This document shows, one piece after another, positions 1-64,000 of a stretch of DNA of 64,000 nucleotides. A program made the position numbers and the translations under genes. Location: NCBI GenBank assembly GCA_009786185.1, contig WQTS01000142.1, positions 14,523 to 78,522 on the forward strand, read 5' to 3'. Position 1 is the stretch's first letter. Each line of letters opens with the position of its first letter. The notes beneath the pieces were generated by a model. The model was not told the origin of the DNA. It searched no databases and was given only the letters and a program-made list of their open reading frames with translations. Source of the DNA: Bacteroidota bacterium. GTDB taxonomy: Bacteria > Bacteroidota > Bacteroidia > Bacteroidales > WCHB1-69.

Positions 1-1494
1 GGTGGTCATTACAATATGCTTGCCCAATTCGTACGCATCGGTTTTGGCAATCATGGCGGAGTAGCTTTTTATACGCACGGCAAAATCTTGCAAACGCGCT
101 TTCGTGGGCGCATTTACATCCAAATTATAAAGATCGGGGTTCTCTATCACATTCCACACGCGTGTATTTTGTTCATGCGCGCACACTATGATTTTGTCCA
201 CAGTGGTGGCGCCAATGCCGCGCATCGGATAATTGATCACCCTGCGCAACGATTCCTCGTCATGATGGTTGATTGCCAAGCGAAAATAAGCCAAAACGTC
301 CTTAATCTCTTTACGTTTGTAAAACGAAATGCCACCAAAAACAATGTACGGAATGTTTTTTTTGAGCAACGCTTCTTCTAAAGCACGCGATTGAGCGTTA
401 GTTCTGTATAAAATGGCAAAATGTGAATTGTTCTTTTGGTAATTTTGTTTGGTTTCAAAAATAGAGTGTGCAACCTCCTGAGCTTCATCATTATCGCTGT
501 TTGTTTTTAAGATTTCGATAAAATCTCCGGTTTCATTTTCAGTCCAAACTTCTTTATGCCATTGATCTTGATTGTTTTTAATCACTGCATTTGCCGCATT
601 TACAATATGTTGTGTGGAACGATAATTTTGCTCTAATTTAATGATTTTAGATTCAGGATAATCTTTCTTAAAATTCAAGATGTTTTGAATATTGGCGCCG
701 CGAAACGCATAAATGCTTTGCGCATCATCGCCCACCACACAAATATTGTGATGTGTTGCCGCTAACTTTTTTACAATCAAATATTGTGCAAAATTAGTAT
801 CCTGATACTCATCTACTAAAATATATTGAAATCTGTTTTGATATTTGTGTAAAACCTCCGGAAAATCGCGCAGCAATACATTCATAAAATACAGCAAATC
901 ATCGAAATCCATGGCGTTAGAATTTTTTAAACGAGTATTATACCGTTTAAAAATCTCGGCAATATATGGTTTTCCGTTCATTCTATCAGCTTCTATAATC
1001 TCGGAACTTTGCGCATAGTCGTTCGCCGAAAGCAAACTTGATTTTGCTGATGAAATTCGGTGCAATATATGACTCGCCACGTAGGTTTTCGGATCTAAAT
1101 TCATCTCTTTTACGATACTTTTGAGCAAGTTTTTTGCATCATCGGTATCATAAACGGTGATATTGCGCATAAAACCCAATTTTTCGTGCTCTACTTGAAT
1201 AATACGATGAAAAACGCCGTGAAATGTGCCCATCATCACGGCTTTGGCGTTCGAATCGCCCACCAATTGAAAAATACGTTCCTTCATTTCGGCAGCGGCT
1301 TTATTTGTAAAAGTGAGCGCCAAAATGCGATAGGGATTAATGCCTTGCGAAAGCATGTAAGCAATGCGATAAGTAAGTGCGCGCGTTTTGCCCGATCCGG
1401 CGCCGGCAATTACCATTACAGGACCGGCAATTTGCGCTACGGCATCGCGCTGTGAGTCGTTGAGTTGAGAAAGAATGTTCTGTTCTGTAGTCAT
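1..1494 (-). CDS. UvrD/PcrA/Rep-family ATP-dependent DNA helicase (N-terminal part; C-terminus runs off the window start)
   Basis: Not in the ORF track because it is open to the window edge. My reverse-strand translation from the ATG at 1494 gives TTEQNILSQLNDSQRDAVAQIAGPVMVIAGAGSGKTRALTYRIAYML (Walker A), and QYILVDEYQDTN further on. The frame is still open at position 1. Confidence 0.85.
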   Translation of the reverse strand, partial: MTTEQNILSQLNDSQRDAVAQIAGPVMVIAGAGSGKTRALTYRIAYMLSQGINPYRILALTFTNKAAAEMKERIFQLVGDSNAKAVMMGTFHGVFHRIIQVEHEKLGFMRNITVYDTDDAKNLLKSIVKEMNLDPKTYVASHILHRISSAKSSLLSANDYAQSSEIIEADRMNGKPYIAEIFKRYNTRLKNSNAMDFDDLLYFMNVLLRDFPEVLHKYQNRFQYILVDEYQDTNFAQYLIVKKLAATHHNICVVGDDAQSIYAFRGANIQNILNFKKDYPESKIIKLEQNYRSTQHIVNAANAVIKNNQDQWHKEVWTENETGDFIEILKTNSDNDEAQEVAHSIFETKQNYQKNNSHFAILYRTNAQSRALEEALLKKNIPYIVFGGISFYKRKEIKDVLAYFRLAINHHDEESLRRVINYPMRGIGATTVDKIIVCAHEQNTRVWNVIENPDLYNLDVNAPTKARLQDFAVRIKSYSAMIAKTDAYELGKHIVMTT

Positions 1495-1561
1495 AAATAA
1501 ATGTAAAAATGAGAAGATTAAAAGATTTACAAGTCGAAAGTAGATGTAGCGGCGAAGATAA

Positions 1562-1606
1562 TAAAAAAAGGGGCGCTACGCACAACGCCCCTATGAGTTT
1601 TTTAGA
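1562..1606. terminator. Bidirectional rho-independent terminator hairpin
   Basis: AGGGGCG (1569-1575) pairs with CGCCCCT (1586-1592). An A-run lies on one side and a T-run on the other. It sits between the helicase start and the stop of the 1620..2552 gene. Confidence 0.6.
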
Positions 1607-1619
1607 TGGACTCGTTTTA

Positions 1620-2552
1620 TTAATTTACAATCATTTTTTTAGCATCTGTTCTTTCTCCATTAATAAAAAGCGCATAATGATACATGCCCACAGGCATACC
1701 GGCAACCGTAATTTTTGTTTGATAACTTCCTTCTGCTAAAGTTCCTTGAGGCAAACTTTTTACCAATTGGCCGGCAATATTGTAAATAGCAATTTCAACC
1801 GCGCCTTCGGCGTAAATTTCAAAATCTATGGTTGTAATTCCGGTGGCGAGGTTCGGAACGTTTTGACCCAAAGCGCCTTTTTTATTGGTTTGCGGTATGG
1901 AGTAAGCGGTTTGCGGTTTTTGGGATTTTATTTGGGGTAGTGTGGCCTTGTTGATTTCATGTTCCTGTTTTGAGTGGGGTTTGATATCTGTAAGACGGTA
2001 ATGCCATCTAGGAGTACCTGATTTAGCACCGCCAATCGTATCCGCCTCCATCATTAAATGAATATCGCCCAAATCTATTACTGCAAAAACACTGTCCTGA
2101 TAACTTGGTGGATTTTCAATGCGATTTTCATACCAGTCTATTGCCGGTTGCCAGTTTTTACCAACTACGTTACAACGCGTTGCCAAAAAGTCTGCCACAT
2201 CGAACAAAGTGCTGTCGGCAGGCGTAAAGGCAGCGTAATAGTTACCCAAGGTTGCATAATCGTTATCTAAAAATTGCTCCAAAGCAAAGAGCTCGTGTAG
2301 TGAGGCAATGGCAAAGGGGTCATCGGGATAGGTTTCGATTAACTCTATAAAAGCGGTTTTTGCAGCAGTATAGTTTTCATCTGCAAAATATTCTATACCC
2401 GTTTCATAGAGTACTTTTCCGCCGGACGTACAGGGAGTGCCTTGCGGATCCCATACAGGAGCAGTTATGAATTGTTTCGAAGGATAGATATTTATTATGG
2501 TCAAAATTGCTGCTCCAGTAATTACAAGAAATATTGATAGGAGACAATTCAT
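1620..2552 (-). CDS. T9SS-sorted protein fragment (helical/TPR-like region plus C-terminal Por/T9SS sorting domain)
   Basis: The C-terminus (IDFEIYAEGAVEIAIYNIAGQLVKSL...GMYHYALFINGERTDAKKMIVN) has the typical T9SS CTD pattern. It overlaps the upstream same-strand ORF by about 150 nt, so it is probably the 3' part of a larger frameshifted gene. Confidence 0.6.
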   Translation of the reverse strand: MNCLLSIFLVITGAAILTIINIYPSKQFITAPVWDPQGTPCTSGGKVLYETGIEYFADENYTAAKTAFIELIETYPDDPFAIASLHELFALEQFLDNDYATLGNYYAAFTPADSTLFDVADFLATRCNVVGKNWQPAIDWYENRIENPPSYQDSVFAVIDLGDIHLMMEADTIGGAKSGTPRWHYRLTDIKPHSKQEHEINKATLPQIKSQKPQTAYSIPQTNKKGALGQNVPNLATGITTIDFEIYAEGAVEIAIYNIAGQLVKSLPQGTLAEGSYQTKITVAGMPVGMYHYALFINGERTDAKKMIVN

Positions 2553-3207
2553 ATTGATTTCCCGGATCTATTCCTCTGTTCGGAACATCGTAATAAATTC
2601 TTGGAATGCTAAGAGGATTATTTTCTCTTAGAACCTGATTATAGATGAACAATGTAGGAAAAGCATTGTTGGAAGCGTAAAGTTGATATGAACTGTTGTC
2701 ACGAATAATTTGAAAGTCATAAAAAGCACCAGGATCAAAAGAGCCATCAAAATCTGTAAAAGTAGTCTGACTGTTGTTAAACAAACGGACACCAAAGCGA
2801 TTGTTGTATATTTTGTTACCTAAAACCTGCGCTTTGGAATTGTAAATATACAATCCGGTTTCACATTGGGTAATATTATTTCCTGAAATCAGATTTTTAT
2901 TGACGTTACCTTTTCCTGCATAATTCAGATAGATTCCTTCACCATAAGAAACTATTTGTGGATCAGGAGGAAGCCCTTCTTTGCCTGTATCAACGTTGAT
3001 AATAGTATTACCAATGATTTGAAACTCTTTAATCCCGTTTAACATAATAGATGCTTTAGAATAGATGGGAGCACGATCCTGTCCGCTGTAGCCGGTGATG
3101 AATTGTCCGGTATTGCGAAACGAACTGCCTGTAATGGTTACAGATGGTATAAATGGCTCAGGTAATGGAATCGCTTGAGGAATACCGGCTTTAAAACCTG
3201 ATTTCAA
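2404..3207 (-). CDS. Right-handed beta-helix repeat region (middle fragment of the same large secreted protein)
   Basis: Contains repeated GN.I...N-type segments (IIGNTIINV, ISGNNITQCETGLYIYNS, LGNKIYNNRFGVRLFNNS). The ORF 'start' is TTG directly abutting the stop of the upstream ORF, offset by one frame. Confidence 0.5.
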   Translation of the reverse strand: MKSGFKAGIPQAIPLPEPFIPSVTITGSSFRNTGQFITGYSGQDRAPIYSKASIMLNGIKEFQIIGNTIINVDTGKEGLPPDPQIVSYGEGIYLNYAGKGNVNKNLISGNNITQCETGLYIYNSKAQVLGNKIYNNRFGVRLFNNSQTTFTDFDGSFDPGAFYDFQIIRDNSSYQLYASNNAFPTLFIYNQVLRENNPLSIPRIYYDVPNRGIDPGNQYELSPINISCNYWSSNFDHNKYLSFETIHNCSCMGSARHSLYVRRKSTL

Positions 3208-4316
3208 AAAATGGCAATTTTGAATATTAACGATGCTATACGTAGTAATGACATCGCTGCGGTTGGAAAAAGTACAATTTGTCCCGAAACTTGATTTACA
3301 CTTGTTGCACTCCTTTCATCATTGGCAAATACCACATGTTTTTTCCATGGTTGGTTGTGATATTCTGTCTCGAAATATATTGTTTTCTCAATAATATTAT
3401 GCAGGCGTGTCAAACCGCCATTGTCACCGGTATTCAAATTATTAGGAACGCAAAAACGTCCTATAAAAAGGTCGCCAAAACGATCGTATATTCCGTTGCT
3501 CCCTTTAGTAATACAGGAAAAATAGTAATCCGAAGTCATCTCTGGATTGCTCGAAACACCATGGTCATAAGAGCTTGGCATGCCGGAATTTTCTGTGCCA
3601 ACTTCGCCTATCAATAGTACATACCCAAGCTTGCCATCTAAGGTATTGCGTGCCGTACCCGTTTCGTAAATCGTGCGGATGCAGGTGCGGATGCGTTGCT
3701 CTTTTTTGTAAGTTGTATCAATAGGAATTTTTAATTGGCCTTCATAAAAAAATCCCATACCGTCCGAGATAATGTCTTCCACATTGAGTATCATGATGTC
3801 AAATCCGTTATATTGAGCGCGATGGTTGGCAATGCGTTTCACTTCGTCATGCGGTTGGTTACCGGAAAAAAAGGCATTGGCGCAAATGATTAAATAATCT
3901 GCGGTAATGTTATCAATCTGCTGCGGGTTGTTTATCCGTTTCCATTGTACATTGCCGTCGTTGTTGGTGTGAGCTTCATAAGCCGGAACCGGATACACCG
4001 TATAGTTAGCAAAGGTTTGTTTCCCCGATAGGGTTACGGTATATAGAATTTCGCTACATTCGGGAATGGCGAGCATTTTGGTAACCACCGGAATTTCCGG
4101 ACTGCCAACTTCACCCGTTACTCCACATTCCGGCAACGACAAGCGTTTGTAAACACCTGAAGTTTCGTTTTTAGATTCTACATACATCCCCGACAGGTTT
4201 ACTGTAAACGATACCTGCTGATTGTCTGACCTGTTTACGGAAATTTCCGGAGGCGTACCTTCCGCCCTACTTCCAAAACTTACCCATCCCTGGGCGTTGA
4301 TAGCCATGCTCAACAT
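3204..4316 (-). CDS. Peptidase C25 (gingipain)-like N-terminal propeptide/catalytic-domain fragment
   Basis: The N-terminus (FTVNLSGMYVESKNETSGVYKRLSLPECGVTGEVGSPEIPVVTKMLAIPE) resembles the C25 propeptide. DYLIICANAFF and DLFIGRF resemble the start of the C25 catalytic domain. I could not find the catalytic His/Cys segment. Confidence 0.5.
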   Translation of the reverse strand: MLSMAINAQGWVSFGSRAEGTPPEISVNRSDNQQVSFTVNLSGMYVESKNETSGVYKRLSLPECGVTGEVGSPEIPVVTKMLAIPECSEILYTVTLSGKQTFANYTVYPVPAYEAHTNNDGNVQWKRINNPQQIDNITADYLIICANAFFSGNQPHDEVKRIANHRAQYNGFDIMILNVEDIISDGMGFFYEGQLKIPIDTTYKKEQRIRTCIRTIYETGTARNTLDGKLGYVLLIGEVGTENSGMPSSYDHGVSSNPEMTSDYYFSCITKGSNGIYDRFGDLFIGRFCVPNNLNTGDNGGLTRLHNIIEKTIYFETEYHNQPWKKHVVFANDERSATSVNQVSGQIVLFPTAAMSLLRIASLIFKIAIF

Positions 4317-4379
4317 AAAAAATAATACTGAAATTAGAAAAAATTGTTTAATAACATTTAATTTGGTTAGTAATAAATT

Positions 4380-5270
4380 CTATTGTTTAATAATTTTTTT
4401 TGTTATTACTCCGTTTTCTGTTTGAATTCGCATAAAATAGACGCCTGTTTGCAAGTCTGAAATATCCAATGTGAATTCGTGTGGCACTTGAAACGTGTAG
4501 GACAGTAATTTTTTTCCATAAATTTCATAAATCTCAACATTTTTAATTTTCATTTCTTCATTTTTAATTTTTAATATACCACACGTTGGATTTGGGTAGA
4601 TGAAAATTAAATCGGACATACCAGTCTCATCAATTCCTACTTCTTCAACAATAAAATTGATGCTTACCATTACCGGTTCGCAACCATTTCCAAACACGGC
4701 TTCTACTCCAAATATATATTCGTCCGGTGCAAGGTTTTCAAATACATATTCCGTATTTGCAACAGTTGCTACATCACCCATTCCATTATATACATAATAT
4801 CCGGCAGGGTTTCCTTCGGCTGCTTTCCATTCAAGAAGTACGATGTTGTCTCGTTGCGTGGCAGTTAGATTTGAAACAGCAGGACAAGGGGTAGCACAAG
4901 GAGTGTACACCCCCTTGCAGGCTGATTCTGATACGCAAGTATCATATATCGCCTGAACACAAAAGTAGTTATGCCCAGATTCTGTAACAGTATGGATGTA
5001 AGTGAGTTTTGTTGTGTTTCCTATTAAAATCCCGTTAAAGAATATATAGTAAGAAACGAGAGCATCACCGTCTGTTACAAATGTTCTATTGGGATCTTCC
5101 CATGTTAAATGTACAACACATGTTTCAGAAGCATTGTGAACTTGCAAGGTTTTGACAGGATTGCAAGGTTCAATTTCACCAATTATCATGTAGCGTGGTA
5201 CAAATTCTGATTGTGCCATAGTGATGTGGCAAATCAGTGTTATCATTGCTAATGTCAATGTTTTTTTCAT
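4380..5270 (-). CDS. Secreted T9SS cargo protein (signal peptide, Fn3/Ig-like repeats, T9SS C-terminal sorting domain)
   Basis: N-terminal signal MKKTLTLAMITLICHITMAQ. C-terminus IYPNPTCGILKIKN...LDISDLQTGVYFMRIQTENGVITKKIIKQ. Confidence 0.8.
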   Translation of the reverse strand: MKKTLTLAMITLICHITMAQSEFVPRYMIIGEIEPCNPVKTLQVHNASETCVVHLTWEDPNRTFVTDGDALVSYYIFFNGILIGNTTKLTYIHTVTESGHNYFCVQAIYDTCVSESACKGVYTPCATPCPAVSNLTATQRDNIVLLEWKAAEGNPAGYYVYNGMGDVATVANTEYVFENLAPDEYIFGVEAVFGNGCEPVMVSINFIVEEVGIDETGMSDLIFIYPNPTCGILKIKNEEMKIKNVEIYEIYGKKLLSYTFQVPHEFTLDISDLQTGVYFMRIQTENGVITKKIIKQ

Positions 5271-5285
5271 AGTTTTTCATGTTTT

Positions 5286-5375
5286 TTATTGTTTTACTAC
5301 TTTTTTTATTATTATTCCTTTTTCTGTCATTATCCTAATAAAATAAATTCCTGCGGAAAAATTTGATACATCCAA
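5286..5375 (-). pseudogene. Orphan remnant of a T9SS C-terminal sorting domain (last 29 codons only)
   Basis: My reverse translation gives LDVSNFSAGIYFIRIMTEKGIIIKKVVKQ*. It parallels the end of the neighbouring gene (LDISDLQTGVYFMRIQTENGVITKKIIKQ*) and is preceded by an in-frame stop at 5376-5378. Confidence 0.55.
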
Positions 5376-5701
5376 TTATAAACATAATTATAATTTTCGA
5401 TGCAAAACTACTATTTTTTCGTAAAATAAGAAGAATTTACAACTTCAAAAAATTTATTTTGAATGAATCGTTATAAATCTTATAAATCTTAAAGAATAAG
5501 AAATAAAATATAATGATAATAATATTCATGTTAATAATGTTGATAACTTTTTTAACGTTATTTGTGAGCAAATTATAAAAAGAAAAAAGAAAACAAATTG
5601 TTGAAATCATATCGAAAAATTCTGTTTTTTTGTGGATAAAATTTTTATGAAAAGATATGAACATTGAATAAGTATTGAATTAACAGTTTATACACATAGA
5701 T

Positions 5702-6778
5702 ATGCACAATGACTTACAATTTTTGAAAACAAGAGCCAACCTTATTCGCTTCTCTTATATAGAAGAAATGGAAAAGCATTTATTGGCTTTCGAAAGCAGA
5801 GTATCTTCAAAGAATATCAAAGTAAGATGGATAAATTCAGCTGATGAGTTGGTAGGATTTATTTGTAAATCTATGTCAAAAAACAGCTATAATAAAGTTT
5901 GTTTTGACATTTCTGAGATTTATGATGACTTTTTTGAAAAAAAGAACTTCATTAAGTTAATAGATATTGATGTTCTTGAAAAAAATAACGATACTGCAGA
6001 AAATCTCGTCATTCAAGCAGATTTTGGTGTGGTGGAAAACGGCGGTGTTGTTTTAATTAATAAACTTAGTAAAAATTGTTTCAATAATCTTGAAAAACTA
6101 TTTATAGTTTTAAATATTAATGATTTAGTTGTTAGACAAAACGATCTTGAAATATTATTACATCTTCGAAAAGATGCAGATAATGTCTCTTATTTTGATG
6201 ATATTAAGATAATTTCTGCATCGCCATCTAGAATAATTGCCAAAAAATTTCAATCATCTGATGAAGATAGTTATACTTCGGAAAAAATGGAGGTTTTTGT
6301 ATTATTATACAATAATGGCATTACAGAAATATTGGAAGACAATTTGTTAAGAGAAACACTTTATTGTATTAATTGTGGTAGATGTAAAGAAGTTTGTCCG
6401 GTTTACCGGCAAACAGGAGGATTTTCTCCCATAGATTTAATAAAATATCATTGTAAAGAAGAGAACAAACGTGCACCAAAATTGTTTGAAAATACAACAC
6501 TTTGCGGAAATTGCAACGAAATTTGTCCGGTATTGATCAGTTTTACGCAACTTATTACGCATCAGATGCAAAACTTGCCCAGACGAAGCAGTAATCACGA
6601 GAAAAATATTGATCTTTTCAGGGTTTTTTCCAAACGTTCAAAAATGAATAAAATAAATTCACGTTTTCGCCGATATTTCTTTGTGAAGAAGTATTATGGT
6701 AAAAATAAGAAATTGGCAAATTATCTTTCTAAGTGTAAAGGCGATTTTTTCAATATTATGCAAAAAGAAACACATTAA
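5702..6778 (+). CDS. LutB-like LUD-domain / 4Fe-4S dicluster protein
   Basis: Two ferredoxin-type motifs, CINCGRCKEVCPVY and CGNCNEICPV, follow an N-terminal LUD-like region. The gene is AT-rich. Confidence 0.5.
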   Translation: MHNDLQFLKTRANLIRFSYIEEMEKHLLAFESRVSSKNIKVRWINSADELVGFICKSMSKNSYNKVCFDISEIYDDFFEKKNFIKLIDIDVLEKNNDTAENLVIQADFGVVENGGVVLINKLSKNCFNNLEKLFIVLNINDLVVRQNDLEILLHLRKDADNVSYFDDIKIISASPSRIIAKKFQSSDEDSYTSEKMEVFVLLYNNGITEILEDNLLRETLYCINCGRCKEVCPVYRQTGGFSPIDLIKYHCKEENKRAPKLFENTTLCGNCNEICPVLISFTQLITHQMQNLPRRSSNHEKNIDLFRVFSKRSKMNKINSRFRRYFFVKKYYGKNKKLANYLSKCKGDFFNIMQKETH

Positions 6779-6823
6779 TAATAAAAACAATACAATTTTT
6801 ATTCATCATTAAAAAAAATTATT

Positions 6824-8074
6824 ATGGCTATCGTAAAACCATTCAAAGGAATTCGTCCTCCGAAAGAGATTGTAAAACAATTAGCATCACGTCCTTACGA
6901 TGTATTAAATTCTGAAGAAGCGCGCGTAGAAGCAGAAGGAAATCCCTATTCCTTACTTCGTGTAACCAAGGCAGAAATCGATCTTCCCAAAGGAGTTGAT
7001 GAACACTCACAAGAAGTGTATGATAAAGTGGTAGAGAATTTTAAAATGTTTAAAGATAAAAAATGGTTGGTGCAAGATCCGGAAGAGAAATTCTACATTT
7101 ATGCGCAAACCATGGATGGCAGAACGCAATACGGCATTGTGGGCGCCGCGCATATTGATGATTATATGAACAATAATATCAAAAAACATGAGCTGACACG
7201 TAAAGATAAAGAGGAAGACCGCATGATTCACGTGCGCATTACCAATGCGAATGTGGAACCGGTATTTTTCTCCTATCCGGCAAATAAAAAAATTGATGCC
7301 ATTGTTGCAAAAATTGTAAAAGAGCAAGCTCCTGAGTATGATTTTGTGGCAGATGAAGGTTTTGGACATCATTTCTGGGTAATTAACGATCCGGCAATTA
7401 ACAAAGAGATTTCAGAAATTTTTGCAAAAGAGATTCCGGCATTATATGTGGCCGACGGACACCACAGAACTGCAGCGGCGGTTTTAGTTGGCGGCGAAAA
7501 ACGCGCCAACAATAAAAACCACACCGGCAATGAAGAATACAACTACTTTATGGCAGTTTTATTCCCGGATAATCAATTGAAAATTATTGACTATAACCGC
7601 GTTGTAAAAGACCTAAACGGCTTAACCAAAGAGCAACTCATCGAAGCACTAAAAGAAACTTTTGAAGTTCAAGAAATGGGAGCCGATATTTATACTCCCG
7701 CTAAATTGCACGAATTTAGCATGTACATCAGCGGTAAGTGGTATAAACTAAACGCGAAACCTGGTACTTACAACGACAACGACCCTATTGGCGTTTTAGA
7801 CGTTACCATCCTTTCTAACTTAGTATTAGACAAAATATTAGGAATAAAAGACCTACGCACTGACAAACGCATTGATTTCGTGGGCGGTATCCGCGGCTTA
7901 GGCGAATTGAAACGCCGCGTGGATAATGGCGAAATGGCGGTAGCTTTTGCTTTATATCCTGTTTCTATGAAACAATTAATTGATATTGCCGATACAGGGA
8001 ATATTATGCCTCCGAAAACGACTTGGTTTGAGCCGAAACTACGTTCGGGGCTAGTGATACATGAGCTGGAATAA
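6824..8074 (+). CDS. DUF1015 family protein
   Basis: MAIVKPFKGIRP...YDVLNSEEAR...VADGHHR is the characteristic DUF1015 pattern. Confidence 0.8.
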   Translation: MAIVKPFKGIRPPKEIVKQLASRPYDVLNSEEARVEAEGNPYSLLRVTKAEIDLPKGVDEHSQEVYDKVVENFKMFKDKKWLVQDPEEKFYIYAQTMDGRTQYGIVGAAHIDDYMNNNIKKHELTRKDKEEDRMIHVRITNANVEPVFFSYPANKKIDAIVAKIVKEQAPEYDFVADEGFGHHFWVINDPAINKEISEIFAKEIPALYVADGHHRTAAAVLVGGEKRANNKNHTGNEEYNYFMAVLFPDNQLKIIDYNRVVKDLNGLTKEQLIEALKETFEVQEMGADIYTPAKLHEFSMYISGKWYKLNAKPGTYNDNDPIGVLDVTILSNLVLDKILGIKDLRTDKRIDFVGGIRGLGELKRRVDNGEMAVAFALYPVSMKQLIDIADTGNIMPPKTTWFEPKLRSGLVIHELE

Positions 8075-8082
8075 CCTTGTAA

Positions 8083-8240
8083 GGGATTCCTCTCTGCGGT
8101 CGGAATGACACCGCTATTGGGAAATACTATCAAGCGGCGGCGGTACGGAACTTAAATTTTGTTCAGTATTTGCCGCCGCCGCTCTTTTTTCTGCGAACGC
8201 TCGTCCATTCCGAACGAAACGTAGCGTAGTGAGGAATCTC
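8083..8240. repeat. Nested palindromic REP-like element that includes a GC-rich terminator stem
   Basis: The outer arms are GGGATTCCTCTCTGCGGTCGGAATGACA (8083-8110) and GTCCATTCCGAACGAAACGTAGCGTAGTGAGGAATCTC (8203-8240), which are imperfect inverted copies. The inner stem AGCGGCGGCGG (8133-8143) / CCGCCGCCGCT (8173-8183) is followed by CTTTTTT. Confidence 0.5.
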
Positions 8241-8249
8241 GTTCTTCTT

Positions 8250-8927
8250 TTACCCAAACAGCACCACTGGAATCTCCAACGGACTCACCGATTTCCCATC
8301 TTTAAACACCCGCATGCTACCTCCGGAAATCTCATCAATAAGCGTTATTTTGCCGTTCACTCTGCCGAATTCAATCTTCATGTCGTATAACTCCGCGCCT
8401 TTTTTCGCTAATTCGTCATTGATAATTTTCGCAATTCGTTTTGTTAAATCTTTTAAGATTTCATACTCTTCTGCGGTTAAGATGCCGAGCATATCAAGCT
8501 GATCTTTTGTGATGGGCGGATCGCCACGCTCGTCGTCTTTTAAAGTGGTTTCTACCAAGAAATCCAAGTCTTGTCCGTTGGTGCAGTAATCGCCGAACCT
8601 TTTTAAGAAACTTCCTACTGCTTTAAGTCTGCAAATAACCTCAACGCCTTTGCCGAACATGGTAGCCGGTTTTACAATCATTTGCGCTTTGTCGACATTT
8701 GCCGATACTAAGTGAGTGGGAATGCCCGCTTCTTCTATTTTTTTGTAAAAGAAATCAGTAAGTCTTACACAAGACTTGCCGACTCCCTCAATCGTCAACG
8801 CTACTGTGTTTGCGCCTGGGTCGAATTTACCATCAGTACCGGTAACATCATCTTTAAACTGTAACAAATAATTGCCATCGCCATTATCGTACACATCTTT
8901 GGTTTTACCTTTATAAACCATTTTCAT
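8250..8927 (-). CDS. purC: Phosphoribosylaminoimidazole-succinocarboxamide (SAICAR) synthase
   Basis: YKGKTKDVY start, GIPTHL, and LYDMKIEFG with LIDEISGGSMR. Confidence 0.9.
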   Translation of the reverse strand: MKMVYKGKTKDVYDNGDGNYLLQFKDDVTGTDGKFDPGANTVALTIEGVGKSCVRLTDFFYKKIEEAGIPTHLVSANVDKAQMIVKPATMFGKGVEVICRLKAVGSFLKRFGDYCTNGQDLDFLVETTLKDDERGDPPITKDQLDMLGILTAEEYEILKDLTKRIAKIINDELAKKGAELYDMKIEFGRVNGKITLIDEISGGSMRVFKDGKSVSPLEIPVVLFG

Positions 8928-8969
8928 AACTAAAATAAATTAAGAATTAAAAACTAAGAATTAAGAGTT

Positions 8970-9527
8970 TTAGCGAGTTTGTTCAGACAATTTATCGTTG
9001 GCTTCAATCACTTTCTTTTTCATTGTTTCTTTAAACGTCATTAATTTGGCGTATAAATTGTCGTCTCCGCTTGCAATAATTTGCGTGGCTAAAATAGCTG
9101 CATTTCGCGCGCCGTTTAGCGCAACGGTTGCCACAGGAATACCGGCGGGCATTTGCAAAATAGAAAGAATTGAGTCCCAACCATCTATAGAAATAGACGC
9201 CTTAATAGGAACGCCAATAACGGGAATAGACGTGCAAGCTGCTACCACTCCGGGTAGATGTGCCGCGCCGCCTGCTCCGGCTATAAAGACTTTAATACCA
9301 CGGTCTTTGGCTGTTTTTGCCAAGTTGATAACCAATTCGGGTGTACGGTGAGCAGACAGGGCGTTAATTTCGCACCCAATACCCATTTCTTCCAAAAACT
9401 TTACGGCTTCTTCCATAATCGGGAAATCGGAAACACTTCCCATAATGATACTTACTAATGGTTTCATAATAATTTTTTTATGCTTTGTTTGACGTGCAAA
9501 AATAAATAAAAAACGGAAATTTTTCAT
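8970..9527 (-). CDS. purE: N5-carboxyaminoimidazole ribonucleotide mutase
   Basis: VSIIMGSVSDFPIM...SAHRTP...FIAGAGGAAHLPGVVAA...PVIGVPI. The true start is probably the internal ATG at 9467 (MKPLVSIIMGS). Confidence 0.9.
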   Translation of the reverse strand: MKNFRFLFIFARQTKHKKIIMKPLVSIIMGSVSDFPIMEEAVKFLEEMGIGCEINALSAHRTPELVINLAKTAKDRGIKVFIAGAGGAAHLPGVVAACTSIPVIGVPIKASISIDGWDSILSILQMPAGIPVATVALNGARNAAILATQIIASGDDNLYAKLMTFKETMKKKVIEANDKLSEQTR

Positions 9528-9584
9528 CTAAAATAGCATAGTTGAAAAAGTTTGTGTTTATTTGCATGCTAAATCCCTTCGCGA

Positions 9585-10307
9585 ATGAAAAATTCTAAAA
9601 TCATCCTGTTTTGTATCTGCTTTTGTTCAGTTTTATTCTCTTTGTCACAGGAACAAAAAAACAGAGATTTCTCACAAAAACTACAAAAAGAATCCGTAGA
9701 AACTTTTAGAGATCGATTAATTGTAGATGTTTTTCATTCATTTTGGATGAATGTACCCAATGGTGTTACTCACAAGTTTAACCCCGGTTTTAATGTGGCT
9801 GTTCTATGGGATTTTAAAGCTACTAAAAAAAGCCCTATCTCTTTTGGTTTGGGAATAGGTTGTACCTATCACACTCAGTTTTCAAATGCGCAATTGAGAT
9901 TCGAACACCCTTCGGGACCCACTAGATACCATATACTTCCCGATGTTATCTCGCACAAAGACAGCATGAAATTAAACAGAATGACTTACATTAATTGCAA
10001 CATTCCTTTAGAATTTAGATACCGCCACAAAAGCGGATTCAAGTTCACGGTAGGCATGCGCCTTGGATTGGTGGCAGAACTTTCGCAACGCTATAAAGGA
10101 AAAAGTCTTGATGGAAGTGGCATAGATGAAAATTATAAATATTTTCTAACTACTGACCGTCAAAAGGTTAACTTTGATGTTTACATGCGTTGCGGCTGGA
10201 AGTTTGTTGGTGTTTACTATTCTTATCAGGTGAACAAACTCTTTAATGAAGGTAAGGGACCGGCGGTGAATCCTATGTCGGTGGGAATTTCGTTGTCGTT
10301 GTTTTAG
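9585..10307 (+). CDS. Outer-membrane beta-barrel protein (porin-family)
   Basis: It has a signal peptide, alternating amphipathic strands, and a C-terminal GISLSLF aromatic terminus. Confidence 0.6.
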   Translation: MKNSKIILFCICFCSVLFSLSQEQKNRDFSQKLQKESVETFRDRLIVDVFHSFWMNVPNGVTHKFNPGFNVAVLWDFKATKKSPISFGLGIGCTYHTQFSNAQLRFEHPSGPTRYHILPDVISHKDSMKLNRMTYINCNIPLEFRYRHKSGFKFTVGMRLGLVAELSQRYKGKSLDGSGIDENYKYFLTTDRQKVNFDVYMRCGWKFVGVYYSYQVNKLFNEGKGPAVNPMSVGISLSLF

Positions 10308-10428
10308 TCTGAATCTTTAATCAAATTAATTCCAATTTAAACCATCACACAAAAGGTGTAACACCTTTAGCGTGATAGAATTGAATTTTTTTTATATTTG
10401 CAGCATCTATATTTTTTAATAAATTAAT

Positions 10429-11562
10429 ATGAATAATGGCATAAATCCCTTTTTAACAATAGGATATATATCAAAATCATATTTCTGCAACAGAGAATAT
10501 GAGTTGAAAGTATTAAAAAAAAACATAAAAAATGGCATCAATACAACCTTAGTTTCTGTAAGAAGATTGGGAAAATCTGCCCTAATTCAACGACTTTTTG
10601 AAGATTTAGAAGAAGAAAATTTTGCTTGTATTTATGTGGATGTCTACGCATGCGCCAACATGAAAGATTTTACAGAAACATTGGCGCAATCTATTTTTAA
10701 TAAATTTCCACAAAAAAAAGGAATTGGACGCCGTTTTTTTGAATTTTTGCAACGTTTACGCCCTGTTATTACTTATGATGATTTGAGCGGGAAACCGGAA
10801 ATTCGCTTTGAATTTATACAACCTACAGCGTATGAACATACTTTGCGTAGTTTGTTTCAATTTTTAGACAGCCAACAAATACGAATTATATTGGCAATAG
10901 ATGAGTTTCAGCAAATTGCCGATTATCCCGAAAAACACACCGAAGCACTTTTACGAACCATTATTCAAACCTTAAAACACACGCAATTTATTTTCAGCGG
11001 CAGTAAAAAACACATGATGCTCGAAATGTTTAACACTGCTAATCGCCCTTTCTTTTCAAGCACGCAAGTTATGGGATTAGCTGAAATTCAGGAAGATAAA
11101 TATAGAACGTTTATTCGGGAAAAATTTGCCGAACACAAACGCCACATTACGGATGAAGCGATAGATTTTATACTATCATGGACGTTGTCGCATACTTACT
11201 ACACACAAGTAATTTGCAATGGCGTTTTTGCAGAGAGGAAGAAAAACGTAGAGCTTGAACAGGTAAAGCGTGTATGCGAAGAACAACTTGGATTACAACA
11301 ACTTAATTATATGCAATATCGTAGCCTATTAAGCCCCATTCAATGGCAACTACTCATTGCTATTGCTAAAGAAGGCTGGGTAACCGAACCGCAAGCGCAA
11401 GGGTTCCTGAAAAAATACAACATTGGAGCGGCATCTTCTGCAAAAAAAGCATTGGATGCACTGTTAGACAAAGAAATGATTGTCTCTGTTGAATCTAAAG
11501 AAAAAACAGCATATCGTGTATATAATGTTTTTTTAATGAGATGGTTGGATAGAACATTTTAA
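10429..11562 (+). CDS. AAA-type ATPase (Arch_ATPase/DUF234-like)
   Basis: FCNREYELKVL... with Walker A-like RRLGKSAL, Walker B ILAIDEFQ, and a winged-helix-like C-terminus. Confidence 0.7.
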   Translation: MNNGINPFLTIGYISKSYFCNREYELKVLKKNIKNGINTTLVSVRRLGKSALIQRLFEDLEEENFACIYVDVYACANMKDFTETLAQSIFNKFPQKKGIGRRFFEFLQRLRPVITYDDLSGKPEIRFEFIQPTAYEHTLRSLFQFLDSQQIRIILAIDEFQQIADYPEKHTEALLRTIIQTLKHTQFIFSGSKKHMMLEMFNTANRPFFSSTQVMGLAEIQEDKYRTFIREKFAEHKRHITDEAIDFILSWTLSHTYYTQVICNGVFAERKKNVELEQVKRVCEEQLGLQQLNYMQYRSLLSPIQWQLLIAIAKEGWVTEPQAQGFLKKYNIGAASSAKKALDALLDKEMIVSVESKEKTAYRVYNVFLMRWLDRTF

Positions 11563-11594
11563 AAATTAAACAAAAAATAAAAAACTAATATTTT

Positions 11595-13748
11595 ATGAAA
11601 AAATTCACCCTTTCCCTTATCCTCATTTTATCGGTTTTAATCGTAAAAGCCGACGAAGGCATGTGGTTATTATCACTGCTTAACAAAAATTATGAAAAAA
11701 TGCAAGAAATGGGCTTAACCCTTTCTGTTGAAGACATTTATAGCATTAATAACGCTTCTATGAAGGACGCCGTAGTAATTTTCGGACGCGGCTGTACCGG
11801 CGAAATTATTTCTAATCAAGGTTTATTGTTAACCAATCACCATTGTGGCTACGGAGACATACAAGCGCTTTCTACGCCCGAAAACAATATTCTTGCCAAT
11901 GGCTTTTGGGCAAAAACACTCGCCGATGAAATTCCCAGCGAAGGCTTAACCGCAACCTTCTTTATTCGTATGGAAGAGGTTACGGATTTTATATTGGCAG
12001 GATTAAACGATGACATGTCGGAGCAACAACGCAGAGACAGTATAAGCAAACGCACTCAAATTTTGCAAAATGAGCACAATGAAAATAATAAATATTCCGT
12101 GCGCATTGCTAACATGTTTAACGGAAATGCGTTTTATATGTTTATTTATCAAGTATATAAAGACGTACGTTTAGTAGGGGTGCCACCGGAAAACATGGGC
12201 AAATTCGGAGGTGAAACCGACAACTGGACATGGCCACGCCATACGGCAGATTTCGCCCTGTTCCGCGTTTATACGGATAAAGACGGAAACCCCGCTACTT
12301 ATTCAGAGGAAAATATTCCTTTGGTACCGAAATGGTATTTCCCCATTTCTACCTCAGGAATTAAAGATGGAGATTTTGCAATGATTCTTGGATTCCCAGG
12401 CTCAACAGACAGATTTTTAACTTCTTATGGTGTAAAAATGGCTATTGAGAAAAAAAATCCAACCATTGTTAAAGTAAGAGATGTAAAATTAGCTTCTTGG
12501 AGAAAGTTTAGAGAATCCGATCCGGTGATTGATTTGCAATATGCATCAAAATATGCCATGATTTCTAACTATTGGAAATATTATATCGGTCAAACACAAC
12601 AACTTATAAATAATAATGTGATTGCGAAAAAGGAAGAAGTAGAGGACAACTTTCGAGTTTGGGTGAGACGTTATGAAAGAAAAGAATTAGAAAACGTACT
12701 TGAAGATATAGAGAACGCCTACAAAGAGATTTCAAAGTTCGAAATGTTTACCAATTTGTATAATCAGGCTATTTTTGGTGGACCTGAAATTTTCTCATTA
12801 GCAGCGCAATACAGATCCGTATATGATCTGTTACAAAAACAAGAAAAAAAGACCATAACCGATGCTGAAAAGAAACAATTAGAAACTCGTTTAACTTCTT
12901 TAAAATCAAGACTAGAAAGCTTTTTCAAAGATTATAATGTAAATGTGGATAAAGCGACCACCGCAAGATTGTTTGAACTTTTTTATAATGAAACAACTCC
13001 CGATCAACGCCCGCAAGCGTTTAATGATGCTGTTAAAAAATCTAAAAATGACTTTAATAAATTAACAGAAGATTTGTTTAAAAAAACCATGTTTATTGAT
13101 AAAAAGGCGATCGAGAAATTTTTGCAAAAGCCAACAACAAAAGCATTAAATAATGATTTAGCCTTTTCTTGGTATGTTGCGTTTTTAAATTTTTATCATG
13201 ATGTCATTGCGCCTTTAGCGCCGCAACGAGAAAACCTTAGTAGAGCCAATCGTTTGTTTGTGAGAGGATTACTCGAAATGAATCCCGACATGGCGCCGAA
13301 TGCCAACAGCCAAATTCGCTTAACGTATGGAAAAGTTGGAGGTTACCCAATAAAAGACGGTTTAATTGCCGACTATTTTACCACGCTTGAAGGTGTAATA
13401 GCAAAAGAAGATCCGAATAGCCGCGAGTTTATAATTCCGGAAAAATTAAAACGTTTGCACAAAACCAAAGATTATGGTCAATATGCAGAAGATGGACGAA
13501 TACGTGTTAACTTTCTGACAGATAACGATATTACCGGAGGAAATTCCGGTTCGCCGGTAATTAATGCAAAAGGCGAACTTATCGGTTGTGCTTTCGATGG
13601 CAACTGGGAAGCTATGAGCGGCGATATTTTCTTTGAACCCAATTTGCAAAGATGTATCAATGTGGATGTTCGTTATATATTGTTTATCATTGATAAATTT
13701 GGTGATGCCAAACATTTGATAGATGAAATGAAAATAGTTAATGACTAA
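11595..13748 (+). CDS. S46 family dipeptidyl-peptidase (DPP7/DPP11-like)
   Basis: ADEGMWL after the signal peptide, TNHHCGY (His), and GGNSGSPVINAKGELIG (Ser). About 700 aa long. Confidence 0.9.
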   Translation: MKKFTLSLILILSVLIVKADEGMWLLSLLNKNYEKMQEMGLTLSVEDIYSINNASMKDAVVIFGRGCTGEIISNQGLLLTNHHCGYGDIQALSTPENNILANGFWAKTLADEIPSEGLTATFFIRMEEVTDFILAGLNDDMSEQQRRDSISKRTQILQNEHNENNKYSVRIANMFNGNAFYMFIYQVYKDVRLVGVPPENMGKFGGETDNWTWPRHTADFALFRVYTDKDGNPATYSEENIPLVPKWYFPISTSGIKDGDFAMILGFPGSTDRFLTSYGVKMAIEKKNPTIVKVRDVKLASWRKFRESDPVIDLQYASKYAMISNYWKYYIGQTQQLINNNVIAKKEEVEDNFRVWVRRYERKELENVLEDIENAYKEISKFEMFTNLYNQAIFGGPEIFSLAAQYRSVYDLLQKQEKKTITDAEKKQLETRLTSLKSRLESFFKDYNVNVDKATTARLFELFYNETTPDQRPQAFNDAVKKSKNDFNKLTEDLFKKTMFIDKKAIEKFLQKPTTKALNNDLAFSWYVAFLNFYHDVIAPLAPQRENLSRANRLFVRGLLEMNPDMAPNANSQIRLTYGKVGGYPIKDGLIADYFTTLEGVIAKEDPNSREFIIPEKLKRLHKTKDYGQYAEDGRIRVNFLTDNDITGGNSGSPVINAKGELIGCAFDGNWEAMSGDIFFEPNLQRCINVDVRYILFIIDKFGDAKHLIDEMKIVND

Positions 13749-15006
13749 TAAATTGACTCAACGCGAAACCTTTCAAGATCGCCCAGTTTATACACTTTCG
13801 GAGATCACGAAGAGTATCGAAAGTGTAATTGGAAAAAATTACAACCGCGCTTATTATATTAAAGCCGAAATACTTAAACTCAATTATTATCCCCATTCCG
13901 GACATTGTTATCCGGAGTTGGTGGAGAAAGAAAACGGCAAAATTAAAGCACAATTACGCGGCGTAATTTGGTCAACACAGTTTCGCAATATTAATGAACG
14001 TTTTGTTACCATTACCGGTGAGTCACTAAAAGAGGATATTTCCATTTTGTGTTTGGCTACGATTGAGTTCAGCGCCCAACACGGATTAAATCTTCATATT
14101 CAAGATATTGAACCCATTTATACTTTGGGTGAAATGGCGCGCAACAAACGCGAAGTGATAGAAAAACTGAAAAAAGAACAACTTTTCTTACAAAATAAGC
14201 AAAAAAAATTACCGGTAGTACCAAAGAAGATCGCTATAATTTCGGTTGAAACCAGCAAAGGTTACAGCGATTTTATGATTACTTTGCAACAAAACAGTTG
14301 GCACTATCGGTTTCAAACCACTTTGTTTCCCTCTATTTTACAGGGCGATAAAGCGTTAATTTCTATGCCGCACCAATTAGCCGAAATTGCGAAACGCCAC
14401 CAAGAATTTGATTGTGTGGTAATTGTGCGTGGCGGCGGCGGCGATGCAGGCATGAGTTGTTACGATGATTATAAACTCGCCGTCGCTGTGGCAACTTTCC
14501 CTCTCCCGGTAATTACAGGCATCGGACATTCTACCAACGAAACCGTAACCGACATGGTAGCCTTTGCCAACAAAATTACCCCTACCGAAGTTGCCTATTT
14601 TTTGATTCAACAGTTTCATAATTTTGCATTACAAGTAGAAGAATGTAAAGATAAATTAGTAAAAAAAATACAAGAATTATTACAAGAACAAGATTTTTAT
14701 TTTTCTAAAATCTCCCAACAATTACAACTGACCGTAGGAAAATATAATCATCAAAAAGAAAAAGAGATTCAAATGTTGGTACAACGTATGCAAAACACTG
14801 CAAACCAATACATTTTAAAACAACAAAATGCCCTTCATCAATCTCAAACCAAAATTGAATTGCTGCACCCGAAAAACATTCTCAAACGCGGCTACAGTAT
14901 TACGATGAAAAATGGGAAGCCGGTGCGCAATGTTGATGAAGTGACTGAGGGAGAAATAATTACTACGAAACTTTGGTGTGGAGAGATAGAGAGTGTAGTG
15001 TCTTAA
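13741..15006 (+). CDS. xseA: Exodeoxyribonuclease VII large subunit
   Basis: N-terminal OB region (YTLSEITKSIESVI...AEILKLNYYPHSGHCYPELVE), IVRGGGG, and GIGHSTNETV. Confidence 0.9.
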   Translation: MTNKLTQRETFQDRPVYTLSEITKSIESVIGKNYNRAYYIKAEILKLNYYPHSGHCYPELVEKENGKIKAQLRGVIWSTQFRNINERFVTITGESLKEDISILCLATIEFSAQHGLNLHIQDIEPIYTLGEMARNKREVIEKLKKEQLFLQNKQKKLPVVPKKIAIISVETSKGYSDFMITLQQNSWHYRFQTTLFPSILQGDKALISMPHQLAEIAKRHQEFDCVVIVRGGGGDAGMSCYDDYKLAVAVATFPLPVITGIGHSTNETVTDMVAFANKITPTEVAYFLIQQFHNFALQVEECKDKLVKKIQELLQEQDFYFSKISQQLQLTVGKYNHQKEKEIQMLVQRMQNTANQYILKQQNALHQSQTKIELLHPKNILKRGYSITMKNGKPVRNVDEVTEGEIITTKLWCGEIESVVS

Positions 15007-15034
15007 AGATGCCTGTTGCATGATCGCGCGATGC

Positions 15035-15907
15035 TTAACGCCTTGCTTTCTTCACTTTCCTTTCGCCCTGTTTTTTTGATTTTGGTGACTGAAATTTGGA
15101 ATTCGAAACACTCTTTTTTTGCTTTGAGTTTGGTTTGCTTGCAGGCTTTTTATTTGAAATCTTCGGTTTAGGCTTTGAGGTTTGCTGCGATGCTTCTTCT
15201 GTTCCCACAGAATCTTTTACCATTTGGTTGATTTCTGCCATTTCTTTTTCTGTTAAGAAACGCCAATCACCGGCAGGCAAACCACTGAGCGTAATGTTCA
15301 TAATACGCACACGTTTAAGTCGTTGCACCTCGTAACTCAAAGCTTCGCACATACGGCGAATTTGACGGTTAAGTCCCTGTGTAAGAATGATGCGAAAACG
15401 AGTGTCGGTTTCACGAACAAGTTTGCAAGGCTTGGTTACAGTTCCTAAAATGGGAACACCACGCTGCATTTGTTTTTCAAATTCGGGCGTTATGGTTTTA
15501 TTTACGGTAACAATATATTCTTTTTCGTGCCGGTTGCCTGCACGGAGAATTTTGTTCACGATATTTCCATCGTTGGTCAGAAAAATAAGACCTTCCGAAG
15601 GTTTGTCCAAGCGTCCGATATTAAAAATCCGCTCGGGAAAATTAACATAATCCACAATATTATCAGGATCGGCAGGGTCGGTGGTGCAGGTAATACCGGC
15701 GGGTTTGTTGAAAGCGATATATACGGTGTTGGTACGCTGTTTGATAATATGTCCATTTACACAGATTTTATCAAATTGTGTAACCTTTGTACCCAAACTC
15801 ACTACTCGGCCGTTCACCGTAACACGCCCATCTTCAATGTAGCGATCGGCTTCACGGCGCGAACATATACCCGAATCGCTAATAACCTTATTTAAACGAA
15901 GTTCCAT
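15035..15907 (-). CDS. RsuA/RluF-family rRNA pseudouridine synthase with Lys-rich C-terminal tail
   Basis: S4 domain ([29 protein letters not shown]), [10 protein letters not shown], and NRQIRRM. Confidence 0.85.
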
Positions 15908-16043
15908 TACTTTTTTTGTTCAGCGAAAATAATAAAAATTGCCAGACAAAGCACACTCGAATTTTACTCAAATGCCGGTAATGCATATACAAAAATTATT
16001 TTATATTTGCTCCATAAAATTCTATTAACCATTAAATAAAAAA

Positions 16044-16463
16044 ATGAAACCAAAATTAATTTTAAGAATTGCAGCCATAGTGCTGATTTTACACGCCATT
16101 GGACATTCAATGGGAGCTTTTACATGGCAAAAACCGGATAGCGGAATTCCCGTTGAAGTCGTTCAAACTATGCAAGAAGTGCATTTTGATTTTATGGGAA
16201 AAGAAAATACCATGGCTGCTATGTTTACAGGAAACGGAACGGCAGGAATTATTTTGTTACTATTGATGTCTGTGATCCTTTGGGTGGTTTCGGGATGGAA
16301 TAACAAATTTGTTACAAAAATACTGTGGATTGTATTTTGTGCCATTTTAGTATTAGCCATTGCAGAAGTTATTTATTTTTTCCCGATGGCTTACATGCTT
16401 TGCTTCGTTGCTGCCGGATTAGTGCTATGGGGAATATTTAAGATGAAAAAAATAAAGGAATAA
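16044..16463 (+). CDS. Small integral membrane protein (about 4 TM segments)
   Basis: Only the hydrophobic segment pattern supports this; I recognise no family. Confidence 0.5.
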   Translation: MKPKLILRIAAIVLILHAIGHSMGAFTWQKPDSGIPVEVVQTMQEVHFDFMGKENTMAAMFTGNGTAGIILLLLMSVILWVVSGWNNKFVTKILWIVFCAILVLAIAEVIYFFPMAYMLCFVAAGLVLWGIFKMKKIKE

Positions 16464-16650
16464 TTTTTCTTACCATAAAAAACATCATTTCTACGCTGAA
16501 AAACGAAAAAACGAAAAATTAGCCGTTTTAAGCCGCTTTACCCCATTTTGGAGCTGTAATATTAAGAATGTTTTTTCTGCATTTTAAGGGAATGTTTTTA
16601 AAACAATGAAAATCAGTGAAATAGCCCAAAAACACAAAAAATATACGTTT

Positions 16651-16678
16651 ATCTGTTAAATCTGCGTCATCTGCGTGC
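16651..16678. repeat. Copy of the dispersed ATCTG(T/C)GTCATCTG(T/C)GTG repeat
   Basis: ATCTGTTAAATCTGCGTCATCTGCGTGC. Compare with 25066-25106 and 35841-35926. Confidence 0.55.
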
Positions 16679-16685
16679 AAAAAAC

Positions 16686-18554
16686 CTACCCTTTCAAGTG
16701 CATTAACAAAATCGCAATGTCTGCCGGATTGATTCCGCTGATTCGGGAAGCTTGTCCCAAATTTTGCGGTTTTACTTTTGTTAACTTTTCACGCGCTTCT
16801 AAAGAGAGGGAAACAAAAGAATGGTAATCCAAACTTGCCGGAATTTTCACATTGTCAATTTTTGACATCCGATCTGCTAATTCTTTTTCTTTAATAATGT
16901 AAGGTCCATACTTTACAGAGATTTCTACATTTTCAATTTCCTCTTCTTGTAAATGTAAACGCTCAACCTCTTTTTCTACTGCAGGAACATTTTCTATAAT
17001 AGTGTTAAAATCTACTTGAGGGCGAAGCAGCAACTGAGCTGCTTTTATCGGTTGTGTTAAAAGAGAACTGTCGATTGTTTCCAAATACGGATTTATCTCA
17101 TTGGGCTTAATATTTTCTTTTGTTAAAAAAATTTCTAAATCTTGTTGCCGCTGATATTTATTTTCCATTGTCTTTATTCTCTCATCATCAATTAATCCTA
17201 TTTGATGTCCAATAGGAGACAAACGGATATCCGCATTATCTTGACGTAATAAAATTCGATATTCTGCCCGAGAAGTAAACATTCTATACGGATCTTGCAC
17301 GCCTTTTGTAGTAAGGTCGTCAATAAGCACTCCGATGTAGGCTTCGGAACGAGACAAAATAAGAGGAGGCAATTCCTTTATAGCGCGGTGTGCGTTAATG
17401 CCGGCTAATAAACCTTGACAGGCGGCTTCTTCATATCCAGTAGTTCCATTGAGTTGTCCGGCAATATAAAGATTAGGTAATTTTTTAGATTCCAAGGAAG
17501 GATTTAGCTCTAACGGATCGAAATAATCGTACTCAATAGCATAACCCGGTTTCAAAATATGTGCATGCTGTAATCCAGGAACATGCTTTAAGGCTGCGGC
17601 TTGTACCTCTTCAGGCAACGATGAAGAAAAGCCGTTCAGGTAATATTCATTAGTATTTCTTCCCTCAGGTTCTAAAAAAAGTTGATGCCTGTCTCTATCC
17701 GAAAAACGGTCAATTTTATCTTCAATGGATGGACAATAACGCGGACCAACACCTCTTATACGTCCCTGAAACATAGGCGATTTTTCAAATCCTGTTCTTA
17801 AAATATCATGCACTTGTTTACACGTGTAAACAATCCAACAACTCAGTTGATTTTTAACTTTTGGTGTATTTGTAAAGGAAAATTTTGCCGGATTATCGTC
17901 GCCTTTTTGTTCTTCCATAACAGAAAAATCTATGGTACGACCGTCCAAACGCACGGGAGTTCCGGTTTTCAGTTGTTTTACCGACAAGCCCAGCTCAGCA
18001 AGATTATTGGATAACATAGGAGAATCAGGCTCTCCCATTCTACCTCCGGAGAAAGATATTTCTCCAATATGAATTTTCCCGTTTAAAAATGTTCCATTAG
18101 TAAGGATAATTTTTTGAGCAAAAAGACTGTTCCCTTGCAATGTTTTTACACCTATTATTTTATTATTTTCAACAATCACATCAATAACGCAATCTTGGCG
18201 CAGGTCTAAATTTGGCTGATTTTCTAGTATTTGTTTCCAAAACAATGAAAAAGCATATTTGTCACTTTGCGCTCTCGGACTCCACATTGCCGGTCCTTTT
18301 GAGCGATTGAGCATCCGAAACTGCACCATTGTATAATCTGTAACGATTCCCGACATCCCACCAAGTGCATCAATTTCCCGCACAATCTGGCCTTTTGCAA
18401 TGCCGCCCATAGCCGGATTACACGACATTTGAGCAACTAAAGAAAGATTAAGATTAACTAGTAAAACTTGCGAACCTAACTTTGCAGCTGCCACCGCTGC
18501 TTCGCAACCGGCGTGCCCCGCACCTACTACAATAATATCGTACTTGTTTTTCAT
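16686..18554 (-). CDS. mnmG: tRNA uridine-5-carboxymethylaminomethyl modification enzyme MnmG (GidA)
   Basis: YDIIVVGAGHAGCEAA is the FAD motif, and the whole length looks GidA-like. The track ORF extends to 18629, but the ATG at 18554 (MKNKYDIIVVG) is the likely start. Confidence 0.95.
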   Translation of the reverse strand: MKNKYDIIVVGAGHAGCEAAVAAAKLGSQVLLVNLNLSLVAQMSCNPAMGGIAKGQIVREIDALGGMSGIVTDYTMVQFRMLNRSKGPAMWSPRAQSDKYAFSLFWKQILENQPNLDLRQDCVIDVIVENNKIIGVKTLQGNSLFAQKIILTNGTFLNGKIHIGEISFSGGRMGEPDSPMLSNNLAELGLSVKQLKTGTPVRLDGRTIDFSVMEEQKGDDNPAKFSFTNTPKVKNQLSCWIVYTCKQVHDILRTGFEKSPMFQGRIRGVGPRYCPSIEDKIDRFSDRDRHQLFLEPEGRNTNEYYLNGFSSSLPEEVQAAALKHVPGLQHAHILKPGYAIEYDYFDPLELNPSLESKKLPNLYIAGQLNGTTGYEEAACQGLLAGINAHRAIKELPPLILSRSEAYIGVLIDDLTTKGVQDPYRMFTSRAEYRILLRQDNADIRLSPIGHQIGLIDDERIKTMENKYQRQQDLEIFLTKENIKPNEINPYLETIDSSLLTQPIKAAQLLLRPQVDFNTIIENVPAVEKEVERLHLQEEEIENVEISVKYGPYIIKEKELADRMSKIDNVKIPASLDYHSFVSLSLEAREKLTKVKPQNLGQASRISGINPADIAILLMHLKG

Positions 18555-18573
18555 TGTTCCCCGTGAAACATTT

Positions 18574-19017
18574 TTATAATAACTTGTTTTTCCAATAATT
18601 ATATTGAGTGTTGAATAAAACCAAGGCATTCTCCTCTTTTTGTTTCATCACCTGTTTATCCGTATTTTTCTTGTCTTTATATCCACAAAGATGCAAAATC
18701 CCATGTGCCATAACCCTTCGTAATTCTTCTTCGAAAGTGCAATTAAATCGATTGGCATTCTCTTTTACACGCTCAATGGAAATGCAAATATCACCATTTA
18801 AATATCCTTCTTCAGAATAGTCAAACGTAATAATATCTGTAAATGTATCATGATTTAGATATTGTTTGTTAAGCACTAAAAGTTGTTCATCACTATAAAA
18901 AACAATATTTATTTCTCCTATTTTTCTGCTTTCCTGCTTTGCTATTTCACCCAACCAATTTTTAATTGATCTTTTTTGTGATAAGTTGAATTTAGTTTCG
19001 GAAAAAAAGAGAATCAT
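18574..19017 (-). CDS. ybeY: rRNA maturation endoribonuclease YbeY
   Basis: HGILHLCGYKD zinc motif; about 140 aa. Confidence 0.9.
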   Translation of the reverse strand: MILFFSETKFNLSQKRSIKNWLGEIAKQESRKIGEINIVFYSDEQLLVLNKQYLNHDTFTDIITFDYSEEGYLNGDICISIERVKENANRFNCTFEEELRRVMAHGILHLCGYKDKKNTDKQVMKQKEENALVLFNTQYNYWKNKLL

Positions 19018-19040
19018 AAATTATTTTTTATGTGATTTTA

Positions 19041-19490
19041 TTAAGCATTTTCAGAAGCATACCACTCTGCATACGATTTTTCGGTTTCATACAATCGTAA
19101 GGAAAACAACTGTAAATCGGCAGGCAATATCTTTTTTATAATATTAGCCAACTCACAAATCATATTTTCGGTAGTAGGTTGAAAGGGAACAATAATTATA
19201 TTTTCATAATTGCTTTTTAATGCATCAAGTAGTACCGGATCTGAATCTTGATGAATCATTAGAGCATGGTCCCATACGGAAATAATGTCATCTTGGATTA
19301 GTTTTTTAAAATCACTAAAATCAATGAGCATTCCTTTTTTAGGAGAAGCCTCATCATTGCAAGGAGTGCCTTTAACCGTTACCTCTAACCTGTAGGTGTG
19401 CCCGTGAATATTCTTGCATTTTCCATGATAATTCAGCAATACATGAGCCATATCGAAACTGAAAACGCGCGTTAAACGTAAAATAGCCAT
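19041..19490 (-). CDS. queD: 6-carboxy-5,6,7,8-tetrahydropterin synthase
   Basis: FSFDMAHVL...CKNIHGHTYRLEVTVKG matches the PTPS/QueD pattern. Confidence 0.9.
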   Translation of the reverse strand: MAILRLTRVFSFDMAHVLLNYHGKCKNIHGHTYRLEVTVKGTPCNDEASPKKGMLIDFSDFKKLIQDDIISVWDHALMIHQDSDPVLLDALKSNYENIIIVPFQPTTENMICELANIIKKILPADLQLFSLRLYETEKSYAEWYASENA

Positions 19491-19551
19491 AGGTTCAATA
19501 TTTTCTGCAAAGAAACATCAATTTTTTAAACAAAGTCTTTAATAAATGTTA

Positions 19552-20106
19552 CTATATTGTATTTATTGATAACGCCACTTCATACAAATCATCACCTTGT
19601 ATTATTTTCAACGCATAATTATTTTTGTAGTAAAACTCTAACCGTTGTTCAAGTATCTTTAATCCGCTTTTGAATGGAACAATATTTGAGGAACTGTAAG
19701 CATGATTATTTTTGCAACAAAAGTTTAAAATAGGAAAATTTGTAGCATCAATCATAATATCTACCCATCCGTTGCCGTCATGCTTTGTATGCTTCATCGC
19801 ATTGTCAACAAAAGGCTCAAATAACAAAGGAATAACCGTATAACTTCCTGCTTGTCCCAAAATATTAAAATTTACAAAAATGCTGTTTTGATGTCTTAAA
19901 TTTTCCAATTCGGTATAATATTTATAAAATGCGAGTTCTTTTTCCAATTCAATCGTCCTTTTTTCAGCGTCTATTAGAAAATAATATAGAACGAATTTTA
20001 CTTTATTTAAAATCTGGCTATCACTGTTACAGACTAATGCTCTCGCATAAACATGCTCTAAAATATTAAAAAAATAATGAAAAGGAATTTTTTTCTCTAT
20101 TTTCAT
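19552..20106 (-). CDS. LytS/YehU-type histidine kinase core without a membrane sensor region
   Basis: FHYFFNIL is an H-box-like motif (PHFLFN type) at the extreme N-terminus, followed by an ATPase-like remainder (DNAMKHT). It is only 184 aa with no TM segments. Confidence 0.6.
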   Translation of the reverse strand: MKIEKKIPFHYFFNILEHVYARALVCNSDSQILNKVKFVLYYFLIDAEKRTIELEKELAFYKYYTELENLRHQNSIFVNFNILGQAGSYTVIPLLFEPFVDNAMKHTKHDGNGWVDIMIDATNFPILNFCCKNNHAYSSSNIVPFKSGLKILEQRLEFYYKNNYALKIIQGDDLYEVALSINTI

Positions 20107-20164
20107 TCATTCAAAACTTCATGCAAAATAAAAAAAATATTTTTGCAAAAGTGAATGATGTGAA

Positions 20165-20914
20165 ATGAAAAAATTCAGATATATTGTCATTGATGATGAA
20201 TATCCGTCACATTTGACAGTGCAACACCATTTCAGAGCCTATCTGAACTATACATGTATAGCTACTTTTATTAGTCCAAAAAGAGCGCTCTTATTCCTTC
20301 AAGAACATGAAATTGATCTCATTTTTTTGGATATTAAAATGCCGGAAATGGATGGTTTTCAATTCTTGGAAGCCTTAGAAAAAAATATTTTCGTAGTAAT
20401 TCTTACTGCCTATCCGGAAAAATATAGCCTTGATGCACATTGCCATATTGATAAAAACATGGTCTTTTTTTCCAATAAAGCACAATTTTTATACTATCTT
20501 CCAAAAATAATTGCTCGTTTTGAAAAAATGCATGCAGAGAAAGAAATAATAAATAGAATAAATCAATTATTTAATAATGAGATATATACATTTCCGAAAA
20601 AACTCAATAATAAACCCATATTACTTGCGGATATCTTATTTATCACCGTTATAAAACATGATATAGTCTTGAAAATGAAAGATGGAAAAGAGATTATCGA
20701 TCGCATAACGTTACGCGAACTGATGAGCTTTTTACCCTCTAATATTTTTTTACAGATTAAAAGAAATACGATTATTAATACCGTATGTGTTACAGCATTT
20801 ACAAATACTACTGTATGCCTTGAAGATCAACATTTTCGTATCTCAGTAAGGAGACAAAAAAAAGTCATTCAAACTTTAAAAAAACAAATGCAAGAATTGT
20901 ACGAAAATTACTGA
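20165..20914 (+). CDS. LytTR-family response regulator
   Basis: Receiver domain (IVIDDE...LIFLDIKMPEMDGFQFLE) plus a C-terminal LytTR-like DNA-binding domain. It is divergent from the kinase gene. Confidence 0.8.
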   Translation: MKKFRYIVIDDEYPSHLTVQHHFRAYLNYTCIATFISPKRALLFLQEHEIDLIFLDIKMPEMDGFQFLEALEKNIFVVILTAYPEKYSLDAHCHIDKNMVFFSNKAQFLYYLPKIIARFEKMHAEKEIINRINQLFNNEIYTFPKKLNNKPILLADILFITVIKHDIVLKMKDGKEIIDRITLRELMSFLPSNIFLQIKRNTIINTVCVTAFTNTTVCLEDQHFRISVRRQKKVIQTLKKQMQELYENY

Positions 20915-21672
20915 TCAAAACGATATAAAATAGGAATTTTTTCGTATCGAATATACGTATTATGGTTTAACCAATCTCCGGTATTGAAATAAATGGCGTT
21001 TTCAATAACAATTTCTAACGGTAAATGCCGATGTCCGAAAATAAAATAATCAATGTTTTGATTAACAAGATATTGATAGCAAAATTGCACGAGGCGCTCT
21101 TTTTCATTTCCTAAAAATTGCTCTTTGTATGCAGGTGTCATAGCTCTACTATTTTTAGAAAAAAAGTGTGCCATAGCAAAACCTGTTTTAGGTGGAATAA
21201 GTCCAAATAACCAACGATTTATCTTACAGTTTAAAAATGCTTTCAAGCACTTATAACCAAACTCACCTTTGCCTAAGCCATCACCATGTCCTAATAGAAA
21301 CTTTTTATCATTAATCACAAATTCTTGTTTCTTTTTGAATATATGAACTCCCAGATGCTCTTTTAAGTAGCTTTTTATCCACATATCGTGGTTTCCTGTA
21401 AAAAAATAGACTTCTACCCCATTGTTTCTTAGTTCTGCGATTTTATCCAAAAAAAACGTATAAAATATAGGTGGTTTTCCGTTATATTCAAACCAAAAAT
21501 CGAAGATATCACCTAAAAGGAACAAATGATTGGCATCTTTTTGGATATATTCCAACCAATTAACCACATATCTTTCGCGTTTTTTGCTTTCTTCTTGATT
21601 AGGAGCGCCAAAATGAAAGTCAGAGGCAAAATAGCATACCCCGGAAATGAAAATCGGCTGAGAAATTGGCAT
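20908..21672 (-). CDS. lpxH: UDP-2,3-diacylglucosamine hydrolase
   Basis: Metallophosphatase motifs: ASDFHFG, LGDIFDFWFEY, GNHD, GHGD, GHRH. Confidence 0.85.
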   Translation of the reverse strand: MPISQPIFISGVCYFASDFHFGAPNQEESKKRERYVVNWLEYIQKDANHLFLLGDIFDFWFEYNGKPPIFYTFFLDKIAELRNNGVEVYFFTGNHDMWIKSYLKEHLGVHIFKKKQEFVINDKKFLLGHGDGLGKGEFGYKCLKAFLNCKINRWLFGLIPPKTGFAMAHFFSKNSRAMTPAYKEQFLGNEKERLVQFCYQYLVNQNIDYFIFGHRHLPLEIVIENAIYFNTGDWLNHNTYIRYEKIPILYRFDQ

Positions 21673-21690
21673 ATTTAAAGCAAAAAGTGA

Positions 21691-22749
21691 CTAAATAATC
21701 AACATCGCGTCGCCATACGTTAAAAAGCGATATTTTTCGGCAATAGCTTCTTTGTAAGCTTTCATTACAAAATCGTAGCCTCCAAAAGCGGCGGCAATCA
21801 TTAACATGGGGCTTTCAGAAGGGTGAAAGTTGGTGACCAATGCGTTTGAAGACAAAAAGCGGTGCGGAGGAAAAATAAATTTGCTGGTCCAACCATCATA
21901 GGGTTTAATTTTTCCTGTTTGATAAATGGATGATTCCAAAGCTTTTACAGTTGTTGTTCCGACTGCACAGACTTTTTTCTCTTGCTCTTTCGCTTGATTA
22001 ACTTTTGTTGCTGAATCTTCGGAAATCATCATTTGTTCGGAATCGGATTTATGCTTGGTGAGGTCTTCCACATCAATTTCACGGAAGTTGCCTAATCCTG
22101 AATGCAATGTAATAGGCACGATATCCACGCCGTGCAGTTCAAAGCGTTTAATCAATTCGCGGCTGAAATGCAAGCCGGAAGTAGGCACAGCTACGGCGCC
22201 CTCTGTAGTAGCGAAAAGGGTTTGATAATTTGTTTCATCTTCAGGTTCAATATCTCTGAATCGCAAAATATCTTCCGGAAGCGGCGTATTTCCCAGTTCT
22301 TTCAATTTTTCACGAAACTCTTCGTAAGTTCCTTCAAACAAGAAGCGTAAAGTACGTCCACGAGAAGTAGTATTATCAATAACTTCCGCTACCAAACTGC
22401 TATCTTCGCCAAAATAGAGCTTGTTTCCTATTCTTATTTTTCTTGCGGGATCTACCAAAACGTCCCATAAACGACTTTCTCCATCTAATTCACGGAGTAG
22501 AAAAACGCGAATTTGTGCTCCGGTTTTCTCTTTTTCGCCAAAAAGTAGCGCAGGAAATACGCGCGTGTTGTTCACAACAAACACATCTCCTTCGTCAAAA
22601 TATTCCAGAATATCTTTAAAAACACGATGTTCTATGGTGCGCGTTTTTCGGTTAAGTACCATTAAACGAGACATATCCCTTTCAGCTAAAGGATGCAACG
22701 CAATCAATTCTTGCGGTAGAAAATATTTGAATTGTGATAATTTCATCAA
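21691..22749 (-). CDS. queA: S-adenosylmethionine:tRNA ribosyltransferase-isomerase
   Basis: [19 protein letters not shown]...SRLMVL; [12 protein letters not shown]; about 350 aa. Confidence 0.95.
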
Positions 22750-22826
22750 GTAAATTTTTGAGGGTGCAAATATACACTTTCAAAAGGCGTTTGTCAAGGG
22801 GTTTTTGCAGTTTTTTGCATTTTGTG

Positions 22827-23414
22827 TCAAAAATCTGTTCCTGCTGCAAATAAATAGTCTATACAAGCAAGATTTTCCACAAATTCGCAACGATCTGAAA
22901 AAACTTGTTGGTATTGTATTTTTTTAGGTCGAAAAGTTCGGTTTTTAGGCAGAAAAAAATCCCGATAATCCTTCACATCCTTTGGATTTATATCGAAATT
23001 TTCAGTTGAAAAGATTGGGTTTTTTATAGCAAACAACTTTCTTAATAGATCTAATAACTCCATGTTAAAATCGAACAAAAAAGTACGTTTTTTTTGAAAA
23101 AACGGTTCAAAAAAATCTCTATAATACAAAAAATAAGGACTATTATTATATGCTGATTCAATGGTTTTCCAATGATTACGTTGCCAAGGCATGCTGTTAT
23201 CAATCTGTATTTCTTTAATTTGCTTTTCTGAACCTCTCACAACAGGAATAATTAAATCGTATAACCCATTACCGGTTAAAATGGTAGCTCTATTTCGATA
23301 CGATTGTTTTTGATAATTTTCATGAGCTTCAATAAACACATTATCTGCATTTTTCATTTCTAACAGGTAATCAATAGGAGGAAGATATGCGGTGGAGAAG
23401 AGTTTTTGGGTCAT
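22827..23414 (-). CDS. WbqC-family protein
   Basis: AYLPPIDYL...YQKQSYRNRATI is the WbqC signature. Confidence 0.8.
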   Translation of the reverse strand: MTQKLFSTAYLPPIDYLLEMKNADNVFIEAHENYQKQSYRNRATILTGNGLYDLIIPVVRGSEKQIKEIQIDNSMPWQRNHWKTIESAYNNSPYFLYYRDFFEPFFQKKRTFLFDFNMELLDLLRKLFAIKNPIFSTENFDINPKDVKDYRDFFLPKNRTFRPKKIQYQQVFSDRCEFVENLACIDYLFAAGTDF

Positions 23415-23515
23415 TTTTTGTTAAGCGTATCAATTTGTATGCGAAAATAGCATTTTTTTATATGTTTGCAGCTCAAAATATCAAGCATACTTATATTCAT
23501 TTAAAACAAATTAAC

Positions 23516-24121
23516 ATGCACGCAATTTTAAAATTCAAGCACGACCTATTATTTGCAGTAATTTTTTTCCTTATTTCTTTATGTAATGTGTCTGCTCAAC
23601 AAGAATGTTCCTCGAAAAATAAGTCTAAAAAGGAATTTTTTGTTTTTGGACCAAAGCTTTCAGTTAATTTTACCCAAGATAATCTCTTTTCTTTTACAAC
23701 GAGTGAATTTGTACCCGGTGCGGATTTAGGCTTATTTTTCAGATTCAATATAGCTCGTTTTTATATTCAACCTGAGGTTAATTATGTAATCAGAAGGCAC
23801 AATCTTCATTATTATATGGATTGGTGGGGAGCAGAAATTAAAATGAAAGAGCAAACAAACTACATAGGTGTACCACTGCTCGTAGGGTTTAGAGTTATTG
23901 ATTTCAGAAATTTTAAACTACGGACTTTTGCAGGACCTGAATTTAATTTTGCGCTTAGAGAACACTCAAACGAGTATTTTCAACTTGGTTTTCAAATAGG
24001 TGTAGGAGTAGATGTTTGGCGCTTTACCGTTGATGCAGGCTATTCTTTCCTTGCCTATACGGGGCGGAAAAAAACGAATAGTAATGTTTTTAAAGTGGGT
24101 GTTGGGTTTAAGTGTTTTTAG
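23516..24121 (+). CDS. Outer-membrane beta-barrel protein
   Basis: The signal peptide begins at the internal ATG at 23516 (MHAILKF...NVSAQ), although the track ORF starts at 23387. It has beta-strand periodicity and a C-terminal VGVGFKCF. Confidence 0.6.
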   Translation: MHAILKFKHDLLFAVIFFLISLCNVSAQQECSSKNKSKKEFFVFGPKLSVNFTQDNLFSFTTSEFVPGADLGLFFRFNIARFYIQPEVNYVIRRHNLHYYMDWWGAEIKMKEQTNYIGVPLLVGFRVIDFRNFKLRTFAGPEFNFALREHSNEYFQLGFQIGVGVDVWRFTVDAGYSFLAYTGRKKTNSNVFKVGVGFKCF

Positions 24122-24215
24122 TCTGAACCTTGATTTTCATAAGATTTTCAGGATTGTCAAGATTATTTTTAATCCTGTAAATCATTTTAATCTTGTGGAA
24201 ATCTTGGTTCAGATT
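24122..24215. repeat. Short AATCYTGT-type dispersed repeat cluster at a gene 3' end
   Basis: GTCTGAACCTTGATTTTCA...CAGGATT...AATCCTGTAAATC...AATCTTGTGGAAATCTTGG. A related start (GTCTGAATCTTTAATC) follows the other OMP gene at 10308. Confidence 0.4.
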
Positions 24216-25018
24216 CTCGGCAACATTTCGGCAACCAACGCCACCATTTTCGGTCCCGCAATCTGAGCTGCTTTCAACACCTCTTCATGTGATACATTTT
24301 CCACTTGCCCCACAATACCTAAATCTGTAATTACAGATAAACCAAACACTTCCATTCCGCGATGACGCGCAACAATGGTTTCCGGAACGGTGGACATGCC
24401 CACGGCATCGCCGCCAATGATATGGAACATGCGATATTCGGCAGGAGTTTCAAAACAAGGACCGGTAACGCCTACATAAATGCCGCTTTGCACATGAATG
24501 TTAAGCTCTTTTGCACATTCAAACGCAATATTTAACATCTTTTTCGAGTAAGGTTCGCTCATATCCAAAAATCGAGGTCCCATTGTATCATCGTTCGGTC
24601 CGATTAAGGGGTTGGTAGGAAACATGTTAATATGGTCTTTAATTAACATAATATCGCCTACCTTAAAAGTCGGGTTCATGCCGCCTGAAGCGTTTGATAC
24701 GATTAACTTTTTAATCCCCAGCTCTTTCATTACTTGAATGGGGAAAGTTACTTCTTGCATGGTGTAACCTTCGTAATAATGAAAACGCCCGCTACACACC
24801 ATAACATCTACGTCGTTCATTTTCCCAAAAATTAAGGAACCACGATGCCCTTTTACCGTGGAAACCGGAAAATTAGGAATTTCATGATAAGGAATCTCTT
24901 TCTCAATTTGCAAATGTTGTACTAAACTGCCCAAACCGGAGCCTAAAATAATTCCAATTTGTGGCTTGCTTTTCATTTTTGTGGCTAAAAAGTGGCCTGT
25001 TTTTTTTATTTTTTCCAT
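24209..25018 (-). CDS. Purine nucleoside phosphorylase (trimeric PNP/inosine-guanosine type)
   Basis: GIILGSGLG, VKGHRGSLIFG, GRFHYYEGY, and GMSTVPE. Confidence 0.9.
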   Translation of the reverse strand: MEKIKKTGHFLATKMKSKPQIGIILGSGLGSLVQHLQIEKEIPYHEIPNFPVSTVKGHRGSLIFGKMNDVDVMVCSGRFHYYEGYTMQEVTFPIQVMKELGIKKLIVSNASGGMNPTFKVGDIMLIKDHINMFPTNPLIGPNDDTMGPRFLDMSEPYSKKMLNIAFECAKELNIHVQSGIYVGVTGPCFETPAEYRMFHIIGGDAVGMSTVPETIVARHRGMEVFGLSVITDLGIVGQVENVSHEEVLKAAQIAGPKMVALVAEMLPRI

Positions 25019-25065
25019 TTTTGTGATGTTTTATTGGTTTTGCTATTTTGTTAAGATTTTTTTGA

Positions 25066-25106
25066 ACACAGATGACACAGATAACACGGATTTTCACAGA
25101 TTAAAA
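25066..25106. repeat. Copy of the dispersed ACACAGATGACACAGAT repeat
   Basis: ACACAGATGACACAGATAACACGGATTTTCACAGATTAAAA, located between pnp and leuS. Confidence 0.6.
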
Positions 25107-25113
25107 TTCCAAG

Positions 25114-27924
25114 TCAGACCACAATATTGATAATTTTTTTCGGTACAATAATCACTTTTTTCACAGGTTTATCCTCTAACCACTTTTTTGTTTCTTCTAA
25201 CTGAAGAATCTCATTCTCAATCTCTTTAATCAATTTATCTAATGGAAACTCTTTAAAGAAGCGAGTTTTTCCATTGAAAGACACAGGATAATTAAACGCA
25301 CTTTCTACCAAATATTCAGGATTGAATACAGGATAAGTTGCAGTAATTATAGAATTTTCGTTGCCCAATAAATGCCACAATTCTTCGCAAATATGTGGAG
25401 AATATGCAGAGAGTAAGATTGTTAATGGTTCTAAGATTTTGCGTTTGTTACATTTTTTATCGATCAATTCATTTACACAAATCATAAATGCACTTACAGC
25501 AGTGTTAAATGAAAAACGCTCGTTATCGCTTTCAATTTTTTGGATAGTGCGGTGCAAAGTCTTGTACTCTTCGGGAGTCGGTTCAGTATCGCTTATATTC
25601 CATTGATTGTTAACATCATGGAACAGACGCCAAAACTTGCGAATAAATCGGGATACACCTTCAATACCGTTGGTATCCCAAGGTTTTGCTAACTCAATCG
25701 GTCCCAAAAACATTTCATACATACGTAAAGTATCTGCGCCGTATTTTTCTATCAAATCATCGGGATTTTGTACATTATAATACGATTTCGACATTTTTTC
25801 TACTTCCCAACCGCAGATATATTTTTCATTTTCCAAGACAAATTCAGCGATGGCAAATTCGGGTTGCCATTGTTTAAAGGCTTCAATGTCTAAAACATCG
25901 TTATGAACGATATTAATATCCACGTGGATAGGAGTAACTTCGTATTTGTCTTTTAATCCGAAAGATACAAACGTATTTGTGCCCTGAATGCGATATACAA
26001 AATTGGATCTTCCTTGTATCATGCCTTGGTTGATTAGCTTTTGGAATGGTTCATCTTTACAAACCAAACCGATGTCGTACAAAAATTTATTCCAAAAGCG
26101 GGCGTAAATTAAATGTCCTGTAGCATGCTCAGAACCACCTACATACAAATCCACATTTTGCCAGTACTCGTTAGTTTCTTTTGAAAAATACTCTTTTTCG
26201 TTATGTGGATCCATATAACGCAGATAATATCCGCTTGAACCGGCGAAACCGGGCATGGTGCTGGTTTCTAACTTAAAACCCTCTTTGGTTTGCCAGTTTT
26301 GGGCGCGCGCCAATGGCGGCTCTCCGGTTTCGGTGGGCAGATATTTATCCACTTCGGGAAGCAATAACGGCAACGTTTCTTCCGGCAGCATGTAAGGAAT
26401 TTCGTTTTTGAAATAAACCGGAAAGGGTTCACCCCAATAACGTTGGCGACTAAAAATAGCATCGCGCAGACGGTAATTAATTGTTCCGTAGCCAATTCCC
26501 ATCTCCTTAACTTTTTCGATTACTGCTTGGGCGCCTTCTTTCACAGTCATATCGGTAATAAAGCCGGAATTGATACAAATGCCCTCTTTGGCTTCGTAGG
26601 CTTCTTCGGAGATATCACCACCGCTAATTACTTGTCTGATAGGCAATCCAAAATGTTTAGCAAACGCATAATCGCGGCTATCGTGTGCAGGCACCGACAT
26701 AATGGCGCCGGTTCCATAGCCCGCCAATACGTACTCGGCAACATAAATCGGAATCTCTTCACCGGTAAACGGATTTATGGCGTAAGCACCTGTAAATACG
26801 CCTGATACTTTTTTTACATCGCCGGCGCGCTCTACCTCAGAGCGGTTTTTCGCTTTGCATACGTATTCATCTACCTCTTTCTTTTGTTCGGGTGTAATAA
26901 TTTCTTCAACCAACTCATGTTCAGGACAAAGCACCATGAAAGTAGCTCCGAAAATGGTATCGGGACGGGTGGTGAAGATATCTATTGTGCGGTGTGCGGT
27001 GTGCGGTGAGCGGTGAGCAGTATTTTTGCATACCGCATACCTCAAACCGCATACCTCAAATTGCACAAACGCTCCCTCACTTTTCCCAATCCAATTCTTC
27101 TGCACCTCTTTCAACGACTCGCACCACTCTATTGTGTTGAGTCCTTGTAATAAACGTTCAGCATAGGCAGAAACACGCAAAATCCATTGTTTCATTAGTT
27201 TACGCTCTACCGGATGACCGCAGCGCACGGAAAGTCCGCCTACTACTTCATCGTTGGCAAGCACAGTGCCTAATCCCGGACACCAGTTTACCCAAGTATC
27301 TGCTAAATAAGCCAATCTGTAATTCAGCAAAATAGCTTGTTTTTCTTCTTCTGTTTTGGTATTCCACTCTTCGGCAGTAAACGAAAGTTCTACCGTAGCC
27401 GCAGGGCGAATGCGCGCCGTGCCTTCTATAGCAAATACTTCTTCCAACTCAGAAATAGGACGCGCTTGTTGCGCATCTTGACAATAGTAATGATTAAACA
27501 GCTGAATAAACGTCCATTGCGTCCATTTGTAATATGCGGGGTCGCATGTACAAAATTCGCGGCTCCAATCGTACGAAAAGCCAATTCTATCCAATTGTTC
27601 CCGATAACGCGCTATGTTTTGCGTTGTAGTAACTGCGGGATGTTGTCCGGTTTGAATGGCATATTGTTCTGCGGGCAGCCCAAACGCATCGTAACCCATG
27701 GGATGCAGCACATTAAACCCTTTTTGCCGTTTGTACCGCGCATAAATATCGGAAGCAATGTAACCGAGCGGGTGTCCCACGTGCAAACCTGCTCCCGAAG
27801 GATACGGAAACATGTCCAATACGTAATATTTTGGTTTAGAATGATCTATTTCTGTTTTATAGACGTTTTTCTCGCGCCAATACTGCTGCCACTTTTTTTC
27901 GACTTCTCTAAAATTATAGTCCAT
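25114..27924 (-). CDS. leuS: Leucyl-tRNA synthetase
   Basis: [13 protein letters not shown] (HIGH), FTTRPDT, and VEKMSKS (KMSKS); 936 aa. Confidence 0.97.
26985..27068. repeat. Palindromic GTGCGGT-repeat element embedded in frame in leuS
   Basis: TTGTGC-(GGTGTGC)n-GGTGAGCGGTGAGC...ATACCGCATACCTCAAACCGCATACCTCAAATT-GCACAA. It is translated as [22 protein letters not shown] immediately before [10 protein letters not shown]. Confidence 0.55.
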
Positions 27925-28008
27925 TTTTTTTGGGATGATTTATGAAACGGCAAAATTACACTTAATTTTTTAAGCGTTAATTTTGAGAATAAATACAATT
28001 CATTTTAT

Positions 28009-28773
28009 CTAAAACCTTAACGACATTCCTACTCCTTGATAATTAGGCGCAATTAAAGGTTGAATATTAAACGAAGCCGCAGACCTGGCTCCTCTGAGAT
28101 AAAAACTGTAAGTTGTTTTTAATCTATAACTTGAAGCGATGAGCACTCCTATTCCGGAAATAAATGCGGCACTTCCAATTGACAACAAAACAAGTCCAAC
28201 ATCCTCATTAAGCTCATCAAGGTTTGCACCTACGATTACCATTGCGATACCCCCTCCAAATAGAGACCAACCTGCCATTGTTTCATTTCTATATCTTTTA
28301 TAAGAATTAATTGCCAACGGATTTCCAAGTAACATATTAGGAATGGATTTTTTTTCATGACGCATCTCTTTTCTTTCCATTCTAAGCTGTGCTTTAAACT
28401 CACTAAAACTCATGTTAGGGTTTACGTTAATGGGCTTATTTTGAGAAATAGGCGCGTTTTTTTGAATACCTTTCACGTTAAATACCAAATCACCTTGCAA
28501 AATACCGTCTTGCAAACAATCCCAAATAATGGTTTTGTTTCCGGAGGTTTGGGCTTCTATATTTCCCGTTATGGTTTTGCAAGGTAGCCACGTGCGCCCA
28601 TCGTCCATGGAATAATACAATTCAAGATCGGCGGATCTATCGGTATTCAGTTTAAAATGCACGGCTATTTTTGTGCCTTGTACTTCCGCTTTAATGCCAC
28701 TGATGAAAACGTTTTGCGCAGAAAGCGTAAAGGTAAATGTTAATAAGATGCTTAAAATAAAAAGTTTTTTCAT
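28009..28773 (-). CDS. Secreted/membrane-anchored hypothetical protein (signal peptide, beta-rich domain, C-terminal TM helices)
   Basis: Signal MKKLFILSILLTFTFTLSAQ and hydrophobic stretches (GWSLFGGGIAMVIVGA, VLLSIGSAAFISGIGVLIA). It lies 18 nt downstream of the caspase-like gene. Confidence 0.5.
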   Translation of the reverse strand: MKKLFILSILLTFTFTLSAQNVFISGIKAEVQGTKIAVHFKLNTDRSADLELYYSMDDGRTWLPCKTITGNIEAQTSGNKTIIWDCLQDGILQGDLVFNVKGIQKNAPISQNKPINVNPNMSFSEFKAQLRMERKEMRHEKKSIPNMLLGNPLAINSYKRYRNETMAGWSLFGGGIAMVIVGANLDELNEDVGLVLLSIGSAAFISGIGVLIASSYRLKTTYSFYLRGARSAASFNIQPLIAPNYQGVGMSLRF

Positions 28774-28791
28774 AATTCAGCTCTGTCGAAT

Positions 28792-30204
28792 TTATCTCAA
28801 TTTTATTTCTTGCCAATTCACCATATTTGCTGATGGGGTTACTGTTGGCGTTTGACTTTTATTGTTTACTACAATAGAATGCTGTCTTACTTGTTGGGTA
28901 ATATAACTGCTTAATTCGCCAAGTGTTACATCTCCTTTGGTTTCTTGTAATTTTTTAAGTAAAAAGTAGGTAAACAAGCCGTGTCCCTCTTCTTTGTATG
29001 GATATGCGGTTTCGTCGCCTTGTGCGGCAGAAAATACCACCATATTGCCTACCGGTGCGCCTTGTATTGCTCTAATTGCCACGCCGCGTGCAGAAGCTAA
29101 CATTTCGCCGCTACGTTGTGCGCCACTGAAACAGGCATCCATAAAAACGGTAATGGTTTTGGCAGGGAGCTTGCCTAATCTTTGGTACAAGTCGTCTAAT
29201 TTATAGCCGGTGGTAACATCGGAGCCGTAGCCATCTACCGGCAGCAAATAAGCAGACCTGGAGCTTTCATCGGGAATGCCGTGTCCGGCGTAATAAAAAA
29301 TGATGCTTGCCTCACCGTGATAAGCTTCAGCTACTTGGCTTATCCAGTTAATTTCGCCGCGAATGTTATTTAATGTAGCATTCTTTACTAAACGAATATT
29401 TTTTTCGGGTAATCCTAATGTTTTAACACAGTATTCTTTAAAAATATCGGCATCATTTTTAGCAAAAATAACTTGAGATTCGCGTTGGTAATCTTCATTG
29501 GCAATAATTACGGCAAAGGTTTTATTGTTTTTTATGTTGGTAACAGGAATGTTAACAGCCACATCCGATTTACCAATGGTTATGGTTTGTGCGGCTGCAA
29601 TTTGCGGTTTCCTATCTTGTTCTGTGTCAAAAACAGGTTTAATTTCGCCAAAATCAGTGGTTATTTTTATTTTTCCAAAGCGGGCAGGGTCTGCGCTGTT
29701 ATACACATAACGCGTTCCGGAAGCTGTTGTGAAAGTAAGTTGGTTCAGCTTTACTTTTCCATCTTCGGTAAAGTAAAAATCGGGGTTGGTAATTTGCGTA
29801 GAAGTAAAATTGTTTTCAAAAGTTTCGGCTTCTCTAACCGGCACTTTCAGCAAAAAATCGCCGTATTGAACAGTTTTAATCAAAAAAGTCTGATTGTCAG
29901 GATCATAATCAGAGATATGCAGTTGATTTTTATTCATATTCTGCTTCAACGTTTGTTTCAATTTAACAATTGCTTCATCAGTAAGTTTATCTATCAAAGC
30001 ATTGCGCTTTTGTTCATTTACCCGTTCCATATATTCGCTACTCGATTCATAGCGCCCACGTTCCTGCCATGTTTCCACTTTTTGCGTAACATAATTGTTT
30101 AAATATTCTTGAACAGAGAAGTTGATGGTGAGGGGTTTTGAACTCTGCGCGTGCACAATGCCGCAAATTGTAATTAGAGCTATAATAATGAATAGTCGTT
30201 TCAT
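28792..30204 (-). CDS. Secreted peptidase C14 (caspase/orthocaspase-like) protein
   Basis: His-Cys dyad context: IFYYAGHGIPDE and VFMDACFSGA. The likely start is the ATG at 30204 (MKRLFIIIALITICGIVHAQ); the track ORF extends to 30255. Confidence 0.8.
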   Translation of the reverse strand: MKRLFIIIALITICGIVHAQSSKPLTINFSVQEYLNNYVTQKVETWQERGRYESSSEYMERVNEQKRNALIDKLTDEAIVKLKQTLKQNMNKNQLHISDYDPDNQTFLIKTVQYGDFLLKVPVREAETFENNFTSTQITNPDFYFTEDGKVKLNQLTFTTASGTRYVYNSADPARFGKIKITTDFGEIKPVFDTEQDRKPQIAAAQTITIGKSDVAVNIPVTNIKNNKTFAVIIANEDYQRESQVIFAKNDADIFKEYCVKTLGLPEKNIRLVKNATLNNIRGEINWISQVAEAYHGEASIIFYYAGHGIPDESSRSAYLLPVDGYGSDVTTGYKLDDLYQRLGKLPAKTITVFMDACFSGAQRSGEMLASARGVAIRAIQGAPVGNMVVFSAAQGDETAYPYKEEGHGLFTYFLLKKLQETKGDVTLGELSSYITQQVRQHSIVVNNKSQTPTVTPSANMVNWQEIKLR

Positions 30205-30469
30205 ATTATCTTTTTTTGCTTTATAAATTGCTTTATATATTTGTTTGTCAGGCAAATCAAAATCTTTATTTCTATAATTTAATAATTTTCGTTAATAAAT
30301 TCGGTGCAAAAATATATTAATTCTTTTCAAATATAGCTACTAGATTTTAAGGCTTTCAACTTTCGTTATGCTTTTCCTTGAACTGAACAAAACGAGAAAT
30401 CCAAAACGCCCAAAAAATAAGAAATTTTAATGCGTTTATTCCGATTTTAAGAAATTTTAATAATCACCA

Positions 30470-31918
30470 TTAATCGGGCCGGTTCTTAAAAAACTCATGA
30501 ATATCATCTTCCAAGATAAAAGAGGAAGACTGATTGTTTTGAATGGCTTTATCCTGATAATCTTCTTTATTTTCTTGGCGTAACCGTTCAATAGCCGGAG
30601 TGCCCACTAAAAAAGAAAATTCATTATCATCTTCATATTTAGGATCATAGGTACTTCTGATTTGTTGAGGACCTGCACCGTCAAAAATGGAAACCGGAGG
30701 CGCTGTAACCAATACCGGTTCTGTAACAACTGTTATTCTTGTTACTTCCGGCTCAGGATTGTTTAGAAAACCGAAGCCATTATCTTCTTTTCTAAGATTT
30801 TCAGGCTCATTTTTCAAAGCAGATTTCATATTTTCAAGCGAATAATCTGCAAAGACAGTGCTTTCTTTACTCACAAGTTGTGCATCCGGTTGTTTCTCTC
30901 CTTCATACACCTCGGAATTCTCTACGATATCAACAACCTCTTTAGTATCAGTAGAATAATTAGAAATAATTACGGAAAGTTTGATTTTGTCGCCCAATGC
31001 AGGATCTTCATTTCTTCCCCAAATTACATGGGAATTTTTGTTTTTAAGATCTTCAAATTTATCTGTAAGTTTCTCTAATTCAGATATGCGCAATTTTTTC
31101 TCTGAGCCATAGCTAATGCTGAAAAGGAAATTTCGGGCATCGGAAATATGCTCTTCTGTTAACAAAGGACATTGTAGCGCACGATCAAGTACCTCATCAA
31201 TACGATTTTCTCCGCTGGCTTCCCCTATGCCCAACATGGCGGTGCCACTTTGTCGCATAATAGAGTTAACATCATTAAAATCAATATTTTGCTCTAAATT
31301 TACAGTAATTAATTCGGCAATACATTTCACGGCATTTTTCAGTACATCATCGGCATATCCGAAAGCTTTATCAGCTTCTTCATCATTATAATGCTTAATG
31401 ATATTTTGATTTTTTATGACAATTAACGAATCTACGTGTTTTCTAAGTTCTTCCAAACCGGATTCGGCAAGCTGTGCGCTTCTGGTACCTTCAAACTTAA
31501 AAGGCAAAGTTACCACTGCAATGGTTAAAATATCCATTTCTCTGGCTATTTCCGCCACTACAGGCGCGGCGCCTGTTCCTGTTCCTTTTCCCAAACCGGC
31601 GGTAATAAAGAGCATTTTAGTCTCTGTACCAATGAAATCTACAATTTGCTGGCGACTATCTAAGGCAAGCTGGCGCGCTACCTCAGGTTTTGCACCGGCG
31701 CCCAATCCGCTTTCTCCCAACACCAACTTTGAAGGTATCGGACTGGCTTCCAATGCATTTCTATCGGTATTACAAATTAAAAAATCTACACCAATAATTC
31801 CTTCTTTGTACATGTGTTTTACGGCGTTTCCGCCGCCGCCGCCCACACCAATCACTTTAATAATAGATTGTGAGGCTTTTGCGCCATAGTCGGGGTTGAA
31901 GTCAATTCGTTCTCTCAT
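30470..31918 (-). CDS. ftsZ: Cell division GTPase FtsZ
   Basis: GVGGGGGNAV, and GLGKGTGTGAAPV in place of the usual GMGGGTGTGAAP. Confidence 0.97.
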   Translation of the reverse strand: MRERIDFNPDYGAKASQSIIKVIGVGGGGGNAVKHMYKEGIIGVDFLICNTDRNALEASPIPSKLVLGESGLGAGAKPEVARQLALDSRQQIVDFIGTETKMLFITAGLGKGTGTGAAPVVAEIAREMDILTIAVVTLPFKFEGTRSAQLAESGLEELRKHVDSLIVIKNQNIIKHYNDEEADKAFGYADDVLKNAVKCIAELITVNLEQNIDFNDVNSIMRQSGTAMLGIGEASGENRIDEVLDRALQCPLLTEEHISDARNFLFSISYGSEKKLRISELEKLTDKFEDLKNKNSHVIWGRNEDPALGDKIKLSVIISNYSTDTKEVVDIVENSEVYEGEKQPDAQLVSKESTVFADYSLENMKSALKNEPENLRKEDNGFGFLNNPEPEVTRITVVTEPVLVTAPPVSIFDGAGPQQIRSTYDPKYEDDNEFSFLVGTPAIERLRQENKEDYQDKAIQNNQSSSFILEDDIHEFFKNRPD

Positions 31919-31940
31919 AATAAATTACCTGTTTTTAAAA

Positions 31941-33332
31941 TTATGATGTTTTTTCTGTTAAACCGTCTAAAAATTTCTTAATACTGTCCCAGATTGCGTT
32001 TTTGCCGGAATCTGTTTTTTTGCCGCCATCTGTTTTCGTACGCCCTTTACCTTTGGGCGGAAGATTTTCCGCCCCTACATCCTTCTTGCTTTCTGCTTTC
32101 TGCTTTCTACCTTCTGCCTTCTGCTCTTCCTCATGCTCAAACCCTTCTAAATCATTGCTTTGAATCCCATGTTTCAGCAACCCCAACGAAGTAGCAAACA
32201 TCGGATCTTTTAATTCAGCGGGAATAGAATTAACAAAGCCGATATCGGGAATTCCGATGCGGGTATTGCGTTGTAACGTGTACTGACACAGTTGTTTTAG
32301 GTGGCGCAACGATGAGCCGCCGCCGGTCAGTACCACACCGGCGCGAATTCGTTTATCATATCCCGATTCTGTAATCGCTTTTTGAATTTGATTTAAAATA
32401 TCCATCTGCACCCGCGAGTAAATAATTTCAGCCAAAAAAGGCTCGCTAATTTGCTTGGGCGCACTTTCGTGAAATTGAGGAATATTGATGAAATTGTTTT
32501 TATTGCTTTTCTCAATGACGCAAGTTCCGTAGCTTATTTTTAATTTTTCTGCAAGATCTTCAGGAATTTGGCATACGTTTGCAATATCTTTGGTAATCAC
32601 AGATCCGCCAATGGGAATTACTTTTGTAAATACGGGATTTCCGTCCACATAGATCACTACATCGGTAGTGCCACCGCCAATATCCACTAACACAACGCCT
32701 TGCTGTTTTTCTTCGTAGGTAAGACACACCAAAGAGGAAGCAATCGGTTCAAGAATAATATCATTCACCGTAAGCTCACAGTCGTTGATACAGCGAATTA
32801 TTTTCTTGATTTCAAAATCGTTACCGGTAATAATTTGAAAATATCCCACGATCAGTTCGCCTAACTCGCCTACTGGCTCAGTAGTTTCGCGAATGCCATC
32901 AATTACAAATCGTTGCGGGATAACGGTAATTATTTTTTCCCCCGGTCTCACAGAGATATTTTCCAAATCTTCCACCATTTTATCAATCTCTTCCTGACGA
33001 ATTATTTCTTCTTTTCCGTTTCTTCGGGTAACCGTGTGTTTAAACTCCATGCTGTTGATGTGCCGTCCGGCAACACCGGCATATACCGAGTCAAACTCTT
33101 GATTAGAACGGCTTATCGCTGTATTTTTTGCAACATTTATGCCGTCAACGGTTTTGTTAATGTTAAAAATCAGTCCGTGCTGAACACCGGTAGAATCTCC
33201 TTTCCCATAGCCTAATACATCAATTTTTCCATCGCTGTTTTGAAAACCGATAATCATTGCTATTTTGGTGGTTCCAATATCTAATCCCACTACAATTTGG
33301 GGTTGTTCTTGAGTTTCTTTATGCTGTACCAT
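31941..33332 (-). CDS. ftsA: Cell division protein FtsA with Lys/Gly-rich C-terminal tail
   Basis: VGLDIGTTKIAMIIG, DIGGGTTDV and LTGGGS are actin-fold motifs. Confidence 0.95.
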   Translation of the reverse strand: MVQHKETQEQPQIVVGLDIGTTKIAMIIGFQNSDGKIDVLGYGKGDSTGVQHGLIFNINKTVDGINVAKNTAISRSNQEFDSVYAGVAGRHINSMEFKHTVTRRNGKEEIIRQEEIDKMVEDLENISVRPGEKIITVIPQRFVIDGIRETTEPVGELGELIVGYFQIITGNDFEIKKIIRCINDCELTVNDIILEPIASSLVCLTYEEKQQGVVLVDIGGGTTDVVIYVDGNPVFTKVIPIGGSVITKDIANVCQIPEDLAEKLKISYGTCVIEKSNKNNFINIPQFHESAPKQISEPFLAEIIYSRVQMDILNQIQKAITESGYDKRIRAGVVLTGGGSSLRHLKQLCQYTLQRNTRIGIPDIGFVNSIPAELKDPMFATSLGLLKHGIQSNDLEGFEHEEEQKAEGRKQKAESKKDVGAENLPPKGKGRTKTDGGKKTDSGKNAIWDSIKKFLDGLTEKTS

Positions 33333-33334
33333 GG

Positions 33335-34102
33335 TTAAGATTTTGATTTTTTTGCCACAATTCTATTTTTAAATCGCACATCTAATTGTGCATATTTATC
33401 TTCAGCCATATATAGAATAACCTCCTCATACATACGCTTTAACGTTTTCAGCTTGCTTTCGGCATCTTGCATTGTGCCAAACAACACAGGAAGTTTTCCA
33501 ACAGAAGGATGTAATACAACTTCTTGTTTATCATTCACATACATTTTATGAAACAAGTCGGAATAAAATGGATCTTTTTTAATTAACGAAGCGATAGTGA
33601 ACACTTCATAAAGTTCTTTATTTTCGGGAGTAACGATTTCATTTTTCCGAAAGGTATTGTTAATAAAACCATTAACAACAATTACATCATTTCCCGCTTT
33701 TGGTGAATAGGGCAAATAGGTACCTTCAACATCTAAAAGAAATTTTTCTCCGGTATTGGAATTTACTTCTAACAAAATATCATGCAAACTCACTTCAATT
33801 TGTAATTTTGAACCTGAAAAATGCACTTTATCTACCGATTTTATGTACTTTTCTTGTGCAAGAATTTTATTGATAGAAGCCAGTTCTACTTCCTTAATCT
33901 TTTTCCCTTCCCACTCTACATTATTCTGTTTCAAAATGTGTAAAATGTCTGATTCTGTGAGTAATGTCGGCTCTCCTGAAGCGTTAATAATAATCGAAGC
34001 GCCGGTACTTGTTTGATTGTTTGCTCTGATTCCGGACCATATCATGAGACCCACAATTCCCAAAATGAGCAAAAAAGAACCTATAATTTTAACTATTTTC
34101 AT
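33335..34102 (-). CDS. ftsQ: Cell division protein FtsQ
   Basis: It has a single N-terminal TM and a POTRA-like region, and sits immediately upstream of ftsA-ftsZ. Confidence 0.75.
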   Translation of the reverse strand: MKIVKIIGSFLLILGIVGLMIWSGIRANNQTSTGASIIINASGEPTLLTESDILHILKQNNVEWEGKKIKEVELASINKILAQEKYIKSVDKVHFSGSKLQIEVSLHDILLEVNSNTGEKFLLDVEGTYLPYSPKAGNDVIVVNGFINNTFRKNEIVTPENKELYEVFTIASLIKKDPFYSDLFHKMYVNDKQEVVLHPSVGKLPVLFGTMQDAESKLKTLKRMYEEVILYMAEDKYAQLDVRFKNRIVAKKSKS

Positions 34103-34262
34103 ATGATATGCAAAAAATTTCTATGAATCACAAAAATACGTAAAAACATAGCTTTTCTGACAACAATTTTACCATAAATAATAAACAGCGCAATGTTAAT
34201 ATGTAGCGTTAGGTTGAAATAATCCGTAACTATCAGCGTTCGTTTATAAAAACAAAGAAAAA

Positions 34263-35309
34263 ATGAAATTACCGCGTCGAAATTTTTGGATCATTATTGC
34301 TATTTTTGTTTTATTATCAGCAGTTTTTTTCTTGTTCTTTGCAAAAAATAATACGCCAAAAAATAACATTCCTCTTTCCGAACTCAAAGAAGCTAAAAAA
34401 CAACTCAACATTCAAATTTTACGTTACGATGAGGATCTTTTTTCTTTAGATATGAATAATTTAGAAAAAGAGATTGAGCGCTTGTCAAAAATATATCCTC
34501 CGTTGCTCATTGAGCCGAATATTTGGAATGATCCGGTTAGAATGGAGGGACTAAGAGCCTATTTGCAAGATACCGTCATTATTGCGCTTCATGAAGCTAC
34601 AGAAAAAGCAATAAAAACCGACATTATTTTAAGAGAGCTCAAACCGGCATTCGGATATTATAAGGTTTTTTACCCAAACGATTCTATTCCGGTAATTATC
34701 ACCATGCTTCCCGGGCTTGATCTTTCCGTGCCTTCCACCTATATATATGATGATGTTTTGTTTGTAAATGTTGACATGTATTTGGGAGCAGATAATCCTT
34801 ATTATAAGGCTATTGGAATGCCTGTGTATATTGCAGAGCGGTGCGAGCCTGTTTATTTGCCTGTGGATATTTTCAAAAAAGCCATAGTGCATAAACATTT
34901 GGCAAGAGCGCCGCGCACCACACTTTTAGATGTTATGATTACCGAGGGTAAAAAACTATATTTCACGGAAATGATGTTTCCCGATCTGCACGAAAGATAT
35001 ATTATAGGATACTCGGAGGAAAAGTATCACTGGGCAAACCATTTCTTAGGCAATGCCTGGAGTTATCTGATTGAGAAAAACGAACTTTTCGGAAAAGGAG
35101 AAGCGTTGATACGTGCTTATATCGAGGAAGCGCCTTTTATTAAGTCATTTGGAAATGACTCTCCGGGACGAATGGGCGCATTTATAGGCTGGAAATTGAT
35201 ACAAAGTTATATGGCAAACCATCCGGAGGTAACCTTACCGGAACTTATGGAAGAAGTTGATTATCAAAAGATTTTAAACGCTTCAAAGTTTAAGCCGCAG
35301 CCAAAGTAA
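34263..35309 (+). CDS. GldB-like gliding-motility lipoprotein family protein
   Basis: The C-terminal pattern NDSPGRMGAFIGWKLIQSYM...KFKPQPK, and the overall length, resemble GldB as I recall it. Confidence 0.6.
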   Translation: MKLPRRNFWIIIAIFVLLSAVFFLFFAKNNTPKNNIPLSELKEAKKQLNIQILRYDEDLFSLDMNNLEKEIERLSKIYPPLLIEPNIWNDPVRMEGLRAYLQDTVIIALHEATEKAIKTDIILRELKPAFGYYKVFYPNDSIPVIITMLPGLDLSVPSTYIYDDVLFVNVDMYLGADNPYYKAIGMPVYIAERCEPVYLPVDIFKKAIVHKHLARAPRTTLLDVMITEGKKLYFTEMMFPDLHERYIIGYSEEKYHWANHFLGNAWSYLIEKNELFGKGEALIRAYIEEAPFIKSFGNDSPGRMGAFIGWKLIQSYMANHPEVTLPELMEEVDYQKILNASKFKPQPK

Positions 35310-35398
35310 ATTTTTTTGAAAAAAAATACATTTACCCCTTGACAAACGCATTTTCAGAACGTATATTTGCGGCGCATTATTAACTAAATTTTACTACT

Positions 35399-35833
35399 AT
35401 GTCTGGAGTGAACAAAGTCATTCTTATTGGCCGCTTGGGCAAGGATCCCGAAGTGCGCGCCTTTGAAAACAACGTGAAAAAAGCTGCTTTTACGTTAGCT
35501 ACCTCTGAAGTCCGAAAAGATAAAGAGGGCAACAGAATTGAATCAACCGAATGGCACAACATTGTCTGTTGGCGCAATTTGGCTGAAATTGCCGAACAAT
35601 TCCTTACCAAAGGAAAACAGATCTATTTGGAAGGCAAAATCCGTACTCGAAGTTGGGAAGAAAACGGCGGGAAAAGGTACATTACCGAAATCGAGGCAAG
35701 TACGTTTACCATGCTTGGTTCTAAAGATGAGAACAGACCTACGGAAACGCAGGTTGCGAATCTTCCGCCGCCTCCTTCCGTAACTGCCCCCGAAGCGCCT
35801 GTGCCGGATTTTGCGGATGATTTACCGTTTTAG
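35399..35833 (+). CDS. ssb: Single-stranded DNA-binding protein
   Basis: OB-fold N-terminus (VNKVILIGRLGKDPE...TEWHNIV.W) and an acidic tail ending DDLPF. Confidence 0.95.
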   Translation: MSGVNKVILIGRLGKDPEVRAFENNVKKAAFTLATSEVRKDKEGNRIESTEWHNIVCWRNLAEIAEQFLTKGKQIYLEGKIRTRSWEENGGKRYITEIEASTFTMLGSKDENRPTETQVANLPPPPSVTAPEAPVPDFADDLPF

Positions 35834-35840
35834 ATTGGGT

Positions 35841-35926
35841 ACACAGATGACACAGATTTAACAGATGACCACAGATAAATATTGAAAAAATCTGTGTAAA
35901 TCTTGTCTAATCTGTGTCATCTGTGT
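35841..35926. repeat. Long hairpin built from inverted ACACAGATGACACAGAT repeats (probable bidirectional terminator at the island boundary)
   Basis: ACACAGATGACACAGAT (35841-35857) is the perfect inverse of ATCTGTGTCATCTGTGT (35910-35926). An inner pair is ACAGAT/ATCTGT. It sits between the convergent ssb and DUF262-HNH genes. Confidence 0.65.
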
Positions 35927-35934
35927 GCTTAATT

Positions 35935-37080
35935 TTACTTCCCCGATTTTCTTCTATTACAATCTTTGCACAACATTTGGCAATTTTCCTCTATGGTCTT
36001 GCCGCCTTCGTGCCAAGGCGTAATGTGGTCGGCCTCCATTTCTGATAGGTCAAAATGCTTTTCGCATTTAGTGCAAATTCCGTTTTGCCGCTCAAAGACT
36101 TTTTGTTTCGTACTATCTGTAAAAGCGCGTATGGAGAGATATTTTTCATCACGAGTAAGAATATAGGGGTAAATTCCGCTCTTTTTGGTAACATCGTCAT
36201 CGGCAATTAGTCTGATAGTTTCTTCTTCTATGGTGTTTGTGTCGTATATTTTATCTTTGTATTTGTTGTAGAGCGCGCCCCAATCCACGCCTTTCATAAA
36301 TTTTCTTTTGTTGGTAAAAGTGGTATTTACCCACGTAATTACATCTTGAAAATACCTCCACAATGCGCTTGCATTGGGGTCATGTTGATGCGATGCCATG
36401 TAATTCTCAATATTTCCTTTTGAAATCCAATCTATGGCAGTTTCCAAATAATCTTGACGAATGGAAGATCCGATTAAATAATCTTCGCCTATTCCTGAAG
36501 CGGGGCACCCTCTTTTGCTAAAATATCTTTTGGCATCGGAAACCCATGAGCCGGCATACACTGCATTCCGCAATTCCTGGTCGGTTAATTTTTCTCCTGC
36601 GATGTTGATGGTTTTGAACCATTCCAATTTTTCACTTTCGGTTCCGCTGCAAAGATAAACCATTAGTTTATAGCTTAATAACTGTTCTTTTTCGTCATTT
36701 TGCAGATTATGAAAATATCTGTTTTTAAAAGCAAAGTCGCCTTCCACAAACTGGCAAATGGAAATGGTACGTTGTTGGCCATCAATCACTTCGTAAACGG
36801 TGTCGTCATTGCGGGCGTGACCCGCAATTCCATTATTCAGAGGATTCTGACTTTCGTCAGAATGACGGCTATTCACCGCCCAATACATTACGTTCAATGG
36901 ATAATCTTTTGTAATAGTGTCAATCACAGCATCTCGCTGCTTGTCTTTATAGATAAATTCTCTTTGAAACGGTGGACGAATATCTAATTTGCCGCCATAA
37001 CCGACAACTCCGTTTTCATTATGGTCTTGATAATTATCCGTTAATTCTCTAACTGTAATTTCTTTAAGTTCGATTTTCAT
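35935..37080 (-). CDS. DUF262 (ParB-like nuclease/NTPase) - HNH endonuclease fusion protein
   Basis: RPPFQREFIY and IDGQQR (DUF262). The C-terminus CTKCEKHF...ADHITPWHEGGKTIEENCQMLCKDCNRRK is HNH. Its start overlaps the methyltransferase stop (ATGA, 37077-37080). Confidence 0.8.
   Translation of the reverse strand: MKIELKEITVRELTDNYQDHNENGVVGYGGKLDIRPPFQREFIYKDKQRDAVIDTITKDYPLNVMYWAVNSRHSDESQNPLNNGIAGHARNDDTVYEVIDGQQRTISICQFVEGDFAFKNRYFHNLQNDEKEQLLSYKLMVYLCSGTESEKLEWFKTINIAGEKLTDQELRNAVYAGSWVSDAKRYFSKRGCPASGIGEDYLIGSSIRQDYLETAIDWISKGNIENYMASHQHDPNASALWRYFQDVITWVNTTFTNKRKFMKGVDWGALYNKYKDKIYDTNTIEEETIRLIADDDVTKKSGIYPYILTRDEKYLSIRAFTDSTKQKVFERQNGICTKCEKHFDLSEMEADHITPWHEGGKTIEENCQMLCKDCNRRKSGK
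36804..36867. repeat. Compound palindromic element inserted in frame in the DUF262 domain
   Basis: Hairpin ATTGCGGG-CGTGA-CCCGCAAT (36808-36828), hairpin ATTCTGAC-TTTC-GTCAGAAT (36844-36863), and outer CGTCATT/AATGACG. Translated as RHSDESQNPLNNGIAGHARND just before YEVIDGQQR. Confidence 0.6.
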
Positions 37081-38111
37081 ATTTTTTTGTTTTTGATTAC
37101 TATTCGTGCGTATGTTGCTTTCCCGTTTACAACAAAACCAACGAAATTTTTATGTTGCTCATCAAGATAATACGGTTCAGCTTGTATAAAAGCATCGTCT
37201 TTTTCTCTTTTATCATTCGCAAGTCCAATTATTTCAAATTGGTCGGGATTGTATTTATCTAAAAATGTTATGGGTACACCTATAACTCCATCAAAATCCA
37301 TAGGAATATCTTTGGTTTTATCCACATTAATGGCATCATAATTATCGTATTTGGGATATTCTTCGGGAGTATATTTTTTGTAAAGTATCAAATCTTCGTG
37401 CCGTTCATTGTAATCCAAATTAGTAAACCAACGCACACCCTTAACGCGAATAAACTTTTTTCCTTGATTATCAATTCTATAACCGGCAGCATTCAAAGGA
37501 TAGTCATCAGGAACTCCAAACTCTCTATCGCCGCTGTGAATACTGGCTCCTAACCATAATTTATTCTCTTTAATCAATTTAAAAACCTCTTTATAAGTTA
37601 CGGCATTGACGTTTCCGATAATCAAGAACTTTTTATCGTACTCAACAAGTTGCGCCACATACTCTCTAAACAAAGAAAACGGCGGATTTGTTACTACAAT
37701 ATCGGCTTGTTTTAGCAATTCAATGGTCTCTTTACTGCGAAAATCACCATCGCCTTTTAAATGTTTAATGCCGATTTCGTTTGGGTCAGGAACATTATTT
37801 CCGGTTTTATCCCCATTATATTCCAAATAAATAGCTCTTTCCGAATCATTTTGGCTGAACAAATCCGCATTTTGATTTTTGTAGCAAGTAGTAATCAGTT
37901 TTTTGAGACCTAATTTTTCAAAATTGTATGAAAAATAGTGGAAGAAATTGCTTATGCGTGGGTCATCGCAATTGCAATACACTACTTTGTCTTTGAAGTG
38001 GGTTCTGTAATGTTTTAATTCTCGTTCAATGTCTGATAGTTGGGTGTAGAATTCGTCTTTTTTGGAGGTTTTTGCGTTGTGGAGGTTTTTGTTTAGGGAT
38101 TTTTGTGTCAT
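37077..38111 (-). CDS. N6-adenine DNA methyltransferase, EcoRI-methylase-like family
   Basis: DEFYTQ, VYCNCDD, IVVTNPPFS (NPPF catalytic motif), and GVPITFLDKYNPDQFEIIG. The likely start is the ATG at 38111 (MTQKSLNK); the track ORF extends to 38222. Confidence 0.8.
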   Translation of the reverse strand: MTQKSLNKNLHNAKTSKKDEFYTQLSDIERELKHYRTHFKDKVVYCNCDDPRISNFFHYFSYNFEKLGLKKLITTCYKNQNADLFSQNDSERAIYLEYNGDKTGNNVPDPNEIGIKHLKGDGDFRSKETIELLKQADIVVTNPPFSLFREYVAQLVEYDKKFLIIGNVNAVTYKEVFKLIKENKLWLGASIHSGDREFGVPDDYPLNAAGYRIDNQGKKFIRVKGVRWFTNLDYNERHEDLILYKKYTPEEYPKYDNYDAINVDKTKDIPMDFDGVIGVPITFLDKYNPDQFEIIGLANDKREKDDAFIQAEPYYLDEQHKNFVGFVVNGKATYARIVIKNKKI

Positions 38112-38399
38112 AAAATTAGTGTTTTTCTGCACTAACTTTATTCGGAACAAAAAGAAAGCGTGAGATTCTTTGTTCTCCTCAGTGGGCCTAGGAACCCGAT
38201 ACAGAAACAAGAGAAAGCTCACGCAGTCGCGTAAGCATTTACTAACTTATTCTTCTGTATCTTTTGAAATTTCCTAGGTTTCTGAGGACAGAATAATAGC
38301 TAATGCTATGTTTTTATTTTAATTTATTGGTTTATATCATAGGGATTATTTATTGGTTTCTTATTTTGGTTTAATTTATGTGATTTCGTTGTTGAACAA

Positions 38400-39053
38400 T
38401 TATTTATCCGAGTTAGATATAGTATTTTTTAATCCATATTTGTAAATATCCCTACCAAATTGAGTTGGATAAATATCAGCAGACCAAACACTCATTTTAA
38501 TTACTAAACCAGAAGACTGCAAGTTCCCTTCTGCAGTTACCCTATCTTCATCATAATTTTGAACTTCTTTTCCTTTTTTTGTATCGATTCGAGGAATGAT
38601 TACCAAATTTTTTAAATCAACTCTTTCAAGACAATCTGTTAGTTGAAGAAAATGTTCCCAATCAAAATCTCCATTCACATAAGAAGCAAATAGATTACAA
38701 TAAATACCTATTTTCTGTGTGTTTTTCAAATCATCAATGTACTCAATTAAAGTTTCTGTAATTTTTATTCTATAGTTTTTATCATTTTGGATTTTATTTT
38801 TGAAATCATCTAGCTTTTGTTCGTCTATGTTTTGATTTTCAAAATCTTGTAAGAATCGTATAAATTTTTTAATAAAAATTTTGTCTCGCAAATTTATAAA
38901 TCCCTTATACGTTGAAATAATTTTTCCAATATGTGGTATTCCTTCAAGAATTCCAGAATCTATTATTTCAACAAAGTCAACTTCATTAAGCTTTATTTGT
39001 TCCGTTGATTTTCTGTTTGTCAGTGAAAGAGCAAAGTTGTCAATATTTTTCAT
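38400..39053 (-). CDS. Hypothetical protein (gene 4 of the AT-rich ParA-led operon)
   Basis: 217-aa ORF in the same strand and operon context. I recognise no motif. Confidence 0.55.
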   Translation of the reverse strand: MKNIDNFALSLTNRKSTEQIKLNEVDFVEIIDSGILEGIPHIGKIISTYKGFINLRDKIFIKKFIRFLQDFENQNIDEQKLDDFKNKIQNDKNYRIKITETLIEYIDDLKNTQKIGIYCNLFASYVNGDFDWEHFLQLTDCLERVDLKNLVIIPRIDTKKGKEVQNYDEDRVTAEGNLQSSGLVIKMSVWSADIYPTQFGRDIYKYGLKNTISNSDK

Positions 39054-39086
39054 ATTTAATATATCTATTCAATTTTCTATTTGAGC

Positions 39087-39797
39087 CTATTCCATTAATT
39101 TTTTTCTCATAGTTTTAGGAATGCAGTCAGTAATTAATTTTAATTCGACAGGTTGAAATTTGATATTATTATGAAATTTGAATAATAAAAAAATTATTTT
39201 GTAAATAGTAATATTTATTCCATATAGAACTCGTGAGTAATCTATTGTTTGCCGCAAGTCTTGTAAACTTTTTGCCAATCCCATAAAATGGATTCCTTTG
39301 GCATGAACATAATTATTAAGTTTTGTATATTCATTAAAAATATAATCATTAAAATCTTTATTTAGTTTATCTTCTAAAAACTTAGGATGTGTAATAAGGT
39401 AGTTTTTTAAATTAATTATAGGAGTATATTCATTTTTGCCATTATTCAAATGAAAAAACTCTATTTCATGATTAAAATAAAAAATATGATTATAAAAATT
39501 TTCAATTACCTTTCTATAAGTCATCATGCTTGTATTATGATAACCAAATATAGCATGTGTAATAAGTAAAAGTAGATCAGATCGAATTTCTTGTAGAAAG
39601 ACAGTCCTATTAGGGATTTTTTCTACTTGAGTTACTTTTATTTGAATTAATGAAAGCGCGTAAAGTAATGAATGAAACTTTTTAAACTCAGGTAAAGCGC
39701 TAACATCTTTTGATAAAGTATCATTGATTTTTAAAATTTCATCCTTGAAGAGAAGGAAATCTTGTTCCTTTTTCTGTGATTCAAAGATAGAACTCAT
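39087..39797 (-). CDS. Hypothetical protein (gene 3 of the AT-rich ParA-led operon)
   Basis: 236-aa ORF, helical by composition. Its start codon overlaps the upstream gene's stop at 39797. Confidence 0.55.
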   Translation of the reverse strand: MSSIFESQKKEQDFLLFKDEILKINDTLSKDVSALPEFKKFHSLLYALSLIQIKVTQVEKIPNRTVFLQEIRSDLLLLITHAIFGYHNTSMMTYRKVIENFYNHIFYFNHEIEFFHLNNGKNEYTPIINLKNYLITHPKFLEDKLNKDFNDYIFNEYTKLNNYVHAKGIHFMGLAKSLQDLRQTIDYSRVLYGINITIYKIIFLLFKFHNNIKFQPVELKLITDCIPKTMRKKLME

Positions 39798-40204
39798 TAT
39801 AAATTAATGTTTTTTATCGCCTCTTCCCATTCATTGAAGAAGTTGTTTTTTGTACTTTTCTTTTTGTTTTTCTTTAAGTTATTAATAATAGAGTTTAGTT
39901 CTTTTATCTTGTTTTTATTAAATTTTGAAACAGCAACAATAACTCTACCAATAATGTCTTCTTTTTTCTTCTTTTCAGGAGATGGTATTGATACTCCTAT
40001 TTTTTCAGCAAATCTTGAAATATCTAAATTTTTTTCAAAAATTTTTTCATTCAAAAATAAAAATGGCAAAGAGCCTATTAATTCCTCTAATTCCTCTTTG
40101 TTGCTATTGTTTTTAGATGGAATATTTTGTCTTCTTTTAAAAATTTGTTCAATTTCTTCAATAATAGAAATCAACTCTTGTCTTGTATATTTATCTATAT
40201 TCAT
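39797..40204 (-). CDS. Hypothetical highly charged small protein (gene 2 of the operon)
   Basis: 135 aa, Lys/Glu-rich, starting 3 nt after the ParA-like stop. The position is that of a ParB/ParG-type adaptor, but I see no recognisable similarity. Confidence 0.5.
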   Translation of the reverse strand: MNIDKYTRQELISIIEEIEQIFKRRQNIPSKNNSNKEELEELIGSLPFLFLNEKIFEKNLDISRFAEKIGVSIPSPEKKKKEDIIGRVIVAVSKFNKNKIKELNSIINNLKKNKKKSTKNNFFNEWEEAIKNINL

Positions 40205-40206
40205 AA

Positions 40207-41157
40207 TTATATTGTATTTAAAATTTCAGTAGTCACATTTTTATACTCTGTCGCATATCTTTCTGTACTTGCATTTCGATAGAAATCCTCTAAAGAACTT
40301 ATATTATTTCCAATACTTCTAGCGACCATAACAGAATGACTTAGTTTACTTGTATATAATTTTCTTTTGCCACTTTGGGCAATACTTTCAATAATTTCGT
40401 TTGGCAAAGTAGATGTATTGTTTACCATGGTAAAAACAATGCCTAATGGTTGTAGATTATGACCATACGTATCTTCGTATTCTTTTAAACCTCTTTCAAG
40501 CATTGGCAATCCCAAAGAAGATAAATAGTCTGGTTTAATTGGTATTAAGTAGTGGGATGAAGCTAAATATGCACTAATGGTTAATACTGATAATGTAGGG
40601 GGGCAGTCATATAGTATAAAATCATATTCACTGCAATATGAGTTGATAAAATTTTTCAAATAATTCTCTGCACCTCTTTTGCTTGTTTCAAAATTAATCA
40701 ATTTAAGAGAAGAGGGCAATAAATCTAATTTAGAACCATTTTCAAAATTTTTAATATTTATAATATAATCACTTATGTTTATTGTTAGAGACTTTTTCTG
40801 TGATACTCCTGCTAAATCAACATCTTCTTCTTTATCTGGCATCAATATGTCATATACTGTTTTGTTGACTTTAAAATGATTTAATATATCTTTTTGATTA
40901 ACAAGATATTGTGTTGCATTAAATTGCGGATCAATATCAACTATTAAAACCTTCTTTTTCTCAAATTTAGATAAAACATATGCAAAATTAGTTGACAATG
41001 TTGTCTTGCCAACTCCTCCTTTCATGTTTACGATCATTATTCGCTTTTGTCCTTCCATAAAATTAAGGGGCACAAAACACTCTATCCCTAAAAGAGTATT
41101 TATTTTTACCTGATTTTCAATATTTTCCCGATTTTTCGACTTAAAACAAAGTATCAT
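40207..41157 (-). CDS. ParA/MinD/Soj-type deviant Walker-A ATPase
   Basis: IMIVNMKGGVGKTTLSTNFAYVL, VLIVDIDPQ, and ILYDCPPTLSVLT. The true start may be the ATG at 41058 (MEGQKRIMIV). Confidence 0.8.
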   Translation of the reverse strand: MILCFKSKNRENIENQVKINTLLGIECFVPLNFMEGQKRIMIVNMKGGVGKTTLSTNFAYVLSKFEKKKVLIVDIDPQFNATQYLVNQKDILNHFKVNKTVYDILMPDKEEDVDLAGVSQKKSLTINISDYIINIKNFENGSKLDLLPSSLKLINFETSKRGAENYLKNFINSYCSEYDFILYDCPPTLSVLTISAYLASSHYLIPIKPDYLSSLGLPMLERGLKEYEDTYGHNLQPLGIVFTMVNNTSTLPNEIIESIAQSGKRKLYTSKLSHSVMVARSIGNNISSLEDFYRNASTERYATEYKNVTTEILNTI

Positions 41158-41379
41158 ATTACTTTAATTTTGCTTTAATTTATTTGCCCGATTTTAGGCA
41201 TTACTTTAACTTATCTTACATTTATTGTAGCTAACCTTTAAGTTTTGCGTAAAAACCGCTAAAATGGGCGTTTTGCACTGTTTTTGCGTGATAGCTTTGC
41301 ACTGCAAATAAACACTTTTTATCTAAATTTAAACACTACTTTTTACCGATTAAAAACCGTTTAAAACATCCATTTTTTG

Positions 41380-41427
41380 TAACAGACTTACAACACACTT
41401 ACATAACAGACTTACAACACACTTACA
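41380..41427. repeat. Perfect tandem duplication of a 24-bp unit (candidate transposase-binding sites near the prophage left end)
   Basis: TAACAGACTTACAACACACTTACA x2 (41380-41403 and 41404-41427). Upstream there is also TAAAAACCG(C/T)T(A/T)AAA at 41250 and 41351, and four TTTTGC(G/A) motifs at 41243-41305. Confidence 0.8.
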
Positions 41428-41641
41428 AGAAGTGTATAAAAAAACAACCTTTAACATACATATACATACGTTCTTTTAGCTAAAAAACGGCTTAAATCGA
41501 GTGAGCGTTACCCTATATTACGCATGAGTTTACCCATGTTTTTATATGTAAGCCTCTAAAAGCAAACAAAATAACGTATTTTAATGTGCGTGCGTGCTTT
41601 TTTATCTGTAAAAGCGATATGGATGTGCTCACGCATGCGTG

Positions 41642-42298
41642 CTATGACTCTTGTCTAATTACACCCAAAACAATAGCTATAGCATATATTTTACTTTTAT
41701 GCAATGGGAAAGGATCATATTTTGGATTATCAGAAACAATAGTTAAAGTATCTTCTGTTTCGCCCTTTTTTATTCGCTTAACCAATGCGCCCTGTTCGGT
41801 ATCCAATACATATACTTTATTCCACTGGAAAAATGTATCCAATGGCAGTTTTTTACACGCAACAATATCACCTGAATTATACTTGGGGTACATAGAAGAT
41901 CCTTTGACGGATATTAGAAATTCGGCTTCTTTAAACACTGGAATAACAAAACGCTCACATTCATGTTCTAAAACTTGTGCACCCCCAGTTCCATAGCCTG
42001 CCATTGCGCTAATGGGAATTAGCGGAATTCCGTCATTTCCATTGGTAGGTACCATATTTTTTGCGGTAATATCATTCCGCAGCATATTGCCGGTACCAGT
42101 AAGTAACCAATCGGATGAAATTTCTCCAAAAACAGATAAAATTTCAGCTATTTGAGTGCCTCCAAATTCGCTTTCTAACGACTTTCCTTTTATATTTGCA
42201 TAAGAAATTCCTGTTTTTTCACAAAACAACTGCTTTGTAATTCCCAAATATTCAATATATTGTAATATTCTCTCTTTGATGGGTGAAATTTTATTCAT
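41642..42298 (-). CDS. Phage repressor (XRE-type HTH plus S24 LexA-like peptidase domain)
   Basis: N-terminal HTH (ILQYIEYLGITKQLFCEKTGISYANI). C-terminus VKGSSMYP...GDIV...VKRI provides the Ser/Lys dyad. Confidence 0.8.
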   Translation of the reverse strand: MNKISPIKERILQYIEYLGITKQLFCEKTGISYANIKGKSLESEFGGTQIAEILSVFGEISSDWLLTGTGNMLRNDITAKNMVPTNGNDGIPLIPISAMAGYGTGGAQVLEHECERFVIPVFKEAEFLISVKGSSMYPKYNSGDIVACKKLPLDTFFQWNKVYVLDTEQGALVKRIKKGETEDTLTIVSDNPKYDPFPLHKSKIYAIAIVLGVIRQES

Positions 42299-42379
42299 AA
42301 ATTTATTTAATGTATGAAATTTTATCTATTTTTGTCGCCGAATTAACACGGTTAAAACCGCCACAAAAATAAAAAAATA
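42299..42379. promoter_or_regulatory. Divergent early promoter/operator region between the repressor and Ner-like genes
   Basis: The assignment is positional only, by analogy with the Mu c/ner switch. I identified no operator sequences. Confidence 0.4.
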
Positions 42380-42568
42380 ATGAATAAGATTAGCAAAGTT
42401 AAAATGAAGGTAGGCACGCGGAAACAAATTGCCGATGCCTTTAATGTTTCTGTAACTACAGTTAGCCTCGCTGCAAGTGGTATTACGCAAAGCGAATTAG
42501 CCGATAAAATTCGTAAGGCGTGTGTAAACGCTGGCGGCGATCCGATTTATGAGAGTATTAACCAGTAA
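42380..42568 (+). CDS. Small HTH protein, Ner/Cro-like
   Basis: 62 aa. RKQIADAFNVSVTTVSLAASG resembles an HTH. It is divergent from the repressor. Confidence 0.5.
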   Translation: MNKISKVKMKVGTRKQIADAFNVSVTTVSLAASGITQSELADKIRKACVNAGGDPIYESINQ

Positions 42569-42973
42569 AATATATGTATTATGATTAAAGTAGAAATTAA
42601 AATGCTTTTGAATGATCTTACTCCAAGCATAGAAAAAAAAATCTTCTTTTTAGGGATATTAATCCTTAAAAAGAAATGCTTCGGACATAAAACCGATAGG
42701 GGTTCAGTTGAAATTAATACAAGTTGCTAACTCATTCTCTGTGATTGTTTTAAAAGTTCCGATAAATAAGAATCAATGGATTTCATGTTAATATCACCCG
42801 GTTTTTCTAATTTTTCAACTCGTTTAGCGAGTACCGCAATCATAGCGACAATTTCATCATTTGAATACATACGTGTAAATTTTAAAGTTTGGCAACGCGA
42901 AATTACACAAATTTTCCCGAACGGTTTTTCTCCGGTTCGATTCCGGAGCGGGAGCTAAAAAAGAGTAATAATT

Positions 42974-45040
42974 ATGGTACTGTTCAACTATAACGGAAAT
43001 TTGGCTTTAGAGAGTAGGTGGCTATGGGATAATGGTGTTATTAGCAGGAATAATTACGATATTCGTGTTAATAGAAAGTCTATCACCGTTCTACAACGTT
43101 CCGCTCCCGGCTGTCCCGCCATTATTAGTTACGAATCTCTGCCATATAATATAAAGGATAAAATTAGCACAAAGTTGCAAGAGCTGGGCGAGTTATCGGC
43201 TATTGGTACCAATGCGAATGTACCCATTGAAAAGCAACCCCAACCTTGTTTCTTTGAAAGGTATATAAAACCGGATCCTGCCGCGTTGGAATTTTACGCA
43301 AAATATCCACCGGAAAAAGCGTTGGAATATCACACCAATGCAATTATACTTAACGCATTTCGCGACTTGCTGAGTGAGCGCACGAGTGTTCGCGCTGCAA
43401 AAGGCTCAAGAAGCGTTAAAAGAAGCGGTGTGTTTGCTTCCGTTTTGGGCGATCTTAAATTATTGGACAGAAAAAAGTATCCACACACGCTACCCCTTAG
43501 TGATCGGAACCTAAGGCCCAAGTATCAGGAATATATAAAGGATGGCTACAAATCATTAATACACAAGAATACGGATAATAACTATGCCCGAATAGTAACG
43601 GCTGACATTGAACGGATTTTAATGAGTTTAGCCGTTGCAAGCAATAATCCTTATGCGGAATGGGTTCATGGGCAATATTGCCAATTCTTGTCCGGCGAAA
43701 TTGATGTTGTGGATGTAAAGACAGGCGTACTGTTTAACAGGGAGGAGTTTTGCAATGATAAGGGTGAACCCAGCTACATTAGCGAATCTACCGTATGGAA
43801 TTATCTGAACAATCCCGCGAACAAAGCTGTTATTGATAGTATTAGATTGGGGTACCATCAGTTTGGAGCCTTGGCGCGCCCACACTATCACAGAGAAAAC
43901 GCCCGGTACAGTTTGAGTAAGGTTAGCCTTGATGACAGGGATTTGCCGCGCAAAATGCACGATGGCAACCGCGTAAAAGCATACTATGCCTATGATGTAC
44001 ACAGTGGTGTTCTTATTGGCGCCTGCTATTCAAGAAAAAAAGATACAGATTTGTTTGTAGGCTGTTTGCGCAATATGTTCCGCAATCTTGATGAAATGAA
44101 TTTAGGGCTTCCGCTTGAAATGGAAGTAGAAAACCACCTTGTACGCCAGTTTGAAGATGACTTGCTCAAAGCCGGCAACTTGTTCCCCTTCGTTCGTTGG
44201 TGTGCACCTACCAACTCGCAGGAAAAGCACGCAGAGCAATTTAACAGGCAAAAGAAATACGGATACGAAAAACGCTATCAGGATGGAATAGGCCGCTTTT
44301 ATGCCAAACTTGACGTTAACAGAACCAATGGCGAGCGGGTTTATAACGAAGTAACCGATCGCTACGAAATTAAAACAAAAACATACAGCTACGAGCAGTT
44401 AGTTGCCGACGATCTACTTACGGTAAAAGAATATAACGAGGGTTTGCACCGCGACCAAAAGAAGTATCCGGGCAAAAGCCGCATGCAGGTATTTCTTGAA
44501 AACCTTAACAAAAGTTTGGTGCCAATAAATCGTCCGTTACTACTGCGTTATATCGGGAATTGCACTACCACAAGCGTACAGCGCAACCAATATGTACAGG
44601 TTCAATATGCAGATTACCAATTATCATCACCGGAAGTATTACGCAGGCTAAAACCCGGTAATTATAACGTAAATGCGTACTGGTTATCTAACGCCAAAGG
44701 TGCAATCAGTGAGGTTTATCTCTACCAGGGTGATGAATTTTTATGCAAAGCAGATCAGATAGAAAAGTTTACCACTGCAAAAGCTGAATGGCAGGATGCC
44801 GACAGTACAGCAATGTCGGGCCAGGCACAATATATTACATCATTTGACAAAACAGTAAAGAACGGCAGAGAATCGCTCGCCAAGACGCGAATTTTGCCCA
44901 AAACAAACTACGAAGAAATCATACCGGTAATAGAAGAAGTGGGACCGGTAGCCGAATCTCATTTTGCTTTTGATTTGGACAGGTTAATGGATAAATACCA
45001 AAGTGAAGACTACAAAGAGAGGTGCATTGAAGCAGTTTAA
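42974..45040 (+). CDS. Mu-like DDE transposase (rve/RNase H-fold core)
   Basis: 688 aa. The candidate acidic triad regions are SLDDRDL, AYDVHSG and EMEVENH. It sits directly upstream of a MuB-like ATPase. Family assignment is from context and architecture. Confidence 0.7.
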   Translation: MVLFNYNGNLALESRWLWDNGVISRNNYDIRVNRKSITVLQRSAPGCPAIISYESLPYNIKDKISTKLQELGELSAIGTNANVPIEKQPQPCFFERYIKPDPAALEFYAKYPPEKALEYHTNAIILNAFRDLLSERTSVRAAKGSRSVKRSGVFASVLGDLKLLDRKKYPHTLPLSDRNLRPKYQEYIKDGYKSLIHKNTDNNYARIVTADIERILMSLAVASNNPYAEWVHGQYCQFLSGEIDVVDVKTGVLFNREEFCNDKGEPSYISESTVWNYLNNPANKAVIDSIRLGYHQFGALARPHYHRENARYSLSKVSLDDRDLPRKMHDGNRVKAYYAYDVHSGVLIGACYSRKKDTDLFVGCLRNMFRNLDEMNLGLPLEMEVENHLVRQFEDDLLKAGNLFPFVRWCAPTNSQEKHAEQFNRQKKYGYEKRYQDGIGRFYAKLDVNRTNGERVYNEVTDRYEIKTKTYSYEQLVADDLLTVKEYNEGLHRDQKKYPGKSRMQVFLENLNKSLVPINRPLLLRYIGNCTTTSVQRNQYVQVQYADYQLSSPEVLRRLKPGNYNVNAYWLSNAKGAISEVYLYQGDEFLCKADQIEKFTTAKAEWQDADSTAMSGQAQYITSFDKTVKNGRESLAKTRILPKTNYEEIIPVIEEVGPVAESHFAFDLDRLMDKYQSEDYKERCIEAV

Positions 45041-45073
45041 AATATGATTAAATAACAATTAAAACACCAAAAA

Positions 45074-45955
45074 ATGAATTTAAACAAGAACTTAAAAGAA
45101 AAAATTGTAGCGGCGATGATAGAGCGCCGCAGAAACTTTGAAGGCAGTGATGCTAAATTTGCAACTACGTTAGGCATTAGTTCCTCACAGTACAGCCGTA
45201 TTACTAATGGCGAACTGGATAGGGTGATAAGTGATCCCAACTGGATAAGCATTGCCCGGAAACTGGATGTAACGCTTAATAATCTCCCGGAGTGGAAAAC
45301 TGCACGGACACCGGTATATGAATTTGTAACCGGTCAATTGGCTTTTTGCCAAGAAAACGCCGCGAGCCGTATGCTGTGCGATGTAGCGGATATTGGCAAA
45401 ACCTATACTGCAAAGTGCTATGTGAAAGCAAATAAAAACGCTGTTTATATAGACTGCAGCCAGGTAAAGAGCAAACAGAAATTGATTAGAAATATTGCGA
45501 AAGAGTTTGGGGTTGGACATACCGGAACGTATGCCGATGTGTATGCGGATTTGGTGTTTTATCTGCGTTCACTGCCCCAGCCTCTCGTAATACTTGACGA
45601 AGCGGGCGATCTTGACTATGCTGCTTTTTTGGAGCTAAAGGCATTATGGAACGCAACGGAGCGCTGCTGCGGTTGGTACATGATGGGCGCCGATGGATTG
45701 AGAGAAAAGATACGCCGCAGCATAGAGTTTAAAAAAGTAGGTTACGCTGAGTTATTTAGCCGCTATGGCAGCCGTTACCAAAAAGCAAGCCCGGACAGCG
45801 AGCGTGATATGCAGGATTTTAAAACAGTGCACGCTGCCCTGATTATCAAAGCCAATGTTGGGAATGAAGTGGATATACAGAGTTTGATTGCTCGATCTGA
45901 TTTTTCACTACGTAGAATTTACGATGAAGTAAACAAAATAAGCGCAAAGGCATGA
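45074..45955 (+). CDS. MuB-like transposition ATPase (N-terminal HTH plus AAA domain)
   Basis: HTH (FATTLGISSSQYSRITNG), Walker A-like DVADIGKTYTA, and Walker B LVILDEAGD. Confidence 0.7.
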   Translation: MNLNKNLKEKIVAAMIERRRNFEGSDAKFATTLGISSSQYSRITNGELDRVISDPNWISIARKLDVTLNNLPEWKTARTPVYEFVTGQLAFCQENAASRMLCDVADIGKTYTAKCYVKANKNAVYIDCSQVKSKQKLIRNIAKEFGVGHTGTYADVYADLVFYLRSLPQPLVILDEAGDLDYAAFLELKALWNATERCCGWYMMGADGLREKIRRSIEFKKVGYAELFSRYGSRYQKASPDSERDMQDFKTVHAALIIKANVGNEVDIQSLIARSDFSLRRIYDEVNKISAKA

Positions 45956-46572
45956 AACGAGCATTGTCGGTTAGAGATATAATGACTAAAAAATATGAGA
46001 CTATTCCGTTTACCGGGCAGTGGTTGGAGGCGTTTGGTATGCCGGAGCGTACAGGCGTGTGGATTATTTGGGGTAACAGCGGAAATGGCAAGAGTACTTT
46101 TGCTTTGCAACTATGTACGGAACTGTGCAAGCATGGCAAAGTACTCTACAACTCGCTTGAGGAGGGCAGCTGCTTAACATTCCGAAAAAGACTCGAATTA
46201 GTTGCCGGTGATATGGATGGTAAACGCTTCAATGTAGTAAGTGAGTCGGTGGATGAACTGTCGAAAAGGCTATTGCGCCAGCGTAGCGCCGATTTTGTAG
46301 TGATTGACAGTTTCCAATACAGCGGTTTAAGTTATCCTGCATACAGGCAATTCAAAGACAAGCACCCCAATAAACTACTCATATTCATAAGTCATGCTGA
46401 AGGGAGCCGGCCGGCCGGCAGGAGTGCAAAAAGTGTGTTATATGATGCCTCGCAGAAAATTTGGATTGAAGGCTTTAAAGCAATTTCAAACGGCCGCTCA
46501 ATAGGTGCAAATGGTGGTACTTATACTATTTGGGAAGATAGTGCAATGGTGTTTCATGGGTGTAAATCTTAA
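45952..46572 (+). CDS. P-loop NTPase (RecA/DnaB-C-terminal-like fold)
   Basis: IWGNSGNGKST (Walker A) and FVVIDSFQ (Walker B). It overlaps the MuB-like stop by 4 nt. Confidence 0.5.
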   Translation: MKRALSVRDIMTKKYETIPFTGQWLEAFGMPERTGVWIIWGNSGNGKSTFALQLCTELCKHGKVLYNSLEEGSCLTFRKRLELVAGDMDGKRFNVVSESVDELSKRLLRQRSADFVVIDSFQYSGLSYPAYRQFKDKHPNKLLIFISHAEGSRPAGRSAKSVLYDASQKIWIEGFKAISNGRSIGANGGTYTIWEDSAMVFHGCKS

Positions 46573-46583
46573 AAATTAGAATT

Positions 46584-47264
46584 ATGAAACTAAAAAACGA
46601 AAAAGGACAATTTATAAAAGCAGACTGGACACAGGAGGACATGAATATTCTTGTGGAACTATATCCTAATACATTAACCTCAGAAATAGCTAATATATTG
46701 GGCGTAGGGCTTTACCGTGTAAGAAATAAGGCGCATAATTTAGGTTTGAAGAAAAGCGCGGCATTTAAGAGCATGACCGGTAAAATGTCATCAAATAATC
46801 CTAAAACTATTGCAAGCAGATTTAAGAAAGGTAATATTCCCGGAAACAAAGGTAAAAAATATGTTGAATACTTGAGCGCAGAAGCGATTGAGAGATGTAA
46901 AGTTTCGCAATATAAAAAAGGGAATTTGCCTCACAATACAAAAGAAATAGGCTATGAAAGAATAGATAAGGAAGGGTATATTCTTGTTAAAACAGAATTG
47001 CGCGGCAAACTAAAATTGAAACATAGAGAAGTTTGGAAGCAACATTATGGAAATATTCCCAAAGGGCACAATGTGCAATTCAAGGATGGCAACCGCCAAA
47101 ACTGTAACATTGAGAACTTATACATAATACCTCGAAAAGAGCAGGTTGTACAAAACTCTATTCTAAATCTACCTCCGGAAGTACGAACTGCCTATAGAAT
47201 GATTGGAAATATAAAAAAAGAAATTAATAAACAAACGAAAGGAGCAAAAAATGAAACAAATTAG
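46584..47264 (+). CDS. HNH homing-type endonuclease
   Basis: GYILVK...HREVWKQHYGNIPKGHNVQFKDGNRQNCNIENL (HNH_3-like). Confidence 0.6.
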   Translation: MKLKNEKGQFIKADWTQEDMNILVELYPNTLTSEIANILGVGLYRVRNKAHNLGLKKSAAFKSMTGKMSSNNPKTIASRFKKGNIPGNKGKKYVEYLSAEAIERCKVSQYKKGNLPHNTKEIGYERIDKEGYILVKTELRGKLKLKHREVWKQHYGNIPKGHNVQFKDGNRQNCNIENLYIIPRKEQVVQNSILNLPPEVRTAYRMIGNIKKEINKQTKGAKNETN

Positions 47265-47523
47265 CATTGACGGTTTAAATCTTCAACTTTTTGAAGCAAT
47301 TGAGATGTTAAAAAACAACACAGATCCAAAGGCATCTGAAAATGAAAAAATTAGTGTTGAAGCAGCTGAAGCCATTGCCGAACTTGGAAAAGTTATAGTA
47401 TCAGGAATCCGAATACAGGCAGATGTACTGAAATATGTTTCGAGTGCGCAAAATCCTGACTTAGTGAAACAAATTTTAGCTAATAATGATACGCTTCAAT
47501 TGATGCCAAAAAAAGGAGACTGA
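47251..47523 (+). CDS. Hypothetical phage early protein
   Basis: 90-aa ORF with start/stop overlap with its neighbours. Confidence 0.4.
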   Translation: MKQISIDGLNLQLFEAIEMLKNNTDPKASENEKISVEAAEAIAELGKVIVSGIRIQADVLKYVSSAQNPDLVKQILANNDTLQLMPKKGD

Positions 47524-47525
47524 TA

Positions 47526-48017
47526 ATGAACCTAACCCCTAATCCCCTTACCACCCAACAAAATCGCTATATATATTGGCTCTTTGGTCAATTAGGCGTA
47601 AAGGATAAAAATGCCATTACCGAAATAGTGCGCGATTTTACCAACAAAAGAACCGGCAATACGGGTGAATTGCAGTTTATGGAGGCGCAACGTTTAATAA
47701 AATACCTTAACGGCATAAGAATAAACAAAAAATTTACAAAATCGGAATTGACAGACAAGTGGGGAAGCGATGCCGAGCGTGCGCAACTTGACAAAAAGCG
47801 TAAAGGGCTACTAAAGGCAATATTCCGTTGGTTTGAGTTGCAGGGCAAGGTTGTCGATATGGATTACGTAAAGGGCGTTGCTTGCAGGGCTGCCGGCGTG
47901 CGCAATTTTAACGAAATAAGTACGGAAGCACTCACGCGATTGTATGCTGAATTTTGCCGCAAGCAGCAAGCTATTGAAGCTATGCAAGCGGATAACTTTG
48001 AAGTATGTTTAAATTAA
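47526..48017 (+). CDS. GemA/gp16-like (DUF1018-like) phage regulatory protein
   Basis: QQNRYIYWLFGQLGV...TGNTGELQFMEAQRLIKYL resembles the DUF1018 pattern. The position matches Mu gemA. Confidence 0.45.
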   Translation: MNLTPNPLTTQQNRYIYWLFGQLGVKDKNAITEIVRDFTNKRTGNTGELQFMEAQRLIKYLNGIRINKKFTKSELTDKWGSDAERAQLDKKRKGLLKAIFRWFELQGKVVDMDYVKGVACRAAGVRNFNEISTEALTRLYAEFCRKQQAIEAMQADNFEVCLN

Positions 48018-48208
48018 TCTTAAGAGCCATGGAAAAGAAATACACCCGATATTACCTTCACCGGAAAGCCAAAAAAGAAGGCTTTAAAGTTGACGCACGC
48101 AAAAGGATTGTTTTCTGCCAATTATATGATGTTGTCAGTGATGCTGCCAATTTCTATCTGAAAAAATTAGTTGAAAAATACAGATACACCATACAATTAG
48201 AATTTTAA
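48005..48208 (+). CDS. Hypothetical small basic phage protein
   Basis: 67-aa ORF in the operon context only. Confidence 0.3.
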   Translation: MFKLILRAMEKKYTRYYLHRKAKKEGFKVDARKRIVFCQLYDVVSDAANFYLKKLVEKYRYTIQLEF

Positions 48209-48219
48209 ACCGAAACATT

Positions 48220-48429
48220 ATGACATTAGTAGATTATTATCCAAATAGAAGCCGCCTTGATTTCATCGCGTCCGATGGAATGCCTGGCGGTGGTATTAAC
48301 GGAAATCTCGCCCACCTTAAAGCGGCGGAACTTCTAATATCAGGCAATGCCATTGTGCGCTATTGCCTTGACAGTAAAATGAACAATCACAAGATTGACA
48401 AAACTCGTAAAAACAAAGTTAAACCCTAA
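48220..48429 (+). CDS. Hypothetical small phage protein
   Basis: 69-aa ORF in the operon context only. Confidence 0.3.
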   Translation: MTLVDYYPNRSRLDFIASDGMPGGGINGNLAHLKAAELLISGNAIVRYCLDSKMNNHKIDKTRKNKVKP

Positions 48430-48442
48430 AAAGATTAAAGCT

Positions 48443-48955
48443 ATGGCAAAAAGAGAAAAAAAGGTGGTTCACACCGGTGTAACCACAGAGCAAATGGAAA
48501 CAGCATTTGCAGACTACGCACGTTGCGATGCGCGTACTCAAAAAATCAATGCCCAAATGGACATTGAAATAATTAAAATTCGTGAAAAGTACGCCAACGA
48601 ATTAGGCGATTTGGCAGAAGCAAAACAAAAGGCTTTCGACATTCTACAGGTATACGCGACTGAAAATAAGGCGGAACTTTTTACCAAGAAAAAGAGTTTG
48701 GAAACTACGCACGGTGTGTTGGGCTTTAGAACCGGCACGCCAAAACTGAAAACACGAAAGGGTTTCACGTGGGCAGCAGTTACGGAACTATTGAAAGAGT
48801 TTTTACCCGATTATGTGCGCATTACAGAGGAGCCGGCAAAAGATATGCTGCTTTCAGATCGCGATTTGCCCGAAACAAAAGAGCTCTTCCCAAAAGTAGG
48901 AGTTTTCGTGGATCAGGATGAATCATTTTTTGTTGAACCGAAAAAAGAAGAGTAA
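48443..48955 (+). CDS. gam: Mu Gam-like host-nuclease inhibitor
   Basis: The coiled N-terminal region (FADYARCDARTQKINAQMDIEIIKIREKYANELGDL..) and the size fit the Gam family. The track ORF starts at 48395, but the ATG at 48443 (MAKREKK) avoids overlap. Confidence 0.65.
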   Translation: MAKREKKVVHTGVTTEQMETAFADYARCDARTQKINAQMDIEIIKIREKYANELGDLAEAKQKAFDILQVYATENKAELFTKKKSLETTHGVLGFRTGTPKLKTRKGFTWAAVTELLKEFLPDYVRITEEPAKDMLLSDRDLPETKELFPKVGVFVDQDESFFVEPKKEE

Positions 48956-48958
48956 AAT

Positions 48959-49429
48959 ATGAAAACATTACAAATTACCGAACAAACAGCGCGGAAACTA
49001 TACACTATAGCTTCTGCTGAATTTAAAGCAGTTCTTGAGGATACTTTTGGGAAAGATTTCTTCTCAATGAGTATAATGGATAGAATTAGATCCGTTGAGG
49101 ATGCGTGTGCAGAACTTGGTCAAAAGCCCGTTAATGAACCCTTGCTTAGGGATTCAGGTTTTACTGAAGATGAAATTATTTACAGAAAGCTAAAGATCGT
49201 TACCAAAGCCTTAAACGAGAATTGGGAGGCTGACTATGAGGATCCTAACCAAAAGAAGTGGTTCCCTTGGTTTAGCGTGTCTTCGGGCGCTTTCGTTTTC
49301 GGCGATGCGAATTACGCCTACTCGTATGCGAATGCGGGCGGCGCTTCTCGCCTTTGCTTTAAATCTGAGGAGTTGGCAGAATATGCCGGCAAGCAATTTA
49401 TAGAATTGTACAAAAAATTTATTCTTTAA
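48959..49429 (+). CDS. DGR target protein 1 (contains VR1)
   Basis: 156 aa with no signal peptide. Its C-terminal third carries the variable repeat: WFPWFSVSSGAFVFGDANYAYSYANAGGASRLCF. Confidence 0.85.
   Translation: MKTLQITEQTARKLYTIASAEFKAVLEDTFGKDFFSMSIMDRIRSVEDACAELGQKPVNEPLLRDSGFTEDEIIYRKLKIVTKALNENWEADYEDPNQKKWFPWFSVSSGAFVFGDANYAYSYANAGGASRLCFKSEELAEYAGKQFIELYKKFIL
49274..49352 (+). repeat. DGR variable repeat VR1
   Basis: 79 nt, identical to TR 49858-49936 at all 60 non-A positions. It has 10 differences, all at TR adenines. Confidence 0.9.
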
Positions 49430-49464
49430 TATTAACCGCCTTTTAGGCATAAAATCAATTTTTT

Positions 49465-49833
49465 ATGACAAACATTATTGAAAAAGTAAAAACATTTGAA
49501 GATGCGCAAGCATTGACCGGCAGGCCCAATGTTCCTGAATTTTTAGAACTTCCTGAAGATTTAAGAGAGTATTTTAAAGCTCATTACAAAATGGCAGTGA
49601 TTGCCGAAGCTTTAAACGAAGGCCGTAAATTGGATTGGGAAGATCCTAACCAAAAAAAGTGGTTCCCATGGTTTCGCGTGTCTTCGGGCGCTTTCGTTTT
49701 CGACGATACGAATTACTACTACTCGAGTGCGGATGCGGGCGACGCTTCTCGCCTTTGCTTTTCGTCAAGCGAGCTGGCAAGATATGCCGGGGAGCAATTC
49801 ATTGAAATTTGGGAAATAATAATTAAAAAGTAA
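49465..49833 (+). CDS. DGR target protein 2 (paralog of target 1; contains VR2)
   Basis: 122 aa; WFPWFRVSSGAFVFDDTNYYYSSADAGDASRLCF. It shares a conserved frame with target 1 (ALNE, W..DYEDPNQKKW, ELA.YAG.QFIE). Confidence 0.85.
   Translation: MTNIIEKVKTFEDAQALTGRPNVPEFLELPEDLREYFKAHYKMAVIAEALNEGRKLDWEDPNQKKWFPWFRVSSGAFVFDDTNYYYSSADAGDASRLCFSSSELARYAGEQFIEIWEIIIKK
49675..49753 (+). repeat. DGR variable repeat VR2
   Basis: 79 nt, identical to TR at all 60 non-A positions. It has 8 differences, all at TR adenines. Confidence 0.9.
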
Positions 49834-49857
49834 AAGTAAAAGGCTGTTTGGCTTTGA

Positions 49858-49936
49858 AGCGTGTCTTCGGGCGCTTTCGTTTTCAACGATACGAATTACA
49901 ACTACTCGAATGCGAATGCAGGCAACGCTTCTCACC
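49858..49936 (+). repeat. DGR template repeat (TR), non-coding
   Basis: This intergenic copy lies 108 nt upstream of the RT start. It has 19 adenines, mostly in AAC/AAT codons when read in the target frame. The homology ends at a G/T mismatch at 49937. Confidence 0.9.
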
Positions 49937-50044
49937 GATGCTAAAAATACAAAACAAAGCCAAAAGCCGTGCCACTTGGCAAAAAATAACAAACTCAAAA
50001 GGTGCTGGTAGGGAAACCGAAGGCTCCAATTAGATAAGCAAAGT

Positions 50045-51022
50045 ATGAAAAGGATAAACAACATTTATGACAAAGTATGCGAAATGGATAATCTGTATTT
50101 AGCATATCAAAAAGCGCGTAAAGGCAAAACCAATACTTATGGTGTCCGGCTCTTTGAGCGTGATTTGAATAATAATATGACGCAAATACATTCGGAATTG
50201 ATTTCAGGGCAATACAAAACATCTGAGTACAGCGTGTTCATGATACATGACCCAAAAGAGCGTGTTGTTTACCGCCTTCCCTTCCGGGACAGGATCGTTC
50301 ACCATGCTATTATGAATATTATTGAAGATACGTGGATAAAAATATTTATCTCAAACACATACTCATGTATAAAAGGTCGTGGCATACATGGTGCTTTAAA
50401 GCACTTGAAACGCGATTTAAAAAATGTTTCAACAACTAAATATTGTTTAAAGTTTGATATTAGAAAGTTTTATCCAAGCGTAAATCACGACATATTAAAA
50501 ACCATTATCAGGAAAAAGATAAAAGACGTAAAACTTTTATCGCTTCTTGATGAAATTATTGATTCCGCTCCGGGAGTTCCGATCGGCAATTATCTTTCAC
50601 AGTTTTTTGCTAATTTGTACCTGTCTTATTTTGACCATTGGCTAAAAGAAGAAAAGCGCGTGAAATATTACTATCGCTATGCGGATGATATTGTGATATT
50701 AGGGCACGATAAAGCCTATTTGCACGGGCTTCTTGTAGAAATCAATCATTACCTTGTAAACAACTTAAATCTATATATAAAGGATAACTACCAGGTATTT
50801 CCGGTAGAAGCTCGCGGCATTGATTTTGTGGGCTATGTATTTTATCATTCTCATATTCTAATGAGAAAAACAATTAAAAAGAATTTATGTAGAAAAGCAG
50901 CTGCTCTTAACAAAAAACGTATTCCCATGGATGAATATAAACATCGAATAGCACCACACCTCGGATGGGCTACACATTGCAATTCAAAACATCTTTTAAA
51001 AACCATTATACCACATGAATAA
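50045..51022 (+). CDS. DGR-type reverse transcriptase
   Basis: RT motifs include PIGNYLSQFFANLYL (the I/LGxxxSQ signature of DGR RTs) and YRYADDIVILG (YxDD). 325 aa with no maturase or endonuclease domains. Confidence 0.9.
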   Translation: MKRINNIYDKVCEMDNLYLAYQKARKGKTNTYGVRLFERDLNNNMTQIHSELISGQYKTSEYSVFMIHDPKERVVYRLPFRDRIVHHAIMNIIEDTWIKIFISNTYSCIKGRGIHGALKHLKRDLKNVSTTKYCLKFDIRKFYPSVNHDILKTIIRKKIKDVKLLSLLDEIIDSAPGVPIGNYLSQFFANLYLSYFDHWLKEEKRVKYYYRYADDIVILGHDKAYLHGLLVEINHYLVNNLNLYIKDNYQVFPVEARGIDFVGYVFYHSHILMRKTIKKNLCRKAAALNKKRIPMDEYKHRIAPHLGWATHCNSKHLLKTIIPHE

Positions 51023-51329
51023 ATTCTCTGATCTTGGCATTGAAATTGAAGAAAAAAACATTTACAACGTTACGCAGATAACTGTTGAAGATGTTTTGAA
51101 TTGTGAAATAAGAGTTATTGATTTTCAAGCAAACGTAAAAACGAGGCACGGAGACGGTAGATGTGTATTATTAATTGAATCTGATGGAGTTAAAAAGAAG
51201 TTTTTTACCAATGCAAGCCAATTAAAAGAGGTTTTGGATAAAATACCTAAAGAGAAGTTCCCATTCTCAACAACAATAAAGCAACAACGTTTCGGTAATG
51301 GAAACGGTAAAACATATTATTTCACTTAA
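51015..51329 (+). CDS. Hypothetical protein overlapping the RT stop (candidate DGR accessory)
   Basis: 104 aa with an 8-nt overlap with the RT gene. It looks beta-rich, unlike the helical and basic Avd. Confidence 0.5.
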   Translation: MNKFSDLGIEIEEKNIYNVTQITVEDVLNCEIRVIDFQANVKTRHGDGRCVLLIESDGVKKKFFTNASQLKEVLDKIPKEKFPFSTTIKQQRFGNGNGKTYYFT

Positions 51330-51347
51330 AACGAAATTATTTTAACA

Positions 51348-52172
51348 ATGGAAAATAAACGCATCATTCGTGTGTTTCCTCGAAAAACAAAAGCAACTCC
51401 TGACGATGAGAACGTAAGGATTAATTGCAAACCTGTGATGTTTGATAGAGCTGATGAAGTACATATATCTGTTACATTCACATGGGATTTAAAGCGCGCC
51501 GAATATTTGTATAATCAATGGCGATGGGCAGGATTTAACACAAAGATAGGCGGTGTTGCATTTGGACAACCAAGCGGAGAGTTTGTGCCTGGATTGTATC
51601 TAAAAAAAGGATATGTGATTACTTCGCGCGGCTGCCCGAATAAATGTTGGTTCTGTAATGTTCATAAAGTACAAGGCGATTTAATAGAATTGCCGATTGT
51701 TGAAGGCTATATTATTCAGGATGACAACTTACTTGCATGTTCTGAACATCATATAAACGCCGTTTTTGAAATGCTCAAGAGACAAAAAGAGCGACCGGTT
51801 TTTGCAGGTGGCTTGGAAGCAAAACTGTTAACGCAAGAAATGGCCTTTCGGTTGAAAGAACTTAATCCAGCTTCACTGTTTTTTGCCTATGACACAAAGG
51901 ACGATTACGAGCCGCTTATACAAGCAGGAAAATATCTAACAGAAGCAGGATTTAAAAAGAATGATATTGTGAGATGTTACGTATTAATCGGCTATCAAGG
52001 CGATACTTTTGAAAAAGCTGAAAAGCGTTTGCGTGAAGCGTGGGCTGCAGGCTTTTTTCCTTTTGCAATGCTTTATAGAGATGAAAAGGGTTGTATGGAA
52101 AAAGAATGGAGGCAATTTCAGAGACTTTATGCAAATTCATATATTACAGGCTCAATTTTACGAAAAAAATAA
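51348..52172 (+). CDS. Radical SAM-like protein (phage-encoded)
   Basis: SRGCPNKCWFCNV is a CxxxCxxC cluster motif, followed by an alpha/beta-like region. No closer assignment is possible by eye. Confidence 0.55.
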   Translation: MENKRIIRVFPRKTKATPDDENVRINCKPVMFDRADEVHISVTFTWDLKRAEYLYNQWRWAGFNTKIGGVAFGQPSGEFVPGLYLKKGYVITSRGCPNKCWFCNVHKVQGDLIELPIVEGYIIQDDNLLACSEHHINAVFEMLKRQKERPVFAGGLEAKLLTQEMAFRLKELNPASLFFAYDTKDDYEPLIQAGKYLTEAGFKKNDIVRCYVLIGYQGDTFEKAEKRLREAWAAGFFPFAMLYRDEKGCMEKEWRQFQRLYANSYITGSILRKK

Positions 52173-52180
52173 AACAAACA

Positions 52181-52465
52181 ATGAAAGTCTATATTGCCGG
52201 TAAAGTAACAGGATTAAACCTTGCGGACGCTTTTGTGAAGTTCGGTACAGCGGAATTTCAACTGAAGCAAGCCGGGTATGATGTTGTTAACCCGATGCGG
52301 ATCTGCTCTCAAAGTTGGAGTTGGGAAAAGTGTATGAAGGCATGTATAATGGGGCTGGTGCAATGCGATGCCATTTACCTGCTTCCGGATTGGAAAGAAA
52401 GTGAGGGAGCGAGATTAGAATATTACATTGCGAAAAAACTTAAACTAAAAATAATAACATTATGA
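52181..52465 (+). CDS. DUF4406 (nucleoside 2-deoxyribosyltransferase-like) protein
   Basis: MKVYIAGKVTG...VVNP...CDAIYLLPDWKESEGARLEYYIAKKL. The track ORF starts at 52091, but the ATG at 52181 fits the family N-terminus. Confidence 0.6.
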   Translation: MKVYIAGKVTGLNLADAFVKFGTAEFQLKQAGYDVVNPMRICSQSWSWEKCMKACIMGLVQCDAIYLLPDWKESEGARLEYYIAKKLKLKIITL

Positions 52466-52911
52466 TAAAATATATTATTACTTCAGAAGCCTTTACCGGT
52501 GAGGCGCTCCTTTTCTACGATGATAACGCTGAGCGTCCAATATTTAATTGCCTTAATACCAACATGAGCGCGGGGCAGCATAAGTGGCTCATGTGTTGGA
52601 TCTGCGAAAATGCGATCACTCAAAGTGCGCTTATGCAAACGCTAAGCAACTCGAAAACCGACATTGGAAGTCTCAAATTTAAACAAGTGCATTTTGAGCC
52701 AACCTTTGTCGATTTTTGGACAGCATACTTTAAAAACAGACATAAAGATAACAGCAGCAAGAAAACAGCGGAAAAGCGTTGGGAAAAAATGACAAAAAGC
52801 GGACAGCTGGCAGCCTATAACTATGTGCCGCGCTATTTCCTGCAAATTCCTGCAGGGACGCAGACAAAACTGGCAGAAACATATTTAAGCAGCGAAGTTT
52901 GGGTTAGGTAA
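52462..52911 (+). CDS. Hypothetical phage protein
   Basis: 149-aa ORF with a 4-nt overlap with the upstream gene. Confidence 0.45.
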   Translation: MIKYIITSEAFTGEALLFYDDNAERPIFNCLNTNMSAGQHKWLMCWICENAITQSALMQTLSNSKTDIGSLKFKQVHFEPTFVDFWTAYFKNRHKDNSSKKTAEKRWEKMTKSGQLAAYNYVPRYFLQIPAGTQTKLAETYLSSEVWVR

Positions 52912-52939
52912 AATTACGAATTAACAGTTACGAATACCA

Positions 52940-53284
52940 ATGACAACAAAAATTAAGATAAAGCTCACGCGAACTGAGTACGAGGTAATAAGAACGTATG
53001 TTCTTCACGCTTCATACAATCTTGATGTTGCCGATGCGCGTTCGCTCTATGAAAAGGAAACGCTGGAGGTGCTTAGCACAAGATTTGAAGCTAAAACGTA
53101 CAAATATCAGAAAAGCTACAATTTCAGTTTTTCAATTGCTGAAATGGTAGTTTTTATGAAACACATAGGCGAAGCAATGCAGTTGAATGGTAGCTACGAA
53201 AGGGCAGTTTATGGTTTATTATACACCCAACAGATAGCTCCACAAATTACAAATGCTGTACAAATGAGAATGAGTTTTAAATAA
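52940..53284 (+). CDS. Hypothetical phage protein
   Basis: 114-aa ORF in the operon context. Confidence 0.4.
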   Translation: MTTKIKIKLTRTEYEVIRTYVLHASYNLDVADARSLYEKETLEVLSTRFEAKTYKYQKSYNFSFSIAEMVVFMKHIGEAMQLNGSYERAVYGLLYTQQIAPQITNAVQMRMSFK

Positions 53285-53302
53285 CATTAAAATACTATTG
53301 AA

Positions 53303-53575
53303 ATGGCAAAAAAGGGTTATAACCGGCTAAATTACCTCAAGCATTGCAAGATCGTTATTGATATTGTGAATGCGCATTACAGGGTTGGTTATACTACATA
53401 CTCTGGTATTTTTAGAACCTTTGTAGAACCGTTTTACCCAATGAGCTATAAATCGTTTATGAAAATCATAAATATGCCAAGTATTGATAAACAAATTGAA
53501 AGGGAGTTGGAGCGTATTGGAAAACCAACTCCTGAAGTCGAAAAAAACAACCTGAATCAGTTAGAATTATTTTAG
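53303..53575 (+). CDS. Hypothetical phage protein
   Basis: 90-aa ORF in the operon context. Confidence 0.4.
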   Translation: MAKKGYNRLNYLKHCKIVIDIVNAHYRVGYTTYSGIFRTFVEPFYPMSYKSFMKIINMPSIDKQIERELERIGKPTPEVEKNNLNQLELF

Positions 53576-53620
53576 ACAAAAAGTGTAATTTTGCAGCGAA
53601 TATTTATTAAATGTATAGTT

Positions 53621-54121
53621 ATGTGGATTATAATAGTAATAGCATTGATTATTGTAGCATTTTGTTATTTCATGTATGTTACAAGTAAAAAAAACAAAGA
53701 AAAATTAAGAGAAAAAGGATTCAACCCCGATGGCTTAGTGCTAAATGTTAAATATATGTGCGGGCATCCTGACTTAAATGAACCCGTAACAACCCATTTG
53801 GGATTAAAAGATGGAGGTATTTATCTTGTACAAAATTTTGGAGTAGAATTGGCCACTATTCCCGAAAACAAAATTAAAAATATTTATGTTGAAGATTCAA
53901 CAACCATACAGCACCGTCCCACTGTAGTGCGTTTTTTAGCATTGGGATTATTAGCGTTTGCATGGCAAAAGAAAAAGAAAGATGAACAAGCTTATTTAGG
54001 AATAGAGTGGAATGATGGTCGTTTTGACCATGATACTATTTTTGAGTTTGAAGGTGTGGACTCAGTAATGCGTGCAAATACTGCTCGCAATAAATTAATT
54101 CAACAGATTAGGAAACAATAA
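53621..54121 (+). CDS. Phage membrane protein (single N-terminal TM)
   Basis: MWIIIVIALIIVAFCYFMYV forms a TM helix. The track ORF starts at a TTG at 53591. Confidence 0.45.
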   Translation: MWIIIVIALIIVAFCYFMYVTSKKNKEKLREKGFNPDGLVLNVKYMCGHPDLNEPVTTHLGLKDGGIYLVQNFGVELATIPENKIKNIYVEDSTTIQHRPTVVRFLALGLLAFAWQKKKKDEQAYLGIEWNDGRFDHDTIFEFEGVDSVMRANTARNKLIQQIRKQ

Positions 54122-54123
54122 AA

Positions 54124-54150
54124 AAGCCCCAAGTCGGGGCTTTTTTATTT
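54124..54150. terminator. Bidirectional rho-independent terminator between convergent phage modules
   Basis: AAAAAGCCCC-AAGTC-GGGGCTTTTTT. Confidence 0.75.
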
Positions 54151-54153
54151 ATT

Positions 54154-54627
54154 TTATTCAATTTCTACTATGATTTTCGGCGTTACCTGTACGGGAATTG
54201 TATTTGTTTTTTTATGCTCGCGCCAACCGGATACATAGACTACCCTGTATATTTCATAACCAGCAGCGGCATCTATTTTTTTTAGTTTTACGCGAATTAA
54301 CGGTTGAAGCTCTCCATTGGTATAGCCGTGTAAACTGTCGTGTATTTTATTAACAATATCAAAAATAGCGTAGGAATCCTCTTTGCGTGGTGCTTTGTGG
54401 GAACTACGTGTATTTTTAGCATTGGCAATAGTAATTTCAATCGCTCCATCTGCGTCTTGTGCCAACATGCCTAATTGTCCGTAATCCACTTCAGCAATAT
54501 CTAACAGCGCACAGGGGAACTTAACTGGTGGCTGCTCATACAGTAGCTGCCCCCAGTTCTTGTCAATGTGCTTTAGCTCCGGTATTTTGGATAGCTCTCC
54601 TTGAATAGATAGAAAAATGTCTTTCAT
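54154..54627 (-). CDS. Phage structural/neck-type hypothetical protein
   Basis: 157-aa ORF at the end of the leftward head-morphogenesis block. Confidence 0.4.
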   Translation of the reverse strand: MKDIFLSIQGELSKIPELKHIDKNWGQLLYEQPPVKFPCALLDIAEVDYGQLGMLAQDADGAIEITIANAKNTRSSHKAPRKEDSYAIFDIVNKIHDSLHGYTNGELQPLIRVKLKKIDAAAGYEIYRVVYVSGWREHKKTNTIPVQVTPKIIVEIE

Positions 54628-54638
54628 AATGTTAATGG

Positions 54639-55052
54639 TTAATGATTTGCTTTTTGTACAATGTCTTGTGTTGCTTCTTCCATAGCTTGCTTTGCGATAC
54701 GTTCAATGGTTTTTTCCATGCCGGTATATTCGCCGATAAATTGGCGTTGTGGTAAATTCATTTTGCGTGTAAACTTTTTCCCTTTTTTGCTTTTTACTCT
54801 TACGTTTTTATTTACCCCTTCGTTGTGAGCGCTTGCGTATGGAGTTGACGATGTAAATATGATTTCATCTCCCTCAATATGTGGTTTGATGGAGCGCCTC
54901 AGGGCTCCTGTATTGTTTAAATGCGTTGCGCTACCATCTTTTCTTTTTTGCCATTTTTTACCAAAAAATCCGCCCTGTGAAAAGTTTTGGTCGAACTTGT
55001 CGGTGAGTTCTACTTTTAAATCTTTAAGAATTTTTTGAAGGATTTTATCCAT
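54639..55052 (-). CDS. Phage virion morphogenesis protein (Mu gpG-like)
   Basis: NNTGALRRSI and YASAHNEGV resemble the gpG/tail-completion family. It lies just after MuF. Confidence 0.45.
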   Translation of the reverse strand: MDKILQKILKDLKVELTDKFDQNFSQGGFFGKKWQKRKDGSATHLNNTGALRRSIKPHIEGDEIIFTSSTPYASAHNEGVNKNVRVKSKKGKKFTRKMNLPQRQFIGEYTGMEKTIERIAKQAMEEATQDIVQKANH

Positions 55053-55149
55053 TTTTGGTTTATGTATATTTTTTTTATATTTTTGCAGTCTGAAACAGTA
55101 AAGGAATGTGGTACCTGAGCCTTGAGCCTAATTCCACGCCGGTACTGTT

Positions 55150-56325
55150 TTATTTTTTTATGCTATTGGTTATCGAATATAAGAACCTGCTTATATCATA
55201 CCTGCCATCATTATCCATTTTTACTCTTTCCGCTACGTTATAGTACAGTTCCTTATTTTTATCTTTAAAGTAATAGAACTTTGTAATATCGTCTTTACGT
55301 TTTTTGCTTAGCTCTGCCGATTTTACAAAAACCGATTTTCTCAAAGATGTATTTAGTTTTTTCAAGTCGTTTTTACTCACTCCTTCCACGCGCATAATCG
55401 TATCGCTGTACAAGTGTTTGTTTCCTTTTTTTGTAAAACCAATAGAAATACTACCGCCATCAATTCTCTTTACGACCTTTTTATCAAGCAGTATTTCCAT
55501 TTCTTTCAGGTATTTTTCACGTTCAATAGTGGCTGCTGTTTTTTCTACAATTTTTTCCAATACTTGCTTCACTATTTCCGGTGCCTTGTAATATGGATGC
55601 TTTGGCGGGAAGATTTTTTCCTGCGCTCCCGGATTAAATCGGAATATTTGTTTTTTAAGTGGATCGGTCATGGCGTTGCCTCTTGCGATTGCCTTTTCGG
55701 AATCGCTTTGCGGATATTTTCCTTTGCGCACCTGTACGGTAGTGCAGCGGCAGTTCCAACCGTTCGGCGGCAGGTAAGACTTCCAAAACGGATCGGATTG
55801 TGGTAGTGTGATTCCGTTGAGTGCTGCGTGCTCTTCACGCACACGATCGTCTCCGGCGGTTCTGTACTGCAAATCGTAATCGTCGCCGTCTGCTTCCCAT
55901 TCTTTCCATTTTACCGCCATTTGCGAGGATGCTGTGGCAAAGTTATATTCGGCATTCAAATAGTTGCGGTTGTAGGTATCGTCTATCTTTTCAACGTCTT
56001 TTAAAAATTGTTTAAACGGTTTAAAATTGCCGTTTTCATCCTTGAGCAATTTGGAGGCTTCCACCAGTTCATGGTGGGTTTTGAAGCCTGAGAAAAAGAA
56101 AATGTTGTTTTCTAATGCGGCGGTTAATTCTGCCGGTATTTCCTGTTTAACAGACAGGTTTTTTAAGGGAGTGCTTAAAATACGGCAAATTTCATCAATG
56201 GCGGCGCGTGGCTCCGGTTCTGCCAGGTATTCGGGTTTATAGTCTTTTTTTGAATGGAGCCACTGGGTTAAAGTTTTCCAAGTTTTTGAGCTATATTCTA
56301 AGGACTTTGAGGACAATTGAGACAC
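55150..56325 (-). CDS. Mu F-like minor head protein (SPP1 gp7 family)
   Basis: YRTAGDDRVREEHAALNG...PPNGWNCRCT is the signature of the family. Confidence 0.8.
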   Translation of the reverse strand: MSQLSSKSLEYSSKTWKTLTQWLHSKKDYKPEYLAEPEPRAAIDEICRILSTPLKNLSVKQEIPAELTAALENNIFFFSGFKTHHELVEASKLLKDENGNFKPFKQFLKDVEKIDDTYNRNYLNAEYNFATASSQMAVKWKEWEADGDDYDLQYRTAGDDRVREEHAALNGITLPQSDPFWKSYLPPNGWNCRCTTVQVRKGKYPQSDSEKAIARGNAMTDPLKKQIFRFNPGAQEKIFPPKHPYYKAPEIVKQVLEKIVEKTAATIEREKYLKEMEILLDKKVVKRIDGGSISIGFTKKGNKHLYSDTIMRVEGVSKNDLKKLNTSLRKSVFVKSAELSKKRKDDITKFYYFKDKNKELYYNVAERVKMDNDGRYDISRFLYSITNSIKK

Positions 56326-56396
56326 ATTGGAAGTTGTATTGTAGAGATTTTGTAGTGCAGCGTGGAAGTCATTATATCCCCGCGTTTGGGCGGGGA

Positions 56397-57605
56397 TTAC
56401 ACGAAAAAACCGTCTTGCAGCGAAAGTAATGGCGACTTTGTACCTGTTACCGGTATATTGTATTTTTCAGCAAAATATTTAGGGTCTATGTCATAGCTGC
56501 CAAGTATCATTTGTTCAATTTGCAGTTGCTGTTCCGGTGTCCAGTCTACCGACTCATCCCAGTCAAAGCGCATGCCTTGCACGGGAAAGCCGTGCATTTC
56601 CATCAATGGCATGAGCTTCCAATTGATAACATCACGTATAAAATCGGCGTCTGCTTCAACTAAGTTTTTAAGAATTTCAAGGTGTGTTATTGATTGCGCC
56701 AGCGAACCACCATTGTCAGTGGTCATGGTTTGCAGTAGTACTCCTTTTGAAATCTCAGAGTTGGCGCGTTCAATGCGCTTGTCATAAACGTTGAAGGCAT
56801 CTCCACGCGTAGTTTCTTTTATTTCTATTTCAGTTCCTTCCGGAAGCACAGCCCAACCGGCTGCACCCATAAGTTGCATCATTTTTTCAATACTTGCCCT
56901 GTCTTGTGGGTCACGGCTGCCGGTTCTTGCCACACGGATAGGCATACCGAATATCTCGCCGAAGGCATCCCAGTAGGAAAGCATATTTTTTTTAGGAAGG
57001 CTTTGTGGCGCCACATTTAAAAGCAGCCCTAAGTCTTTTCTATTCCCCACGCCGATACACCATTTCGACAAATCACCGTGCAAATAGTTATATCCTTGTC
57101 GTAATGGGTCGTCGTAAATGTTCTCAATAATTACTCCAAATTCGGGAACTACGTGTTTTCTTGGCACCAATTCCACGCTTTCAAAGTGCATCGCACCATT
57201 TGTTGATATATCGTTAAACTGAATTAGTGAATACCCGAAATATATACTTTCGAGTGAGTGCTTTAAAAATTCTTTGAACCATGGACACTCAAAAAGTTCT
57301 GTTATTTCCGGATTCTCTTTTCCGTCTTTTTTAGAAACAATTTTAAACGATCTTTTTAAAACCATACCCGTTCGTTGACCAATACAACCCGTAAGGTGTA
57401 AGTCCACCATTACATCTGTGTAAACATCGTACAGGGCTACGCGATTGGGATTACCGGGTCTTGCTGCTGCCTGCCAAGCGTTGCGCCATGTTCTTATATC
57501 CTTTTTAGTTAAATTATCGGCGGACTGCTTTATTTCAACCAATAGTTTAGACTTGTCTTTTATTTGCTGTGTGCCTTTTGTTTGCTGCTTTGACATGTGA
57601 ATCAA
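56397..57605 (-). CDS. Portal protein (Mu gp29/DUF935-like)
   Basis: Its size and its position between the large terminase and MuF support this; I recognise the family only loosely. Confidence 0.6.
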   Translation of the reverse strand: MIHMSKQQTKGTQQIKDKSKLLVEIKQSADNLTKKDIRTWRNAWQAAARPGNPNRVALYDVYTDVMVDLHLTGCIGQRTGMVLKRSFKIVSKKDGKENPEITELFECPWFKEFLKHSLESIYFGYSLIQFNDISTNGAMHFESVELVPRKHVVPEFGVIIENIYDDPLRQGYNYLHGDLSKWCIGVGNRKDLGLLLNVAPQSLPKKNMLSYWDAFGEIFGMPIRVARTGSRDPQDRASIEKMMQLMGAAGWAVLPEGTEIEIKETTRGDAFNVYDKRIERANSEISKGVLLQTMTTDNGGSLAQSITHLEILKNLVEADADFIRDVINWKLMPLMEMHGFPVQGMRFDWDESVDWTPEQQLQIEQMILGSYDIDPKYFAEKYNIPVTGTKSPLLSLQDGFFV

Positions 57606-57611
57606 TTTAAA

Positions 57612-58028
57612 TTACCAATCGTATCTTTGCTGTGGCATGGAACCGTATTTAATTGGGGAAATATCATCGCCTTTGCCATCCTGAACTACCGGCAATGTTG
57701 GGGATATTAAACCGCGTGCCACTTTGTCCAACCATTCAATGGCGCGATCGTAACGGTCTTTTACTTTTTCGTAGATTATATCCACATTGGAAAGGCGTAT
57801 AATTTGCCACAATGTTACATCTTTTGTTATTTCCAATACAAGAGGGTTGCGCTTATTTTGTTCGGCAGAAAATGTTTTATTTACATCATAACGGCTGCAC
57901 AGGTATGATTTTACTTCTTCAATTGCGGCTTGTATTGCCATTTCTACAATAGTGTTATCATCTTCAACTATTTCGTCGAGCTGATATTCGTAAATTACGG
58001 ACTTTAATTCTTCTTGGCTTAAAAACAT
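57612..58028 (-). CDS. DUF1320 (Mu gp36-like) head-associated protein
   Basis: The size, helical character and context support this, with loose resemblance only. Confidence 0.4.
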   Translation of the reverse strand: MFLSQEELKSVIYEYQLDEIVEDDNTIVEMAIQAAIEEVKSYLCSRYDVNKTFSAEQNKRNPLVLEITKDVTLWQIIRLSNVDIIYEKVKDRYDRAIEWLDKVARGLISPTLPVVQDGKGDDISPIKYGSMPQQRYDW

Positions 58029-58045
58029 AATTTTAGCAATTAGTG

Positions 58046-58282
58046 TTAATACGTTTTGTATAGTGCACGCTTCTCAAGCATTTCAAGGCTACACTTCCAG
58101 TTTTTACGTTTAATTTCTTCTTTGAGTACCTTTCTGTATTTTACGATAGGCTTTCCATCAATCAGAAGTACTAATACTTTGTAGCCTGTAGTTTTTGCGT
58201 ATTTGTCAGCTTTTTTACATGCGCGCTTTACACGCCAATCATAAATACATGCTTTAATAAATTTAACCATATTACCATTCAC
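58046..58282 (-). CDS. Hypothetical small basic phage protein
   Basis: 78-aa ORF overlapping the large-terminase stop. Confidence 0.35.
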   Translation of the reverse strand: MNGNMVKFIKACIYDWRVKRACKKADKYAKTTGYKVLVLLIDGKPIVKYRKVLKEEIKRKNWKCSLEMLEKRALYKTY

Positions 58283-59792
58283 TTGTGGGTCTTGGGCGTG
58301 TGCCGATGACCGGTTTAAAAATTTCTAATCGTTTGCTTTTTTGAAGTATGTAAATGGCACCCTCGTCGGCATCGGGCGCATCGTCATGCGTTCGCGTTCC
58401 TTTTTCAAAGGATAGGGTTTGCTCCAATGCTGCCAGCATATCCGGGTCATTTTGCTTGTCTGCATTGTAGAACACAAAGCCACGCTCCCAAAGCGGACTT
58501 ATGGCTTCGATACGTTGGTATTTATCCGGCTTTTTGCGGTGATCTGCCCGGATAGGTAGCTGGTAGCTGCGCAGATTCCCCTCGTTGGTAAATTCATCAA
58601 GAATTATATCCTGCAGGAAATTTGCCTCAATATAGTAGTCGCAAATAACGCCGTTAAATTTTTCGTGCAAATCGTAAAACCACCGCACCATTTCAGTAAC
58701 GGAACACTGACGGCAAAAGGCATCAATGTTGTGCAGTTCCGTTCCGGTTTGCCCCCATACCTTGATTGCTTTGTAGTCGTTTTTAGTACTGCCTTTAAAA
58801 CTTGGGTCGCAGTAGGCAATAATGCGATCGTATTTCTGCAACGGCAATATTTTTTTCCACCGGATCCAGTTGTTGCGAAAAACGGCGCCTTCGGTAATGG
58901 GGTTATTCATCATTTCTTTTTGAAACGACCGGTAACCCATCATTAACTCCATCTCTTTGAGTTCCTCTGCGCTCCACTTTTCTTTCCACGCCGGCACACC
59001 GTTTCTGTCGAATGCATCTACCTGACTTACCTGTACGGCTTTTATGGCTGCAATTTTAGCCAGTACACTGTTTTTTGAGATAAGATTACCTACCATGATA
59101 AAACGACCCCGACCGCCATCGAGTGCGCCAAAGAGTGCTTCCTTTACCCAGTTAGAAAGTTTTGTAACACGAGCCTCGTTTTCGCAAAGCTCATCGTCGT
59201 CAAGGTCGTCTATCACGATGTAATCGGGACGGTTTGAGCGGTAGCGCAACCCACGTGGGGATTGACCGCGACCGCGTGCAAAAAACGCCACATCATCCTT
59301 TGTAACAAATTCGCCATCCTGCCAGTTCCCAAAATTGTACTGTTCGCCAAAGTCGGCAATGTACCGTTGATTAAATTGAAGTTCCGCTTGAATATCCGAA
59401 AGTAGCGTATTGGCGTTTGTTTCACTTTTTCCTACCAGTACCATTACACGGAGTTGCTTCATAGCCTTTAGCCACATCGGAATAAATATGTCGAAGTGTG
59501 TACTTTTGGCGTGTCCGCGCGCCCATTTAAAAACGCCTTTCATGTTTTTATTTTTCAACACCATATTTGCCGCATCAATATGAAATTTGGCACAGGGTGT
59601 AATTTTACCGGTGTCTTTATTGGTTACATAATGCGGGAAGTAATACAATACGAAATCGTTGTAGTTAGCCAACAGGCGACTTATCCGCGCTTTTTTTACT
59701 GCCGGTGTTTCGTTGGGCAATGCCGTAGTTTGATTTTGTACGGTCTCACACCACTGTCTCCACTCATCATAATTGCGCGGTTTTTTCTCCAT
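58272..59792 (-). CDS. Terminase large subunit
   Basis: ATPase region with a Walker B-like YIVIDDLDDDE. The C-terminal nuclease region ends HDDAPDA. Confidence 0.8.
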   Translation of the reverse strand: MEKKPRNYDEWRQWCETVQNQTTALPNETPAVKKARISRLLANYNDFVLYYFPHYVTNKDTGKITPCAKFHIDAANMVLKNKNMKGVFKWARGHAKSTHFDIFIPMWLKAMKQLRVMVLVGKSETNANTLLSDIQAELQFNQRYIADFGEQYNFGNWQDGEFVTKDDVAFFARGRGQSPRGLRYRSNRPDYIVIDDLDDDELCENEARVTKLSNWVKEALFGALDGGRGRFIMVGNLISKNSVLAKIAAIKAVQVSQVDAFDRNGVPAWKEKWSAEELKEMELMMGYRSFQKEMMNNPITEGAVFRNNWIRWKKILPLQKYDRIIAYCDPSFKGSTKNDYKAIKVWGQTGTELHNIDAFCRQCSVTEMVRWFYDLHEKFNGVICDYYIEANFLQDIILDEFTNEGNLRSYQLPIRADHRKKPDKYQRIEAISPLWERGFVFYNADKQNDPDMLAALEQTLSFEKGTRTHDDAPDADEGAIYILQKSKRLEIFKPVIGTRPRPTSEW

Positions 59793-59793
59793 A

Positions 59794-60267
59794 TCAGTGC
59801 TTGATTTTTTTAGTTATGATTTCAGAGATATAGAGGTCTTGGTACTTGTTTATGGCTTTTAGGAGATCGGGTGTAACTTCTTCATCAAAAGTTGACCTGT
59901 ATTGCAACCACCTGGCAAATGCCATAAACACCTCAATGGCATCTACCACAGAGGCTTTTTTATCCAATTTTTCAATGGTGGTAGAAAGTTTGGAAAGTTT
60001 ATCGCCCAGTCCGGCTATCAAATTCGGGTCTTTCGACTCACTTACCTGTTCAATAAGTGTGTTGATGGTCAATAGTAGCTTGTTTACCAACTCCGGACGT
60101 GTAATATTCTGTGCCGCTCGCTTTTTTCCCCAATCTCCCTGCTCTGCCCACTTACCGAGTGTTTGTGCTGAAACACCCACTTTTTCGGCTATATTCTTTT
60201 GAGAATCACCATTCATATAATACATGCGGGCCAGCTCTTTTTTTTGGTTCAATTCCAATCTTGTCAT
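59794..60267 (-). CDS. Terminase small subunit / DNA-binding packaging protein
   Basis: N-terminal HTH (KNIAEKVGVSAQTLGKWAEQG), immediately upstream of the large terminase. Confidence 0.6.
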   Translation of the reverse strand: MTRLELNQKKELARMYYMNGDSQKNIAEKVGVSAQTLGKWAEQGDWGKKRAAQNITRPELVNKLLLTINTLIEQVSESKDPNLIAGLGDKLSKLSTTIEKLDKKASVVDAIEVFMAFARWLQYRSTFDEEVTPDLLKAINKYQDLYISEIITKKIKH

Positions 60268-60293
60268 GCCAATTGCGATAAATTTTCGGCAAA

Positions 60294-60362
60294 GGTAAGC
60301 GTAAAATACGCTTACCTATAAAGCAATGGTAAAGGCTTTCCCAAAGATAGGAAAGCCTTTAC
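60294..60362. promoter_or_regulatory. Two perfect hairpins in the divergent late-gene intergenic region
   Basis: GGTAAGCG-TAAAATA-CGCTTACC (60294-60316) and GTAAAGGCTTTCC-CAAAGATA-GGAAAGCCTTTAC (60329-60362). They lie between the start of the small terminase gene (60267, minus strand) and the protease gene (60455, plus strand). Confidence 0.5.
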
Positions 60363-60454
60363 TAATAAAAAGATATGTAGCAAAATTCAATCTATTTTCG
60401 CATTCCAAAAGTGTATGAGAGCACAAAAAAACAATCAAATTTAAAAGTTATGTA

Positions 60455-61450
60455 ATGCCAAAACAAAGCCCAAAAAAAACATTTGTATTAAGCGACGAGA
60501 GTGTGAATTCTTACGGCTTTCGTGTGCTAACTGCTGGAATTGACTTGGAGCGGTTCCTAAAAAATCCTGTAATGCTTTGGAACCACACGCGTGCTTGGAG
60601 AGATACTGAAGATACCATCCTTCCAATTGGGCGCTGGGAAAACTTGCGTGTGGAAGATGGAAAATTATTAGGTGATACCTGTTTTGATATGGACGATCCG
60701 TTTGCGGCAAAAATTGCCAATAAGGTTGAAAAAGGATTTATTAAAGCCAGTTCCGTTGGTATCGAAAAAATAGCGTTAAGCGATGCGCCGGAATATTTGT
60801 TGCCCGGACAAACGCGCATGACGGTAACGCGAAGTTTGTTATTGGAGGCTTCATTAACAGATATTCCCTCAAATGCTAACGCAGTATCGCTTTACGATGA
60901 TAAGGGAAATATAATTGAATTAAATGCCGATGGCGAATGCCTTATCGGATTATTAAATAGTAATAACCAAAATCAAAATGAAAAAAACATGAAATTTATT
61001 GCATTAAAACTGGGCTTGAGCGAAAACGCTACCGAAGCCGAAATTTTGGCAAAAGTGCAGGAACTTTTAGCGTTACAAGCAAAATTGGATGAAAAAGACA
61101 ATGAGATTGCAACATTAAAAACAGCTGCATTGGATGCCGAAAAGAAAACCATTACAAAGATGGTAGATGATGCCGTTGTGGCAGGAAAACTAAGCGCAGA
61201 CCAAAAAGCGCATTTTATTACCATTGGTGAAAAAATGGGTGTTGAGTCATTACAAGCCACACTTTCTTCAATGAACAGTGTTGTGAAACCAACCGACGTA
61301 CTCGCAGGAGGGCGCAGCGCACCCGTTAGCACAGACAAAAAATGGGGGGATTTATCCGATGAAGAGCGCATAGCATTGCGTGATAACGATAAGGAGACCT
61401 ATATAGCTCTCTATAAAAAAGAGTATGGCCTTACGCCGGAAATTGTCTGA
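60455..61450 (+). CDS. Prohead serine protease (HK97/S78-like) fused to a coiled-coil scaffold region
   Basis: NPVMLWNH (His) and IKASSVGI (Ser) in the N-terminal half. The C-terminal half is Ala/Lys/Glu-rich coiled coil. Confidence 0.65.
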   Translation: MPKQSPKKTFVLSDESVNSYGFRVLTAGIDLERFLKNPVMLWNHTRAWRDTEDTILPIGRWENLRVEDGKLLGDTCFDMDDPFAAKIANKVEKGFIKASSVGIEKIALSDAPEYLLPGQTRMTVTRSLLLEASLTDIPSNANAVSLYDDKGNIIELNADGECLIGLLNSNNQNQNEKNMKFIALKLGLSENATEAEILAKVQELLALQAKLDEKDNEIATLKTAALDAEKKTITKMVDDAVVAGKLSADQKAHFITIGEKMGVESLQATLSSMNSVVKPTDVLAGGRSAPVSTDKKWGDLSDEERIALRDNDKETYIALYKKEYGLTPEIV

Positions 61451-61514
61451 AGATGATTTTCATAATTAATATGATTAACAAGATTAGTAATTAAAAACTT
61501 AAAATTTACAAAAG

Positions 61515-62561
61515 ATGAAAAAACTGATGTTTATTTCCGCAATTTTATTAAATTGCTTTATGGGGGGTCTTCTTGCCTCCACTATTGAGGTGGCGCCACT
61601 TTACGGCGCAATTGGCTTAAATGTTATTGCCATGACTGCCGGAAACTGTATCCCTGCGGGTGCGCTTGGCGCCGGTATCTATAAGGAAGTTTGGACGGGG
61701 GAAATGATAAAGGCATTCAGGAACGCAGCCGAATCGTTAGGATGGTATGGTAAAATTAGAAGTTATGATGACAAGGTGGACAACGAGGTGATTCACTTTG
61801 TGCAAATTGGCGGCGACCCTCAAGTGCTTGTTAACAACACATCTTATCCTATACCAATAGTAGCATTGCCTGATGCTGACAAGCCTATATCATTAGATAA
61901 ATATCAAACAGAGGTAACGCCTGTAACGGATGACGAACTGTACGCTATTTCTTATGATAAAATGTCAAGTGTGATTGAAAGGCACCATGAGCAGATGGCG
62001 GAAACAAAATACTCCAGGGCACTTCACGCATTGGCGCCCGCGTATCACTCTACCGCTACGCCTGTAATTTTAACATCCGGAGCGAATGACGGAAGTGGCA
62101 GGGCAACGATGACCAGAAAAGATATTATTGCGATGAAAAAAGCATTTGATAAAATGAAAGTGCCGACAGTCGGGCGTGTTTTGGTATTGTGTCCTGATCA
62201 TGTAAATGATTTGTTGGAAAATGACCAAAAGTTTGCAACACAGTATTACAATTATGTGACCGGAAAAATATCCAACCTGTATAGTTTTGAAGTTTATGAA
62301 TATGTAGATTGTCCCCATTTTACAGCATCTACACAAACTAAAAAAGCATGGGGAAGCGTACCGGGTGCGGGCGATTACCAGGCATCGGTAGCTTTCCATG
62401 TAAAAAGAGCTATGAGAGCGGATGGAACTACAAAACCGTATTTCAGCGAGGCGGCTTCCGATCCGCAAAACCAACAAAACTTGCTGAACTTCCGCCACTA
62501 CTCTATTTGCCTGCCGCTTAAAATGGAGGCATTAGGGGCAATAGTGTCGAAAGCAGCTTAG
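61515..62561 (+). CDS. Putative major capsid protein
   Basis: It directly follows the protease/scaffold gene and is 348 aa. I have no confident family recognition, and the N-terminal 20 aa are unusually hydrophobic, so the start is uncertain. Confidence 0.5.
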   Translation: MKKLMFISAILLNCFMGGLLASTIEVAPLYGAIGLNVIAMTAGNCIPAGALGAGIYKEVWTGEMIKAFRNAAESLGWYGKIRSYDDKVDNEVIHFVQIGGDPQVLVNNTSYPIPIVALPDADKPISLDKYQTEVTPVTDDELYAISYDKMSSVIERHHEQMAETKYSRALHALAPAYHSTATPVILTSGANDGSGRATMTRKDIIAMKKAFDKMKVPTVGRVLVLCPDHVNDLLENDQKFATQYYNYVTGKISNLYSFEVYEYVDCPHFTASTQTKKAWGSVPGAGDYQASVAFHVKRAMRADGTTKPYFSEAASDPQNQQNLLNFRHYSICLPLKMEALGAIVSKAA

Positions 62562-62595
62562 ATTAATTACGAATTAAAAATTAAAAATTACGAAT

Positions 62596-63051
62596 ATGGC
62601 AAAGAAAGTATTAACGCCTGAAGAAAAGGCGGCAAAAGCTGAACAGGCAGCTAAAAAAGCTGCTGAAAAAGAAGCCAAAGCGGAGGCTAAAGCCAAAGCG
62701 GAACAAGAGGCAAAAGAAAAGGCAGAAACCGAAGCAGCTGCTCAAGGAAACACGGAACCAAAAGCCGATGAAACTACCAACGACAATGCCGGTGACACCG
62801 GCGGCGGCGACACAAACCCAACGGAAAATAAACCCGATGAAAAACCCGATGGCAAAAATGATGGAAAAGGGAAGCAAAAGGAGAATAATGGGGAGTCTTC
62901 CGGTATGAACGAAAAGCTAAAAAAAGCCTTTGAGGAGTTCCCCACTGCCGACCGGCTGTATCATGATGGCGAAGAGCTATTTTTTCAGCAAGTCAAAGCA
63001 GGAATGACTATTGTTAAAAGAATTGACTTCTTAGGTAAATCAACCCAATAA
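62596..63051 (+). CDS. Low-complexity Lys/Ala/Glu-rich head-associated protein
   Basis: An AKAEAKAKAEQEAKEKAE tract, a Gly/Asp/Asn-rich linker and a small folded C-terminus. It lies just after the capsid gene. Confidence 0.45.
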   Translation: MAKKVLTPEEKAAKAEQAAKKAAEKEAKAEAKAKAEQEAKEKAETEAAAQGNTEPKADETTNDNAGDTGGGDTNPTENKPDEKPDGKNDGKGKQKENNGESSGMNEKLKKAFEEFPTADRLYHDGEELFFQQVKAGMTIVKRIDFLGKSTQ

Positions 63052-63062
63052 AAAGAAAAACG

Positions 63063-64000
63063 ATGTCATTAAACAACATTACAATAATTCGCCAAAATGG
63101 GGGCGTGCCTGCCACGCTCCCCGGCGAAGATCACTACAGCGGATTGTTGGTATATTTGGCTGCTGCCGATATGCCGCAAGCCGATGCCGGTGTTACCGGG
63201 TTTGGCGAAACAAACCGCATTGTTCAAATCTCTACGATTGAATACGCGGAAAGTTTGGGTATTAAACCCGATTCTGAAAAGTGGATTTTAAAAGCGTTGC
63301 ACTACCATTTAAGCGAGGCTTTTAGAATCAATCCTGCCATCATGCTTTGGGTGGGTTTGTTTGACAAACCGACCGGCAATTATGATTTTGTTGAAATAAA
63401 ACAAATGCAAAACTATGCGGAGGGTAAAATTCGGCAAATTGGCGTTTACGCTCCCGAAAACCTTTTAAAAGCAGATGATTTAACTACTTTGCAAGGTAAT
63501 GCCACAAATTTGGAAGCTAATGATATGCCGCTTTCATGTTTGTATTGTGCCAAAGTTGGCAACATTGCCATCCTGCAATCTATGGCAGGCATTGGGCAGA
63601 AGAATGTATCAGTTCTCATTGGTCAAGCCGGCAGCGGGGTTGCTAAAGACTTGTTTGATGCAGGCAATGGAAAATGTGTGGGTATTGTCGGAAACGCTTT
63701 GGGTATGCTTTCAAAAATGGCGGTACATGAATCTATTGCGTGGGTAGCAAAATGTCCTACCGGTGTTAACCTTCCGGCATTTGCGGACGGAACTCTGTTA
63801 AAAAGCATTGATATTGGTATTGTGAACACGTTAAATGATAAACGTTTTATTTTCCTTAGAACCTTTGGAGGTTTACAGGGGTCGTTTTACAACGATTCTC
63901 ACACAATGGATGAGCAAACAAGCGACTACAATGCCATTGAGCGCGTGCGTACAATGGATAAAGCGTGTCGCGGTGCTCGAACACATTTGTTGCCTCATTT
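63063..64000 (+). CDS. Phage structural protein, possibly tail-sheath-like (DUF2586-like); 3' end beyond the window
   Basis: Not in the track because it is open to the window edge. My translation from the ATG at 63063 (MSLNNITIIRQNGGVPATLPGEDHYSGLLVY...) is open through 64000. The family guess is from memory only. Confidence 0.4.
   Translation, partial: MSLNNITIIRQNGGVPATLPGEDHYSGLLVYLAAADMPQADAGVTGFGETNRIVQISTIEYAESLGIKPDSEKWILKALHYHLSEAFRINPAIMLWVGLFDKPTGNYDFVEIKQMQNYAEGKIRQIGVYAPENLLKADDLTTLQGNATNLEANDMPLSCLYCAKVGNIAILQSMAGIGQKNVSVLIGQAGSGVAKDLFDAGNGKCVGIVGNALGMLSKMAVHESIAWVAKCPTGVNLPAFADGTLLKSIDIGIVNTLNDKRFIFLRTFGGLQGSFYNDSHTMDEQTSDYNAIERVRTMDKACRGARTHLLPH

Follow-up and report, generated by a model that had tools for sequence, protein, structure and literature searches.

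The ParA-type ATPase gene in the window (the whole 64,000-nucleotide stretch of Bacteroidota DNA analysed here) raises the question of what such an ATPase does at the head of an AT-rich block that lies beside a restriction-modification (R-M) pair and the end of a prophage-like region. To our knowledge, ParA/MinD ATPases position DNA and protein cargo and have no known part in immunity or genetic conflict. The original prediction, made from the sequence, described a four-gene operon in a defence-island context, and offered as its alternative a stranded plasmid partition cassette.

The block itself is much as it had been described. All four open reading frames lie on the minus strand at exactly the coordinates proposed and are tightly spaced (Table 1): a 2-nt gap (40205-40206) separates the ParA and 135-aa genes, the 135-aa and 236-aa genes overlap by 1 nt at 39797, and 33 nt (39054-39086) lie between the 236-aa and 217-aa genes. 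The GC content of 38400-41157 is 0.263, compared with a mean of 0.373 (SD 0.036) for sliding windows of the same length over the 64 kb; 0.8% of these are as low as the block, and the lowest, at 38251, has a GC content of 0.259. No other part of the window is as AT-rich as this segment. Lysine, asparagine, isoleucine, phenylalanine and tyrosine together account for 0.41-0.51 of the residues in the three unrecognised proteins versus 0.31 in FtsA. The block is a compositionally foreign insert, in agreement with the AT-richness, the Lys/Asn/Ile-rich products and the separate horizontal acquisition that had been suggested for it. A T9SS sorting domain, together with the taxonomic placement of the homologues, points to Bacteroidota as the host.

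Table 1. Features of the block and its surroundings, in window coordinates
Feature	Position	Strand	Remark or source
ParA-type ATPase gene	40207..41058 (probable start; longest ORF to 41157)	-	gene 1 of trio
135-aa partner gene	39797..40204	-	gene 2 of trio
236-aa helical protein gene	39087..39797	-	gene 3 of trio
217-aa passenger gene	38400..39053	-	outside conserved cassette
Tandem repeat, 24 nt x2 (= four copies of TGTAAGT[G/C]TGTT)	41380..41427		repeat search
Type II R-M pair	35935..38111	-	Pfam + PADLOC
EcoRI-family methyltransferase	37077-38111 (probable start; ORF to 38222)	-	Pfam, 502 bits
GmrSD_N/DUF262+HNH endonuclease	35935-37080	-	Pfam; PADLOC REase_II 2e-133

By motif and profile match, the first product is a deviant-Walker-A ATPase of the ParA/MinD (SIMIBI) class, as had been read from the DNA. 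Its translation carries KGGVGKTT (as MKGGVGKTT, with K46 and K51 in the numbering of the 316-aa ORF), DIDPQ and DCPP, and it passes both Pfam thresholds, for AAA_31 (132.1 bits, 2.8e-38; cut-off 27) and CbiA (69.8 bits, 2.7e-19; cut-off 25.4). It also matches a ParA-like PHROG (4e-49), and the closest solved structures are ParA and the Soj proteins of Thermus and Helicobacter (1e-19 to 5e-21). Within the class it belongs to the ParA/Soj type, type Ib-like and lacking an N-terminal HTH. The NCBIfam partition models all score far under their cut-offs (ParA_partition, 70.7 of 180 bits; PrgP, 66 of 400; RepA, 62.5 of 348), and the sole match in PADLOC-DB v2.0.0 is to a 42-residue P-loop stretch (PDC-M28B, 1.5e-5). 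Because homologues begin MxxQKRITIVNMKGG and this N-terminus aligns with M34 of the window ORF, translation probably starts at 41058 and gives a protein of 283 aa; the 316-aa ORF would then be over-extended, and the extension beyond 41058, up to 41157, is probably a 5' UTR or promoter.

Our results strongly support a conserved evolutionary unit of three genes, not four. In about 20 further loci, drawn from Bacteroidota, Bacillota and one organism of 60% GC, the ParA, 135-aa and 236-aa genes are neighbours without exception. The evidence for linkage came from ten Bacteroidota loci, 16 metagenome loci, P0195, the remote P0055, P0183, P0174 (Neobacillus) and P0114, and Acetoanaerobium. Fifteen of the 16 metagenome loci have the intact trio, and the remaining one is a 1.2-kb contig without upstream flank. 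Wherever the flank is long enough, the gene order is the same and the ORFs abut or overlap. No ParA homologue has lost any of the ATPase motifs, and the three proteins diverge in step: identity is 33-67% for ParA (50-67% among the Bacteroidota trios and 33-39% in trios of other phyla), 22-58% for the partner and 23-46% for the third protein. The order is thus kept from Bacteroidota through Bacillota to the 60%-GC organism, as expected of an operon that travels whole between distant taxa, and the close family is patchy (5 of 185,579 species genomes). Judged on gene order and distribution, the trio is a rare, self-contained, horizontally mobile cassette found across several phyla. The linkage that the original prediction proposed to look for among four genes therefore fails for the four and holds, at all loci examined, for these three.

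The 217-aa gene has a history of its own. Homologues of 49-67% identity occur singly, away from any ParA trio, in Elizabethkingia anophelis, Paludibacter propionicigenes and Pontibacter harenae. None of the other trio loci examined carries the gene, and in one of them (L029) an R-M pair comes directly after the trio with nothing at the position of the 217-aa gene. In the window it is probably co-transcribed with the trio, because the 33-nt gap leaves no room for a terminator, and this arrangement favours a single functional system of all four genes. Since the linkage is confined to the window and the gene is unlinked everywhere else, we rejected the four-gene operon as a unit and regard a four-gene system as highly improbable. 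Its distribution marks it as a passenger, independent of the cassette behind which it lies, and the island as a mosaic that also includes the R-M system. The protein matched nothing in any profile library searched, and its low-confidence AF2 model (pLDDT 62) gave no fold match in a Foldseek search of the PDB.

The second gene of the trio always lies between the ParA and 236-aa genes and encodes a small, highly charged protein of low complexity that is rich in Lys, Asn and Ile. Its N-terminus is basic, with a conserved KKKK patch and a conserved N-terminal Lys, and the family shares the motifs LIGSLPFLLLNE..F.KN.DI..FAEK and PEKKKKEDIIGR together with a C-terminal NNFF.(D/E)WE.AI; these motifs were found again in Neobacillus, Acetoanaerobium and GC-rich versions of the protein. 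Searches of Pfam, NCBIfam and PDB sequences returned nothing above noise and no ParB, RHH or HTH signature, and a profile of the partner family likewise drew only noise from the PDB sequences. The partner does match phrog_12497, a family of unknown function, at 1.3e-10; tblastn of the partner against 50,697 phage records gave no match.

None of the unrecognised products (135, 236 or 217 aa) matches a curated family, as anticipated. For the third protein of the trio, the AF2 model is confident and all-helical (pLDDT 87.2, pTM 0.84, 12 helices), and a Foldseek search of the PDB and BFVD found nothing below E = 0.1. The structural comparison suggested at the outset yielded no significant known fold for either the 236-aa or the 217-aa model. 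The family comprises 384 representative clusters at E<=1e-3. Column counts over 108 diverse relatives show that R95 and H165 are invariant and that E99, H110, E113, Y157, S73 and G85 are nearly so. It is this residue conservation alone that leads us to assign the protein a putative effector or catalytic role, probably as the output enzyme of the cassette. Among the 108 relatives, NCBIfam identified no curated family and PADLOC gave scattered, noise-like single matches; a profile search of the family against PDB sequences also returned only noise. The one recurrent resemblance is to DUF5677 (PF18928), which 20 of the 108 match at E<=0.01. These matches are colinear over the conserved core (approximately residues 60-180) and involve remote members only, with scores of 17.9-23.1 bits that all fall under the 27.1-bit gathering threshold, and the window protein itself has no match to the Pfam model. 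The protein thus appears distantly DUF5677-like, below the family threshold. DUF5677 is an accessory-genome family reported to be enriched beside serine recombinases in defence contexts, and when a true DUF5677 gene was tried in E. faecalis, it did not figure among the genes reported as protective against six phages (PMC12632615). We also considered a HEPN fold. HEPN proteins make up 7 of the top 50 PDB Foldseek matches, none of them significant (all E>0.1); the best, 1ufb, has a probability of 0.75 and a TM-score of 0.56 on the target, and the best E-value among HEPN chains is 0.76. The Rx4-6H motif is absent, R95 and H165 are 70 residues apart, and the His nearest to R95, H104, has the spacing Rx8H and is conserved in 61 of 108 relatives. 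We therefore rejected this assignment.

The surroundings of the cassette suggest a role in defence. Pfam and PADLOC agree with the original description of a methyltransferase/DUF262-HNH pair and a prophage end beside the block, and of a defence-rich neighbourhood. The R-M pair, about 288 nt downstream of the 217-aa gene, forms its own transcription unit. By the argument used for the ParA start, its methyltransferase probably starts at 38111 rather than 38222. The prophage-like region opens with an S24 repressor, and its adjacency to the cassette is probably coincidental. Type II R-M genes adjoin the trio in the window, L029 and L036: in L029 the same methyltransferase/endonuclease pair follows the trio (43% and 35% identity), and in L036 an EcoRI R-M system and a second R-M system follow it. 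Elsewhere the trio is abutted by PDC-S01 (1e-185; L011) or adjoined by ThsB_TIR (P0055) or putAbiC (L015-17). Known defence genes lie within a few kilobases in 6 of about 21 distinct loci, which is a qualitative count without a genome-wide background, and roughly one third of the loci have no defence or MGE gene nearby. Some loci are on integrative or IS-rich elements, including L004 (with an integrase) and L028, and also L013 and L011 by reading of their ORFs; in others (L001, L018, L034, L035 and L041) the trio is a bare three-gene insertion between housekeeping genes. The PADLOC v2 models and the literature searched describe no ParA-based defence system, as the original prediction had stated. 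PADLOC-DB v2.0.0 gave no meaningful match for the three non-ParA proteins of the block, and apart from the short P-loop match of ParA no system model was matched by any of its proteins.

The main alternative to a defence role is a partition-like one, in which ParA and a small centromere-binding adaptor acting on nearby arrays would keep an excised circular island, with the third protein as an accessory. As a maintenance module for integrated mobile elements or genomic islands this reading is unlikely, but it has real points of contact with the data. The ParA is closest to Soj and the type Ib ParAs, the succession of ParA and a small charged partner is the gene order of par loci, integrative or mobilisable elements carry several of the loci (L004, L028, L013 and L011), and the tandem arrays near the trio at four of 22 loci are more easily explained as a centromere-like site than under a defence model. 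These arrays, in L036 (11 copies, 111-350 of that locus), L001 (11 copies, 8119-8351), L018 and the window, have a period of 21-24 nt and lie within 700 nt of the trio, where arrays are 5-fold denser than elsewhere in these loci (rough Poisson P ~0.003). The window array precedes the ParA start by 320-370 nt and lies about 215 nt past the end of the prophage repressor gene; its 12-mer has five matches, four of which are the array itself, versus 0.55 expected. It may be a candidate binding array of the cassette or else the left end of the prophage-like element. Because 41150-64000 contains no convincing inverted copy of the 12-mer or long inverted repeats, the right end of the prophage is probably outside the window or degenerate. 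Most loci, however, carry no array (among them L002, L010, L011, L016, L022, L023, L025, L029, L034 and L035), and the four arrays are unrelated in sequence and variable in position. A conserved centromere upstream of ParA was accordingly rejected after repeat searches at seven loci and TRF at 20-22 loci had returned these four unrelated arrays. Many loci, moreover, lack an integrase and any other MGE gene, which leaves nothing that could excise, and a trio inserted on its own among housekeeping genes has no replicon to partition. The lack of a ParB, RHH or HTH signature in the partner and the presence of a third gene with invariant Arg and His, which is not a feature of par loci, also speak against partition. 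Finally, tblastn with the window protein and the remote P0183, P0174, P0055 and P0114 against PLSDB and/or INPHARED, together with a scan of IMG/VR, found no relative of the family in 50,697 phage records (INPHARED) or 2.9 million IMG/VR viral contigs, and one match in PLSDB, on a chromosome-sized 2.6-Mb record labelled as a plasmid. Homologues are thus not found mainly on plasmids. The alternative originally offered, a stranded plasmid partition cassette, is correspondingly weakened, and a plasmid or phage partition cassette was rejected. As a separate observation, the phage records that carry a related transposase are fragments without annotation.

Two further readings share features with a defence module. 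The trio could be a three-component toxin-antitoxin or addiction cassette that stabilises its island, with gene 3 as toxin, ParA and its partner as the neutralising or regulating components, and no dedicated anti-phage role. The sporadic distribution, low GC, bare insertions, island or integrative-element locations and tight translational coupling would all suit it, as they suit defence, and one locus adjoins a WYL-Tpt1 fusion and RtcB RNA-repair genes. Against it, no known toxin-antitoxin family was matched in the Pfam, NCBIfam and PADLOC searches, and we know of no ParA-class ATPase that serves as an antitoxin. We consider it quite unlikely, and the computational evidence does not separate it from defence. 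The other reading is that of a positioning system for cellular cargo similar to McdA-McdB, in which the partner would be a small, disordered, charged adaptor, and the third protein either the cargo itself or a factor bound to it. Genes for ParA/MinD ATPases usually neighbour those for their adaptor and cargo, and the partner is indeed small, highly charged and of low complexity. However, the patchiness across phyla (the 5 species genomes noted above), the foreign composition and the variable neighbourhoods with no conserved cargo operon make this explanation very unlikely.

The reading that we prefer, with confidence a little short of even, is that the trio is an undescribed ATPase-controlled conflict or defence module. 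Starting from the observed linkage of three genes, their breadth, composition, absence from phage records, near-absence from plasmid records and neighbours, we infer the following steps. ParA would form an ATP-sandwich dimer on DNA, as in its family, and the 135-aa protein would be a dedicated partner or adaptor, co-evolving with ParA, that probably both activates ATP hydrolysis and links ParA to the product of gene 3. The product of gene 3, with its invariant Arg and His and near-invariant Glu, His, Glu and Tyr, would be the probable catalytic output. Together, ParA and its partner would hold or license this effector, as is thought for Septu, PARIS and Menshen. Such an ATPase-gated module would act in anti-phage or anti-MGE defence or in addiction, and would not segregate a replicon. 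It is possible, but rather doubtful, that the trio is the first system of immunity or conflict to be based on an ATPase of the ParA/MinD class, with a DNA-bound ParA dimer and a private partner as the sensor or gate and an unclassified helical enzyme with an invariant Arg/His/Glu centre as the effector. The effector could, for example, be tethered to the nucleoid and released on the arrival of foreign DNA or on nucleoid disruption. If so, prokaryotic immunity would gain a class of ATPase that is new to it and, in addition, a new effector family of about 380 clusters in several phyla.

Our study has implications under either kind of reading. A ParA gene crosses phyla locked to two uncharacterised partners, inserts into chromosomes by itself, and turns up repeatedly next to candidate defence genes and genes of the R-M, TIR and Abi kinds. 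As a defence or addiction module, the cassette would give DUF5677-like proteins a functional context, and a partition-like device would show that small islands can be maintained without a recognisable replicon. The unit to clone is now defined as three genes rather than four, with a corrected ParA start and named candidate catalytic residues.

The cassette can be compared with several known systems. Like McdA-McdB, it encodes a ParA-type ATPase and then a small, adaptor-like protein of high charge; unlike McdA-McdB, it has no conserved cargo locus and is mobile, patchy and foreign in composition. The 236-aa protein resembles the HEPN RNases (HepT, Csm6 and Abi-type HEPN) as an all-helical bundle with invariant Arg and His, but differs in its lack of Rx4-6H and of a significant structural match, and its likeness to DUF5677 consists of the colinear matches of remote relatives, all of them sub-threshold and not shared by the window protein. 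The ATPase is close to type Ib ParA/Soj proteins (Soj-Spo0J, ParF-ParG and the delta-omega system of pSM19035) in its KGGVGKT, DIDPQ and DCPP motifs, its length of approximately 280 aa without an N-terminal HTH, its best PDB and NCBIfam matches (ParA, Soj and ParA_partition) and the small basic partner gene directly after it. The trio departs from type Ib partition in its NCBIfam scores far below cut-off (70.7 versus 180 bits), the enzyme-like third gene that is always present, a partner without ParB, RHH or HTH signature, the lack of a conserved centromere, its absence from the phage records searched and a single plasmid-collection match, on the 2.6-Mb record. Septu PtuAB, PARIS AriAB, Gabija and Menshen NsnABC combine ABC- or OLD-type ATPases with recognisable nucleases, whereas the trio, which matches no PADLOC model, pairs a ParA/MinD-class ATPase with a putative effector of unassigned fold. 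With these systems it shares the compact operon of an NTPase and a putative effector, the sporadic distribution and the location in islands beside R-M and further defence genes, and the gating of an effector by an ATPase is the logic suggested for ATPase-plus-effector defence operons (PMC12065111).

The window holds a real, rare, cross-phylum three-gene cassette with one passenger gene, set in a mosaic island with a restriction-modification (R-M) system. The trio encodes a ParA-type ATPase, a 135-aa partner and a 236-aa helical protein. With the 236-aa protein as query, just 18 relatives were recovered from 5.8 billion proteins, and when one genome per species was scanned it turned up in 5 species out of 185,579, each of them in Bacteroidota. 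At every locus with enough flanking sequence, homologues of ParA and the partner lie directly upstream of the helical protein, abutting or overlapping and in constant order. This order is kept in the compared loci L001–L004 and L009–L013, in the widely sampled locus of the relative P0195, and in 15 of 16 metagenome loci, the sixteenth (L031) being a 1.2-kb contig without upstream flank. When a profile was run against 1.84 billion representative sequences, the family grew to 384 clusters (E ≤ 1e-3), nearly all of 230–260 aa. We looked at five remote members (P0055, P0183, P0174 of Neobacillus rhizosphaerae, P0114 and one from Acetoanaerobium noterae), and all five loci encode a ParA (~275 aa), a middle protein (158–198 aa) and a helical protein (242–295 aa). 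Identity to the window proteins declines in step, from 67 to 33% for ParA, 58 to 22% for the partner and 46 to 23% for the third protein. Judged by gene order and identity, the three genes are inherited together as one module, across phylum boundaries. Conserved order, checked for the four genes that the original prediction had joined in one operon, holds for the trio but not for the 217-aa gene behind it.

By its distribution, the 217-aa gene is a passenger outside the system. It has 15 homologues (49–67% identical), including those in Elizabethkingia anophelis, Chryseobacterium, Paludibacter propionicigenes and Pontibacter harenae, where it stands by itself between long intergenic spacers, away from any ParA trio; none of the other trio loci contains it. 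At locus L029, an R-M pair like that of the window (EcoRI-type methyltransferase, 43% identical; DUF262-HNH, 35% identical) comes straight after the trio and a 273-nt spacer, and the window gene therefore occupies the position of that spacer. Its product was recognized by none of the profile libraries searched, and its structure model was poor (pLDDT 62) and gave no fold match. A tandem repeat (26 nt × 2.6) between this gene and the methyltransferase, at 38318–38387, may be a junction left by insertion of the passenger.

The original prediction of four packed, same-strand ORFs was accurate in position (see table). The first two are 2 nt apart, the second and third overlap by 1 nt, and just 33 nt separate the third from the fourth; because this last gap is so short, the 217-aa gene is probably co-transcribed with the trio in the window. 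The block has a GC content of 0.263, against a mean of 0.373 (sd 0.036) for same-length sliding windows over the 64 kb; it coincides with the GC minimum, just 0.8% of positions being equally low. Lys, Asn, Ile, Phe and Tyr together make up 41–51% of the three unrecognised proteins versus 31% of FtsA, in keeping with the AT-richness and Lys/Asn/Ile-rich products described at first sight. The foreign origin proposed for the block is supported by this minimum. GC rises stepwise along the island (trio 0.26, 217-aa gene 0.27, methyltransferase 0.34, endonuclease 0.39, SSB 0.47), which appears to be a patchwork of pieces acquired separately. Other low-GC stretches (0.26–0.31), at 5001–7000 (a 4Fe-4S dicluster-domain protein beside a T9SS-sorted protein) and 19001–21000 (a histidine-kinase fragment and a LytTR response regulator), are unrelated to the trio. 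ParA homologues open with M-x-x-QKRITIVNMKGG; since their N-termini align with Met34 of the window ORF, the true start is most likely 41058, with a predicted product of 283 aa, and 41059–41157 is most likely a leader or promoter. The methyltransferase probably starts at 38111.

Features of the window and tandem repeats at two other trio loci
Feature	Position	Strand	Description	Basis
ParA ORF	40207–41157	minus		longest ORF
135-aa partner	39797–40204	minus		ORF
236-aa helical protein	39087–39797	minus		ORF
217-aa gene	38400–39053	minus		ORF
Type II R-M pair	35935–38111		EcoRI-family methyltransferase overlapping GmrSD_N/DUF262+HNH endonuclease	Pfam, PADLOC
Prophage-like region	from 41642 (41642–47264 described)		opposite side from R-M	gene content
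Window repeat	320–370 nt upstream of ParA		perfect 24 nt × 2 (four TGTAAGT[G/C]TGTT units), ~215 nt past prophage repressor gene	
L036 left array	111–399		21 nt × 11, GAAACATTCTTGGTTAACGGG, containing GTTAAC	
L036 right repeats	7246–7838		20–187-nt repeats straight after last R-M gene	
L001 array	8119–8351		21/42-nt, upstream	

The neighbours named in the original prediction, a methyltransferase/DUF262-HNH pair and a prophage, are both present. Downstream of the island lie FtsA, FtsQ and SSB, ending at 35833. The organism is assigned to Bacteroidota by the taxonomy of all close homologues and by a T9SS sorting domain at another place in the window. The prophage-like region starts with an S24 repressor gene (minus strand) and a divergent gene of 62 aa, followed by a 688-aa protein without a Pfam domain that is 36–39% identical to human-gut phage-contig proteins; HTH_3+AAA_22, AAA_25 and HNH_3 proteins are also encoded. 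This gene order resembles that of a transposable (Mu-like) phage; gene orientation switches at ~54 kb, and the ends of the element were not found within the window. Inside the region, an Rfam RT-17 RNA motif (45.8 bits against a gathering threshold of 40.4) ends exactly at the start of a 325-aa reverse-transcriptase ORF (RVT_1, 1.9e-17), and the two, at 49965–51022 on the plus strand, look like a retron-like or other RT–ncRNA unit carried by the phage.

The ParA translation contains the predicted KGGVGKTT, DIDPQ and DCPP motifs and scores clearly above the Pfam thresholds for AAA_31 and CbiA. Its nearest solved structures are ParA and Soj proteins, and it is a small Soj/type Ib-like ATPase whose catalytic motifs are all intact in every homologue; the window protein reaches none of the NCBI curated partition-ParA thresholds. 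The partner belongs to no family in Pfam or NCBIfam and has no relative among PDB sequences; it matches one PHROG of unknown function (1.3e-10), and direct tblastn against phage genomes found nothing. Its N-terminal lysine is conserved, it has an internal PEKKKKED patch, and the middle proteins of distant trios share its motifs (LIG.LP; F..N.DI..FAE; a (K/R)KKR patch then E.IG; and NF(F/V)..W at the C-terminus). Known partners of ParA stimulate its ATPase through a basic residue at their N-terminus, and we infer by analogy that the conserved lysine would do the same.

The 236-aa protein gave a confident structure model (pLDDT 87, pTM 0.84, ~12 helices) that resembled no entry of PDB or BFVD significantly, and a sequence-profile search of PDB with the family also found no neighbour. 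R95 and H165 show no variation among 108 diverse relatives, and H110 (107), E113 (107), E99 (106) and Y157 (103) almost none, with further conservation at G85 (102), S73 (98) and E70 (92), a pattern that suggests an enzyme. Because HEPN proteins were scattered among the weak structural matches, a motif test was run; it failed, the histidine nearest R95 lying at Rx8H and being kept in 61 of 108. Pfam DUF5677 gave colinear sub-threshold matches in 20 of the 108 relatives (18–23 bits versus 27.1) and no match to the window protein, and NCBIfam has no model for the family, which on these profiles we describe as distantly related to DUF5677 and uncurated. A bioRxiv study (PMC12632615) found DUF5677 over-represented next to serine recombinases in defence settings; one DUF5677 gene was tested in E. 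faecalis and is absent from the listed protective genes (PMC12632615). The remote member P0174 (WP_248737338.1; L022 7001–7768; 255 aa) is labelled 'KAP NTPase domain-containing protein' in UniRef; a P-loop is lacking, and its one Pfam match, to DUF5677, is weak. The label is probably an automatic-annotation artefact, but it could hint at likeness to the helical portion of the KAP NTPases.

Elsewhere, the trio occurs as bare insertions between housekeeping genes (L001, L018–21/L038, L034, L035, L041) and in integrative or IS-rich settings: L004 (tyrosine integrase, HTH_17), L023 (IS66, IS605), L028 (beside a 1836-aa methylase/helicase) and L002 (DDE transposase, many HTH genes). Type II R-M genes adjoin it in the window, L029 and L036, the last with two complete systems (MjaI-type and EcoRI-type); PDC-S01 (1e-185) abuts it in L011, ThsB_TIR lies beside it at the P0055 locus, and putAbiC in L015–17. 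Clear defence neighbours thus occur, by raw count, at 6 of ~21 distinct loci, which is suggestive. An EcoRI-family methyltransferase lies behind the trio in three loci (window; L029, 3297–4851; L036, 2904–7227) but its endonuclease partner differs: the window and L029 have DUF262-HNH, L036 a genuine EcoRI endonuclease. L036 also has an N6_N4 methylase–SNase fusion with an MjaI-type endonuclease. The pattern suggests that endonucleases have been exchanged around a methylase that is conserved. In Mucilaginibacter phenanthrenivorans (L010, 4463–7846), a WYL-WCX-Tpt1/KptA fusion and the RNA ligase RtcB lie divergently just upstream of the trio, an RNA-repair pair that may or may not be meaningful.

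What the trio does can be weighed against these settings. We tentatively favour an ATPase-gated conflict module, for defence or addiction, because the trio moves as a unit, inserts where no replicon needs partition, is repeatedly adjoined by defence genes and joins an intact ATPase with a protein that looks like an enzyme. It also lacks a match in phage records: searches of PLSDB and/or a phage collection with the window protein and four remote members, and of IMG/VR with the close family, gave one match only, a chromosome-sized 2.6-Mb record labelled plasmid. The bare insertions and this near absence likewise count against the stranded partition cassette originally offered as the alternative. 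The ParA type and sporadic arrays speak for a partition-like maintenance device for integrated islands, a rival kept mainly because of tandem repeats near the trio, though on balance an unlikely one. Within 700 nt of the trio such repeats number 5 in 27 kb, against 9 in the remaining 253 kb of these loci, a ~5-fold higher density (rough Poisson P ~0.003). L036 and L001, whose trio-bearing islands are flanked by long arrays, each have about eleven 21-nt units 300–600 nt upstream, and L018 has three units just downstream; upstream of ParA, iterons are absent from most of the other loci, and the repeat sequences are unrelated between loci. The repeats may serve for partner binding or mark the borders of islands, and that of the window may instead mark where the prophage-like element ends.

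A plain addiction cassette seems rather improbable and a cargo-positioning system more so. The original reading of four genes as one unit is scarcely credible, the linkage elsewhere being of three genes.

Neither PADLOC v2 models, Pfam, NCBIfam nor the literature searched describes this cassette or any ParA-based defence system, in agreement with the original statement that none with partners of such sizes was known. It is conceivable, if doubtful, that the cassette represents a system type of its own, with a ParA/MinD ATPase at its core and an effector fold not seen before. In the conflict module that we favour, ParA would dimerize on DNA, the partner would stimulate it and bridge to the helical protein, and the latter would provide the output. 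The trio resembles compact ATPase-plus-effector accessory operons, and the proposed mechanism is modelled on ParA biology together with the ATPase-plus-effector systems Septu, PARIS and Menshen.

Follow-up and report, generated by a model that had tools for sequence, protein, structure and literature searches.

Evidence for a diversity-generating retroelement without Avd in the early-gene operon of a Mu-like Bacteroidota prophage

Results

Overview of the cassette and its prophage setting

A Bacteroidota bacterium was found to carry a diversity-generating retroelement (DGR) in the early operon of a Mu-like transposable prophage, and we hold this explanation as a whole with high confidence. The mechanism is ordinary and well known, and the lineage is under-described. 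Diversification affects two small proteins from early genes, with no assigned fold or function, and not a tail fibre. The cassette comprises, in order, two target genes (T1 and T2), the template repeat (TR), a reverse transcriptase (RT) gene, and a 104-aa ORF (ACC); all cassette features described below lie on the + strand of the window, that is, the whole 64,000-nt stretch of DNA that was analysed. The initial annotation had described a complete DGR at 48959-51022. The core parts do lie inside that span, and the RT, the TR, and two variable repeats (VR1 and VR2) were all recovered, but the cassette runs past 51022 to an overlapping ORF at 51015..51329, no Avd is present, and three parts had been overlooked, namely an RT-17 RNA, a helix bracketing the TR, and the RT-coupled 104-aa ORF.

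The surroundings are those of a Mu-like phage, with a phrog_310 transposase, a phrog_296 transposition protein, portal, MuF-like, and TerL genes, and a Phage_Mu_Gam (Pfam) match (E 6e-36) in the window. The cassette is located in the early operon, after Gam and between Gam and the DNA-metabolism genes, on the strand opposite to the packaging and head block. A CI-like repressor gene lies at 41642..42298. A megablast search of the cassette against 50,697 phage records returned a single 68-nt RT fragment and nothing more, indicating that the element is neither Hankyphage nor any deposited phage.

Adenine-only differences between the template and variable repeats

A 79-nt segment occurs three times in the cassette, and re-alignment gave the same positions as first reported. 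VR1 (49274..49352) covers codons 106-132 of the 156 codons of T1, VR2 (49675..49753) covers codons 71-97 of the 122 codons of T2, both in frame 0, and the non-coding TR (49858..49936; A19 C22 G17 T21) adjoins the RT gene, ending 108 nt upstream of the RT ATG as had been annotated. VR1 differs from the TR at 10 positions and VR2 at 8, and all 18 differences fall on the 19 TR adenines; the remaining 60 of 60 non-A positions are the same in the three copies. Changes of A>G, A>C, and A>T were all seen again, and the change always runs from A in the non-coding copy. The chance of all 18 differences falling on A is (19/79)^18 = 7e-12, and a hypergeometric test of the A-only differences gave 6e-8 for VR1 and 3e-6 for VR2. 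The 26-nt A-free core was found three times in the window when up to three mismatches were allowed, with zero occurrences expected. The 61-aa ORF reported across the TR is present at 49848..50033.

The flanks of the two paralogous genes were then compared over a 186-nt block. Outside the VR, T1 and T2 differ at 25 of 107 positions (23%), with every base type affected, in agreement with the earlier description, whereas inside the VR none of the 60 non-A positions differ (P ~1e-7); the conservation of non-A positions is therefore not merely a result of recent duplication. In the target frame, the TR codons that contain adenine are AAC (three), AAT (three), TAC (two), GAT, ACG, GCA, AGC, and CAC. 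The initial annotation had recognised the AAY design correctly but counted AAT twice, which is the number of mutated AAT codons out of the three in the TR, and it omitted the first-codon change in VR2 (AGC>CGC). Its claim of a stop-avoiding design holds, since A>N substitutions in the 26 TR codons reach no stop; the TR repertoire amounts to ~4.7e10 peptides from 2.7e11 DNA sequences. We regard it as nearly certain that the DGR has acted on both VR1 and VR2.

The reverse transcriptase is related to BPP-1 Brt

The RT gene (50045..51022) encodes a protein of 325 aa (pI 9.6) that matches Pfam RVT_1 (E 2e-17) and phrog_1423 (E 1e-122). Both motifs reported for it were found in the ORF, which contains PIGNYLSQFFANLY and YRYADDIV and hence PIGNYLSQ (IGxxxSQ) and YADD. 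The best solved relative is PDB 8ub7_A (E 2e-51, residues 2-301), which is 100% BPP-1 brt, compared with ~1e-15 for group II and 'retron-type' RTs in the same PDB comparison. By similarity scores, which are not a tree, the protein is thus closest to BPP-1 Brt and not to retron or group II RTs, as judged from its sequence a DGR-type RT. The scores of the group II, retron, and Drt NCBIfam models were all far below their cut-offs. A retron was rejected (retron_St85_RT 52 bits versus a cut-off of 235; no retron RNA family in Rfam), as was a group II intron (TIGR04416 108.8 bits versus a cut-off of 300; no intron RNA found by Rfam). The RT models cover nearly the whole 325-aa protein, leaving no room for further domains.

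A covarying RNA structure surrounds the template repeat

In the RNA, the TR is bracketed by a helix, P0, in which a 5' arm at 49842..49856 pairs with a 3' arm at 49955..49968. P0 has 14 bp and one bulged G (duplex dG -20.9 kcal/mol, z -4.1), with compensatory changes in 11 of 14 pairs across 63 loci; 88% of its cells are paired, compared with ~41-53% when the partner is slid. [quoted passage not shown] It contains the hairpin P1 (49970-49981), an A-rich stretch, the stem P2 (50001-50005 with 50023-50027, enclosing GGUA...GAA), and an inner hairpin. P1 is 99% paired, with compensatory changes in 4 of 4 pairs, and P0, P1, and P2 covary, none of 500 shuffles reaching any observed measure. P0, which precedes RT-17, lies outside the Rfam model.

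Seven of 10 related cassettes gave a match to the RT-17 family, and two crAss-like DGR loci gave none. RT-17 sits between the TR and a DGR RT in every case examined, and the TR-RT spacer measures 93-115 nt in all but a few of 64 loci. RT-17 has been published as 'found near RT genes', with no assigned role (Weinberg 2017, PMC5737381). The RT-17 match above the gathering score and the covariation make it likely that RT-17 and P0 are the functional DGR RNA scaffold.

The 3' ends of the repeats are asymmetric

The 3' end of VR1 (49343..49360) reads GCTTCTCGCCTTTGCTTT, is IMH-like, and encodes an invariant R-L-C-F; the equivalent end of VR2 (49744-49761) has the same sequence. The corresponding IMH*-like end of the TR (49927..49944) reads GCTTCTCACCGATGCTAA and differs from both VRs at A49934, G49937, A49938, and A49943-4, with an in-frame TAA where both VRs have TTT. 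Because of this stop codon and the fixed differences, the TR 3' end would not be transferable to the targets. The G/T mismatch at 49937, which had been taken as the end of homology, is indeed there, but weak TR/VR similarity runs to ~49948 through a stretch with that one G/T mismatch plus fixed A>T differences between the TR and the VRs. Residues R131, L132, C133, and F134 are nearly invariant in the T family, the VR 3' end sequence CGCCTTTGCTT was found again in two related loci (L006 and L007), and the pattern of fixed VR-versus-TR 3' differences also occurs in other loci. An IMH/IMH*-type asymmetry is apparent from these alignments. We also looked beyond the VR 3' ends for a conserved hairpin or cruciform of the kind present in BPP-1; both genes gave folded structures, but VR1 and VR2 had none in common.

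A 104-aa ORF coupled to the RT is a candidate accessory gene

The ACC ORF (51015..51329; 104 aa, pI 8.6, phrog_19665) overlaps the RT stop by 8 nt. It is present in 105 of the 116 related loci with an RT, and in only one locus without an RT; in loci selected by ACC (n=3), it still adjoins the RT, with overlapping ORFs. The AF2 model of ACC (pLDDT 84) is beta-rich and not a four-helix bundle, and Foldseek gave OB-fold hits only, which were weak and non-significant and are kept as a hint. Searches of the ACC sequence in Pfam, NCBIfam, PADLOC, and PDB gave nothing usable; the one match, to Cas2 (E 0.009), was taken as noise. A perfect 16-nt inverted repeat across the RT-ACC junction was rejected as a family feature, as it is not conserved in 71 other junctions. 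The gene linkage points to ACC, with fair probability, as a lineage-specific candidate for a DGR accessory factor.

Among the ten Pfam-scanned ORFs from 47526 to 52465 (the cassette genes and their neighbours), no Avd-type hit was found. Avd occurs in about 74% of DGRs and so is not universal. Brt needs Avd, and because Avd is absent here, the biochemical analogy with BPP-1 is incomplete.

Two small paralogous targets with a predicted variable hairpin

T1 (48959..49429) encodes 156 aa (pI 5.0, no signal peptide; phrog_11581 E 1e-31). T2 (49465..49833; 122 aa, pI 4.8, no signal peptide; phrog_11581 E 1.6e-19) encodes a T1 paralogue that is 52% identical and lacks the first ~35 residues. The function of phrog_11581 is unknown, and sequence searches of T1 and T2 in Pfam, NCBIfam, PADLOC, and PDB returned nothing usable. 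In the AF2 model of T1 (pLDDT 88.9, pTM 0.82), helices occupy residues 8-85 and a beta hairpin residues 100-120, followed by a loop of low confidence (123-130) and a pair of helices at the C terminus. When this model was compared with PDB by Foldseek, the best E was 0.38 and no C-type lectin or Ig entry appeared among 45 hits; a profile search of T1 against PDB sequences gave no match, and Foldseek against BFVD gave uncharacterised phage proteins only. The modelled targets thus appear to be without a detectable C-type lectin or Ig-like fold, although the fold may be a very divergent C-type lectin variant. In an alignment of 120 homologues, the family-wide hypervariable columns (115, 116, 118, 120, 123, 125, and 128) coincide with the TR AAY codons.

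T1 and T2 also occur naturally fused in one protein, suggesting that they probably work as a pair. Ten T-family proteins that are extended at the N or C terminus were scanned with Pfam, which revealed no informative fused domain. T1 and T2 probably bind a variable ligand, and the place where they do so was considered in two ways. As virion proteins, they would be small receptor-binding or adhesion tail tips like Mtd, and the DGR would allow the phage to change its host range, as it does in BPP-1. Phage DGR targets most often have such a role (Roux 2021, PMC8144416), the RTs nearest to this one (those of crAss-like phages) diversify Mtd-similar tail proteins, and virion proteins have no need of a signal peptide. 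However, the two genes belong to the early operon, on the strand opposite to the packaging and head block, T1 shows no similarity to any tail or C-type lectin structure, and homologues in six other phage contexts lie among recombination, methylase, and HNH genes and never in structural modules. We therefore consider the tail-tip role possible but rather unlikely. Judging from the neighbouring genes and the absence of export signals, T1 and T2 are somewhat more likely to act as early-expressed binders inside the cell than as receptor-binding proteins of the virion, and this is the weakest step of our argument; that the targets are non-structural intracellular binders is given slightly less than an even chance.

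Related loci and signs of activity

The same cassette (T1, T2, TR, RT, and the 104-aa ORF) was found in more than 100 related loci. A-only TR/VR pairs were present in 109 of the 116 related loci with an RT, exactly two pairs being found in 87 of these. Altogether there were 214 A-only pairs, and the corresponding controls yielded 0 (C), 11 (G), and 1 (T). Only 6 of 2178 nt differ between the sister elements L019 and L020, every one of them at a TR-A position of VR2, which points to recent VR diversification in this sister element. Between L013 and L015, 10 of 21 differences are of this type.

The element itself recurs with 100% identity over 2.5 kb, VRs included, in three other assemblies, so that no VR variation was seen among the four assemblies that hold it, which are probably not independent. 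Each of the four cassette proteins forms a singleton 90% cluster, and no near-variant of them occurs among 15 billion proteins. Exact-pattern scans for the A-free TR core in viral_contigs, and for the TR core and the VR1 flank in metagenome_contigs, yielded no further copy. These observations, together with the expectation that the CI-like repressor shuts the operon off in lysogeny, are in line with a DGR that once worked and is now silent or non-functional here, either a fossil or tightly repressed, so that VR1 and VR2 would effectively be fixed alleles. The absence of variation says little, though, because one or two samples, assembled more than once, probably account for all four assemblies. 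Moreover, the RT ORF is full length with YADD, ACC is intact, the TR keeps its 19 adenines and the complete flanking RNA structure, both VRs are in frame with intact IMH-like ends, and the sister element shows recent change in its VR only. A silent element is accordingly judged improbable.

The repeats adjoin the RT, and models of group II, Drt3a, and retron RTs match the RT weakly, below their thresholds, but the reading that gene conversion or recent duplication made the repeats alike, with an A pattern due to chance or composition and an unrelated RT (retron, group II, or defence), is refuted by the A-only P value (~7e-12) with change always from A, by recurrence of the pattern in 109 independent loci, the counts for the C, G, and T controls being near zero, and by an RT far closer to Brt with no intron or retron RNA in Rfam, and it is left with almost no probability.

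Proposed mechanism

The sequence features of the following scheme are those described above, and its biochemical steps are taken over from the BPP-1 paradigm. An RNA containing the TR would be made, in which P0 closes the TR into a loop followed by the structured RT-17 spacer. The RT would recognise this RNA, probably with the translationally coupled, basic ACC in place of Avd, prime in or near the spacer, and copy the TR to cDNA; C, G, and U would be copied faithfully, and random bases would be inserted opposite A. The cDNA would then replace VR1 or VR2, guided by the invariant GC-rich IMH-like end (GCTTCTCGCCTTTGCTTT), and transfer would be one-way because the TR 3' end differs and carries a stop codon. 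About seven codons per target (AAC, AAT, and a few single-A codons) would be randomised, on one strand of the beta hairpin and in the following loop of T1 and T2, so that ~5e10 peptide variants would be possible per target, none with a stop.

A broader proposal goes beyond this scheme. The T1/T2 pair may represent a third DGR display scaffold, neither C-type lectin nor Ig, in many Bacteroidota phages, which would act as an early, intracellular, heterodimeric binder, for example against variable host defence or other host factors, and not in receptor binding, with an OB-like ACC and RT-17/P0 replacing Avd in guiding the RT. Taken in all its parts, this proposal is speculative, with odds well short of even.

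Comparison with known systems

To our knowledge, DGRs are the sole natural system of targeted protein hypermutation in prokaryotes. Tens of thousands of DGRs have been catalogued, and what is known of them comes almost entirely from C-type lectin receptor-binding proteins and the Brt-Avd pair. The present cassette spans ~2.4 kb and recurs, within the collections searched, in well over a hundred phage loci of Bacteroidota. It has a compact (122-156 aa), apparently different variable scaffold kept as a conserved pair, and it is an Avd-less system with a defined candidate replacement protein, ACC. The orphan Rfam family RT-17 would gain a role through a DGR cassette with a defined, covarying RNA scaffold, and there is a hint that phages also diversify non-structural early proteins. 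If the targets are ordinary divergent lectin-like tail tips, the element is simply one more phage DGR.

Compared with the BPP-1 DGR (mtd-avd-TR-brt), the present element shares an RT homologous to Brt over its full length with IGxxxSQ and YxDD, a TR that shortly precedes the RT, the two being separated by about 100-140 nt of structured spacer, A-only VR/TR differences, AAY codons, IMH/IMH* asymmetry, and a temperate phage carrier. It lacks Avd, however, and has in its stead a 104-aa ORF, predicted to be beta-rich, that is coupled to the RT at the 3' end. The BPP-1 spacer belongs to Rfam RT-10 (Weinberg 2017, PMC5737381), whereas the spacer here is RT-17. Two targets are found here and one in BPP-1, and the targets here are acidic proteins of 122-156 aa in which no C-type lectin fold was detected and whose genes lie in the early region, not in a tail module.

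The closest RTs in the phage collection (55-59% identity) are those of crAss-like DGRs (Suoliviridae; cr53_1, cr52_1, and cr115_1). These likewise have the target, TR, and RT on one strand, no annotated Avd, Bacteroidota hosts, and A-only TR/VR pairs, which were confirmed. In contrast, their one target is a large tail protein described as 'similar to sulfatase / major tropism determinant' and carrying a classical C-type-lectin-type VR; they have no ACC homologue but a holin after the RT, and they gave no RT-17 RNA. Hankyphage is also a Mu-like temperate Bacteroidales phage with a DGR (Benler 2018, PMC6199706), but its single VR, of 117 bp, lies at the C terminus of a C-type lectin protein of 2225 residues, it carries a small Avd-like ORF (PMC6199706), and it shows no DNA similarity to the present element.

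An Avd-less DGR lineage, 3/3a, has been described with architectures A and E and a 'CH1' accessory, restricted to Bacteroides and its relatives (Wu 2018, PMC5758913). Like the present element, it has no avd, a TR-RT core, and Bacteroidales hosts; PMC5758913 describes no 104-aa ORF downstream of the RT, no RT-17, and no tandem paired targets. The CH1 proteins are acidic (160-169 aa, pI 4.7) and without motifs (PMC5758913), and by this description CH1 resembles T1 (156 aa, pI 5.0). If CH1 belongs to the T family, it would be a target paralogue and not an accessory gene.

Three repeats that differ only at template adenines

Positions 48700-51300 were re-read and the three repeat copies were re-aligned by script. 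The copies were found where the initial annotation had placed them: variable repeat VR1 at 49274-49352, inside the ORF 48959..49429 encoding target protein T1; VR2 at 49675-49753, inside the ORF 49465..49833 encoding its paralogue T2; and the intergenic template repeat (TR) at 49858-49936. The TR contains 19 A, 22 C, 17 G, and 21 T, and differs from VR1 at 10 positions and from VR2 at 8. The adenine-only pattern and the non-adenine identity claimed earlier both survived: all 18 differences fell on TR adenines (chance probability ~7e-12), with A>G, A>C, and A>T all represented, and 60 of 60 non-A positions were the same in the three copies. In the paralogous 186-nt block of T1 and T2, 25 of 107 positions differed outside the repeat versus 0 of 60 non-A positions inside it (P ~1e-7). 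With flanks diverged by 23%, the repeat cannot be explained by youth alone and has undergone homogenisation against the intergenic copy, in agreement with the earlier view that its identity does not simply reflect recent duplication. With up to three mismatches allowed, the A-free 26-nt core still had just three occurrences in the 64 kb, indicating that the window holds no remote target.

Past 49936, the TR reads GATGCTAAAAAT, VR1 TTTGCTTTAAAT, and VR2 TTTGCTTTTCGT, so that the TR is separated from the VRs by one non-A mismatch (G/T at 49937) and by fixed A>T differences. Read in the frame of the targets, the TR gives TAA at a codon that is TTT in both VRs. The VR side codes for R-L-C-F, which is nearly invariant across the family of T1 and T2 (T-family), and its CGCCTTTGCTT was found again in two related loci (L006 and L007). 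The fixed differences, the near-invariant residues, and this recurrence suggest that the boundary segment is not transferred. Judged from sequence, the boundary appears to behave like an IMH in the VRs against an IMH* in the TR; the G/T mismatch, the A>T changes, and TAA against TTT all fit the IMH/IMH*-type boundary proposed at 49937. The A>G change at CAC/CGC, common to both VRs, is probably a fixed asymmetry rather than mutagenesis.

The reverse transcriptase is of the DGR type

The reverse transcriptase (RT) gene (50045..51022) encodes a Pfam RVT_1 protein of phrog_1423 (E 1e-122) with the motifs PIGNYLSQFFANLY and YRYADDIV. Among all PDB sequences, its top match by far was 8ub7_A (E 2e-51, residues 2-301), a chain identified by tblastn as brt of Bordetella phage BPP-1 (100% identity), whereas group II intron and 'retron-type' RTs reached only ~1e-15. 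The DGR-type assignment made from the YADD-bearing sequence is thereby supported. A group II, Drt, or retron RT was rejected, since brt was much closer and every score against the relevant NCBIfam models (group II, Drt3a, retron St85, Drt2) lay far under the cut-off. The closest phage RTs were those of crAss-like Suoliviridae (55-59% identity).

Related loci carry the same signature

T1 has at least 496 close homologues, and a T1 profile search of 1.8 billion representatives matched 4335 clusters, none of which carried a name or Pfam domain; in PHROGs, the T-family is phrog_11581, 'unknown function'. An alignment of 120 homologues showed a strongly conserved scaffold with hypervariable columns at 115, 116, 118, 120, 123, 125, and 128 (spectrum D/Y/G/N/S/R/C/A) that coincide exactly with the AAC, AAT, and GAT codons in the TR.

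Furthermore, 160 related loci were fetched and analysed by script. An RT lay downstream in 116 of them, and 109 of these 116 had at least one A-only pair, defined as a TR/VR match of at least 50 nt with every mismatch at a TR adenine. The same search yielded 214 pairs for A versus 0 for C, 11 for G, and 1 for T. Among the TR adenines of 157 unique pairs, 68% were substituted (G 53%, T 34%, C 13%). Exactly two A-only VRs were present in 87 loci and three in 9; in these nine, a single TR serves three T paralogues, each with its own A-only VR, as in L011 (VRs at 5319, 5750, and 6170).

The initial annotation had proposed a test for population polymorphism at TR adenines; this signature was seen in a sister element but not in the window element itself. 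The near-identical sister loci L019 and L020 differed at 6 of 2178 nt, all six in VR2 at TR-adenine positions, and L013 and L015 showed 21 differences, 10 of them at VR positions matching TR adenines. The window element was 100% identical over 2.5 kb in three other assemblies; DNA scans revealed no further copies, and its four cassette proteins were all singleton clusters.

A probable RNA scaffold beside and around the template

The spacer between the end of the TR and the RT ATG measured 93-115 nt in almost every one of 64 non-redundant loci. In the window, Rfam identified an RT-17 RNA (RF03020) at 49965-50045 (45.8 bits; gathering score 40.4), and no other Rfam family or tRNA gene was found in the 64 kb. 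Of 10 related cassettes tested, 7 had RT-17. RT-1 to RT-19 were published by Weinberg et al. 2017 (PMC5737381) simply as motifs located close to RT genes; those authors identified RT-10 as the BPP-1 TR-RT spacer and speculated that other RT motifs belong to DGRs. RT-17 is the counterpart here of that RT-10 spacer. At L007 10998-11074 and L173 4951-5034, the called RT (355 aa) begins within or upstream of the RT-17 match, and its annotated start is probably too far upstream.

A predicted helix, P0, pairs 49842-49856 with 49955-49968 (14 bp, one bulged G; dG -20.9 kcal/mol, z -4.1) and encloses the TR as a loop. A comparable duplex at z < -2 was present in 45 of 63 loci. In a 63-sequence alignment, P0 and the spacer stems P1 and P2 were 88% paired versus 40-53% with the 3' partner slid, a control in which the structure has an advantage, having been partly derived from the window sequence; independent of that, compensatory changes occurred in 19 of 23 P0/P1/P2 pairs. 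None of 500 shuffles matched any observed helix measure. This scaffold (RT-17 and P0) was absent from the initial annotation.

A conserved RT-coupled ORF in a cassette lacking Avd

No Avd was found in the cassette. Its only other conserved gene is ACC (51015..51329; 104 aa, pI 8.6, phrog_19665), which overlaps the RT stop. ACC homologues were present in 105 of 116 loci with an RT versus 1 of 48 without. In three loci picked via ACC, the T1-T2-RT-ACC block was intact in unlike surroundings: a RecT/SSB module, an integrase-type phage, and a Mu-like phage. A search for sequence relatives of ACC with known function found none. Its model (pLDDT 84) is beta-rich and barrel-like with one helix and has no four-helix bundle, and Foldseek gave only non-significant matches, mostly OB folds. 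From linkage only, we lean towards treating ACC as a candidate RT partner that binds nucleic acid.

Wu et al. 2018 (PMC5758913) reported that avd is absent from 26% of DGRs. They also described an avd-less lineage, 3/3a, that is limited to Bacteroides and relatives and carries a gene, 'CH1', with an acidic product of 160-169 aa. Compared by published description, the window element is probably a member of lineage 3/3a, and CH1 may be a T-family protein.

A 16-nt perfect inverted repeat, CAATTCAAAACATCTT / AAGATGTTTTGAATTG (50980-50995 and 51088-51103, 92 nt between), spans the RT stop codon and ACC start and could affect ACC translation. It was absent from 71 other non-identical RT-ACC junctions and is therefore peculiar to the window element.

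The targets are small proteins of the early prophage region

T1 (156 aa, pI 5.0) and T2 (122 aa, pI 4.8), which lacks the first ~35 residues of T1, showed no signal peptide or membrane segment by inspection. Two T-family domains also occur in natural single chains of 275-305 aa (P0241, P0242, P0246, P0248, and others), which suggests that the tandem T1 and T2 function as a pair. In the AF2 model of T1 (pLDDT 88.9, pTM 0.82), helices occupy residues 8-85, a beta hairpin spans 100-120, the loop at 123-130 has low confidence, and two helices form the C-terminal part; the variable codons map to the hairpin's second strand and to this loop. Where VR regions carried an annotation, Roux et al. 2021 (PMC8144416) found it to be systematically C-type lectin, and they presumed uncharacterised ones to be new lectin variants. 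A new C-type lectin variant is a possibility for T1/T2; Foldseek against the PDB gave a best E of 0.38 with no C-type lectin or Ig entry, and BFVD matches were uncharacterised phage proteins only, some from crAss-like phages.

The cassette host is a Mu-like prophage, viewed over 41642-64000, with its right end past the window; window positions 1-41157 (the left two thirds) have the appearance of host chromosome. A CI-like repressor (41642..42298, - strand) is followed on the + strand by an early block with transposase (42974..45040), MuB (45074..45955), an ATPase, an HNH gene, and Gam (48395..48955), directly after which comes the DGR. The packaging/head block (60267 down to 54154, - strand; small terminase/DNA-binding protein, TerL, portal, MuF-like protein, and neck protein) converges on the early block. 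Immediately beyond the DGR and also on the + strand, 51348-52465 encodes a 274-aa radical-SAM protein (phrog_9298) and, overlapping it, a DUF4406 protein that is nucleoside-deoxyribosyltransferase-like; the two may make up a module for DNA modification. The Barnesiella prophage L004 has a similar radical-SAM gene (274 aa) at 4011-4835.

This gene order places T1 and T2 in the early, accessory part of the prophage genome. In other phages, with or without a DGR, T-family neighbours are recombination, methylase, HNH, and DUF551 genes. RT-less T-family genes (L004 10001-10474, Barnesiella propionica; L170 5001-5585, Bacteroides phage BI-TP1; L171 5001-5447, Dulem virus 41) always lie among early or DNA-metabolism genes, and their lack of a nearby RT implies a role independent of diversification. 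Judged from gene context, T1 and T2 are tentatively viewed as putative early intracellular binders, somewhat likelier than the alternative that they are virion proteins, which seems rather unlikely.

Comparison with known DGRs

The repeats, the RT type, and the A-only pairs of relatives agree in supporting the DGR interpretation, and the mechanism is that of a DGR. Since DGRs are well known and tens of thousands of them have been catalogued, the bare finding is unsurprising, and the lineage may already lie inside large DGR catalogues without description there. The DGRs of crAss-like Suoliviridae are classical and share the A-only pattern, with confirmed A-only TR/VR pairs, but their targets are large tail proteins 'similar to sulfatase / major tropism determinant', and RT-17 was found in neither of two such loci, unlike in the window cassette. 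Hankyphage, the known Mu-like Bacteroides DGR phage, resembles the window element in being Mu-like; however, its target is a 2225-residue lectin in place of the small T1 and T2, it has an Avd-like ORF, and DNA similarity is nil. Four tested features set the lineage apart from the textbook cassette: Avd is missing; the diversified proteins are a pair of small, acidic products of early genes with no detectable likeness to lectins; a conserved ORF, ACC, is coupled to the RT; and the RNA scaffold consists of RT-17 and a TR-bracketing helix.

Follow-up and report, generated by a model that had tools for sequence, protein, structure and literature searches.

A diversity-generating retroelement in the early region of a Mu-like Bacteroidota prophage and its two small tandem targets of the PHROG 11581 family

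[quoted passage not shown] It lies within a 64-kb stretch of Bacteroidota DNA, referred to below as the window. A first-pass annotation had described the two proteins as DGR targets unlike Mtd-type tail fibres, and the ORF coordinates, the sizes of 156 and 122 aa, and the placement between gam and the RT gene were all reproduced. Non-structural DGR targets have been reported before. In Quimbyvirus, Benler 2021 (PMC8008677) found a distal second DGR target that is non-structural; it was described as C-type-lectin-containing, and a part in phage–host conflict was suggested for it. A Nature 2025 paper (PMC12629997) reported a second VR in four prophage species, located near genes for counter-defence. 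A phage DGR target that is non-structural and related to conflict is consequently not a new idea.

The gene order is that of a Mu-like phage: a repressor, a MuA-type transposase, a MuB-type ATPase and Gam, followed by head genes. A faint Mu-like_Pro_N match was also obtained on a 331-aa protein. The plus-strand array up to Gam includes the transposase, the MuB-like protein, an ATPase, an HNH protein, and several small ORFs. T1 starts 3 nt after Gam and is followed by T2, the template (TR), the RT gene, orf104, a radical-SAM protein, a DUF4406 (nucleoside deoxyribosyltransferase-like) protein, and more small ORFs. The first strong terminator on the plus strand lies about 4.3 kb downstream of the targets, where the array meets an operon that runs towards it on the minus strand and encodes neck, minor head, portal, adaptor, and terminase proteins. 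The targets had been placed far from the tail genes. No tail gene is present in the 64-kb window, but the head-side neck, portal, and terminase genes begin at 54154 on the other strand. The DGR is of the active type and sits among the early, transposition-side genes of a Mu-like Bacteroidota prophage. Expression of T1, T2, and the RT would be early, a timing that is read from gene position and is circumstantial; the promoter scan was made without Bacteroidota promoters. The coordinates of the features are collected in Table 1.

Table 1. Features of the DGR locus and of the surrounding prophage genes (positions refer to the window).
Feature	Position	Strand	Properties
CI-like S24 repressor	41642..42298	-	Peptidase_S24 2e-14; phrog_4 and phrog_6201; divergent from early operon
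Mu-type transposase (MuA-like)	42974..45040	+	phrog_310 2.8e-44
MuB-like DNA transposition ATPase	45074..45955	+	phrog_296 4e-36; AAA_22 and HTH_3
Mu Gam-like end-protection protein	48395..48955	+	PF07352 5.9e-36; phrog_491
Target 1 (T1)	48959-49429	+	156 aa; phrog_11581 1e-31; AF2 pLDDT 88.7
VR1 core	49274-49349	+	codons 106-130 and first base of codon 131 of target 1
VR1 3' end, candidate IMH	49350..49364	+	VR GCCTTTGCTTT vs TR ACCGATGCTAAAA, sequence comparison
Target 2 (T2)	49465-49833	+	122 aa; phrog_11581 1.6e-19; AF2 pLDDT 82.4
VR2 core	49675-49750	+	inside target 2
TR core	49858-49933	+	non-coding; 18 adenines, six AAY codons
DGR reverse transcriptase	50045-51022	+	RVT_1 1.9e-17; phrog_1423 1e-122; IGNYLSQ and YADD
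orf104	51015..51329	+	104 aa; overlaps RT end; conserved RT partner
Terminator-like hairpin, bidirectional, strong	54117-54149		14-pair stem; ends early array and converging late operon

The repeat anatomy identifies the locus as a DGR. A 24-nt seed has exactly three copies in the 64-kb window, at 49277, 49678, and 49861. In the alignment of the three copies, VR1 differs from TR at nine positions and VR2 at seven, all of them TR adenines, and VR1 and VR2 also differ from each other. The residue differences listed in the first-pass annotation (G/D, A/T, A/Y, Y/S, N/D, G/D, and S/R) proved correct, S/R being codon 106 and corresponding to the first TR adenine at 49858. Both VRs are accordingly independent products of one TR, as had been proposed. 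A 58-nt TR pattern in which every A was replaced by N was run over the window and over 100 shuffles; it matched VR1, VR2, and TR only, with no match in the shuffles. Immediately after the core, at TR 49934, one further A-to-G difference (CAC vs CGC) opens the 3' stretch in which the repeats diverge, the VR ending in ...CTCGCCTTTGCTTT and the TR in ...CTCACCGATGCTAAAA. Residue 131, for which TR codes His, is an invariant Arg in all VRs. By the BPP-1 paradigm, this diverging stretch would be the expected site of an IMH/IMH* pair, with the VR side as candidate IMH. A conserved DNA hairpin after the VR (GGCA..TGCC in the LAEYAG codons) was considered as a recognition element and rejected: it scored no better than shuffles (z -1.1 and -1.7), and in 69 distinct sequences the Ala and Tyr codons showed no covariation at their synonymous third positions.

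According to the proposed mechanism, the RT would copy the TR RNA with errors at its adenines, and the cDNA would replace the matching 76-nt segment in each of the two paralogous genes. The direction of transfer would presumably be set by the 3' segment in which VR and TR differ. The variable proteins would then be made early, inside the infected or induced cell. Given the number of TR adenines and AAY codons, about 11 codons per gene are rewritable, corresponding to roughly 1e9–1e10 possible proteins.

The RT translation contains both DGR-type motifs ([LIV]GxxxSQ and YxDD). A defence-associated RT, a retron, or a group II intron was rejected: the best score was obtained on a generic RT model, and all curated cut-offs (retron, Drt, group II) were missed. 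Assignment to the DGR type rather than to these classes is settled by the TR/VR anatomy. Avd, a four-helix bundle (PF05635), had no match among the scanned ORFs of the array. This factor is common in DGRs but not universal. The product of orf104 has no match in Pfam (including Avd), NCBIfam, or PADLOC. It comes after the RT in most related loci of the IMG/VR and GTDB surveys; in BT-TP2 it is joined to the C-terminus of the RT, and in BI-TP1 it forms part of gp9. It is a candidate accessory factor in the place where Avd would be expected.

Two known systems help to place this cassette. BPP-1 shares with it the RT, TR, and VR, adenine-specific mutagenesis, AAY codons, and a 3' VR segment that differs from TR. 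In contrast, BPP-1 has Avd, whereas here Avd is undetected and orf104 follows the RT, and no conserved DNA hairpin after the VR was found here. The BPP-1 target also differs: Mtd (381 aa) forms a trimeric tail-fibre tip whose C-terminal domain has the lectin fold, with the VR at the extreme C-terminus, unlike T1 and T2. The hankyphage (Benler 2018, PMC6199706; PLoS Biol 2025, PMC12135933) shares the Mu-like, transposable character of the present element and is a Bacteroides prophage with an active DGR. However, its DGR targets a putative tail fibre and includes Avd (PMC12135933), unlike here. Identity with the hankyphage was considered and not borne out, no near-identical phage being found in GenBank, and searches of a phage collection with T1 and with a long-form family member returned no record named hankyphage.

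T1 and T2 are paralogs with 52% identity, T2 lacking the N-terminal ~35 residues of T1. In the NCBI records of the locus, which belong to a metagenome-assembled genome, they correspond to MCL2291204.1 and MCL2291205.1 (locus tags FWC34_10990 and FWC34_10995). Neither protein has a match in Pfam, NCBIfam, or PADLOC. Both are acidic (pI about 5) and lack a hydrophobic segment, the highest 19-residue Kyte–Doolittle value being 0.58. This agrees with the first-pass statement that signal peptides and transmembrane segments are absent. However, since phage tail proteins have no signal peptide either, its absence cannot separate T1 and T2 from virion proteins. With lengths of 122–156 aa, no Pfam domain, and a position between gam and the RT gene, the targets show neither the N-terminal tail-attachment domains nor the tail-module location of Mtd-like tail fibres. 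The earlier view that they are not such fibres, being small, cytoplasmically made, and placed in the early operon of a transposable phage, was thus upheld. The conserved segment noted after the VR was also recovered; it comprises 22 residues, of which A143, G144, and F147 are invariant in 34 sequences. In the family alignment, a strongly conserved scaffold (ALNEGW, WFPWF, SRLCF, and LAxYAGxQF) flanks the hypervariable stretch.

By profile match, both proteins belong to PHROG 11581, a very large family of uncharacterised function that DGRs of Bacteroidota phages repeatedly target. A word-indexed search gave 496 relatives. When a 50%-identity library was searched with a profile, the cluster representatives numbered 4,321 at E <= 0.001 and 2,795 at the stricter E <= 1e-10; fused tandems of ~300 aa were among them. 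Among GTDB genomes, the family is almost wholly confined to Bacteroidota, where it occurs in every class and in many habitats. The same order of one to four tandem targets, TR, RT, and orf104 is found in about 70 of 80 IMG/VR loci. The cassette is usually preceded by MuA, MuB, and two more early genes. The survey of related loci with and without a DGR, which had been suggested in the first pass, was performed on 80 GTDB loci: an RT next to the target together with an A-biased TR was present at 44, a TR without an RT at six, and at 28 neither occurred within 7 kb. Of the 976 mismatches counted at the IMG/VR loci, between 34 distinct TRs and 66 VRs, 837 fall at TR adenines; the non-adenine mismatches come mostly from loci L027, L065, L073–L076, L079, and L080, in which the TR was missed or mis-assigned by the ungapped search. 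The sequences of two contigs (L010 and L011) agree throughout 5,001 bp except at six sites, all in VR2, a pattern that points to recent DGR activity in a sister phage. At AAY positions, Tyr is found in 24% of cases, compared with 6% expected from the base spectrum (73 distinct VRs), an excess that would fit selection for a binding surface.

Such evidence of activity bears on the alternative that the cassette is an inactive relic whose VR/TR differences are old; the exact T1 and T2 proteins occur on four contigs without variants, which speaks for this reading, but all ORFs are intact, including the RT catalytic motifs, the differences lie exclusively at adenines, VR1 and VR2 are unlike each other, and the sister pair differs inside the VR only, which makes it very improbable.

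Whether the DGR serves other targets was addressed with A-masked TR patterns. On two related, near-complete Mu-like contigs of 41.3 and 38.3 kb, the pattern finds only the clustered VRs and the TR, and on the 41.3-kb contig two half-length patterns likewise reveal no further VR. For the prophage itself, no remote VR was found in the 64-kb window with the A-masked TR, and a metagenome scan gave no match. As no further VR is seen on the two related contigs, the DGR appears to be dedicated to the PHROG 11581 family in this lineage. T1 and T2 likewise appear to be the sole DGR targets of this prophage, a reading that leans on the related contigs because its own tail module lies outside the window.

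The family is not confined to Mu-like phages. Searches of GenBank phages with tblastn revealed distant homologs in LoVEphage records, BI-TP1, PV4-TP1, BT-TP2, Dulem virus 41, and Versailles. In the LoVEphage-like BI-TP1, the 194-aa gp84 is a distant homolog over the whole scaffold, and its neighbours are methyltransferase, radical SAM, PAPS reductase, and tRNA ligase genes. The gp84 VR matches, with differences at TR adenines, a TR that lies at a distance of 56 kb, flanked by the RT and an Mtd_N-type tail protein. The C-terminus of this tail protein is a second VR of the same TR, and the two proteins are alike in the VR alone. The Versailles homolog lies between NinB/Orf and a replisome organiser and shows 14 differences, all at adenines, from a TR beside a tail protein and an RT. 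Its GenBank label, "tail protein", probably stems from similarity limited to the VR. The BT-TP2 homolog follows directly after cro-like regulators. Since a separate tail protein serves as the structural target of the same TR in BI-TP1 and Versailles, PHROG 11581 constitutes a second, distinct target class. The sharing of one TR could mean that both proteins bind the same kind of (surface) ligand. The tentaclin/tgt2 phage DGRs (PMC10743442) resemble this arrangement in that one TR serves two different target genes.

BI-TP1 also connects the family to the published second targets. It appears to derive from the Nature 2025 paper (PMC12629997), which cites Benler 2021 for LoVEphage, suggesting that Quimbyvirus and LoVEphage are the same or close. 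The distal target of the Quimbyvirus/LoVEphage type resembles T1 and T2 insofar as gp84 is homologous to them, is a DGR target, and is non-structural, and the gp84 neighbourhood matches the description in Benler 2021. The equivalence with Quimbyvirus is drawn from BI-TP1 and from context rather than from the Quimbyvirus ORF, and PMC8008677 and PMC12629997 define no family and name a C-type lectin. The arrangements differ in several respects. In the Quimbyvirus/LoVEphage type, a single remote copy shares its TR with the tail protein, and the host phage is of the integrase type. Here, two tandem copies (one to four elsewhere) adjoin the RT as the only targets in a Mu-like phage. They also represent a short form, with a 26-aa VR that lacks the ~30-residue insertion of the long-form homologs.

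The fold of the targets was approached with AlphaFold2 and Foldseek, the check proposed in the first pass. The T1 model (pTM 0.81) consists of helices at residues 8–85, a beta-hairpin at 100–120, and two C-terminal helices, with a low-confidence loop at 121–133. The variable codons would lie on the second strand of the hairpin and in the loop after it, placing the variable part between a conserved helical N-terminal part (ALNEGW...WFPWF) and the two conserved C-terminal helices (SRLCF...LAxYAGxQF). In the T2 model (pTM 0.77), the VR region is poorly defined; its pLDDT is 44, compared with 57 in T1. In Foldseek searches of the PDB, T1 had no match at E <= 0.001 and T2 none at E <= 10. The only BFVD matches to the T1 model are uncharacterised proteins from gut phages, crAss-like ones among them. 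Profile searches of PDB sequences with the A1 profile and with the Versailles homolog returned noise only, although these searches have no power, because a tail-protein positive control also finds no lectin structure. With no PDB match and with a VR, itself modelled at low confidence, that is followed by 22 conserved residues forming two helices, the proteins do not show the features of the C-type-lectin class of Mtd, TvpA, and TaqVP. Moreover, 122 aa is below the usual size of a C-type-lectin domain.

The first-pass claim that the targets are not C-type lectins is therefore partly supported: structural comparison of the two models agrees with it, but the VRs of the long-form homologs read like lectin-type VRs. 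An alternative concerning the fold is that it is not new and represents a strongly reduced or rearranged C-type-lectin variant. Several observations point in this direction. The long-form VR shares its TR with the C-terminal VR of the tail protein and reads LWGG...IGSRLA or ...LGFRLC. The Quimbyvirus distal target, whose context suggests membership in PHROG 11581, was annotated as C-type-lectin-containing (PMC8008677). In the tentaclin/tgt2 systems, the VR is likewise a surface beta-hairpin, as described in other lectin-type targets (PMC10743442) and as modelled in T1. Finally, Roux 2021 (PMC8144416) expected uncharacterised VR domains in general to be lectin variants. Against this stand the empty Foldseek result at both thresholds, the empty PDB-sequence search (in which the tail-protein control fails equally), a domain of only about 90–120 residues, and the presence of two conserved helices, not a terminal strand, after the VR. 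On balance, a lectin origin is a serious possibility, though one given somewhat less than an even chance.

With regard to function, the preferred reading is that T1 and T2 are early intracellular variable binders acting in phage–host conflict, rather than receptor-binding proteins of the virion. They may neutralise or recognise variable host proteins, such as defence factors, or they may contribute to host takeover. Judged from sequence and context, the chances of this reading are about evenly balanced. It is favoured by the recurrent placement of the family among early, recombination, replication, or DNA-modification genes in at least four unrelated phage types, as well as by the separate tail target, where one is present, and by the missing match to any structural family. 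An anti-defence or host-takeover role in particular is a possibility suggested by the gene neighbourhood, and it had already been put forward for the distal second target of Quimbyvirus/LoVEphage (PMC8008677, PMC12629997).

A competing explanation is that the proteins are virion-associated or released adhesins. They would form an accessory receptor- or mucus/glycan-binding module that docks through the helical part, so that the locus would be an ordinary host-range DGR in an odd gene position. The diversification of a tail protein and a PHROG 11581 member by one TR in BI-TP1 and Versailles speaks for this view, as do the lectin-like appearance of the long-form VRs, the label of the Versailles homolog, and the Tyr-rich variable sites, which are typical of receptor binders; tandem copies could moreover provide alternative specificities. 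However, in five phage contexts, including Dulem virus 41, the gene is located in early, replication, or DNA-modification modules and never beside structural genes, and at the present locus the terminator parts the gene array from the head genes. No structural PHROG was matched, phrog_11581 being the only hit, and the Versailles label is probably explained as above. An adhesin role is accordingly considered unlikely.

The temperate nature of these elements and the wide occurrence of the family as prophage genes in bacterial genomes also bring a protective role for the lysogen into consideration. In this case, the prophage would express variable sensors or blockers of incoming phages or mobile elements, leading to superinfection exclusion. 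DGR-diversified intracellular sensors are known in multicellular bacteria (PMC10907252), and a precedent for intracellular targets in general is given by DGR-diversified conflict and signalling proteins of multicellular bacteria, cyanobacteria among them (PMC7517822, PMC10907252). These are, however, large cellular multidomain proteins that combine lectin-type VR domains with effector modules, whereas T1 and T2 are small phage proteins of 122–156 aa with no effector domain and no PADLOC match. Their genes also lie in a repressor-controlled, lytic-side array, co-directional with the transposase. Protection of the lysogen is thus improbable.

The most far-reaching form of the early-binder reading is an adaptive counter-immunity. 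A retroelement would generate a repertoire of small early intracellular binders, built on a non-lectin scaffold, against variable defence or host proteins, and the whole Mu-like lineage would use its DGR solely for this purpose. As a combination of claims, it is regarded as possible but doubtful. Relative to the literature found, the sequence comparisons would add that a single large family comprises both the LoVEphage-type distal targets and the tandem targets of Mu-like phages. Some Mu-like phages, furthermore, appear to use their DGR for PHROG 11581 only, and the models suggest a fold that is not detectably that of a lectin.

The significance of the locus lies in the nature of its apparent targets. 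Here, the only ones are non-structural early-operon proteins of 122–156 aa, and this holds across a lineage of transposable phages. The same family also accounts for the unexplained "second target" of the highly prevalent gut phages of the LoVEphage type. With more than 4,000 clusters at 50% identity in Bacteroidota, this single family poses a testable question, namely what advantage a phage draws from the hypermutation of an intracellular protein. Were host defence the target, the answer would be an anti-defence mechanism that diversifies. Should the fold prove truly non-lectin, PHROG 11581 would offer a new scaffold for protein diversification and engineering.

The reverse transcriptase (RT) of the window's diversity-generating retroelement (DGR) is accompanied by a 104-aa ORF that has no match in Pfam, NCBIfam or PADLOC. 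This ORF lies 3' of the RT in most related cassettes, and its homologs occur in several arrangements. The C-terminal part of gp9 of Bacteroides phage BI-TP1 is homologous to it (2.6e-19; locus L083, 4713-5297, - strand), as is the 126-aa ORF that follows the RT in Bacteroides phage Versailles (L086, 37658-38038), while in BT-TP2 a homolog is fused to the RT (431 aa), forming its C-terminus (L084, 3005-4300). The 104-aa ORF may be an accessory domain, distinct from Avd, of this DGR clade.

In two phages, a distant homolog of the window's targets shares a template repeat (TR) with a tail protein. BI-TP1 (PQ571265.1) has a single TR for two diversified proteins, gp84 and a tail protein of the Mtd_N type (L081, 6001-6585; L083, 6542-6648 and 6822-6935); gp84, the distant homolog, is located 56 kb away, amid DNA-modification genes. 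The Versailles (ON453897.1) homolog is found in the early region, between NinB/Orf and the replisome organiser (L085, 7860-8441; L086, 35631-35939). It carries a remote variable repeat (VR) with 14 differences, at adenines only, from the TR adjoining the real tail protein and the RT. GenBank labels this early homolog 'tail protein', probably a misannotation caused by resemblance in the VR.

Within the window, the TR codon at 49934 is CAC (His), whereas both VRs have CGC (Arg), at 49350 and 49751. Arginine is invariant at this codon, in both VRs and in all 34 aligned family members. The His/Arg difference probably marks where information transfer stops on the 3' side, and would not itself be a product of mutagenesis.

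Variant architectures also occur in the family. Some library members of 277-305 aa, such as P0121, P0123 and P0125, contain two matched stretches within a single protein, two tandem paralogs being fused into one chain. One sub-lineage has a third member, of about 195 aa, whose gene lies roughly 6.5 kb beyond the downstream end of the cassette (L073, 14937-15521; L074, 7822-8406; L076, 9111-9695); its VR region resembles VR1, and no TR could be assigned to it by ungapped TR search. A few members lie on contigs binned as Bacillota (Christensenella, Ruminococcus, Eubacteriales or Borkfalkiaceae), and single members on contigs binned as Ignavibacteria or Nitrospiraceae; the non-Bacteroidota-binned loci from GTDB genomes are L125, L129, L130, L143, L153, L161 and L162. 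Either these are phage contigs that were placed in the wrong genome bins, or the host range is wider.

Genes and elements accompanying the DGR in the window
Feature	Position	Strand	Context
HNH endonuclease (HNH_3, phrog_1891)	46584-47264	+	inside early transposition operon, between ATPase and Gam
104-aa ORF (orf104)	51015-51329	+	overlaps RT stop
Radical-SAM protein (phrog_9298) and DUF4406 (nucleoside 2-deoxyribosyltransferase-like) protein	51348-52465	+	directly 3' of DGR
Hairpin, 14 pairs, GC-containing, A-runs and T-runs at flanks	54117-54149		between converging early (+) and late (-) operons

The hairpin looks like a bidirectional terminator. In BI-TP1, too, the family member has radical-SAM and DNA-modification genes on either side, and such genes are found nearby in Versailles. 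The radical-SAM/DUF4406 pair could be a DNA-modification or anti-restriction module.
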